DNA from: Bigelowiella natans CCMP2755
Lineage: Eukaryota > Protista > Cercozoa
Length of the DNA: 41,834 nt
Assembly (NCBI GenBank): GCA_000320545.1
Contig: ADNK01002079.1
Location: 1-41,834, forward strand
Reading direction: 5' to 3'
Below are positions 1 to 41,834 of this stretch, piece after piece. The notes below the pieces were generated by a model, which made no database searches, was not told the origin of the DNA, and saw only the letters and a list, made by a program, of their open reading frames with translations. How positions within the stretch are numbered: the first letter of the stretch is position 1; each line of letters opens with the position of its first letter. The translations under genes and the position numbers were made by a program.

Positions 1-52
<52 letters not shown>

Positions 53-54
53 AT
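1..54. repeat. (TA)n/(TG)n microsatellite, intact
   Basis: Seen directly in the sequence. Confidence 0.95.
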
Positions 55-60
55 ATAATT

Positions 61-515
61 TGTGCATATATCCTCAATTTGCATCCCTTCCGTGCGGAAA
101 GCTACTCAACGCAACGACCCTCATTCATTCTGTGACGATGCACAGGGCCACGTGCAGACGCGGTAATCAGCACTTTGCCCGGACACGGAGTTTCGAGGTA
201 GGAGGCAGCGTGTAGTACGTGGGTGGTTTGATGGTATGTTCGTATAATTATGCGGTTTATTACTTCTTACAGGGGCAGAGAGTGTTGGGTTTCCTGCCTT
301 CCCCTTCTAGCCCCCCCCCCCCCCCCTTTTCACACGCACACACGTGTACACATGTGCGTAGTCTGTACGAGTTGTTTGTGTTGCGCCTCATTTTGCCAAC
401 ACACCGCTATCACACAGGCATGCGCCCATACTGGCTGGAGATCATTTGCTTGAGAAATTGGCGAGAACAAATGTGTAACCGGCCCGCCAAGGTTGCATTC
501 ATAGCGCAACCATGA
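61..515 (+). CDS. Possible 3' exons of an unidentified gene entering from the left edge
   Basis: Plausible donor GAG|gtagga at ~198, acceptor ttacag at ~272, and acceptor cacacag followed by an open frame ending TGA at 515. No recognisable domain. Confidence 0.25.
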
Positions 516-1070
516 GCTAACAGACACGCCCATGCAAGCATGACACGTCTAGACGTGTGTGCACGTGTGTTCATGTCACATGGCCACATTGGGATGACCA
601 TTGAAAAGATTCAATCACTTCGTTGCATCCGTCTTGTGCATTCATGTTGTACACTCATGCATGTGCATCAATGCACGTTGATGTCCACTTCCTTCGCCGG
701 CTCTCCGCATGGACAATGCAAGCGATTCATCAGGCCCGCGCACTGCTGGACGACTGCTGGACTTGGCCAGCTCTGGAACTGGCCCTGCTAGCCTGCCCCA
801 CTCTGGCACTCGTGGGGTCTGCATTGCTCCCACGCGTGCTGGCTAGCTGGCGTGTTGCGAGCATGTGTGCTAGCTAGCGTGTGTGATGTGTAAGCAACAA
901 TAATGACAATCATCGTAACCGCCAATGGCGGTATCTGCGATGTGGGCAGAGCCCACCTGCTCGCAAAGCGATGCGACAGCATTGTGCGACTGCATCATTG
1001 TGCTGCATCATGTCACATCATCACACTTGTGTTTCCAAGGGGTGTTTTTCAGGGGAGGGGGCATGCACAT

Positions 1071-1244
1071 GTGAAGTGCACATGTACATGATGTGCATGT
1101 GCATGTGCACATGTGCATCATGAAAAGTTTGGTTTTCAAAATGCCTTTCATGCCCCTGGTGTGTGTGCACATGTGCACATGTGTGCATCACATGCATGTG
1201 CACATGTGCATGTACATGCACATGTGTGTGCATGTACATGTATG
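1071..1244. repeat. Decayed (TA)n microsatellites converted to a TG/CA mosaic
   Basis: Alternating pyrimidine-purine runs whose YR steps are almost all TG or CA, with a few residual TA and no CG. Confidence 0.8.
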
Positions 1245-1379
1245 TTGCAATTTAAATTTTTTTAGTTTTCATGATGCCCCAGAAGCCCTCATTAACAACA
1301 AAATGAATGAGGTTAGAAAAAAACACTGATCAAAGTGGGGGTCTGAAAAAAAATGAAGAAGCATGCGATGTCATTACAT

Positions 1380-1527
1380 GCGATGTGCTGTGCCGTGCGA
1401 AGCGATGTGCCGTGCTATGCATGCATGTTTGTTGCGAAGCGATGTGCCGTGCCATGTGCCGTGCCGTGCGAAGCGATTTGCGGTGCTGTGTGCCGTGCCA
1501 TGCGACTGCTGACCAACATGCGACTGG
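1380..1527 (+). repeat. Mutated copy of the GAAGCGATATGCCGTGCTA repeat family
   Basis: Aligns to the 2228-2367 array; the substitutions seen are at TA dinucleotides. Confidence 0.85.
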
Positions 1528-1599
1528 TTTGATAGCATTGTGTTGTGAGATGCTCATGCGAAAAACTACACAAAGAAATGTGTCACACGTAATTCAGTT

Positions 1600-2216
1600 A
1601 TGAACAAATCTAACGAATTGGTGAAAAAATTGTTAATTCTTTCTAAATCTAATGACATTGAGAATGCTATTGAAGAATGGAAATCTCTGAAAAGTTGTGC
1701 GATAGGTAAGCACAAAAAATGTATGATTTCTTGTCAACGACATTGTAGAAGTTTCATAAATTTAGAAACTTGTAATGTCATATATCTCAAAAACAAATAT
1801 AGTGAATTAAGTGAATATAAAATGTTGATGTGGAAGCATCTGCCAACTTTTCAACGAACGAAAAACTCTTTTCATATGGTCTTTACAATTACCTAAATGA
1901 AAAAAAACCAGTTTTACAACAATTAAACAAAACAAAACATTCGCACAGTTTAAGTCTCAAATTAAGAGCTAAAAAATCAATCAGTTTCCACGATTTTTTT
2001 GAAATTTACAAAAATAAATTAGGCTTTGAAGGATTAATCAAGTTGTTTTTGAAAATTAAAAAAATGAGAAAATTCAAAAACATTTCTAAAAGACACAAAG
2101 AATTATTTGATTTCTGTTATGATTTGTTAAAAAGAAAATACAAAAACAAATATTCCATTTATCTATCATACAATTATCCAGAAAAAACAACACAACTAAA
2201 AAAGAATGTCGTTTGA
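1600..2216 (+). pseudogene. Frameshifted virus-like hypothetical protein gene
   Basis: ORFs 1600-1896 and 1830-2216 join if one A is added to the A-run at 1819-1822 (…EYK|NVDVEASANF…). The N-terminus LLILSKSNDIENAIEEW resembles a giant-virus/phage hypothetical family (from memory, unverified). Confidence 0.55.
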
Positions 2217-2227
2217 AAAACAGACAC

Positions 2228-2367
2228 ATATGCCGTGCCGAAGCAATATGCTAATACATATGCGACTAAGCGATATGCCGTGCTAATACACTGTTATTAC
2301 GAAGCGATATGCCGTGCTAATACACTGCTATTACGAAGCGATATGCCGTGCTAATACATATGCGACT
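2228..2367 (+). repeat. 34-bp tandem repeat (~2.7 copies from 2268, plus partial units)
   Basis: Unit AAGCGATATGCCGTGCTAATACACTG(T/C)TATTACG starts at 2268, 2302 and 2336. Confidence 0.9.
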
Positions 2368-2476
2368 CCCACAACATACATACTTAACAATATAAGCTAT
2401 TAGCAAAAGGATTCCACTTTTACAAAACATCCAACTATGATTTTCATTTAAAGAATTGTCTCACTATAAGATTAAT

Positions 2477-2674
2477 ATGAGTAATATTAATCAAGTAAAT
2501 AAAAGTAGCACAGCAGATAAAATCTATGATGTTGACTATAAACTTAGTGAAATCGTCCTCGTAATAGATGAACTAAAAGCCGAACCGAATCCTGAATTCT
2601 ATCGCAAACTAAGATATAAACTGATGGAAGTCCACATTTGTCTAATGAGCGAAGTTGTAGATGGCTATAAATAA
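2477..2674 (+). CDS. Small AT-rich hypothetical protein (65 aa) of the viral relic
   Basis: ATG at 2477 after an AT-rich leader; MSNINQVNKSST…VVDGYK*. Virus-like codon usage. Confidence 0.4.
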   Translation: MSNINQVNKSSTADKIYDVDYKLSEIVLVIDELKAEPNPEFYRKLRYKLMEVHICLMSEVVDGYK

Positions 2675-2718
2675 CTGTATTTTCTCCAGACAGAACCCGA
2701 TGTGTGTGCGGAAGCAGT

Positions 2719-3576
2719 CTACATAGCGATGCGAAGATACTCCCCAGATTTGAGATAATTACTATCATCAACCCCACCAACGGCAAACAGTTTGCCATCC
2801 CCAACGACCACACCCAACCATCTCCTCTTAGTATTCATATCAGGGATTTTCTTCCACCCCGCATCCACATTCTTCAAGTCCAGATACTCCCCAGACTTTG
2901 AACCATACCCACCAACAGCAAACAGTTTGCCATCCCCAACGGCCACACCCAAACCCCACCTCTCAGTATTCATATCAGGGATTTCCTTCCACCCCGCATC
3001 CACATTCTTCAAATCCAGATACTCCCCAGATTTGAGACGATTACCATCCTCCCCACCAACAGCAAACAGTTTACCATCCCCAACGGCCACACCCAAATAC
3101 CGCCTCTCAGTATTCATATCAGGGATTTTCTTCCACCCCGCATCCACATTCTTCAAGTCCAGATACTCCCCAGATTTGAGACGATTACTACCATCATCCA
3201 TTCCACCGACAGCAAACAGTTTGCCATCCCCAACGGCCACACCCAAACCCCACCTCTCAGTATTCATATCAGGGATTTCCTTCCACCCCGCATCCACATT
3301 CTTCAAATCCAGATACTCCCCAGATTGGTGACGATTACTACCATCATACCCACCAACAGCAAACAGTTTGCCATCCCCAACAGCCACACCCAATTCTCTC
3401 CTCTCAGTCATCATATCAGGGATTTTCTTCCACCCCGCATCCACATTCTTCAAGTCCAGATACTCCCCAGACTTTGAACCATACCCACCAACAGCAAACA
3501 GTTTGCCATCCCCAACGGCCACACCCAAACCATATCTCTTAGTATTCATATCAGGGATTTTCGTCCACCCCTTCAT
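2719..3576 (-). CDS. Kelch-repeat beta-propeller protein (6 near-identical repeats)
   Basis: Six copies of W..IPDM.T.R..LGVAVGDGKLFAVGG…SGEYL with the kelch GG and W signature. The frame stays open upstream to ~3705 through a charged helix, so the true start is uncertain. Confidence 0.9.
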   Translation of the reverse strand: MKGWTKIPDMNTKRYGLGVAVGDGKLFAVGGYGSKSGEYLDLKNVDAGWKKIPDMMTERRELGVAVGDGKLFAVGGYDGSNRHQSGEYLDLKNVDAGWKEIPDMNTERWGLGVAVGDGKLFAVGGMDDGSNRLKSGEYLDLKNVDAGWKKIPDMNTERRYLGVAVGDGKLFAVGGEDGNRLKSGEYLDLKNVDAGWKEIPDMNTERWGLGVAVGDGKLFAVGGYGSKSGEYLDLKNVDAGWKKIPDMNTKRRWLGVVVGDGKLFAVGGVDDSNYLKSGEYLRIAM

Positions 3577-3766
3577 CTCCAGTAATTTTTGTTTCAGCTC
3601 TGCTTCTTTCTTTATTCTTTCAGCCTCTTTCTTTTTTCTGCCTCTTCTTTCAGCATTTTGCGATCTTTGCCTTGATCTCTGCAGGGCTGGATGGTGAGGA
3701 GCTGGTCATCTGGATCAAATAATCTTTGCGAGGATGGGTGTTCAGTTATTAAAAATTTCCACTCTC

Positions 3767-4087
3767 TCAACTCACAAAAAATCCCCTATCAACTTGCTTT
3801 CTTTTTCGCTTACTAGTCCGTATTTCAACAGGTTCATCGGTCCACTTCTCTCTCGGTTTCGGTGTTTTTTTCTCAATTGCTTTTTTGACTATTTCGTTTT
3901 CAGCAGGTTTCAGTTGATTCTTGCTGAAAGTTTTGTCTAAAACACCTTCTAAAATATATCTTACTGGTCGGTCTGGTAATAATAATATGTTTTCAATTTT
4001 GTGCGGTTTCAACGAATATCTTATGTCGCCCTCCCTAAAATTACCTATTTGTTTCTCTCCTTTAAAATTCACAGACAACGCCTTCAA
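3767..4087 (-). pseudogene. C-terminal fragment of a Polinton/virophage-type rve integrase
   Basis: GNFREGDIRYS…IENILLLPDRPVRYILEG…FSKNQLK matches my recollection of the post-catalytic SH3-like region of Maverick/virophage integrases. No ATG, and the DDE core is absent. Confidence 0.55.
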
Positions 4088-4341
4088 TTCATGAACATCT
4101 CAATTGTTTTCGTCTCTGCAGCAGGTTCTCTCCTGGCGAAGTTGGCTTGGTTCTCATCCCGATTCCGAACCAGCATCAACCATGCCTTTCCTCTTGTCGT
4201 ATGATCAGAGCCCGCAGCCTTTACCCACGGAACATCCTCGAATGCGTTTGGATGTTTTCCCATGTAATTATCGCCTTCATTGCATTCTCTTAGCGCCTCC
4301 CTGTGAGAACGGACCGTGGACAAGCGATCATCAGGGCGAGC

Positions 4342-5841
4342 ATGCCTCACGGCGCTCATGCTGCCGGATCGATCGTCGTGGCTGCATTCCTCTTTCTCTT
4401 CCTCAGCGGATCGCTGGTGAGCCTTTTCCGCCAGTTAGTTCGACCATTGGCGTCGTTGAGATTGCTTTTATTCCGCAGAGTGGAAGTGGTGGGAACATCC
4501 GCACCAGCGAGAGCCATTCCAGCCCAGCACGCATGGAAACTCAATCCAGTGGGAAGCTGGAATTTTCAGCAACGGCTGGGAATTCATCGATGGTCAAGCT
4601 TTCTACGAACGTCGTGCAAGCCTTCTCAGAGTGGAAGTGAGTTTTCGCCCTAGCCTTCTTTTCGATGAGGGTGCTGATTTTCGAAGCAACCTCGGAATAG
4701 CCGGCACATGAGGCTAACTGTTTTGACATTAGGTATGAGGATTGGTTGGGATATGCGTTGAGCGTTGCTCAATCGGAAGGACGAAGGGCCACGTTCCTCC
4801 AAGTGGGGGCAAACGATGGGATCAAAAACGATCTGCTTTTCCCCGTGTTGAAGAAGAATTTCAGTGCATGGCTTGGCTTCATGGTTGAGCCTGCAGATTC
4901 AAACTTCAAAAGATTGAAGGACTTACATGGAGGACGGAAGGAATGGACGCTGTTAAAGGGGGTTGTCATGCCAAAATGCCCTGCATCAGGAACGGTTTCT
5001 TTCTGGGAGTACAGGGGCGATTTAAACGATAGCAGTATCCCTTTGTTCTTCCGGAACGGCCAATCAAACTCTCTGGACTTCTCCAAAAAACCAGAAAACA
5101 AGAGGTTCATGACCGAAGTGAAACAGCCGTGTGTAGACCATCTCGACGCTGTTCTCCGAGAACGTGCTAGTGCAGCCTGGCTGAAGGAATCAATGGCTAA
5201 CCCATTCTGCCAATCATGGGGTTGCAATTGCCAGGGTCTTAGTGACCTTACAGGGCTTGCGCATGGATACTACAAGTCGATCCAGAATGCAAGTGAATGC
5301 CAATTTCGATGGTGGTTGAAAAATGGGTAGGACGCCCAAAATTATATGTACACAGGAATGTCCTTGAGCGCTACAAACCCTTTCACACCATCGTTCATTT
5401 TTTTTTTGGTTATTGTTTAGATGTACGACTAAACCGAAGAAAGGAGGTCATCCTACTTCCGCCCAGTTGTCACCGAACGCAACACGACATTGGATTGATG
5501 TGTTTCAAGTCGATGTCGAGGTAATAGCAATGAAATTTCTTTTCTGCGACTAACAAGAATGGCAATTCTTTTCTCAGTCAATTCGTGCACATGGTACACT
5601 TTGTTTTCAGGGATTTGATTTCGAAGTCATCAAGAGTTTGGATGTTCATCAATTCCGTCCGAAAATTATCATGTATGAAAGTAAGATGCTAGATGGTAAG
5701 TCACAAGGCGAGGCAAGGCTCCATCTTGAGCAAGCCGGTTATTGGGTGAAGACCCACAGAGAGGATACATTGTGCGTGGATTACGCTTGGCTTCAGAGCG
5801 ACATGTTAAAAGCAGAGCTACCAGCATGCTCGATATTTTAG
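4342..5841 (+). CDS. FkbM-family (Methyltransf_21) SAM-dependent methyltransferase with N-terminal membrane anchor
   Basis: Phase-compatible exons 4342-4416, 4479-4636, 4733-5326, 5421-5520 and 5611-5841. Motifs FLQVGANDG, MVEP and IDVFQVDVEGFDFEVIKSLD…RPKIIMYE. Hydrophobic N-terminus IVVAAFLFLFL. Confidence 0.85.
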
Positions 5842-6630
5842 ATGCTTTGTATTCATTATGTGTAGTTCCATTCCTTGTTCACATGTGAGATGGATGCAAT
5901 GGATAAATGATGAAATATTTTCAACATAGAGTCATAGCTATGTGTATTGTGTAATAGACGCAGTAATATCATGTAGTTGCTATGTACAATTATTACATGG
6001 TATGTGTGCATGGCAGCGGTGCCGACAATGATGTCTAGTCACAACTAGTTATTCAGACCGCGCGCATGGCACTTTGAGCACACATGCGCGATGTTCGCGT
6101 GCAATGTCGTTGCGGTCACAAACATCCGCCTTGGCACGTGGATGAATTTGAAAAAAAGATACACGTTGAAATTCCATCGATCTGGAACCCACTAGCCTAG
6201 TAGCCCATCTAGCCATGTCGATTACAGCACATTTTGTGTCATAAAAATCGACACTTAAAAAATGAGAACATGTGAAAATTTGTGTGATCTAGTGATGATG
6301 TTGAAATATTGAAACACCGCCAGAACTCGCGCATTTGCTCGAAATGCAACAAAGGATGGTTTGTCGTGATCATCACGCTAGCCAAGTGTGAAAATGCAAC
6401 CATTTGTCTGAAAGTTCATTTGTTTCATTGAGACGAAATTGCATCACTTTTTGCACAGCTCAAATGAAAGCAAAAAAAATCCGCAAAACGATCAAACATC
6501 GACGCACAGCGCTTCTTTGATGAAAATGCATGCACATGCTCGTTTTCCCTCGCTAGCTCGCTCCATTCACGTTCGCTTGTGTGCGCGCGCACGAACGCGC
6601 TGCCAGTTGATGAGGGAAACCGATCAGAAT

Positions 6631-6769
6631 CATGCATGCAGGTGACACGTGAGAGCATCGACAATTAATATGCAATGGTTCTCTGCAAACCATCATCAAT
6701 GCACATGCATGCAGGTGACACGTGAGAGCATCAACAATATGCAATAGTCATCTGCAAACCATCAATGCA
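6631..6769 (+). repeat. Imperfect tandem duplication (~70 bp x 2)
   Basis: CATGCATGCAGGTGACACGTGAGAGCATC…TCTGCAAACCATCAATGCA at 6631 and 6704. Confidence 0.9.
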
Positions 6770-6888
6770 CATGCATGCATGCATACTCATGCTAGCATGG
6801 CTAGCGAACTGCGCTAGTGCGCGTAGCGAGCAAGTAGATACATTCTTCATAAGAGCGCTCATGCTGATGCCTTATTGCACAAGGAAAT

Positions 6889-8120
6889 TCACAAGGTATC
6901 CTGTGAAACAACGACTTCGTCGTCGATTATGTCGTCTTGACGATCATCATGACTGCTGCTGGTAGAGCGCCCAAATGCGCTGATGGGGAAACAAAAGGGG
7001 AAGGAGATGAGAGAGGGGAGGGGTAGAAATAGTGTCAGTTATTCTACCGCACACGTGCGCACCGTCGCCAAATGACACTTAGACACTATTACGCTAGGAA
7101 TTCTGTATTGCCGCCAGTTGCGCCTTTGATGGGAGATTTCGTCCAACCTAAGGTATTAGGAGAGCATGGCTCATACGATGATTCTCTGAGGCAAACGGTG
7201 GCATAGCAGCAGCGCATTCAATGCTACGCTCTCCTCAGCTAAACGGGGTCGGGGTCGTTCAACTATTTTAAAAGAAAACCATTCATTTGTACGTCTACCC
7301 ACTCGTTTATGCTATATGGAGATTTAGTTATTATAAAAATTTCCCATACAGTTATATATTGCGGGGTATTTATTGCTTATTCAATTATTCATCAGATATC
7401 CGTACATTTGCTTCGCATGTATATTCTCAAAATACACGACACAGTGGAGGCAGCAATACCGTAGCATCTGAAGCCGAGCTCCTCGGTCCCTGCCATCAAA
7501 GTTGGCGTGAAGATGGTACATTTGAGATTGTATATAAAAAAAACCGAGCTGCACGAATGGAACTTGCATTTAGTTTCCTCTGGGATCAATGGGCGGGATT
7601 TTGGCAATATCGATGAAAAAGCCATAAGAATACCTTTGATGACGTTCTGTATCACCCATTGATGCACAGCTGGATCACGCACCACCCCCCCCGAGCCAAC
7701 CTGCGAAGAACGTATCCAACACATAATATTATCTCCCATATTGATAAACATATATTTTATAATTTAGTATACATATCTTTATAAAATATATTAGACGGTA
7801 TCATTATGTATTTGCTGTTTAAGTGACAACAATTATCGATCACCATCACCTGCTCCTTCGTCGCCTCAAACTGCGGTTTGATAAGGATTACCAACTCAGC
7901 GTTGGGGGCAAGGACATCGACGACAGCGGGCAGTACCTGCACATATACGATGATGATGGCGCTGCATGCTGCTGCTGCTGCTGATGATGATGATGATGGT
8001 GGTGTGTAGACAATGATGATTGTGATTTCGGTTTTGAGCCATTTGAGCGGCGGTATTGATGCAGTACTCATACCCGAGTCGCATTTTCATCGCATTTAAT
8101 TATCATAAGTGAGCATATAC

Positions 8121-8194
<74 letters not shown>

Positions 8195-8209
8195 TATAAA
8201 CATAATACA

Positions 8210-8242
<33 letters not shown>

Positions 8243-8256
8243 GCATATAATATGTA

Positions 8257-8287
<31 letters not shown>

Positions 8288-8411
8288 ATAACAAGTAGCC
8301 GCTGATGTGTAATCCTATTCGTTCCTATTTAAAACCTTGAGGACGGATATGAAGGACAGATCCAACGTTGCTAACTCTATCGCATTGTTCCCAACAAGCT
8401 GATGATAGGAA

Positions 8412-8450
<39 letters not shown>

Positions 8451-8690
8451 CGAGTCAACGTGGTGCCAATGCAGTAGTCTGTACTGCCGTCATTGACGGA
8501 AAATGTATAAACCGAAACCAGGGGATTTTTTCCGAATTATAACCGGATTTGCTTGCACTCACTATCTGCGAGGTCTGTTTCTCCCTTCTTCTTCTTCTGA
8601 CCTCCGGTGTGAGCTGCCTAAGGTTCGTCCTCTCCTTCACTACGACTCTCTCATCCGTGCGGATCTGATATGTATTTTATAAATATTTAT

Positions 8691-8733
<43 letters not shown>

Positions 8734-8837
8734 TGTAGTTCAGATGCCAGCAGCGTACTTGTTTCTGGCATTACCTTCTCAGCAACTTGCCCATAGCCAA
8801 CATCTACGCCGTATCTGCAAATATTGTATGATTTATT

Positions 8838-8883
<46 letters not shown>

Positions 8884-10156
8884 TTATTAGAGAATATATT
8901 TATCAATTTATCACAAAAAGAGAACCGTCTTTGACGGTAGTTTTTGACTTGTGAGGTGTGAGATGTTTGGCTGGTTGGTGTGTGATGATGATGACGGTTA
9001 ATTCGTGCTTAGCCGTACACAAGCTTGGCGCCATTCTGAAGTAAGCAGTCCGTGAAACCACCTACATCCATATTATACAGAACATCTCACATGAGAAAGA
9101 AATTCACTTTAAAGCGTGATTCTTGTCACAGATTAAATCAATTTCCTCTCCTCGGAGCTTTCAATAACATTCGTATCGAGATCCATGCAATGAAAGCTAC
9201 GATGAAGTGTGCATTAGATCAACACCAGTCGATAGTCCAGAATCCAGAGCTATTTTGTCAGTCACATTGATCTGCAAACAGTGTCGCATGAGGAATCTCA
9301 TTGGGGAAGGGGCGGGGGGGGGGGGGGTATGCAACCACGTTATGTGAGTTGGGTACTCATCATACACCTTAAACGTGTTAAGAGCATGCTCAAGCTTCGT
9401 TCCTGCTCGGCAAACGTACTTAGGGATCTGACATATCAGAGGTGTCTAATGGATGCCGCTGTCATCGTTTTGCGCAAATTCGAATATCGTTCTTCTCCAT
9501 TATGTCTCCCTCACCCTCTACTCTCTCTCTCTCTCTCTCCTTCCTTCTTTGCTCTACCCACCCATACCCACTCCTTCTCCCCTTCATCCTCTCCCTACTT
9601 CCTCCTCGAAATATTTGTCTCGGTACAATGATGTGGTGAAACACCACCTCTGCGGTGATTCTTATAACTGCATCCTTAGATACAGCCGAGCCGGCCTTAG
9701 TCACTGGAACGTTGTTGACAAGAACCTTCCCTTGCGCAATCCATGACTGAATTACATTTCTGTATGAAAGTAGAGCGAGTAGAAAGGAAGAGTGCAAACA
9801 TGTCAAGTGGTGTTTCAGGAGGCTGTACTAGCAATTGTGGGTAGCACAACCCACCTACTGAATTCTGGATATCGATCTGCACACAGCTCATCTAGTCTCG
9901 GTTTTCTCCTCCCCCCGCCACTATAATCATGAACCATTTTCTTTCTCCTCTCATTCCCCTTTTTCGCGAAGACAGCCGAGCTATGCTTTGTACTGCTAGA
10001 AGAGGCAGGAGCATGCGCTGATGAGCACATTGATCTAAATTTGGAGGGTAGGTACTGCTGCAAGTGGCGTTCCGCAGGGGTCAGTATCGAATAGAAGACG
10101 ATGGTCACGATCGTTAGAGCGATTACAGTCCTGTTTCCGCCTCTCCGCCACCGCAT
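6889..10156 (-). CDS. tlyA: TlyA-like (S4 + FtsJ) rRNA 2'-O-methyltransferase, probably plastid-targeted, ~12 exons
   Basis: Exons spell RLDELC…, IQSWIAQGKVLVN, PKYVCRAGTKLEHAL, ALDSGLSTGGFTDCLLQNGA, YGVDVGYGQ, ERTNLR, TLDLSFIS, LIKPQFEA, GGVVRDP and SPIKGATGGNTEFLA. N-terminal hydrophobic signal followed by a Ser-rich transit-like peptide. Confidence 0.93.
8124..8880. repeat. Intronic (CA)n/(TA)n/(GA)n microsatellite clusters, TA intact
   Basis: Pure (TA)n runs at ~8160-8240, 8419-8446, 8694-8729 and 8844-8877 inside tlyA introns. Confidence 0.95.
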
Positions 10157-10550
10157 AGTCCCTCTCCCCCCCCTTCGTGACTCGCTCGTTCGAACAGGGC
10201 CTACTACTACAAACGGATGGATTTCGGCAAGTAAAATTACAGTAAAAACATAGACGATTTTAGCACTGCGTCAATACGATCACGCCCAATTTGGCAGTTA
10301 ATTTGCAAAACTACTGTCAATTTCAATGCATTCTTTCTATGCGACAAGGTGAAATTCTCGTCGCCACTTTTTTCCAGGTTGGTCGGTGTTTTTCATCCGG
10401 GTGCCACGAAATTATCCGTGTCGCAAGGAGAAAGCGCCCTTAAAAGGGCGTAGGATACCGACGCATCGGACCTGCTCACGTCGTCAGTCAGCGCACACGT
10501 AACACACCGTATATCACAACCCATACCCCACACAACTACATTATAACAGC
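10157..10550. promoter_or_regulatory. Putative bidirectional promoter between tlyA and adenosine kinase
   Basis: A 394-bp gap between divergent start codons; CpG and TpA both retained. Confidence 0.5.
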
Positions 10551-11612
10551 ATGGCCAGCTACTCTGAAGGAATCCTCCTCGGCGTGGGAAACCCGCTACT
10601 CGATATCTCCTCCGAGGTTGATATGGAATACGTGAAGAAATACGAGTTGAAGATGTCCAACGCCATTCTTGCTGAGGAAAAACACATGCCAATCTATGGG
10701 GAGCTCATGAAGAACAAGGACGTCAAGTACATCGCAGGAGGCGCAACCCAGAACTCCATTCGTGTAGCTCAGTGGATGATGCAGGCTAAGGGTGCAACCT
10801 CCTATATCGGATGTGTGGGAAAGGATGACTATGCAAAGAAGCTCACTGATTGTGCTGCTGGAGATGGCGTGCGAGTTGAGTACCTTGAGGACGCTGACAC
10901 TCCGACTGGAACATGTGCATGTCTGATTGTGGATAAGGAGCGATCTTTGGTAGCTAACTTGGCCGCAGCTAACAAGTATAAGGTCGATCACATGAAGAGC
11001 GAGAAAATTGTGCCAATTTACAAAGCCGCAAAAACTATCTATGCCGCGGGTTTCTTCATCACTGTATCACCCGACACCATCGACCTCCTTGCAAAGCACT
11101 GCGATGAAACCAGCTCCACATTCTGCATGAATCTCTCGGCGCCATTTATCTGCCAAGTGCCGCCATTTGCGAAGGTTCTGAAGGATAACTTGAAATACAT
11201 GGACTATCTTTTCGGAAACGAAAGCGAGGCAGCCGAATTCGCCAAGATGATGAAATATGAGGAGACCGACGTAGCAAAGATCGCTGCTCTTGCATCCAAG
11301 GAGGAATCTGTGAAGGGCAAGAAACGTATTGTTGTCTTCACCCAAGGATCCAGCTGCACATGCGTTGCAGTTGAAGGAAAGGTAACTTGCTACGAAGTTC
11401 CAAAGCTAGATGCAAAAAAAATTGTTGATTCGAACGGAGCTGGAGACGCATTCGTCGGTGGGTTCCTTTCGCAGCAGCTCGCTGGTGCCGATCTGGCCAC
11501 GTGCGTTGACGCTGGGCACTACGCTGCTCAAGTAGTCATTCAGTCAAGTGGAACTAATCTCGAAGGGAAACCAGAGTACAAGCCAAAAAAGGCAGACATT
11601 GTCAAGGCTTAA
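10551..11612 (+). CDS. ADK: Adenosine kinase (PfkB family), intronless
   Basis: GNPLLDI, AGGATQNSIRVAQW, ERSLVANLAAAN, NLSAPFI, FGNESEA and DSNGAGDAFVGGFL. Confidence 0.97.
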   Translation: MASYSEGILLGVGNPLLDISSEVDMEYVKKYELKMSNAILAEEKHMPIYGELMKNKDVKYIAGGATQNSIRVAQWMMQAKGATSYIGCVGKDDYAKKLTDCAAGDGVRVEYLEDADTPTGTCACLIVDKERSLVANLAAANKYKVDHMKSEKIVPIYKAAKTIYAAGFFITVSPDTIDLLAKHCDETSSTFCMNLSAPFICQVPPFAKVLKDNLKYMDYLFGNESEAAEFAKMMKYEETDVAKIAALASKEESVKGKKRIVVFTQGSSCTCVAVEGKVTCYEVPKLDAKKIVDSNGAGDAFVGGFLSQQLAGADLATCVDAGHYAAQVVIQSSGTNLEGKPEYKPKKADIVKA

Positions 11613-13123
11613 GAATGCTGAAAGTCAGTGAGCTACAAGCTCGTGTGTGGTCGATGTGAATGCAGTGTGTGGATTGGTTGGGTGCACACTAGTGTCGTGA
11701 CTAATGAGAACACAACGAATCCTTGCTTTGATTATTTCAACATCAAGAGAAGCAACTTTAAGGATTAGCTTAGAAGTAGTGGTGCGCGCGAGCCTACTCA
11801 TTGCATGTGCTGTTCGAAATGTCAAAATGTTGAGATCATTCGTCGTCCAATCACAACTCGGTCAAATCTGGTAACACATTTAGCTGCCGCAAAAGGCGAG
11901 TTGTGCGCGTGCGCGCAGCTCCTTGCAATGATGAATGTGATCACAGAACACGCCAGTGCCTGTTCGTTTGGTGTGAATTCATGATGCATCTCACATGCTG
12001 CCAGCGGCATCCAACATCCTCCGATCTGACCAAGCTGTGTGACAGCTGTCGCATGCACACACTCTACAATCACCTGGGGCCACTGTGAGCACGCGATGCA
12101 TCACACCCAGAACAGCGCATTTGTGCACATTGTCGTGTTCAATCATGTCTGTGGATGTCACAGCTAGACAAAATGACATCACACGTGCAACACGATCACA
12201 CACGCTAGCAGGAGACCAAGGACGTTCATGTGTTTCCAATGGGCGCAATGGCTTGGGGGATGAGGTGTTGTGTGCACGTGTTCCTCCTCACCTCTTAGAC
12301 CTGCGTGTGATGTGTGCCTCCGTGTTGTTGCGTGTGCAGACGCGACGAGCCAGAAGAAAAAATCGAGCCAGACTGAACTGTGCGGATGAGAAGCACCCAT
12401 CATTGAAACCAGGATCACCATGACTGGTCTGGGGTTTCACATTGATGGTTTTCAGTGTGCAGCTTCTAGGCTTGTCTGTTGTCGAAACTGAGAGGGGAAA
12501 TGGACACTCATCAGTGCGTCACGTTCCAGCCTTCGTTGTCTGTGCACTAGTCTCCGCTTGCTTTTGAGTTCCGATTTGTCGCAGTCCCACACAATGAGAA
12601 CTCTGGCACATTTTTGTCGTGCGACAACAAAGCCAGATTTTTCTCACATCTGTGCCCATAGATCTATTTCTTGTGCTTTTCCTTGCCTCAAAACCTGGCT
12701 CGAGCTAGCTTCTCTTTTCATCCTGTCACTTTGGTTTCCCCCCCCCCCGTTACTTTGTGGTGAATCACTGGGGATATTTTTGCAGAGACAACATGGAAAC
12801 GCGAGAAATCGAAGAAATCGACGGGTTTTGTGCCGTCACCTCTCACAAATTAAGTCGGCTCCGCAACCCAGATGAAGTGTCATGCATGTGCCCTTGCTAC
12901 GTGAGCACGTGCACGTCATGCAAGGGCATCTCAGCAAATATCGATCTCGCTTTGATCAGTAGGAATAGCGTTTATTGGGCGATTTTATCGAAGGCAAACC
13001 TGGCGATAAGTGCCAGGCACAGGCCTTCCCTTCGCGTTTACATCATCCTCCTCTTTCGAGGCACGCAGACCGCAGATCTTTCTGCTCTCAGCGGCGCAAG
13101 CGCACAAATCTCAACGAGAAGCG

Positions 13124-14432
13124 ATGTGGAAAGTGTTCTTGCTCACAATGTCGATGCTCCGGGCCTCCGGCCATGGCGTCATGCAAGTCCCCCCGGCGTG
13201 GGTGAATTCAGGTAAGGTTCAGCTGCCCTTCCGCTCCTGTTGGGGTTCTTGAAACGAAGGCTTTTTGCTTTGGAAAAGGTGGGAAGCTTGTCGAAAACGC
13301 GACCCGGAACGAATGCAATATGAGGTGCCGAACAACTCGTCATCCCACCCCATCTTTGCTTCCCCCTTTCGCACCATCACCATCACACAGAAGAGAACCT
13401 TTGGAATTATTCCAGATGTCTTCACAACTACCTCATGCGGGGAGTCGTGTCCACAGCGCCGGGATGTGGATGCTTGTGGTTCACCAACAACACCAAGATT
13501 CCAGGAAAACCCACGATTTCCGACGACTCGCCTCTTCGCACGTTCCTGGATCATGAAGACAGGTCCGATAGGCCTTGGCGCGCACCAGGAACGGCAAAGA
13601 GCTACCCCTGCGGAGTGTTCGGCGGAAACCCTTCAGGCTGTGGTAGTCCGTCAGATAGCGACTTCTATTCGTACGATTCCGAGATGTAGAAAATGTAGAC
13701 GAATAGCAGTCATGATCGTAGTGGTGATAAAAAATTACCGCTGATTGCATTCCTTAGCGTTCTCCCCCGCACCAACCCTCCCCCCTCCCCGCCCCCCCAA
13801 CAAAAACATAAGGCAAACTAGAAGGGAACCTGTGCATCTATGGAGGCAGCCAGTACGGCCCAGATGCTCGGATATTTGACTTTCCAGATGTAGTAACGAC
13901 AACATACAAGATCGGCTCGACGATTGAAACCATGTGGGGCATCAATACCAACCACGGCGGCGGGTATTCCTACCGACTGTGCAAGCTGCCGCGAAACGGC
14001 AAGGCCGATCTCACCGAAGCATGCTTCCAAAAGCTCCCTTTGAAGTTTGAAAGCGACAAGCAGGCTATTCAATTCGACAACGGCACGAGAGTGTACTTCC
14101 AGGGCATGAAAACCACCAAAGGAACCCACCCTCCAGGCTCTGAATGGATGCGAAATCCTGTACCCTCCTGTAAGCCGCACGGCGAGGTTTCTACTATTCC
14201 CCACTGCCCACAGGGGACCTTCTTCGAGCCTCCAGTTCCTGGCGTGTTTGGAAGGGGTATTTATCAGGTGACGCCTCTCTACGCAAAGATGTCCTTCGAT
14301 TGGTCGATTGTAGATCGCGTCGTTATCCCCAAAGGCCTAGAGCCCGGAAAGTACGTTCTGGGGTGGAGATGGGATTCAGAACAGGAACCTCAGGTATGGG
14401 CAAACTGTGCGGATATCGAGCTGGTGGAGTAG
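13124..14432 (+). CDS. Secreted histidine-brace copper protein, LPMO-like
   Basis: Exons 13124-13211, 13391-13642 and 13822-14432. Signal peptide MWKVFLLTMSMLRASG followed directly by HGVMQVPP. Also PWRAPG…PCG, NHGGGYSYRLC and YVLGWRWD…QVWANCADI. Confidence 0.82.
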
Positions 14433-15006
14433 GTTGGAGGATGGGAGGGGGGGGGGGGGAGGCGACCGATTCGAGCAGGCATTATGGCCTGGGGACCTCG
14501 AAATAAGAATATCATTATTGATTTAATGTGCAAAAAAGAAACTTTAAAGTTGAGATAGCAGGAAGCTAATAGATGGCGGCAAATATGTATATACATACAT
14601 TATATGTATATAAATATATATAATATCGTCGAACCAGGTATATATATTATCGTCCAGATGATTTCTATGTATTATGATAATTCAAATATCCGTTCCAACA
14701 TACCATACGCATGTACTTACACGGTGTATGTACCATGTAAGTTTTGTAAAGAAATTATTGTATTTTTTTAAGTTATATTATTCAATATTGGAGATGTACG
14801 CACAGTCCGCATAAACCAATGGCAGAAGCACAGCAGCGCATGTAGTCTTAATTTGCGTGCATGCTGCACGTCCGCGCATGTGCACTCATCACAATCAACG
14901 TCCATGCATGCCACGAAGCTGAGGGCGGCGCCACCATTCCTAGCTACTAGGTGCATGCAATGCAATGACAGTGCGTGCTAACGTAGCATGGCATTTCTTC
15001 CGTGTG

Positions 15007-15311
15007 TCATGTGTGCCTTCGCGGCCTTTTGTTTCTTATTGACGAAATTGCGCGCTTGAGCTTTGCTGCATGCCCCGGCTTCATCCGAGTGTGGCCTACC
15101 AGCTCCGTCCACTCATCAGGATCGGCGCTGACGATAAAGTCTACGTCATCATAGCCGCACTCTTCGAACGCAGGGCTATACCGTGTGAGATTACACATCC
15201 CAAGCAGACTTCCGACCCCATGGGGATCATCATTGAGCGTCGAAGGCGAGGACGCTGTCGCTCGTAGATCTGGAGGCGGCTCCTGCGAATTGGCCATGCG
15301 GGTAGTTTTCG

Positions 15312-15343
<32 letters not shown>

Positions 15344-16894
15344 TTTTGAGTGTAAATACTATTGTTTTGATAATTTAATTGTTGTTCCCCATAATTCGGA
15401 AGCGTGTCGCCCAAAAGAAGACTCTTGCTTAAAACGGACGCTACGAACGCTCCCTCTTGCCTTCGCTTCTCCTTGAAAGACCGGAGAAAGAAGAAGGAAA
15501 AAGAGCAAATTGCCCCAAAGTAGCATATATGAGTTCAGCTCAAGAACATGTAATAAGACGCCGTTAAAAACACAAAAAGCTGCTACAAACGACCAAGAAA
15601 GAGCAGCAGCGACAAGAAATCGATATCTAACTTTTACATATGCTGAAGCATCACCATCACATTAACTACAGCACCCACCTTAATCTGAGACTCTACTCTT
15701 TCTTTCAACGTCGGTTTATGTTGTTGGAGTCCATCTTGCGACTGAATAAGACCCCCCCCCTCCTCGCCACGGTACAGCTGCCTCCCATGCTGCCTTTGCG
15801 CCTTGAACATCTGCTGGAGGTTGGCCGCCATGTCTTCCGGCATTTTGGAGATCAGATCTCCCAAACCTAAAGAAGGAGGGGGGGGCAGGGATATCGGTGG
15901 TAAACAAGTGGCGGCACGGAGCGAGATGGAAACACGAGAACAATAAAACAGACCTTGTAAAACTTGAGCTTGAGAGTGGAGTTGACCGAGAGGATATGAT
16001 CCCACGGCAGTCTTCACAGACGTTCGGTACTTGAAAGCGCAGTATATCAGCACCTCCCCTGGCGATACGGCAAACCTTCGATGGAGGAAAGACGGAGGGA
16101 GGTCGGAGGGGGGGGGCGGGGGGGATTAGATTGTTGTGTTATTTGAAGAGGAAATGAGATGAATTTATGTGTGTGCGTGTGTGTGTGTATGTGTGATGCA
16201 TAATATACACTATTGATAGACGCTTCTACTCTGAACGCATACCATTCTTCCAAACTCCTTCTGATCTTCACATCCACGCTTGAATCCTTTCGTCGGCTGT
16301 TTACCTTCCCCTCTCCACGACTTTCCCCCCCCCCCCCCTGCTTCCCCTCTTCCTCTTCCTCCTCCTCATCGTCCTGCTGTCAAGAAAAGGGAAATAAATG
16401 GACAAACTTCAGGTACTAATTCGTGTTCGCAAGCCGCACTATCGGTCATTCTCTCCCAGGGCGTTGTGTACTATTAGCTTGCATCTCGTATCGTGATGTT
16501 TTCACGGTAATTTACATACAAAGAGCTTCTCCGTGCGCTGCCGCTGCTCCTCACGCCTTTGCTGCTCGACTGTGCGCGCTACGTACAGCACACGAAGTTC
16601 CTCGATCATCCCGTGCATTTCTAATTGTTTTCTGAAGTGGCAAGGGGCAGAAAGGGGGGGGGGGGGGGGGGGGGAGGGTCGGGGGGAGAGGCTGCGCATA
16701 GGTGGGTGGATATGTCGGGGTAAAGGGTCAGAATACTCGTGCTTCTGCATATTTCAAATTGTTAAGTGCAAGCATCATTTGTCTGAGACCGTATAGCGTC
16801 GAGACTGGGGTTCTCTTGGATGTAAACTCCTCTGACGAGGACGACTTTTCCATCCGTCTATATGCCGCGAAGGTGCCCATGAGAAATAAAGATA

Positions 16895-16933
<39 letters not shown>

Positions 16934-16960
16934 TTCTGTTGGAGAAATTAAGAAGAGGGG

Positions 16961-17002
<42 letters not shown>

Positions 17003-18784
17003 AGAGAGTAAAACTGTAGAAAATGACCTCATTTCTCGCCATTAGGTCCATACTAGCTTTGATCAGAAACTCAACCAGCTTGCCCCCTGAGAATCCTTTG
17101 TGTTGGAACTTGCTTTTCTTCCTCCAAGCTGCTGCTGCTTTTCCTCTTGAATGCCTTTCACCTCGCAGCTTCTTGTAATGGCCGCGGCGCAGAGGACCTT
17201 GCTGCTCGGTCTTGATGAATCGTGTTGTTTGCCGTCGAAAATCCAGGTACAATCTCTGGTATTCCGATCCCGTTAAGTTGAGAATCCTCCCGGCCTTCAG
17301 GGATTAGAGGATATTGCAGCATAAGAACCGAAAACAGCACGAAGTATTTCTATCGTGGAAAAACACTGATGAGAAGTTGAGTTCTGCTGCTGCAGTACTA
17401 AATCGTGATGATGAACCATCAACACTTCCCGTGATTGATGCTGCTCACCCCAATGCAAATCACATACAAACACACACACACACGATACACATACGCATAC
17501 ACATACACGAAAACACACACACACACACACGCGCGCGCGCACAAAAGCGGGCCACATCGAAATGTACTCTGCAAGTCCCACACGCACGTCGTCGGCGAAC
17601 AACTACTACCGCTTCGGTCACACTCGTCTGATTGCTACGGATCGCCACCAATCGGAGCTTGCGCTCTAGCTCTTCATGCGATAGGCCTCGCACGGTGGAA
17701 GAGGCATGACTGCGTAGCGAGGAAGTTGCGGCAGCCAGCAGTTGCTTGTTCTGCTGCTGTTTCTTCTTCAGCCTATGCTTCTGCCTATCTTGCTTTTGCC
17801 CCGCCTCTTTCATCAGCTCCTGGGCAATCTTTGATGGGGAAGGGGGGGGGTTAGCGGGAGAGAGTAGAGAACCCGTGTAATGCAGGAGGAAAAAGAAGAT
17901 GCTTACATCTTGGCCACGTCGCAAAAATCAGCATATCGGAATGGAATTTCTCCATGAAAACCGTCAAAGCCACATCATCGTGCAATTATCATCATCACCT
18001 TGTGAAGCTCCGAGGCCATGAGCCCATTCTGCAGTCCCCTTTGCCGACGAGCCTCTTGTGCAATACGCATTGCCTGTATCTTGCGTTCTTTCACGGTGCA
18101 GTTGCGCCGTTTCAAGATATGCTCCGAGATCTGCCGCAAATACACCGAGACAGCGAAAACAACAACACAACAACAGCAACCAGCACAACAACAACATCAT
18201 CTGACAAACGAAAGCATAGGTAAGGGTATGCAGATTGTGTGACTTGATAGGAGAAGGACGCATGGATATTATCATTCGGTCAACTGAAGCAGCCATATTT
18301 AATGTCGTGATCGTGTTGGATTTCTGGCTGTCATTGTTGTTGTTGTTGTTGTTGTCTCTATGTTCTGCAGATGCTGTGGTAAACTGCTCACGCACCGAGG
18401 CCAAACGGGTTTGTCGCAGGGCGATTTTGTAGTCGTTGTGAGTCTTCGCGTGGATTATTTGATCTGAAAGAAGAAGGAGAAACGGGGGAGAGGGCGGGGA
18501 AGGGGCAATAGTTGTTTTTAAAAGGTAAAGTTGAATTACTATGTAGATAACAACACCTATGAGGATACTTGCCTCCTGCGACATAGTAGGAAACAAATTT
18601 GAGCCCCCCCCCCCCCCACCCCCCCCCTGCATACCAGCAGTTATATTGCGACAGGGTTGAAGACCGGGGCAGTTCTCGCAGAGTCTCCGCAGAAACTAGC
18701 ACAATGATTTAGGGAAATAACGGAGGGATGGAAAACATGAAAACAGGAACAAGGAGAGGTGCAATTCAAGGAAATAATAATAAC

Positions 18785-18818
<34 letters not shown>

Positions 18819-20100
18819 GTAATAATAGTAATAATAATGAAGAATAAGAAGAAGAAGAAGAATAAGAAGAAGAAGAAGAAGAAATAAAAGAACGAAGAAA
18901 TGACCTGTTCGCACGCGAATGACTGCTCCGAATCCAGTGCTAGATGCTGCAGCTCTACATCATCAACCAGCACCTTCTTCGCCAGCCGTTTTGCCTGTAT
19001 GCGCGCGATCATTTCTTGCCTATCCTTTATCTGCATCAACACCGGCGCCATGGCCTGCTCAAGGGCGTTGGTTGTTGCTGCTTTGAATAGACATTTGAGG
19101 AAGAAAGCTAGAAGCAATCGTCCTTCTGTCGTACTGAGAGTAGCGTTCAGCACCTGCTGGTGGTGATACGTGTATGCGGGCATAAACGATTCTTCACCCC
19201 TCTCTGCTTCTGATGCTTTGTCGCCATCCCCTTCTCCCCCACACGCGCACTGCTTTTCATCTTCATCAGCTTCGTCGGGGTCGATCAGTCCAATGGGAGA
19301 GGGATCTACAACCAATGCATTAGAGCTCGTGTCGGCATCACCATCCCTACCACCCTCTCCTCCCAATACACCATCAGCATCGATCTCGTCGCTAAGACGA
19401 TAATCCTTCGATATAATATCATTATCCTCGTTTTTCCTCGTAGTCTCTGGGACAGGCTGCTTGTACATAGAGCAGTTGTTTATTGCCTTCTGTGCGATTG
19501 GAAGGGATCCATTGCTAGTTATCTGCTGCTTGCGGACGAAATCGCTGCCGTTTTTCCTGGTGGAAGATGAACTGGCGGATGCAGAGAAAGGGGCGGGCTC
19601 GGTGGGAGAGCGATGCCTCGAAGCTGTAGTGTCTGCTGCTCCTCTCCCCCTGTTTTCCCCGCCAGAGATGGGATAATCGTGCATCCGCTTTCTAGCATCA
19701 ATTCTTATTTTATCGAGCTTGCTCTCAGTAAGAGACGCCGTGGAGTCATCTTCTGTTTTGCTCGTAGAGCCCTCGATGGACGATGGCGACTCGCTATGAA
19801 GCCTACGGGAGATACTACTCGAAAACCCCCTCCACGTCGGTGTGCCGTCTGAATGTGAAACCTGATGCAGAAAGGGAAGGGGTTGTGACGTACATGGCAG
19901 CAGGACGACCGCAATAAACAGCATTGCTTTCCAATTTGCTTTTTAATTCTGTTGTATCGAAAGCTACATACGCGTCCCAAGCCATCACTGAATGTCGTGC
20001 AGAGCTCGGCTGTCGATGTGCCCATATCAGAGGTGAAAAAGCTGCTTCTATTTGCCCTCCCATCTCCCCCCGACATTGCGGTCGTCGCGTTTTTGCCTGA
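15007..20100 (-). CDS. Large multi-exon hypothetical protein with C-terminal SAM domain (5' end uncertain; could be more than one gene)
   Basis: Last exon has SAM-like LLGMCNLTRYSPAFEECGYDDVDFIV…MKPGHAAKLKRAI. A chain of helical exon-like segments on the minus strand is separated by microsatellite introns up to ~19.9-20.1 kb. Confidence 0.55.
18772..18890. repeat. (AAT)n-(AAG)n trinucleotide microsatellite, intronic
   Basis: Seen directly in the sequence. Confidence 0.9.
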
Positions 20101-20940
20101 TCAAGCATATAATAAGGGCAGAAACCAGACCATGTTTCAGGCAAAGTCATAACACATGCATGCTGATACAGTTCTCTTAACGCCGAGCAGGGTTTTGTAA
20201 ATCCACGTGAAGTTGCTCCTCTCATAGCTTCACTGGCTAGTGAATTTTTGCGAGTTGCCTTCTGGGGGATGGGACTGGTGTGTGTGGTTGTTTGCGTGGG
20301 GTAGGGGAGGGGCGATTAGGCTGCAGGTTCCGAGCACACTGTGCAGGGATCATTTTCAAGTCGATTTTTTTGGAAATGAGGGGCAATTCAGAAATAAAGA
20401 TGGTTTTTCTTCGAAGTCTATGCTAATTAATGGTCAAGATTAATTCCGTACGACAATGATTATTGGATATTATTCCGAAACTATCCTCATGATGATATGT
20501 GGCAAAAAGTGATGGATATTATCGGCTTTACATTCTGTCTTCTCGAAGGTCTTCTCGACTGATGAATAGAATAAGATATTTTCAGGTTATATTTCTTCCT
20601 AAATAGTTTTCTTGATCTACTTAGTTGTAATTTCGTATGATTTTACTCAAACGAATGGTCAATATCAAAATAAGGACACGAAATCGTCACAAGTTTCTAC
20701 GTAAAATCGGGATTAGTTTTAGCATAAATATAATAATTTATTGTCGTTCGTAAAAAATGTACGGAGATTTCTCTACGAATTTAATATTCTCTGAAACATA
20801 ATCATACTGAAGTTTTCCTGACAGCATTATCACAACATATAGAACAAGTTTGTCGATTCTGCTCCCTGTCCCCCCTTTGGAGTATTAACACAGAGGCAGC
20901 CTGCATCCTTTGAGAGCACCTCCCCGCCGCCAAATACTCT

Positions 20941-21880
20941 ATGTCGAAGTTTCCATCGACATGTATTGCGTGGTTGTGCTTGATCGGCGGCCTCCTCGTC
21001 CTGCTCTTTAGGTCCACACCTGCAGAGAAGAGGGGTGAAAGAATAGCAGCGGGCTGGTTAACAAATAGCAGAAGGAGTTCTGTATCCAGCCAGCGTGCCT
21101 CGTTAGCCCCTCATAGTGTTCACAGCTTCATTCATAGAATCAGCAGAAGAGGGTCAGGATTCAAACTATTCAGCCATGTACCTATACAGTCCCAATGGGA
21201 CACGAATAGAAGCGCCCAGTGGGTTTCACCGCGCTGCGAGATTACGTCGCTATATGAGAAGCATGAAGGACCCTCTTCGAGCTACCAGACGGTTCACTCG
21301 CAGTGGAATGTAATATTATGTTTTTCGTAGCGCTGGAAAAACAAAAAAATAGCCACCTCCTAACCACCTCCTAACTTTCTTCATAATACAGGGGACGATG
21401 CCGACGTGGAAGAGCGACACAAAGCTTTACGAGCAGTTCCAACATGCTCCGAGGGCGGAAATATCCGTTACAAGATTCCCAAGCGCGGCCCGAATGCAAA
21501 TGGAGCGGATTGATAGGTGGACGGAGTGGGTAGCTGACGTCTCCTCGTTCCCGTGGAGATACACGACTTCAGAGGTTGCATACATCGTTGAGGGCGAGGC
21601 GGACATTCTCCCCAATGATGGCGGGGAACAGGTCAGCGTGAGGCAAGGAGATGTCGTCACTCTTCCGAAAGGGTTGTCGTGCACATGGTACATAAAGGGG
21701 AAACTAAAGAAGCGCTATAAGTACGTGACAGACGCAAACGCCTACGCATACAAGAACATGGAAAATGACCACCCAACTGTCGGGAGCGTTTATTCTGGAA
21801 TTCCAGAAATTTTAGGGGCTACTAACATCAACGAACATCGTGGATTCAACGGGATACTTGATGATGAGAGGAAATTCTAA
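20941..21880 (+). CDS. Cupin_3 (DUF861/EutQ-like) protein, probably plastid-targeted
   Basis: Exons 20941-21309 and 21392-21880. W..W…FPWRY…EVAYIVEGE…GDVVTLPKGLSCTW.I…KKRY. Signal peptide plus Ser/Arg-rich transit-like leader. Confidence 0.85.
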
Positions 21881-23171
21881 TAACAACGGCCACCACTGAA
21901 CGTAGTAGTGTGCCCATTGCTTCACATTTTCGCTACATGTACGTTGCTTGCGTGTCATTTGCACGTCGTTACGTTGTGTCGTCGCACTAGGCCAGAGATA
22001 AAACTAGGAAGTGTACATTATGGCGGCAAAACGCGTGTACTTAACATATATATGGCTGCTCGTCGAGTGCTAGAGTTGCAAGCCAGAGCCAAATAAATAC
22101 AAGGTGCTACCTCTATCTAGCTGAGTCCACGTTGGTGTTAGATACGTTGTTAATTTTCCTTGTCACAACCGCCTTTTTAGCAGCTGAGTCTTTCTAGCTT
22201 TGCACTGTCCTTAATAATGAGCCACAATGTATCTGAATCGAAGCTTTGAAAGGCTGCATCCGCAGGAAGTCACAGCTTCGCAGTGGCGGTGCATGCGCGT
22301 ATATACGATACACGATACACACAAGCTCAAGCAAACACATGCACACATATGCATACGCAGTCAGCCATTCTAGCATTAGGGAGACAATCGAACAAATGTA
22401 ACTCATTTGCGCCATTGTACCCCGCCGTCTCATACATATACACGCGCGCACGCAGACGTGGCATGGCATGTGCACACGCTACACAAACGTGCGATGCAGC
22501 AATCCATGTAGGTACATATGTCAGTTATACAATAAATCTAGAAATATTTATGATTCAGAGTGCCGATCGCAAAAATCTTCATATGGCATTGTCCACTATT
22601 CGTGCAGCTAGGGTCACACGTTGTGATGTGTGTATTCACATTGTGCCTGATAACGTGTCTCTGTCACAAGTCGTTGTACATGACAACATGTGTCCGTGCG
22701 CTCATGAAGCAAATCGCGCAATTAAGAAGGCGCAACAAACGGCACATGCAGATGCAATGCCATAAAGACATTATGGAACGAACTTTTCATTTTTAAATTG
22801 ATCTCATATATGCGCTCGTGTAAAACCTAGCGCCTTCACTCTGAACAGATTATACCTCTAAGAAACCAAAACTTCTTTCCAAAACAAAAAGTCAACGGAA
22901 TAGTTCAAACATGATTAATGTGATGCACAATTTACAGAACAAAATTTAACTGAGGAAATTAATATGCATCGGGCATGGTGAGGTGAGCCGAATTCGCACA
23001 AGCTCAAAGAATATGTGGAAAACGCAGGACAAAGAGCCGAAGTATTACAACGTCTGATGATTACAAAACGCTATTATTTTTTCACTGAGTAGGAGAGAGG
23101 GGGAACGTCCACGCATTGTGGCGACGGAGGATTAAAAAAAAAATAATTTATTGTTTTGGCTACTTTTTCTG

Positions 23172-23881
23172 CTACTTAATTTTCAATGCAGAAATCAAGC
23201 ATTTACTTAAAGTCTCCCTCTGTTTCCTTAGGTTATGCTCAAGCGTAGGACAGTAGCGGAAACTTTGATGTGCGTCGTTTGGATGGCCGAGACTTCTTTG
23301 ATGGAACCTTTCTTCCATGACGCCAAGGTTTTGACCCCTGCAAGATGCTGCTCCCAGCAGCTCGCAGCGAGTGCCTCGCCTAACCAGAGTCAATGGAGAT
23401 ACAAACAAGTATGAACTAAAGGTCGCTATAGATATCAGCAACTGCATGGATATGCTGTACCGGGAGAGACTTGCAAAGCTCTTTTTCCTGCCTCGCACGG
23501 ACCTGCGGCCAAAGGCGATTTCGTTCAGCGACAGCAACAACCAATAGGGTAGGCATCTGTCATGTTTACCGTGCGCAACCTCACATGCACTATTACCTGT
23601 TCGAATCGTTCTCTATCACGTTTCTGTTGTGCCGCGCGTTTCAGCGCGATCACGTGTTCTGAGTCCGCGTTTCGTGTGCTAGGGAGAAGGCAAGGGCGGG
23701 GGACAGAGCAGAGATAACATAAAACCATTAGAAAGAGGAGGCCGAGGCTAGGAGCACAAAAACTTCACGTTCGGCGATATGATAGTTGGATTGTGATAGT
23801 TATCTCTTAAACACTACTTGCTTCTATTGACATGGCGACTGGCATCTTTATCGACCAACCTCCTATATCGTTGCTCGATCC

Positions 23882-23934
<53 letters not shown>

Positions 23935-24320
23935 CCGATATTCTCTGCTCCATTCTTTGGCGCAGTGCCACATCGGTATTTTGGTTGCGGTCCCTTGCCG
24001 CTGGGCTGCTATTCGTGCTCGTACCTTCTCGTCTTCCTTGAGCTGTTTATTGGGTAATCGAAGAACCAACAAAACAGAGTGATGAGGCAAGATTTGTATA
24101 TAATACTTACGCGAAAATGTTTGCCGCTCTTCAATTTATCAAGCACGTGTGAGTACATCTGGATGTTGGACGAAGAACGCAAGCGACCTGGCACTCCTTT
24201 TTCCCCTCGATTATACGCATGTCTTCAGCATTCCTTTTGGGGCGGGCCGGGTAGTAGGAGCATAGATTTCGAAACAGGAGAACAAACTCAAACATCGCAT
24301 TGGTTTTTTAAACATGTGCA

Positions 24321-24363
<43 letters not shown>

Positions 24364-26728
24364 CATAAATATTATATTTTTGTCTATATATATATATATA
24401 TATATATATACTATCGTGATGCTCGTCAAAACCTGAACATGGGTGTTCTGGCGCGGTCGAAGCGAAAGGGCATGGATCCAGATCCATGAGCAGAAACCTT
24501 ATTACGCCGATCTTGCACTTTCTGTCGCAATCTACCGAGGTAAATGGGCCGCCAGAACAACCACAAAGAAGTATTCAGCATCGGTTCGTTGAGCTTTCAA
24601 TCATCACGTTCTTCTACTCATTCCGCTATTTTCGGAGCTACTACTACCTCTGGTACTCAAGTTTTCGAAGCTGTCGTTTCTCTTCCACCATCTGCTCAGT
24701 TTCCGCATTTGGACTTTGTATATCCTGCGTCGCCGTCTGCAATTTGAGACAATGCAGGGAGATGCACACACAGTATCAGCGATGAAGCTTGGAACGAAGT
24801 GCGTTTTAACTTGGCTTTGCCTGGGTGTAGTTTCAGTTTTCATCTGTTCGAATCATCATCACCTTCGAGAAGTGAAGTAGCGAAACCGTCTTTTCTCGTG
24901 TAAGAGGCCCGTGGAGAAGACAGCTAATTGTTTTCGACCTTTGAGTGGTAGCCTTCCTGGACTTCAACAGCTGAATAGTCTTGGCCTTCCTGGATTTCGT
25001 TACCATTGAAGTTGATATTGACACCACATAAATATAAATACAGGTTCATGCATATACTAATTCGTCTATCTTTACTTTTCTTCCTCCATTTTAAGCCACA
25101 TTCTCTTCTTTGAGAGCAGCCTTGAGGTTTCCTTGTTTCGGCATTCGAATTCCTCGCTTCGTGTCTAGACAGGACAGAAAGAAAAGGTTCTGAAAAAAGA
25201 GAAAGGAATAGAATGCTGACAGGAGGAAACCTTTGCAAATCGTAGAGGTTTTGTGGCTCCCAATGACGATCCAGTACGCATTCGAGCAATTCTTCCCTTT
25301 CGTCTGAGAGGGTAGAAAGGCGTGTGAATACATGCAGAGCTACCAGCAGCTCTTCGCCTTAGTCGCCGAAATTACCTTCGCTTTTCATCCTCCGACGTTT
25401 TCTTCTTTTCTTGAACATTTGTTCTTGTATCCGCATTCCGGCATATTGGAACCCGACGCTGGGGGATTAAGAGAGGGCGATGAAGAAAACAAGAGTCAAG
25501 CCAAGTACCCGCAGATGAAACAACAAAATATCTATCCTGGATACCTGCGGACTAAACCGCATCGCCCCATGGTGGTCGTTGCCCTCGAGCCGTGGCTGAA
25601 CAGTCATAGAACAGGACTGCTCGGCAGTGAGGGTGAGGGCAGAGGCGTATTGCAAATTCGAATGTAACGCTGCTATCAACGATGTTACAATGGCATCGAC
25701 CAGACTCCAATTCCCCTGTATTTTCCTCATATTTACATGTCGCTCCGAACAAATTACTAACGATTTCAGGGTCGCTATCTACAGGGGTCTTTCACAAGTA
25801 TGGCGAGGGGATTTGTGCTAGTGTGATTTCGCGTAGGTGCTTGTCTCACGATCCAAAACCGCTGCGTTTTTCGAGAAATGGCACTTGCCTTCCCGTGCTG
25901 AAAAATACCAGTGAACAGCGAATATCACACTTCGCAAATGCCTGTTATTACGGGGATACCCCTCTCCCACAGAAAGAACATCAGCGCAATGATTCGCCCA
26001 ACGAAGGGCGAAAGAAGCTCTATTCTCATAGGATTTAGTTTAATTTTGAGGGAATTCGCGTTAGATTCTCCAAATACGACCCGATTTGTGCCTGTTTCTC
26101 TCTCTCGGATGCAGGTTTGCATTCTGAATCTTCCATTTACAGTGTGCATCAACTCCATCTCCGAATGTGCCTTGTCCACACAAGCCAAAGCGCACTTGCC
26201 GCGCAGACTTAGAACAGTGCAGCAAGTGACAGGCAAGGTCTTGATTCTGGCTGCCGTTTTGTTGATGTGTGAGAAAAATAAGTCTTGCCTCATTCCGCAC
26301 CGCGAAGCTACCGTAGAAATCCAGCGTTGCTCTTTTGAAGACACATCTAGAATGATGTCGTTTTTGTAAATCTCCGTTGGATCGACCCAATTCCCTCCCC
26401 AGTCTCCGCCTCTGCAGGACGTTACGAGTATCATTCGCAGGGCGCAAAGTGTTAATTGTAGATTTGCTGCCGGTGGGTTTGCTGCCAGAAGAGCAAGATC
26501 CAGCACGAAAGGATTCATAAGTCCAAAAGCGAATATCCAACGAAGCTCCACCTCGCTTTTCCAATTTGCGTCAAGCTGGATCCTACCGAAACCTATCTTC
26601 GTTGTGCAAAAGTTGCCTTTATTTGCGCCCACAGCAAATTCGCTTTGATCCGGAGCACGGACCCGCAATCGCTTCTCTCCCAGTCCGGTACAGTGGAAAG
26701 AACCAGGCATTTCAGGAAGGAGGAGCAA
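23172..26728 (-). CDS. Multi-exon hypothetical protein gene(s)
   Basis: Series of minus-strand exon-like frames with GT-AG boundaries and microsatellite introns. No recognisable domain, and the exon structure is unresolved. Confidence 0.35.
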
Positions 26729-27096
26729 GGGGAGCTACCGAATGTCTGATGAATTGACTGAGTTCTAATAAAAGAAACTTTAGAGGTTTTGGACGATTAG
26801 AGCAAATGATAACAGCTGCGCGGGGTGACGGCGGTGGGCCCACGCAATTAGGCGCTGTGCCGAACGATCATATACGCAAACCTCATTGGAACGATCCTCC
26901 TCCTTCTAATCCTCGCGTGGGTGAGGGTATGAAAGAGGAGGATGAAGGGGAAAGGCCATCATTGGGTCAGGACGGGGGAGGCGAACAAATCAATGAAAGT
27001 ACGACCAAAGGATCCATCGCAACGATCTCCGCTGCTTCGACTAATAGCAGCGGCAGCAATAACAACACCACTAGCAGCAATAGCCACGACTAAGAT

Positions 27097-30000
27097 ATGT
27101 ATAGTCTTTGGCATTGCACCGATGTCGGTTCCGAAGATGGAGAATCGGGTTTGGTGGGCGGCAGGGAGGGAGGGGACGGGTTGAGTAGCTGGATTGTCGA
27201 TGCTCCATCGAGGAATCTCACGCAGCACCACACGCTTCATTCTATCCATGTGAGTTACAGTAATAATTACGAGGAAGAGCCGGCAATGATTGCCCCCTCC
27301 TCGTTCTATCAAGACCCCCTGGATGGCGGGACTGCCGAGCGTTATGATGGGCTGAATCATCATCCTCATTCTCATCATCACCACCACCACCACCATAGCG
27401 ATGATGATCTCAACAACGGCAACAACAACAACAACAACCCGCTTTCAGAAGACTCCCTCCCCCATCACCACCATCACCACCAAGCCCTCAACAACGGCCT
27501 TGCTCATTCGTCAGGCGTAGAGTCTGATATCAGATCTCACCCCCCCCAACACCACCACCAGCAGCACCACCACCGCCATAACGACCACGCCAGCGGGGGG
27601 GGGATGGAAATTTCGATATATGACGAGGATATGGACGACAAGAAGCATATTTATGACGATGGAAGCTGCAGCAGGGATATAAGTCTGATAGCCGGGGGAG
27701 AGGGACTCTACGATACTACCGTAAAAGAGCTAGACGGACAGGGGGGGAGGGGGGGGAGGGGGGAAGCGGCGTTTGGGTTAGGCATGATTTCTGAAAGGAA
27801 CAACACGGGAAGAAGGGGGCTAGACCTAGCCCTTAGCAACTATCAGCGGCATAAGGAAGACACCTCGTACGAGATTACAGAGAATAATACGTCGTCCTTA
27901 CCAGAAACCTCAGGAGCTACCCCCCCCCCAAACCCCTTTCCTGAGCAAGTGAACGATGATGAGATCCAGGAGAAACGGGTAAGTGGCGGAGGGGGCGGCG
28001 GCTGTAAAGCACTTGAATCAACATCACCAGGGAAGGAGCACAAAGCAGCAGCTAATGTTAGGAAGGTGAAGAAGAAGATCCCGCGAAAGAAGAAGAGAGG
28101 TAGGCCAAAGAGAAAGGGAAAGAAGCAGCAAATGCAGGCTATCAATCGCGTCTCCCCGTCGGCGAGGACTCCTTCCTCCTCCTCCCCCTCCTCCTCCCTC
28201 ACTCTCTCCTCCGCTAGTCCCAACGCAAAAACATCTCGTATCCGGCGTGGAAAGAGGCCTGGTAGCAGCATCGTCGATTGGAACTCGATTGTGTGTAACA
28301 GAAAAGCTGTCAATGCCGAGATTCAAGCAATGGAGGAGAGGGGGAACACGCAGCGCACATTGCCGTTTCTTCCTATTAAAAAGTCGGCGTTGGTATCAGT
28401 CACCGTTGTGGAAAATCATGGAGGTTATTGCGGAAGAGGAAGGAGGCGGCGGCGACGGGGAGGGTGGAGGAGGAGGGGGAGGGGGAGGGGGAGGGGGAGG
28501 AGCTTAGCCTCCTCAAGGGTTGAAGACTATTATCACAGCACCGCTGGATGGTATCCAGGAGCGAGGAAGAGGAAGAAATTGGAGAAGGGGGAAGAAAAGG
28601 AAGAAGGTCAGGCAAATATTCGGATTTTGATGATTATGATGATGATGATGATTGATGGGTGATGATCACCTTTCTTATTACAATCGTCGTCACAAGCATA
28701 TTCATTATCATCATATCGTCAATGCCGTCGTTGTCACCGTGAGTCGTATTTGTGCGTGTGTGTGTGTGTGTGTGTAACTGCAATTTACAAGCGTATTTAA
28801 CCTGATATCACCTTAGGAATTCTGTACATACCCCCCCTCCCAGTTCCTCCTACGGCAAAAAGTAAAAGATTCACGCCTAAGATCCGTACTACTGCTGGAG
28901 GAGGGGAAAGCATGAAGTTGGTGGTGGGGTGCACTACGAGCAGCGGTAGCAGGATCAACGACACGGAAAAGATCATCTACAAATTGACAGCAGTTAAGAC
29001 CCCCGCAGTGGAAGCTCTCCCTTCTACAATGGTAATTGTTCTCACTAGCAGCGCCATAGAGTCATTGAGTGATAATCAGCCCTTAGAAACCCAATAACAA
29101 CACCTGCGATCTGTGACAGACGTACGTGACGGTGACAAGCAGCGTCAGGGCGGAGGATGATAAGAAGCTTAGATTCGTTCCTTACCTTTCGGAAAACCAA
29201 CAGGTGTGAATAAACTAATATGGCCGATCTCTAAGAGGGGAAAAAATTCCTCCCCCGCCCTCCCTCCCGCCCACAGACCTAGAATGTGCTTTAGTTTCGT
29301 ATACTCTTCGCCTTGTTCTTTGCTGCCCTGACTCCCTCCCCCCACCCCCCCTTCCCTTCTGTCGCAGGTGGGGCTGAACCTGTCTTTGTACAACAAGTAA
29401 GATCCCAAAGTCCTTCATTGTATTGTTGTAAATCACAAAACATCACCCGATTAGTAACCGTCATAATCATCATCATCATCGTCATCATCATCTTCAATCG
29501 CTATATGTTCGCACGACAGGCTTCCATGGTATGATAGCAGTGATAGCAATGATGATAACGACGAAGGGCAAGAGGAAGAGGACAAGGAAAAGAAGAAGAA
29601 GAAGATGACAATGAAGAAGAAGATGCTGATGGGGGGGGTGACAAAGGGAACGGACAGCAGAATCAAGCAAAACGCTCATGATTACAAAGACGCCGGCAAT
29701 TTATCAAAGAAGCCTATTTCTCCCCATCCTTCACCATCACTGCTTTCACCAGAAGCAGCAGAAACCATACAACAACAACAACAACAACAACAAGACGTCA
29801 AGCAGACTAATCAACATCAATCGTCGCAAAGCACACCGATTTCTCCTTTATCGTCGCAAGGTAGCAGCAACAGCAGCCGCCCCATGTTTATGACCCCTCT
29901 TCCTCCTCTCCCTCCCCCCCTCCTACCTCCAACTGATAAAACTTGCGGAGTTCAGATTTCGCCTCCAGCAGTTGAAATAGATGAAGCGAGAAGAGCCGTC

Positions 30001-31118
30001 GATACTGCCACCCCCCCCTCCCCCTCGTTATCAGCGTACAGAAAATATTTTTGCCGAAGGTGCTATAAGTACAACTGCAAGATGCACGGAGTTGACCATC
30101 CAAGGAGCAAGGAGATTCGAGTAGGCAGCGGCGACTACGAGCAGCAGCAGCGGCAGCAGCAGCAGCAGCAGATACGACAGCAGAAGAAGAAAATCAAGAA
30201 GAGGGCGATGAAGAAGAAGAGAGGGAGAAAGAAGAGGCAGAAGAAAGGAGCAGGGGGGCCAGCGCGCAACGGTAGCGACGACGAAGAAAACGACGAAGAT
30301 AATGACAATACTTGGTTGATGATAGATCGAACAACGCCACGAGTCCCTTGCGGGCCGATGTGCTTCTTGCCACAAGTAGATGCTAAGGAGCTAACGAATG
30401 CCCCCCCCTCCCTCCACAGCATCCACGTGCGAGTTGTCCGACCGTCGTCGAGCAATAAGCAAGTGCATCCTAGCATGTCGCCACAGCAAGTAAAGGCCTC
30501 ATCTTTCACCCGCTCATCATCATCATCATCATCACCACCACCACCAACAACAACGACAACATCAATATCGTCATCGTCAACGCCATCATCGCCCCTCCCC
30601 CCAGTAGCAGCTATAGAGCCATCGTCATCAGCATTAAGGCGTCATTCGCCGTTGGGGGAGGACTCTGTTGGCATTGAAGACGTTTTGAACGGAGATCATG
30701 CCAGCAATACCAGCAACTTCGCATCGAAGCACATGCCCTCATCCTCGACTGCGCCCACCGCCGCCTCCCAATCGTCTCCATCTGCCATCGGTGACGCAGG
30801 GAAGGGGGGGAGGAGCGAGCTGGCAAACAGCCACAGTACTGCCTTCCAGAAGGATGGCGCTTGTGATGAGAAAAAGAAGAAGAGGAGGAAGAAGAAGAAA
30901 AAGGACGATGAGGAAAGTGTTCCAAAAAGCAGAAAGAAGGGGTATAATATCGGTGAATCCATACAGCCCCAAGCAATAGATAAGGTGAGCCTCACTACCA
31001 TCATTACTATCATCATCAACGTATTCTTCGATGTCGTCATGTAATCATCGTCATAAGTCATCGTACACACACACACTCTCTCTCTCTATCTATCTCTCTC
31101 TCTCTCTCTTTCTCTATC

Positions 31119-31155
<37 letters not shown>

Positions 31156-32406
31156 CACACCACACAATCTGTTTGCCTTTGCTGCTACGACAAACAACAG
31201 ACGGGGCCGACGCTAGTTGTGAAGGTGAAGGGGCATGATTCCTACCCATATGTTCCCGATGTGGATCCCAGCAGCATTGAAAACCATATGAACTATCACG
31301 TGGTAAAGACGGCGGATGACACCCCGGCCGAGGATGACGATTCATCGGAAAAACCTGAAAAACCTGCGCAGAATAACAGGGGGGGGGGAATGGAAAGCTC
31401 AGCTAGCAAGAAAAAGGTGACAGCGATTGCTTTGGAGGATGATGCAAAGAAACCTGACCTTCGTCCTTCCGCCACTTCCTGGACAGAAGAAGAGGAGAAA
31501 ATACTTAAATATGCAGTATTCGTTTCAGGGCCGAACTATTGCAAGATCGCCGCTCTTCTCGGTTGCCCCCTCCCCTTCTTTCCCATTTTCCATTTTGGAC
31601 AGTAGAGTAGAATGTTCCAGGGGGAGGGGGCGGGGCTGATGTTTGGCAAAAAAAAAAAAAAAAAAAAGAAACTCACACTCCCCTTTGTCTCAACGCATAC
31701 AAGATGCCAATCACAGCTACGATTGGTGCTTTATTTTTAAGTCGCCTCACTGCATTCTAACGTTGCTTCGTTTCTCCCGCCCGGCTATCAGGCCCAACAA
31801 AAACATGCCGTGATGTGTACTTGTACCTTCAAGCTCGATTGCCAGCCCAACCGAAGCACCACCACACCAACGCAAACAGCGCCTCTCCCCCGTTACTGCT
31901 GCCGCCCTGTCCTTTGCCCCGCAAGCTTCCCCCCTCCTTCCTGGTTGACGGCGAGATTAAACCATGTGTTCTCAATGCATGCGGGAAGCTGGCGTCTGGG
32001 GCCGCACCTATCATCACGAAGATCAGTGCTGCAAGTAGCGCTAGTATGACCGCCACGGTTGGGACGTCATCTATCGATGCTACAAGGACTACAACAGCAC
32101 CAACTACTAGTACTGCCGACAACGTACTTCATCTTGTTGGAACACGTAAAGAGCCGGCAGCAGGTGAAATTTGATGTGACTGCAATGAGGTCATGAGAGC
32201 GGCAAAAGCTTCTTCGTCGTCATCATCTTCTTCCTCTTCATCATCCTTCTCCTCCCCATCTCTCCTCTCGCGCCATTCCGATCCCAAGGAGAGCGCTGGT
32301 GGGGGGAAGGGTGACGCAACGGCCTCTGGGCAGCTCACTGATGGGCATTTCAACTGTGCTTTCATAGCCAATCCCTCATCATCATCGTCGTCGTTGTCGT
32401 ATCTGG

Positions 32407-32441
<35 letters not shown>

Positions 32442-32860
32442 ATATCCTCGTCATTATCAGCAGCAGCAGCGGTTCTCTCTCTATCGTCCTTATCCTCACC
32501 ATCGTTGCCATCATCGTCGCCATCATCAGTATCACTCTCCCTTCCGACTATCTGCCCTCGGCCCTCCCTCCCCCCCTCTGCCATTCCCAAGCAGCCAGTC
32601 CTCGGCAAAAATGGAGGCAGCAAAGCGGGGGGAGGGGGTAGGAAGCGGAGGAACAATAAAGATCATCAGATTAAGGTACTAGTGCAAGGACAATAGGGTA
32701 GTTGAGTAGTAGTAGAAGTAGGAGGAGGGGGGGGGGGGAGGGGAGGAGAGAGCAATATCACCGTACTCTTCTGTGGTGGATGTTGACAAGAGAAATGAGG
32801 AAAATTGGAAGAACGTCCAAGAAAGAGTAGTTGTGGTAGTTGCAGGAGAAAATAGTTGGC

Positions 32861-32893
<33 letters not shown>

Positions 32894-33688
32894 CCAAGAT
32901 ATGATTAAAAAGAGTCGCTAAAACCTACCCAATCATCCGCATTTTTTCCCTTTTCCCCAGCAATTTTAACCTTAATTTCACCTCATGTGCTCCCCCCCCC
33001 CCCCCCTCCAAATCTCGAAACCTTCTTCTTTTTCCTTCTTCTTCCAGGCAATAGCAAATATGATGAAGAGGCGTAGGCTGCCTCGCCACTACAAGCCTTG
33101 TCATCACCCAGGCCTTCCTTGCACCGTTGCGAGCGGCTGCTCATGTGCTATTGCTATTGGCTTTTGTGATAAGTTCTGTGCGTGTGAGGCTGCGTGTGGT
33201 AGGCGCTTTCAAGGCTGCAAGTGCCAACAGGGAACGTGCAGGACGAAGGCATGCCCATGTTATGCTGCTGACCGTGAGTGCGATCCGGTAGAGTGATGAT
33301 GATGATGATGACGATGATGGTGATGATGATAACGGTGATGAAGATGATGCTTTCCATAGCAACATACAATGAAAACTGATAAAAACTGTAGGATCTCTGC
33401 CGTCATTGTCGCTCCGAAGTGCTCGGCTATCCCCCCTCCTTACACCCCGTCGCAGCCGCAGCAACGACGCAAACAGCTACTAATGCTGCAGCACGGGAGG
33501 GGGGGCATGATCCAACTGGCACTAGCCTGGGCATTAATCCGTCGATGATGAGGAAAGCAAGGACGGCTGTTTCTCCTTCTTTTTCTTCTTCTTCGGAGCA
33601 ATCGAAGCATAGGAGATTCTGTCGTAATGTCCAAATACGATTCAGCAACAAGTACCTATTACTATCATTACCATTATTGTCATTCTTA

Positions 33689-33725
<37 letters not shown>

Positions 33726-36228
33726 GATTGTGCGAGTATGAATGTGCATGTTAGCCAACACATAGTTCCAAAGAATAATGGTGGATGAAATATCCGCACT
33801 GAAACGCACATGTGTTGAAGGCGGAAAAGCCTTGATTTTTTAGATACTTGCCCACTCTCAATCCTCATGATTCGATCCTTTTACCAGAATGCGTCGCGGG
33901 GTCTTGCTTGGTCGGTCTCGAGTTCATGGATGGGGCACTTTCGCAAGGGACGATACAAAAAAAGACGCACTCATAGCGGAGTATGTTGGAGAGGTAAGGC
34001 TCTATCACAAGATCCGTGGACGTCGTCGTTTTTGCTAAGAAGGCGAGGCAATGAGAGCGGTTGAGCGAGTTATGAGGAGAGGGGGCGCCGGGGGAGGGGG
34101 GGGGGGGGACTTATTCACATGGGATGGTATTGCGTGACCCAAACCTTTTAAAGTATTTGTCTTTTTTGAAACTAGATACCACTGATGATTCTGCATTGTA
34201 CATCTCCCTCCACCCCGTTGGGTTGTGCCGTGGGTCGTCTATAATCAGCGTTCTTTGCTTTGAATGGAATTCGAATTTGATTATCATAGCAATCCATGAG
34301 AGCATTGCCTTGTATTGCTGACTCTGAGGAGAGCCTTTATCACCTTACTCTACCAAACCATCACGATAAATGATGGTGATATTCCAACGTCGCGACTCAT
34401 TCGTTGTTCGTAACAAAAGGTTTGCAAATCACAGCGACAAGCCCAACTGCTATCCTCGTGCTGTTCGAGTGAAGTAAGAAAGGGGGGGGGGGTTAGGAGG
34501 GGGCATGGGATGTCTGAAGCTGATACGCGCTGCTCGAGTGCTTTCACTAATAGAGCTCCCACTTGTATTAACTGCCGTTTTGTAGCGGACAACATCGCAT
34601 TGGGATATTTGCCAAAATGGATATTCGGAAGGGGGAGGAGCTCTTTTTCAAGGTATGTATGTATCTCCCGCCACTCTGCGTATTTAAGCGATACAGCACG
34701 GTTCTTCTTTAATACATGCGCGATAAGACGAAACGACAAGCCGTCTTTTTGGAGTGTTTTTCTGTCACTTTGAAACAAATCGGATCTTCGTCTTCGGCAG
34801 AGCGCATTGAGATCAATCTGCAGTTATGATGTTATTGTGCGTTTTTGCAAAAAACATGCGTATGTGTGTGTGTGTGTGCGCGCGCGCACGTGCGCGTGGA
34901 TTCAGACCTTGTCTTTTTCTCTCTTATATACGTGTTTACTATCCTGCTGTGTATCTCCTTCTTATGATCATTCTCATGATCACATAATCGTCGTCATTAT
35001 CGTCTTCATCATCATCGTCGTTTGCCAGTGTCATCACCGTTATCTCATCACACAGTACTGCCATGGTCACACCGGCAATATCCCAGACTGGTACGGTGCG
35101 AAGAACAAGAATCCTCTATCTGATAACGGCACTATTCCAGGAGGGGGGGGCAGCAGCAGCAGCACCCGCGCCCAGAGAAAAGTAGCAGCCGTCGATACTG
35201 GCGAGTCTGCTGCCGTTGTTACAGAGAAGATAAACAGGAGGGGGGGGAGGAGGAGGAGGAAAAGGACAGTGTCCGCATCGGCGATTTCTGCGGCTAGTAA
35301 CGGAGTGAAACTAGCCTTCCCCCCCTCATCATCATCATCATCATCCTCTTCTTCTTCTTCTTACTCGTTCTCAAAATCAACATCCCCGCCATCTCTCTCC
35401 GCAGTGCCAATATCAAAGCCGAAACCCTCTTTGCATCTGGCGGAAGGGGGGCGGGGGGGGAGCAAAGAAGGGCGAGGACTCCTGCGAGCAGTGGAAAGTT
35501 CAGCCAAGAGGATGAAACAAGCAGCGGGCATCGATGCGAACAGCAATGGAGGTCACCGTAGGACCACGTATAATAGCCGACAAGCTGCTCTCGCCTCGAA
35601 AGCAGCAGCTTTTGAAGCTGCAACGATGGCGACGACTCCCAGCAATACGACAACGACTACCACCACAGCAATGATGATGATGATGATGATGAGGATGGGG
35701 AGCGGAGAAACTAGTAACGTGCGTCGTCACCACAAACCCGGGCTCTTGCCACCCCAGCCTCCTACGAGAAGCGCCGCCGCTGCCGCACTTGCTAAGATGA
35801 AGAAGATGACGACGAAGAAAAGGAAGAGGAAGTATGGCCAAAGTTTCCATAGTCGGACAAACGACAACTACTTCAAGAGAGGCCAAATAAAAGCGTCTTT
35901 AGCCCGAAACCATCACCTCCCCACCAAGAGAAGTGGCAGGAGCAGCAGCGGCTGCCAGAAGGATAATGATGATTTTCGGGCGAATAATGCTGAATATAGT
36001 AGTAATAATAATAAGCAGAGATCCAATTCCCAACGGCGGTACTTCTGTAGGCATTGCCAGCGTGGCTTTGTGTACCGCGCAAGGCATCGGACCCACGAAA
36101 CCTTCTTCTGTACTGAGCGCCCCGCCGAGGAAGCGAAATCACAAATTTCCGTAAAGGCAGACGAAGGGTCGTTGTCTCTGGCGGCGTCGTCGTCGTCATC
36201 ACCGTCGTTATCTGCATCAACAGGATAA
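27097..36228 (+). CDS. E(z): Enhancer-of-zeste (PRC2) H3K27 methyltransferase homolog with long low-complexity insertions
   Basis: AEDDKKLRFVPY (~29150), YFCRRCYKYNCKMHG, PCGPMCF, SANT WTEEEEK…NYCKIAALLG/TKTCRDV, CXC YKPCHHPG…CPCYAADRECDP, and SET motifs HGWGTFA…AEYVGE, FANHSDKPNC and HRIGIFAK…GEELFF. Start uncertain (possibly 26806). Confidence 0.92.
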
Positions 36229-36349
36229 GCAACAACGATGTTTGTAGTCACGAAGTACTTTTTCGTAATGAGGTTTCGCTGTCATCGCGTGTTTGTAAGT
36301 GTCGTAGTCATGACACTGCCTCTACTGTTAATTGTGCTACTTTACCTTA

Positions 36350-36715
36350 GCCTGCTAGCTTTATTTGACAGCACAGCTACATTAGGTTGACCAGTGGGAA
36401 AATGTTTAATAGACACAAACAGCTGCTCTAGTCTAGTAGTGCTGTTTAGTAGACACCTGATGCACATCTAAGTGTACTAGCTAGCGTATACGCGCTATAG
36501 CGCGCTTGCATGTTTCTAGACCTAGCTAGCTGCGACTAGTAGATACCAAAACGTCAAGCTATCAAGACGACAAGCATGATAGCACTAGTAGAGTACTCTA
36601 ATACTTCTAGCTAGCTAGCTAGCTAGTAACAAATTGGCTGACGACATGTCTATCTAGCTATATGTCTAGATGTATACAGCAGATTGCGCAGGCTAGCAAG
36701 CTTAGGAAGCTATAG
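36350..36715. repeat. CTAG-rich low-complexity tract between convergent genes
   Basis: About 18 CTAG in ~350 bp by manual count, including (CTAG)5 at 36607-36626. Confidence 0.85.
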
Positions 36716-36941
36716 GTGACATTTCAACCAGCATGCACAGAGTTTATTCGAACGTAACAGGAAATAACACTGCCGTCGTTTAGCTTTACTCACACGCAAC
36801 AAAAATAATCTTCTCGTTGTGTCTACATATACTCTAACGATGACATCACAATGAACCCTGCTAGCCTGACAAGCAAGAGCGCAATAAATACTTTTGTGTG
36901 TGTGTGTGTGCGTGTGTGTGTGTGTGTGTGCGCGCGCGCGG

Positions 36942-39200
36942 CTAATCAAGGCCAGCCTCCAATGCGTCAGATGTTAATACATCCTTGTCCTGAATTATCT
37001 CCTCCTGGATCCCAAGGCAGTTTGTGATACTCTCTCCCAGAGTTTGGAAGAACTTACCCGGACCGGTGAAGTCGAACATCGGCAGCTCCCCGTCATACGT
37101 CGCGCGCTTCTCGATATCCATGAGCGTCTCGTAGGCAACGGTGACCTTTCTAAATTTGTCATTCGCCTTCCTCATCTCCTCCTCGGTTTTGAAGTGATCG
37201 GGGTGGTAGTCCTGGGAGAGCTTCTTAAACACGCGCTTTATCTCCTCGTCGTCAGCCGTGCGCGATACGCCAAGGATCTCGTAGTGAGTCGGTTCGGTAT
37301 TCTTCCCTTTCACGCGCAAGAACTTCATTAGGCCCTTCTCCTTGATCTGCGCGTAGACGTTGATTCCATAAGTAATGGCCGACATTCCGAGGGTGTACCC
37401 CATCGACTTAAGTCCCTCGTACGCTCTCTTCTGCGCCATGGGTTTGCACCACGGTTTCATCGAATACATCGCCGCTGTTAGCTCTTTCCAAACCGGACCT
37501 GCCATTGGCAGATACTGCACGGTGTTGTCGATGAATACCTCAGCTCTGATCAGGCACGCCTCGTAGCTGCTCCAGATCTTCCGGTAGTTGGATATGTCCC
37601 CCCCCCTCCCCCCGTAGAGGATCAGTTCTCCCTCGTCGCTCATTTTGGCAAAGTACGTGTCCATAGGCTGCCGCTTCAACCCCCCTGTGCGCGACCGCAT
37701 TGCAATTTTGCGCACCTTATCTTTGGGATTCACCGCGCTAAATACCTGGAAATCCCCTGACTCGAGGATTGTTGCATAGATTTTAGCTCCTTCCCGCCGC
37801 GATAGTTTCCCCTTCCTTACGCGCCACTCGAAGGTCTTTTCTTTGTCAGGATCTGCCATGCTGTACCCTTTGTAGGTAAACAACCCCTCCGGTGTTAGAA
37901 TTGTGAAGTATGCTCCCTTGGGGGAGACGAGCATATCGCCTTCTTCCAGAAAATCCCCCATGAATAGCAGTGCTTGTGGGGACCACCAGAGAGGCTGAAA
38001 GTAACAATAGGCCAGCGATTCAACGATGATTTGTGTAGAAAATCTACCCCCCCGTCGTTTACCCCTCGCATCTTGGTATATTTACATTCATTTGGCCTTT
38101 AGTGCGTGAGGGAGGATGTGCGACTTCTGTGTATACAAAGAGTTGAACTTACGTTATTCGTTTCGTTGAGGACCACGAAGCTGCCGTCGTCGTTCAGAAT
38201 AGCTCGATAGTTGCCCTTCTCTTGCTGAAAATGGTTTTCAATTTTCAAATGGTTCACACAGTAACAAACAGCTATAAATAACCCGTTGACGACACCACAA
38301 CAACCATCATGATCATAATCTCGAGCACCGACCTTCTTGTGTATGGAGGAGCTATCAACTGTACTTAGTTTATGTCTAGGGTCAACCCCCCTCTGGATAA
38401 CGAGATTTCCATCATTTTGTAGCATCGCGTAGAAGTCGCCTTCAGCCCTTTGGCCTGGACGCACCCCCATTTGCGTTTGTACCATTGGAGGGGTGCCAAG
38501 CTCATAGATTGCCCTTTCCCCAGCAAAGCTATCGTGCTTGTAGACACGGAAGATGCCATTTCTCGAAATGTTTGCGTGGAATCCGCCTTATAGTGGTGTG
38601 CGATTTGTGAGCGATTAATGTGTGTGTGTGTGTGTTACTATATGTATTGAATTTAGATGCTATAATGTGACGAGATTTTCGATATGATAAACCTGATGGA
38701 GAGACAATTTTGTCTCCGGGCTTTATGAAGCCGTTAGTCGTTAGTGTGTCGCCAGAGGTCACGTGTAGGTATTCTTTAACAGTGAGTATAACGTGAGGGT
38801 TACTAGCAGGGGATTCCATTTTTATTTTAGATAAGTGATTAGATGTTGTTTTACATACCCATCCGCTTTCCTGATCGCTCGGGTCCAGATGACTTCAATG
38901 TCTTCGTGATTTCAATTCCAAGTCTCCCTGAACACGGGCAAAAACGGTTAATTCAGTTTCGATGAGCTTGTAGATTATTCCCTCTTTCTTGCATCTTGAC
39001 AAGAATACACGTTATCCAACACACAAGTTGATCATAATAAGGAATCCGGCAGTGAACATGGTAAAACCTTGCTCCGGAGGCCCATTACTGAGGATGATGA
39101 CGACAGTAAGCATGACTGCTACGCCTAGACTAGACACCAAGCCCCCAACATCAAAACAAGCCGTCCTTCTCCGACGCCTTTCCAACACGGGTCGAAGCAT
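36942..39200 (-). CDS. Membrane-anchored bulb-type (B-)lectin-repeat protein with C-terminal DnaJ domain
   Basis: N-terminal hydrophobic stretch. Lectin-like repeats IVSPSGGF, FYAMLQNDGNLVI, YRAILNDDGSFVV, LVSPKGAY and YFAKMSDEGELILY…IWSS. J-domain HYEILGV…IKRVFKKLSQDYHPD…AYETLMD.EKRATYD. Confidence 0.85.
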
Positions 39201-39822
39201 ATTCGCGTCTTCTCTTCACCGACTTCCTATAACGCGAGAGGCGTTCGGGGGGACCTAGGTGAGGGGGGTACAGCCGATTTCAACACAGACTTAGATGAGA
39301 AGCGAACGAAATCGCCTTTGAATTTTTCGAAGTAAAAGAAGTAACTGACGTCGTAGTATTAAAACCGCATGGATTTTATTGCCGTCCCTTCTCTAATCGG
39401 CGATATGTCTGCCGCTTTACCTGGTGCGTGGTCCCGAGAAAGACCGGCCGATTTCAAGATATTCTCTAGAGACTCTGCTTTGGGATTCAACTTAGCCCCG
39501 GCTTTCTGTTTGACGACTTTTGATTGATGTGACCACACAGTGATGTGATGAATGACTGACTGATTGATGATGAACATCAAAGAACTTCGTTTTTTCTTCG
39601 CCAATTATAAGCCATAATGCCATTAAGCATTGTCGCAGATCTCCAACCAAGTGCAACCTGCGGTGGAGCGTAGAATCTTGGAGAGCTCTCCAGCCAAGGG
39701 AACTATGTTCGAAACGCCCTGTCATTTCATATGTCGCATTGCACGAATGGCCTGCGGCTGGAACAACCAAACAGCTTCGCGCCAAAGCCCAAAAGCACTC
39801 CCCGCTTTCCTGCGACCCGAGC

Positions 39823-40314
39823 ATGGCACCTAAAAGACCCAGCCCAATCCGCCCAACACCTCACCACGCCCCGAAGATTCGTAGGAAGGAGAATTCTTGC
39901 GAAGGAAACTTCGTTAGATTCCATAATTCTCCCTTCCCCAGAGTTCAGAGCGTGCTGGTAAGGAAGATCTCCCCTGCCCAGCTAGAGAGCTCCCAGTCCT
40001 CCTTCCAGAGGTACCACTACTTCCAACCGATCAAGGAAGAAATTACAAGGAAGGAGGATGTTATGACTAGTGTGACCTACGATACCTCCGGCCGTACTCT
40101 TTGTCTCGAGAAGAGTATCCGAAGGAGAGAGATGGAAAAACGTACGACGAAACGAAGGCGCCTTGCGAAACCCAAGCAGCTCAAAGTCACGAACTTCTTC
40201 TCTCCGAATAAAGGGAATAATTTATGCAGCGACAAGGGAAACAACACATATAGCGAAAGAGTTGCAACCGAAAGAGTTGCAACAAAAAGAAATAATGAAC
40301 GCCTTATACAGTAA
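39823..40314 (+). CDS. Small basic protein with PCNA-interacting (PIP) box
   Basis: MAPKRPSP… start, NLS-like KRRR, then QLKVTNFF (40177-40200). Confidence 0.5.
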   Translation: MAPKRPSPIRPTPHHAPKIRRKENSCEGNFVRFHNSPFPRVQSVLVRKISPAQLESSQSSFQRYHYFQPIKEEITRKEDVMTSVTYDTSGRTLCLEKSIRRREMEKRTTKRRRLAKPKQLKVTNFFSPNKGNNLCSDKGNNTYSERVATERVATKRNNERLIQ

Positions 40315-40637
40315 ATGTCACTATATAGCGAAACTTAATGAATATCAGCCAACCATTAGACCTTCCCAATGTCAACAGAAGTTCGAAAAAAAAATGAGTA
40401 ATTAGCTGGATCGTGTAATCTTCCTAAACTCATCAAAAAATGATAAAGTCGTGTGAAGAACGTATTGAAGCAACTCTTGTTGCTTGAAATGATCCTGGGA
40501 AATAGATATATGTAGAGTTCTCGGCTAAGATAATCTTGACTCAATATATCAATGAAAAATAAATGTAATTTGTAATATATCGTGTGTTACGAGGAGAATC
40601 AATACCACAATATACATATATGTATATTATAGTAGTA

Positions 40638-40673
<36 letters not shown>

Positions 40674-41236
40674 CTAATATATAGCCATCTGTCCGTTTTA
40701 GCTGTATGTTACCCGTGCTATTCATGCCAGGGAAACATTGACGCGGCTTGCGTCTCCTCATATATTTTTTAAATAGACACAGCAATACACTATATATATA
40801 ATATATATTGTGTATTGCATGTCTATCATTTTTGAAGGCCGGTACACAGATGGCGTACACACGATGTACATCGCATGCCTACATGATCTAGTTATATAAA
40901 TGATACGAAAGGGTTGTGAAAAATGAACATGCTATGTACATGTAAATACAAGCACCACATCGCAGCGCGCACATGGCGCGCCTTGTTCTAGTTTTGTTTA
41001 CCTGCAGTAATTGCAGTGTAGAACAATTCATTTCGAATTCATACGTGTTTCTACCATGCAACAGCTAAAATGCAACTGCTCATGTTGTACTACGTGTAAA
41101 TGCACAGTCTGATACAATGAATAGCATATGATAAACGTATGGCCTAAATTGCGCAATGAATGTCGCATTTATCAGTGTGTTTAAAATTGACACTCTCAGA
41201 CTTGCCAATGAACAACAGCAATCGAAGTTTCAGTTA

Positions 41237-41806
41237 CTAGATGAGAAACTCTTCCTCCACTGGCTCCACATTTACAGATTCCAGTGATAGCTGACGGATA
41301 TTTCGAACGTAGCGTGTCTGTGCTAGGCTGTTGAGATCGGTCGCTGTGGTCGTTTTCCTCAGCACATCCGCCCAGTGTTCCACGTCCTCGTCGCTCTGGC
41401 CCTTAAGCTCATACGTGGTACCGCCAGCAGTTAGTACAAGCATTGAGCTTGACATATGCTGCGCTTGTTTGTCGCGCACGAAGATTGGAGGCGAAGCTGG
41501 CGGAGAGGCTAGCGAGGCTGGTGAGGTTGTTTGAGAGGGGGATAACGATCCCCCTTCTTCCTTTCCTCTGTTTCCTCCTCCTCCCCCTCCTCCTCCTATT
41601 TCTCCGTCTTCTTCTCCTTCTCGTGTTCGAGGATCAGATGGACTGGAAGGCTTGCCATTCTGATCTTCAGGCGTTATTTTCGGGGGTTCCATTGAGGCTT
41701 TTGCAAACGAGTGCGCGGCGTGGTGCTCAATCGTCTTTTTTTTTGTCGTCTCCGTTGCAGCAGAAGCAGCAGAAGATGAGCCTATGCTTGGACGGACTAT
41801 AGTGAT
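41237..41806 (-). CDS. Terminal exon of a PH-domain protein (gene continues beyond the window)
   Basis: Acceptor tttacag at ~41807. LVLTAGGTTYELKGQSDEDVEHWADVLRK matches the last PH strands and the Trp-containing helix. Confidence 0.65.
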   Translation of the reverse strand: MTIVRPSIGSSSAASAATETTKKKTIEHHAAHSFAKASMEPPKITPEDQNGKPSSPSDPRTREGEEDGEIGGGGGGGGNRGKEEGGSLSPSQTTSPASLASPPASPPIFVRDKQAQHMSSSMLVLTAGGTTYELKGQSDEDVEHWADVLRKTTTATDLNSLAQTRYVRNIRQLSLESVNVEPVEEEFLI

Positions 41807-41834
41807 CTGTAAAGGGACATGAAAAAGTCAACCC

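Follow-up and report, generated by a model that had tools for sequence, protein, structure and literature searches.

Integrated NCLDV and virophage DNA of Bigelowiella natans was recently reported to undergo hypermutation restricted to the dinucleotide TpA (Mettrop et al., bioRxiv 10.64898/2026.01.13.699255). In the mutation-accumulation experiment of that preprint, 231 mutations were recorded in two integrated viral regions, of which 230 were A to G or T to C and all 230 lay at TpA; viral-region mutation ran at ~1000 times the background, with an ongoing de novo rate near 10−7 to 10−6 per site per generation, 124 TpA-poor clusters were recognized genome-wide, and an ADAT2-like deaminase was proposed. 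This was the one published description among the papers listed in a literature search, judged by titles and the first lines of abstracts, the other papers being, on the same parts, about RIP or CpG decay. RIP, which turns CpA into TpA in fungi, resembles the pattern described below in its dinucleotide-specific transitions and in being concentrated on repeats, local, and copy-specific. The consulted parts of the literature have RIP making C to T, whereas at the locus studied here TA is lost (rho TA 0.37 over 500-1600), i.e., the opposite in both direction and base. A preference for TA combined with repeat targeting is also known from the dinoflagellate silencing mark 5-hydroxymethyluracil (5hmU; TET/JBP), which prefers TA and TC in C. 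cohnii and marks and silences repeats in A. carterae; the portion of the source available (PMC11572971) describes a mark and gives no spectrum of mutations, and its evidence is dinoflagellate rather than rhizarian. Finally, endogenous virophages and Polinton-like viruses of B. natans are described, in the accessible sections of two reports (PMC6723459, PMC5499653), as multi-copy inserts of low GC content, frequently truncated, whose ORFs lack introns, a description that the element examined here resembles. In contrast to these inserts and those of NCLDVs, none of its tested ORFs was found to encode a capsid protein, packaging ATPase, helicase, or integrase, and no long terminal inverted repeat was seen within 1-6000.

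We analyzed 41,834 nucleotides of B. natans CCMP2755 (contig ADNK01002079.1 of assembly GCA_000320545.1, positions 1 to 41,834; hereafter "the window"). Its TA-poor tract at 501-1600 is a fresh instance of the process reported in 2026, with added detail on targeting; both process and direction were already known, since the preprint had measured TpA to TpG/CpA change in B. natans (10.64898/2026.01.13.699255). The two data sets agree in species group, type of change, involvement of both strands, and direction, and positions 501-1500 (rho TA 0.36, rho CA + TG 2.02) lie within the 1-kb window cut-offs of the preprint (rho TA ≤0.43, rho CA + TG ≥1.52). Only 3 of 82 overlapping windows do so (501-1500, 11501-12500, and 12001-13000), with no run of three consecutive kb: the published clusters span three windows, whereas the tract described here is shorter and its element carries no detected viral gene. 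The preprint also rests on mutations arising de novo within a pair of large viral inserts, together with genome-wide composition, while our evidence comes from comparing copy against copy, so that the locus provides copy-against-copy proof of action over evolutionary time. Copy polarization, a within-copy gradient, a fossil microsatellite test, and conversion of a poly(A)-site motif are not part of the preprint's main text.

Repeat arrays, sister copies, and direction of change

The preliminary description of this locus, made from the sequence alone, had compared two 25-nt stretches, 1430-1454 and 2295-2319 (both + strand), as a single repeat before and after conversion. Letters and coordinates are exact as first read: the left copy has G for A at 1431, 1434, and 1444 and C for T at 1453, these four mismatches are every TA step of the right copy (appearing as three TG and one CA on the left), and the three CpGs are identical. 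The accompanying 10-mers, ATATGCGACT at 2258 and 2358 and ACATGCGACT at 1516, are likewise found exactly. While the placement of the differences at TA holds, the two stretches do not represent one repeat before and after a change, and belong instead to two different arrays of a multi-copy element. An 18-nt core motif occurs seven times (≤3 mismatches; 0.07 expected by chance, and 0 of 100 shuffles reach seven), with four units in 1381-1486 (starting at 1381, 1398, 1435, and 1469) and three in 2266-2351 (2266, 2300, and 2334; 34-nt period), on either side of an AT-rich ORF. The left units form an array within the left non-coding part of the element (1276-1525, + strand), and the right units a second array, in TA form, at 2227-2367 (+ strand). 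TA steps number 3 in 221 nt in the left block (1340-1560), compared with 27 in 206 nt in the right one (2215-2420).

Sister copies of the element were compared in four sequencing runs over 900-2760, with contigs X1, X2, and X4 assembled from DNA or unlabeled runs. Contigs from three runs match the converted stretch with zero differences (X4 over 1346-1479, X1 over 1422-2132, X2 over 1030-1361), and the TG/CA form is therefore no assembly error. The sister contigs, which merge copies and do not yield true copy numbers, stand at ~3-4 times single-copy depth. Cassettes between the arrays vary, as seen from joints 1452 to 2356, 1452 to 2418, and 1398 to 2679, and the arrays at 1381-1525 and 2227-2367 may flank exchangeable gene cassettes. 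In other family members, the left array is joined to sequence past the right array, with 900-1280 nt skipped.

Sister copies keep TA where the window has TG or CA, which gives the direction of change as TA to TG/CA, in agreement with the mutation-accumulation experiment of the preprint; we consider both the TpA mutation process and this direction all but certain. Among the major transitions listed with G or C in the window and A or T in sisters, 31 of 33 fall at a sister TA (exceptions: 622 and 1588). Over 1328-2188, counting from the best-supported 40 of the 230 difference rows for 900-2760, 20 of 21 G to A or C to T rows pair window TG/CA with sister TA (background 0.49, p-value = 8 × 10−6), the exception being 1588, and the other listed rows comprise three transversions plus clustered indels at 1568-1571. 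TA is the sister reading at 1328, 1331, 1345, 1407, 1420, 1424, 1453, 1488, 1499, 1514, and 1517. For 100-1330, all 24 rows at ≥10% were considered; 12 of these, G to A or C to T changes at 579-945, are the majority allele in DNA runs, with nine at TG/CA, two representing one TA read as CG (914-915), and one non-TA (622), a count that excludes minor non-TA rows (584, 608, and 618), RNA-only TG/CA rows (1270 and 1273), and four transversion rows. Three transitions run in the opposite direction (916, 917, and 932), each at a TA retained in the window, and the coexistence of TA, CA, and TG alleles at 916-917 places TA at the root. With 618 and 622 removed, the 29 single polarized sites comprise 9 TG and 20 CA products, i.e., both strands are hit. 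At 914-915 and 1588, the window has CG where sisters carry TA or TG, reflecting either rare second hits or CpG decay in the sisters.

Polarization of the four sites first compared is uneven. Only 1453 is polarized directly, with T in sisters of the left array, and together with 1517 it is a private conversion of the window copy. The other three sites are largely common to sisters: in sister contig X4, 21 of the 22 differences from the window over 1430-2252 are listed at other positions, which leaves at most one for 1431, 1434, and 1444 together, so that sisters share two or more of these sites; all three are absent from the best 40 of 230 difference rows, in which 1429 and 1453 appear. Site 1444 is polarized just indirectly, through its counterpart 1407 in the neighboring unit, where sisters have A; its conversion is therefore probably older and became fixed ahead of the multiplication of the left array. 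The homology of 1430-31 to 2295-96 is doubtful, and may not hold, given that 1430-31 is the terminus of a (TATG)4 run in sisters. The TTAC to TTGC difference put forward against an ApT context thus sits at an unpolarized site, although the conclusion it served, TpA and not ApT, is right on other sites. The same was true of the process as a whole, which had been read correctly, yet via a partly flawed comparison. It had also been proposed to polarize the repeat with genomic and free-virus copies: the genomic sisters give TA at 1453, and no free-virus copies were found.

A second line of evidence on direction comes from the kelch family. An intronless reading frame with six kelch repeats (2719-3705, − strand; ATG at 3576) is unconverted in the window and has many B. 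natans paralogs, its best relatives being Bigna1 (B. natans) models on several scaffolds. One paralog, P0008 (Bigna1/143226, a kinase-kelch fusion), has no Tyr in 477 amino acids, compared with 2.7% across the family (p-value = 3 × 10−6). In the conserved E-Y-L columns, P0008 carries Cys or His in 5 of 5 cases and the window protein Tyr in 6 of 6, and P0008 also has Val for Met at 6 aligned positions, with a TA step present at each of the window's six P-D-M codon junctions. Four Asn to Asp changes in P0008 lie off TA, against the TpA rule. Tyr-free gene models could flag converted copies from a proteome alone. Another model, P0112 (Bigna1/88992), is a partly converted relative.

Dinucleotide context and reach of conversion

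The context of the change can be read within the tract itself, from a fossil (TA)n microsatellite at 1062-1244. Its 68 units comprise 37 TG, 27 CA, 4 TA, and 0 CG, whereas the loose ends of sisters at 1061 and 1123 consist of uninterrupted TA. Independent changes would yield 14.7 CG units, compared with none observed, and 13.5 GC junctions, compared with 14. When TA runs were simulated at the same load, CG units, GC junctions, and TA units left numbered 0, 14.9, and 4 under a TpA rule, 15, 0, and 19 under an ApT rule, and 15, 14.6, and 19 with no context. Only the CG and GC counts test the rule, since the load set by itself dictates how many TA units survive in the TpA simulation (4), and the 14 GC junctions exclude ApT. 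Slippage makes the units of a microsatellite non-independent (of 53 four-unit words, 19 are distinct), and the lack of CG could owe something to CpG decay as well. Converted TA runs, with no CG units and normal GC junctions, offer a cheap internal test for any genome.

Polarized single sites point the same way. At 18 of 29, no T follows the mutated A, while the remaining 11 have the context TAT and so satisfy either rule, and ApT is not depleted (rho 0.93-1.35); together with 14 GC junctions where an ApT rule predicts none, the 18 sites outside ApT confirm the TpA context proposed at the outset. Comparison of the 29 converted sites with surviving TA showed no clear flanking-base preference. 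Neighboring units of the fossil run were hit on the same strand in 24 cases and on opposite strands in 31 (p-value = 0.28), and same-strand runs were absent: there is no sign of processive single-strand bursts, and no positive support for a processive single-strand deaminase.

Conversion is steep and local within one copy. Against one sister contig, conversion affects 9 of 13 TA sites in 1430-1599, compared with 5 of 51 in 1600-2251 (p-value = 4 × 10−5), corresponding to ~70% of sites left of 1600, ~10% in the ORF, and little in the right array. Purifying selection was considered as the cause of this gradient: 2 of the 5 conversions in the ORF are synonymous, compared with an expected fraction of 0.31, which in this small sample gives no sign of it.

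Left of the element, the tract runs through dispersed repeats. Positions 579-634 hold a very high-copy dispersed motif of ~55 nt, with flanks that differ between copies, at hundreds of times single-copy depth; tailed RNA reads (23 and 38) place poly(A) near 592-595 in minus-sense transcripts. Candidate identities are a 3'-end or terminator motif of B. natans and a short interspersed repeat; we infer a host 3'-end motif. The window copy has TG or CA at 585, 591, 612, and 625, where most sisters keep TA. At these four positions, 17-31% of the X2 depth is without the TA letter, and further copies may therefore be converted too. Weak matches to the motif lie elsewhere in the window at 5888-5924 (−) and 36376-36403 (+), with E-values of 0.32 and 0.11, and the match at 36376 keeps TA. 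A dispersed repeat at 878-1023 is converted at 895, 898, 905, 907, and 911, has CG for the sister TA at 914-915, and retains TA at 916-917 and 932, where some sisters show CA or TG; in its last part (994-1023), 6 of 6 sister TA steps are converted, from a by-eye comparison with the X1 loose end at 980.

A host transcript reaches the left edge of the tract. A GT..AG intron at 198-417 (+ strand) is marked by an RNA joint from 195 to 416 (cut +2; 3 reads, 2 starts) and by + reads over 394-603, in the one RNA run that provides the RNA evidence over 100-1330, and the last exon of this transcript extends to about the edge of the TA-poor sequence. Two more TA-poor, TG/CA-rich tracts lie just downstream of host reading frames, at 11500-13300 and 6000-7000 (rho TA 0.31 and 0.44, respectively), while the rest of the intergenic sequence, and the majority of TA microsatellites in the window, have kept their TA steps. 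The ten reading frames in 11620-13212 matched no Pfam family below an E-value of 0.07. Inside the tract at 6000-7000, a ~75-nt tandem duplicate (6631-6779; 87% alike) has short TG/CA runs resembling the fossil microsatellite. Conversion is thus patchy and local and is seen outside proven viral DNA, and some of the tract resembles host sequence. Local conversion within one copy, reaching DNA that does not look viral, narrows the range of targeting models.

Candidate mechanisms

The reading that best accounts for these observations, and one we hold to be very probable overall, is that a TpA-specific process rewrote TA to TG/CA over ~1.1 kb, covering the left end of the element and the adjoining dispersed repeats. 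The target would likely be silent, repeat-rich DNA, silence being a reading of the pattern, and the enzyme likely a host adenine deaminase. Both strands are hit, normally once per TA step, as no target is left after the first change. Single hits would have accumulated over many generations, the older ones (1431, 1434, and 1444, the sites shared with sisters) presumably already fixed when the left array multiplied and the newer ones private (1453 and 1517). In chemical terms, A in TpA would be deaminated to hypoxanthine and read as G, with the ADAT2-like protein as the candidate named in the preprint. By analogy with TadA-derived editors, which prefer TA according to the available part of one report (PMC9024924), this is the chemistry that we favor, tentatively and at somewhat short of an even chance. 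A process that erases TA in this way is likely a defense against foreign DNA.

Because TpA is palindromic, A to G and T to C are not separable, so that on sequence grounds a lesion on A would look the same as one on the paired T. The foremost alternative builds on this symmetry, and supposes that a TET/JBP-type enzyme marks T in the TpA of silent repeats, as 5hmU or a further oxidized form, and that the marked base templates G, giving T to C on either strand, with mutation as a by-product of a silencing mark. Oxidized T is known to mispair with G, and the domain-like, strand-uncoordinated, and saturating pattern found here would suit a double-strand mark. The TA/TC preference and repeat marking of dinoflagellate 5hmU, in the part of PMC11572971 cited above, also speak for it. 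Against it, no TpC conversion occurs among the listed sites, and the literature search found neither a paper that connects Bigelowiella with JBP/TET or 5hmU nor one linking 5hmU, TpA, and T-to-C change. We regard a lesion on T as rather unlikely, though the strongest of the competing chemistries. The sites defined here are supplied for nanopore or chemical mapping.

A broader proposal is about as speculative: a domain-wide inverse of RIP could follow a symmetric TpA mark (modified T or A) in untranscribed chromatin, rather than being a virus-specific editor, and would spread beyond mobile elements to microsatellites and the 3' ends of host genes, stop where transcription begins, and operate in diatoms too.

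Error-prone patch synthesis in repeats is less probable still. A polymerase-eta-like enzyme with a WA hotspot, producing A to G at TA and AA, would leave scattered A:T to G:C changes on both strands with TA favored, much as is seen here. Such an enzyme should also strike AA, yet no major listed transition lies at AA/TT and the tracts show no shortage of AA (rho 1.1-1.2), and in the preprint the GC-ward mutations of hot regions all fall at TpA (10.64898/2026.01.13.699255). The rest of the probability belongs to TpA-directed adenine methylation followed by deamination, or to other routes.

Two last readings we consider extremely improbable. A RIP-like change of CA/TG to TA, with the right array and the sister copies derived, might draw on the AT-biased ordinary spectrum of B. 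natans (2.65; 10.64898/2026.01.13.699255) and on the fact that three of the four sites first compared are without direct polarization, but it would demand parallel gains of TA in several sisters at identical sites, an origin of conserved Tyr from Cys as well as His, and the derivation of the sisters' pure (TA)n runs from mixed TG/CA. The mutation-accumulation experiment shows the opposite direction, and the three-allele site at 916-917 and the Tyr-free kelch paralog refute it. Decay of an ApT-6mA mark would give A to G changes and fits the 11 sites in TAT, but fails at the 18 sites with no T after the mutated A, at the GC junctions of the fossil run, and on the undepleted ApT. Both are rejected (PMC12695648, in the part accessible).

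Identity of the element and neighboring genes

Base composition sets the element apart, with a GC content of 0.20-0.28 in 1601-2200 compared with 0.44-0.54 across most of the window. Its AT-rich ORF (1600-2216, + strand), whose family is not assigned, bears only five TA conversions and is frameshifted near 1818 in the window copy, sister frames being unbroken. No homologue of this ORF was found by word search, in viral contigs, or in Pfam and PHROGs; its Atlas matches were all <0.8, with a weak LAGLIDADG-like lead only. The sole match in the full library, P0127 (E-value 6 × 10−5), was rejected as a repetitive unnamed protein. A short AT-rich ORF of no family (2477-2674, + strand) lies in a high-depth part of the element, and neither it nor the kelch gene matched viral contigs. 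Across five ORF pieces of the element compared with Pfam and PHROGs, significant scores were to kelch or unnamed families only, with no capsid, packaging ATPase, helicase, or integrase among them. Of five window proteins looked up, two had an entry in the collection; for one of them, clustering at 90% placed it with a named protein of Bigelowiella natans.

Scans for viral or free copies of the motif returned 2 viral and 24 metagenome loci, none genuine: these 26 are chance matches, as they are GC-rich (0.49-0.69) and matched over <40 nt around the motif only. In six marine metatranscriptome runs, 0.06-0.09 of the query words were present, a figure from word matching that gives no evidence of copies. 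The expectation of free-virus copies of the 34-bp repeat was accordingly not borne out in the viral and metagenome scans, nor was any viral homologue of the element found there. The element could be a truncated viral one; no long inverted repeat was seen in 1-6000.

Beyond the element, the window carries several host genes. One is an intron-rich E(z)/EZH2-like gene at ~27097-36228 (+), with an Ezh2_MCSS match in 29605-31041 and what we take by eye to be CXC- and SET-like stretches near 33050-34630. A PfkB-family (adenosine-kinase-like) gene lies at 10551-11612 (+), a cupin gene at 21398-21880 (+), and a gene for a DnaJ-domain protein at 36942-37961 (−). The frame at 4746-5330 (+), by eye and without a Pfam match, is presumably methyltransferase-like.
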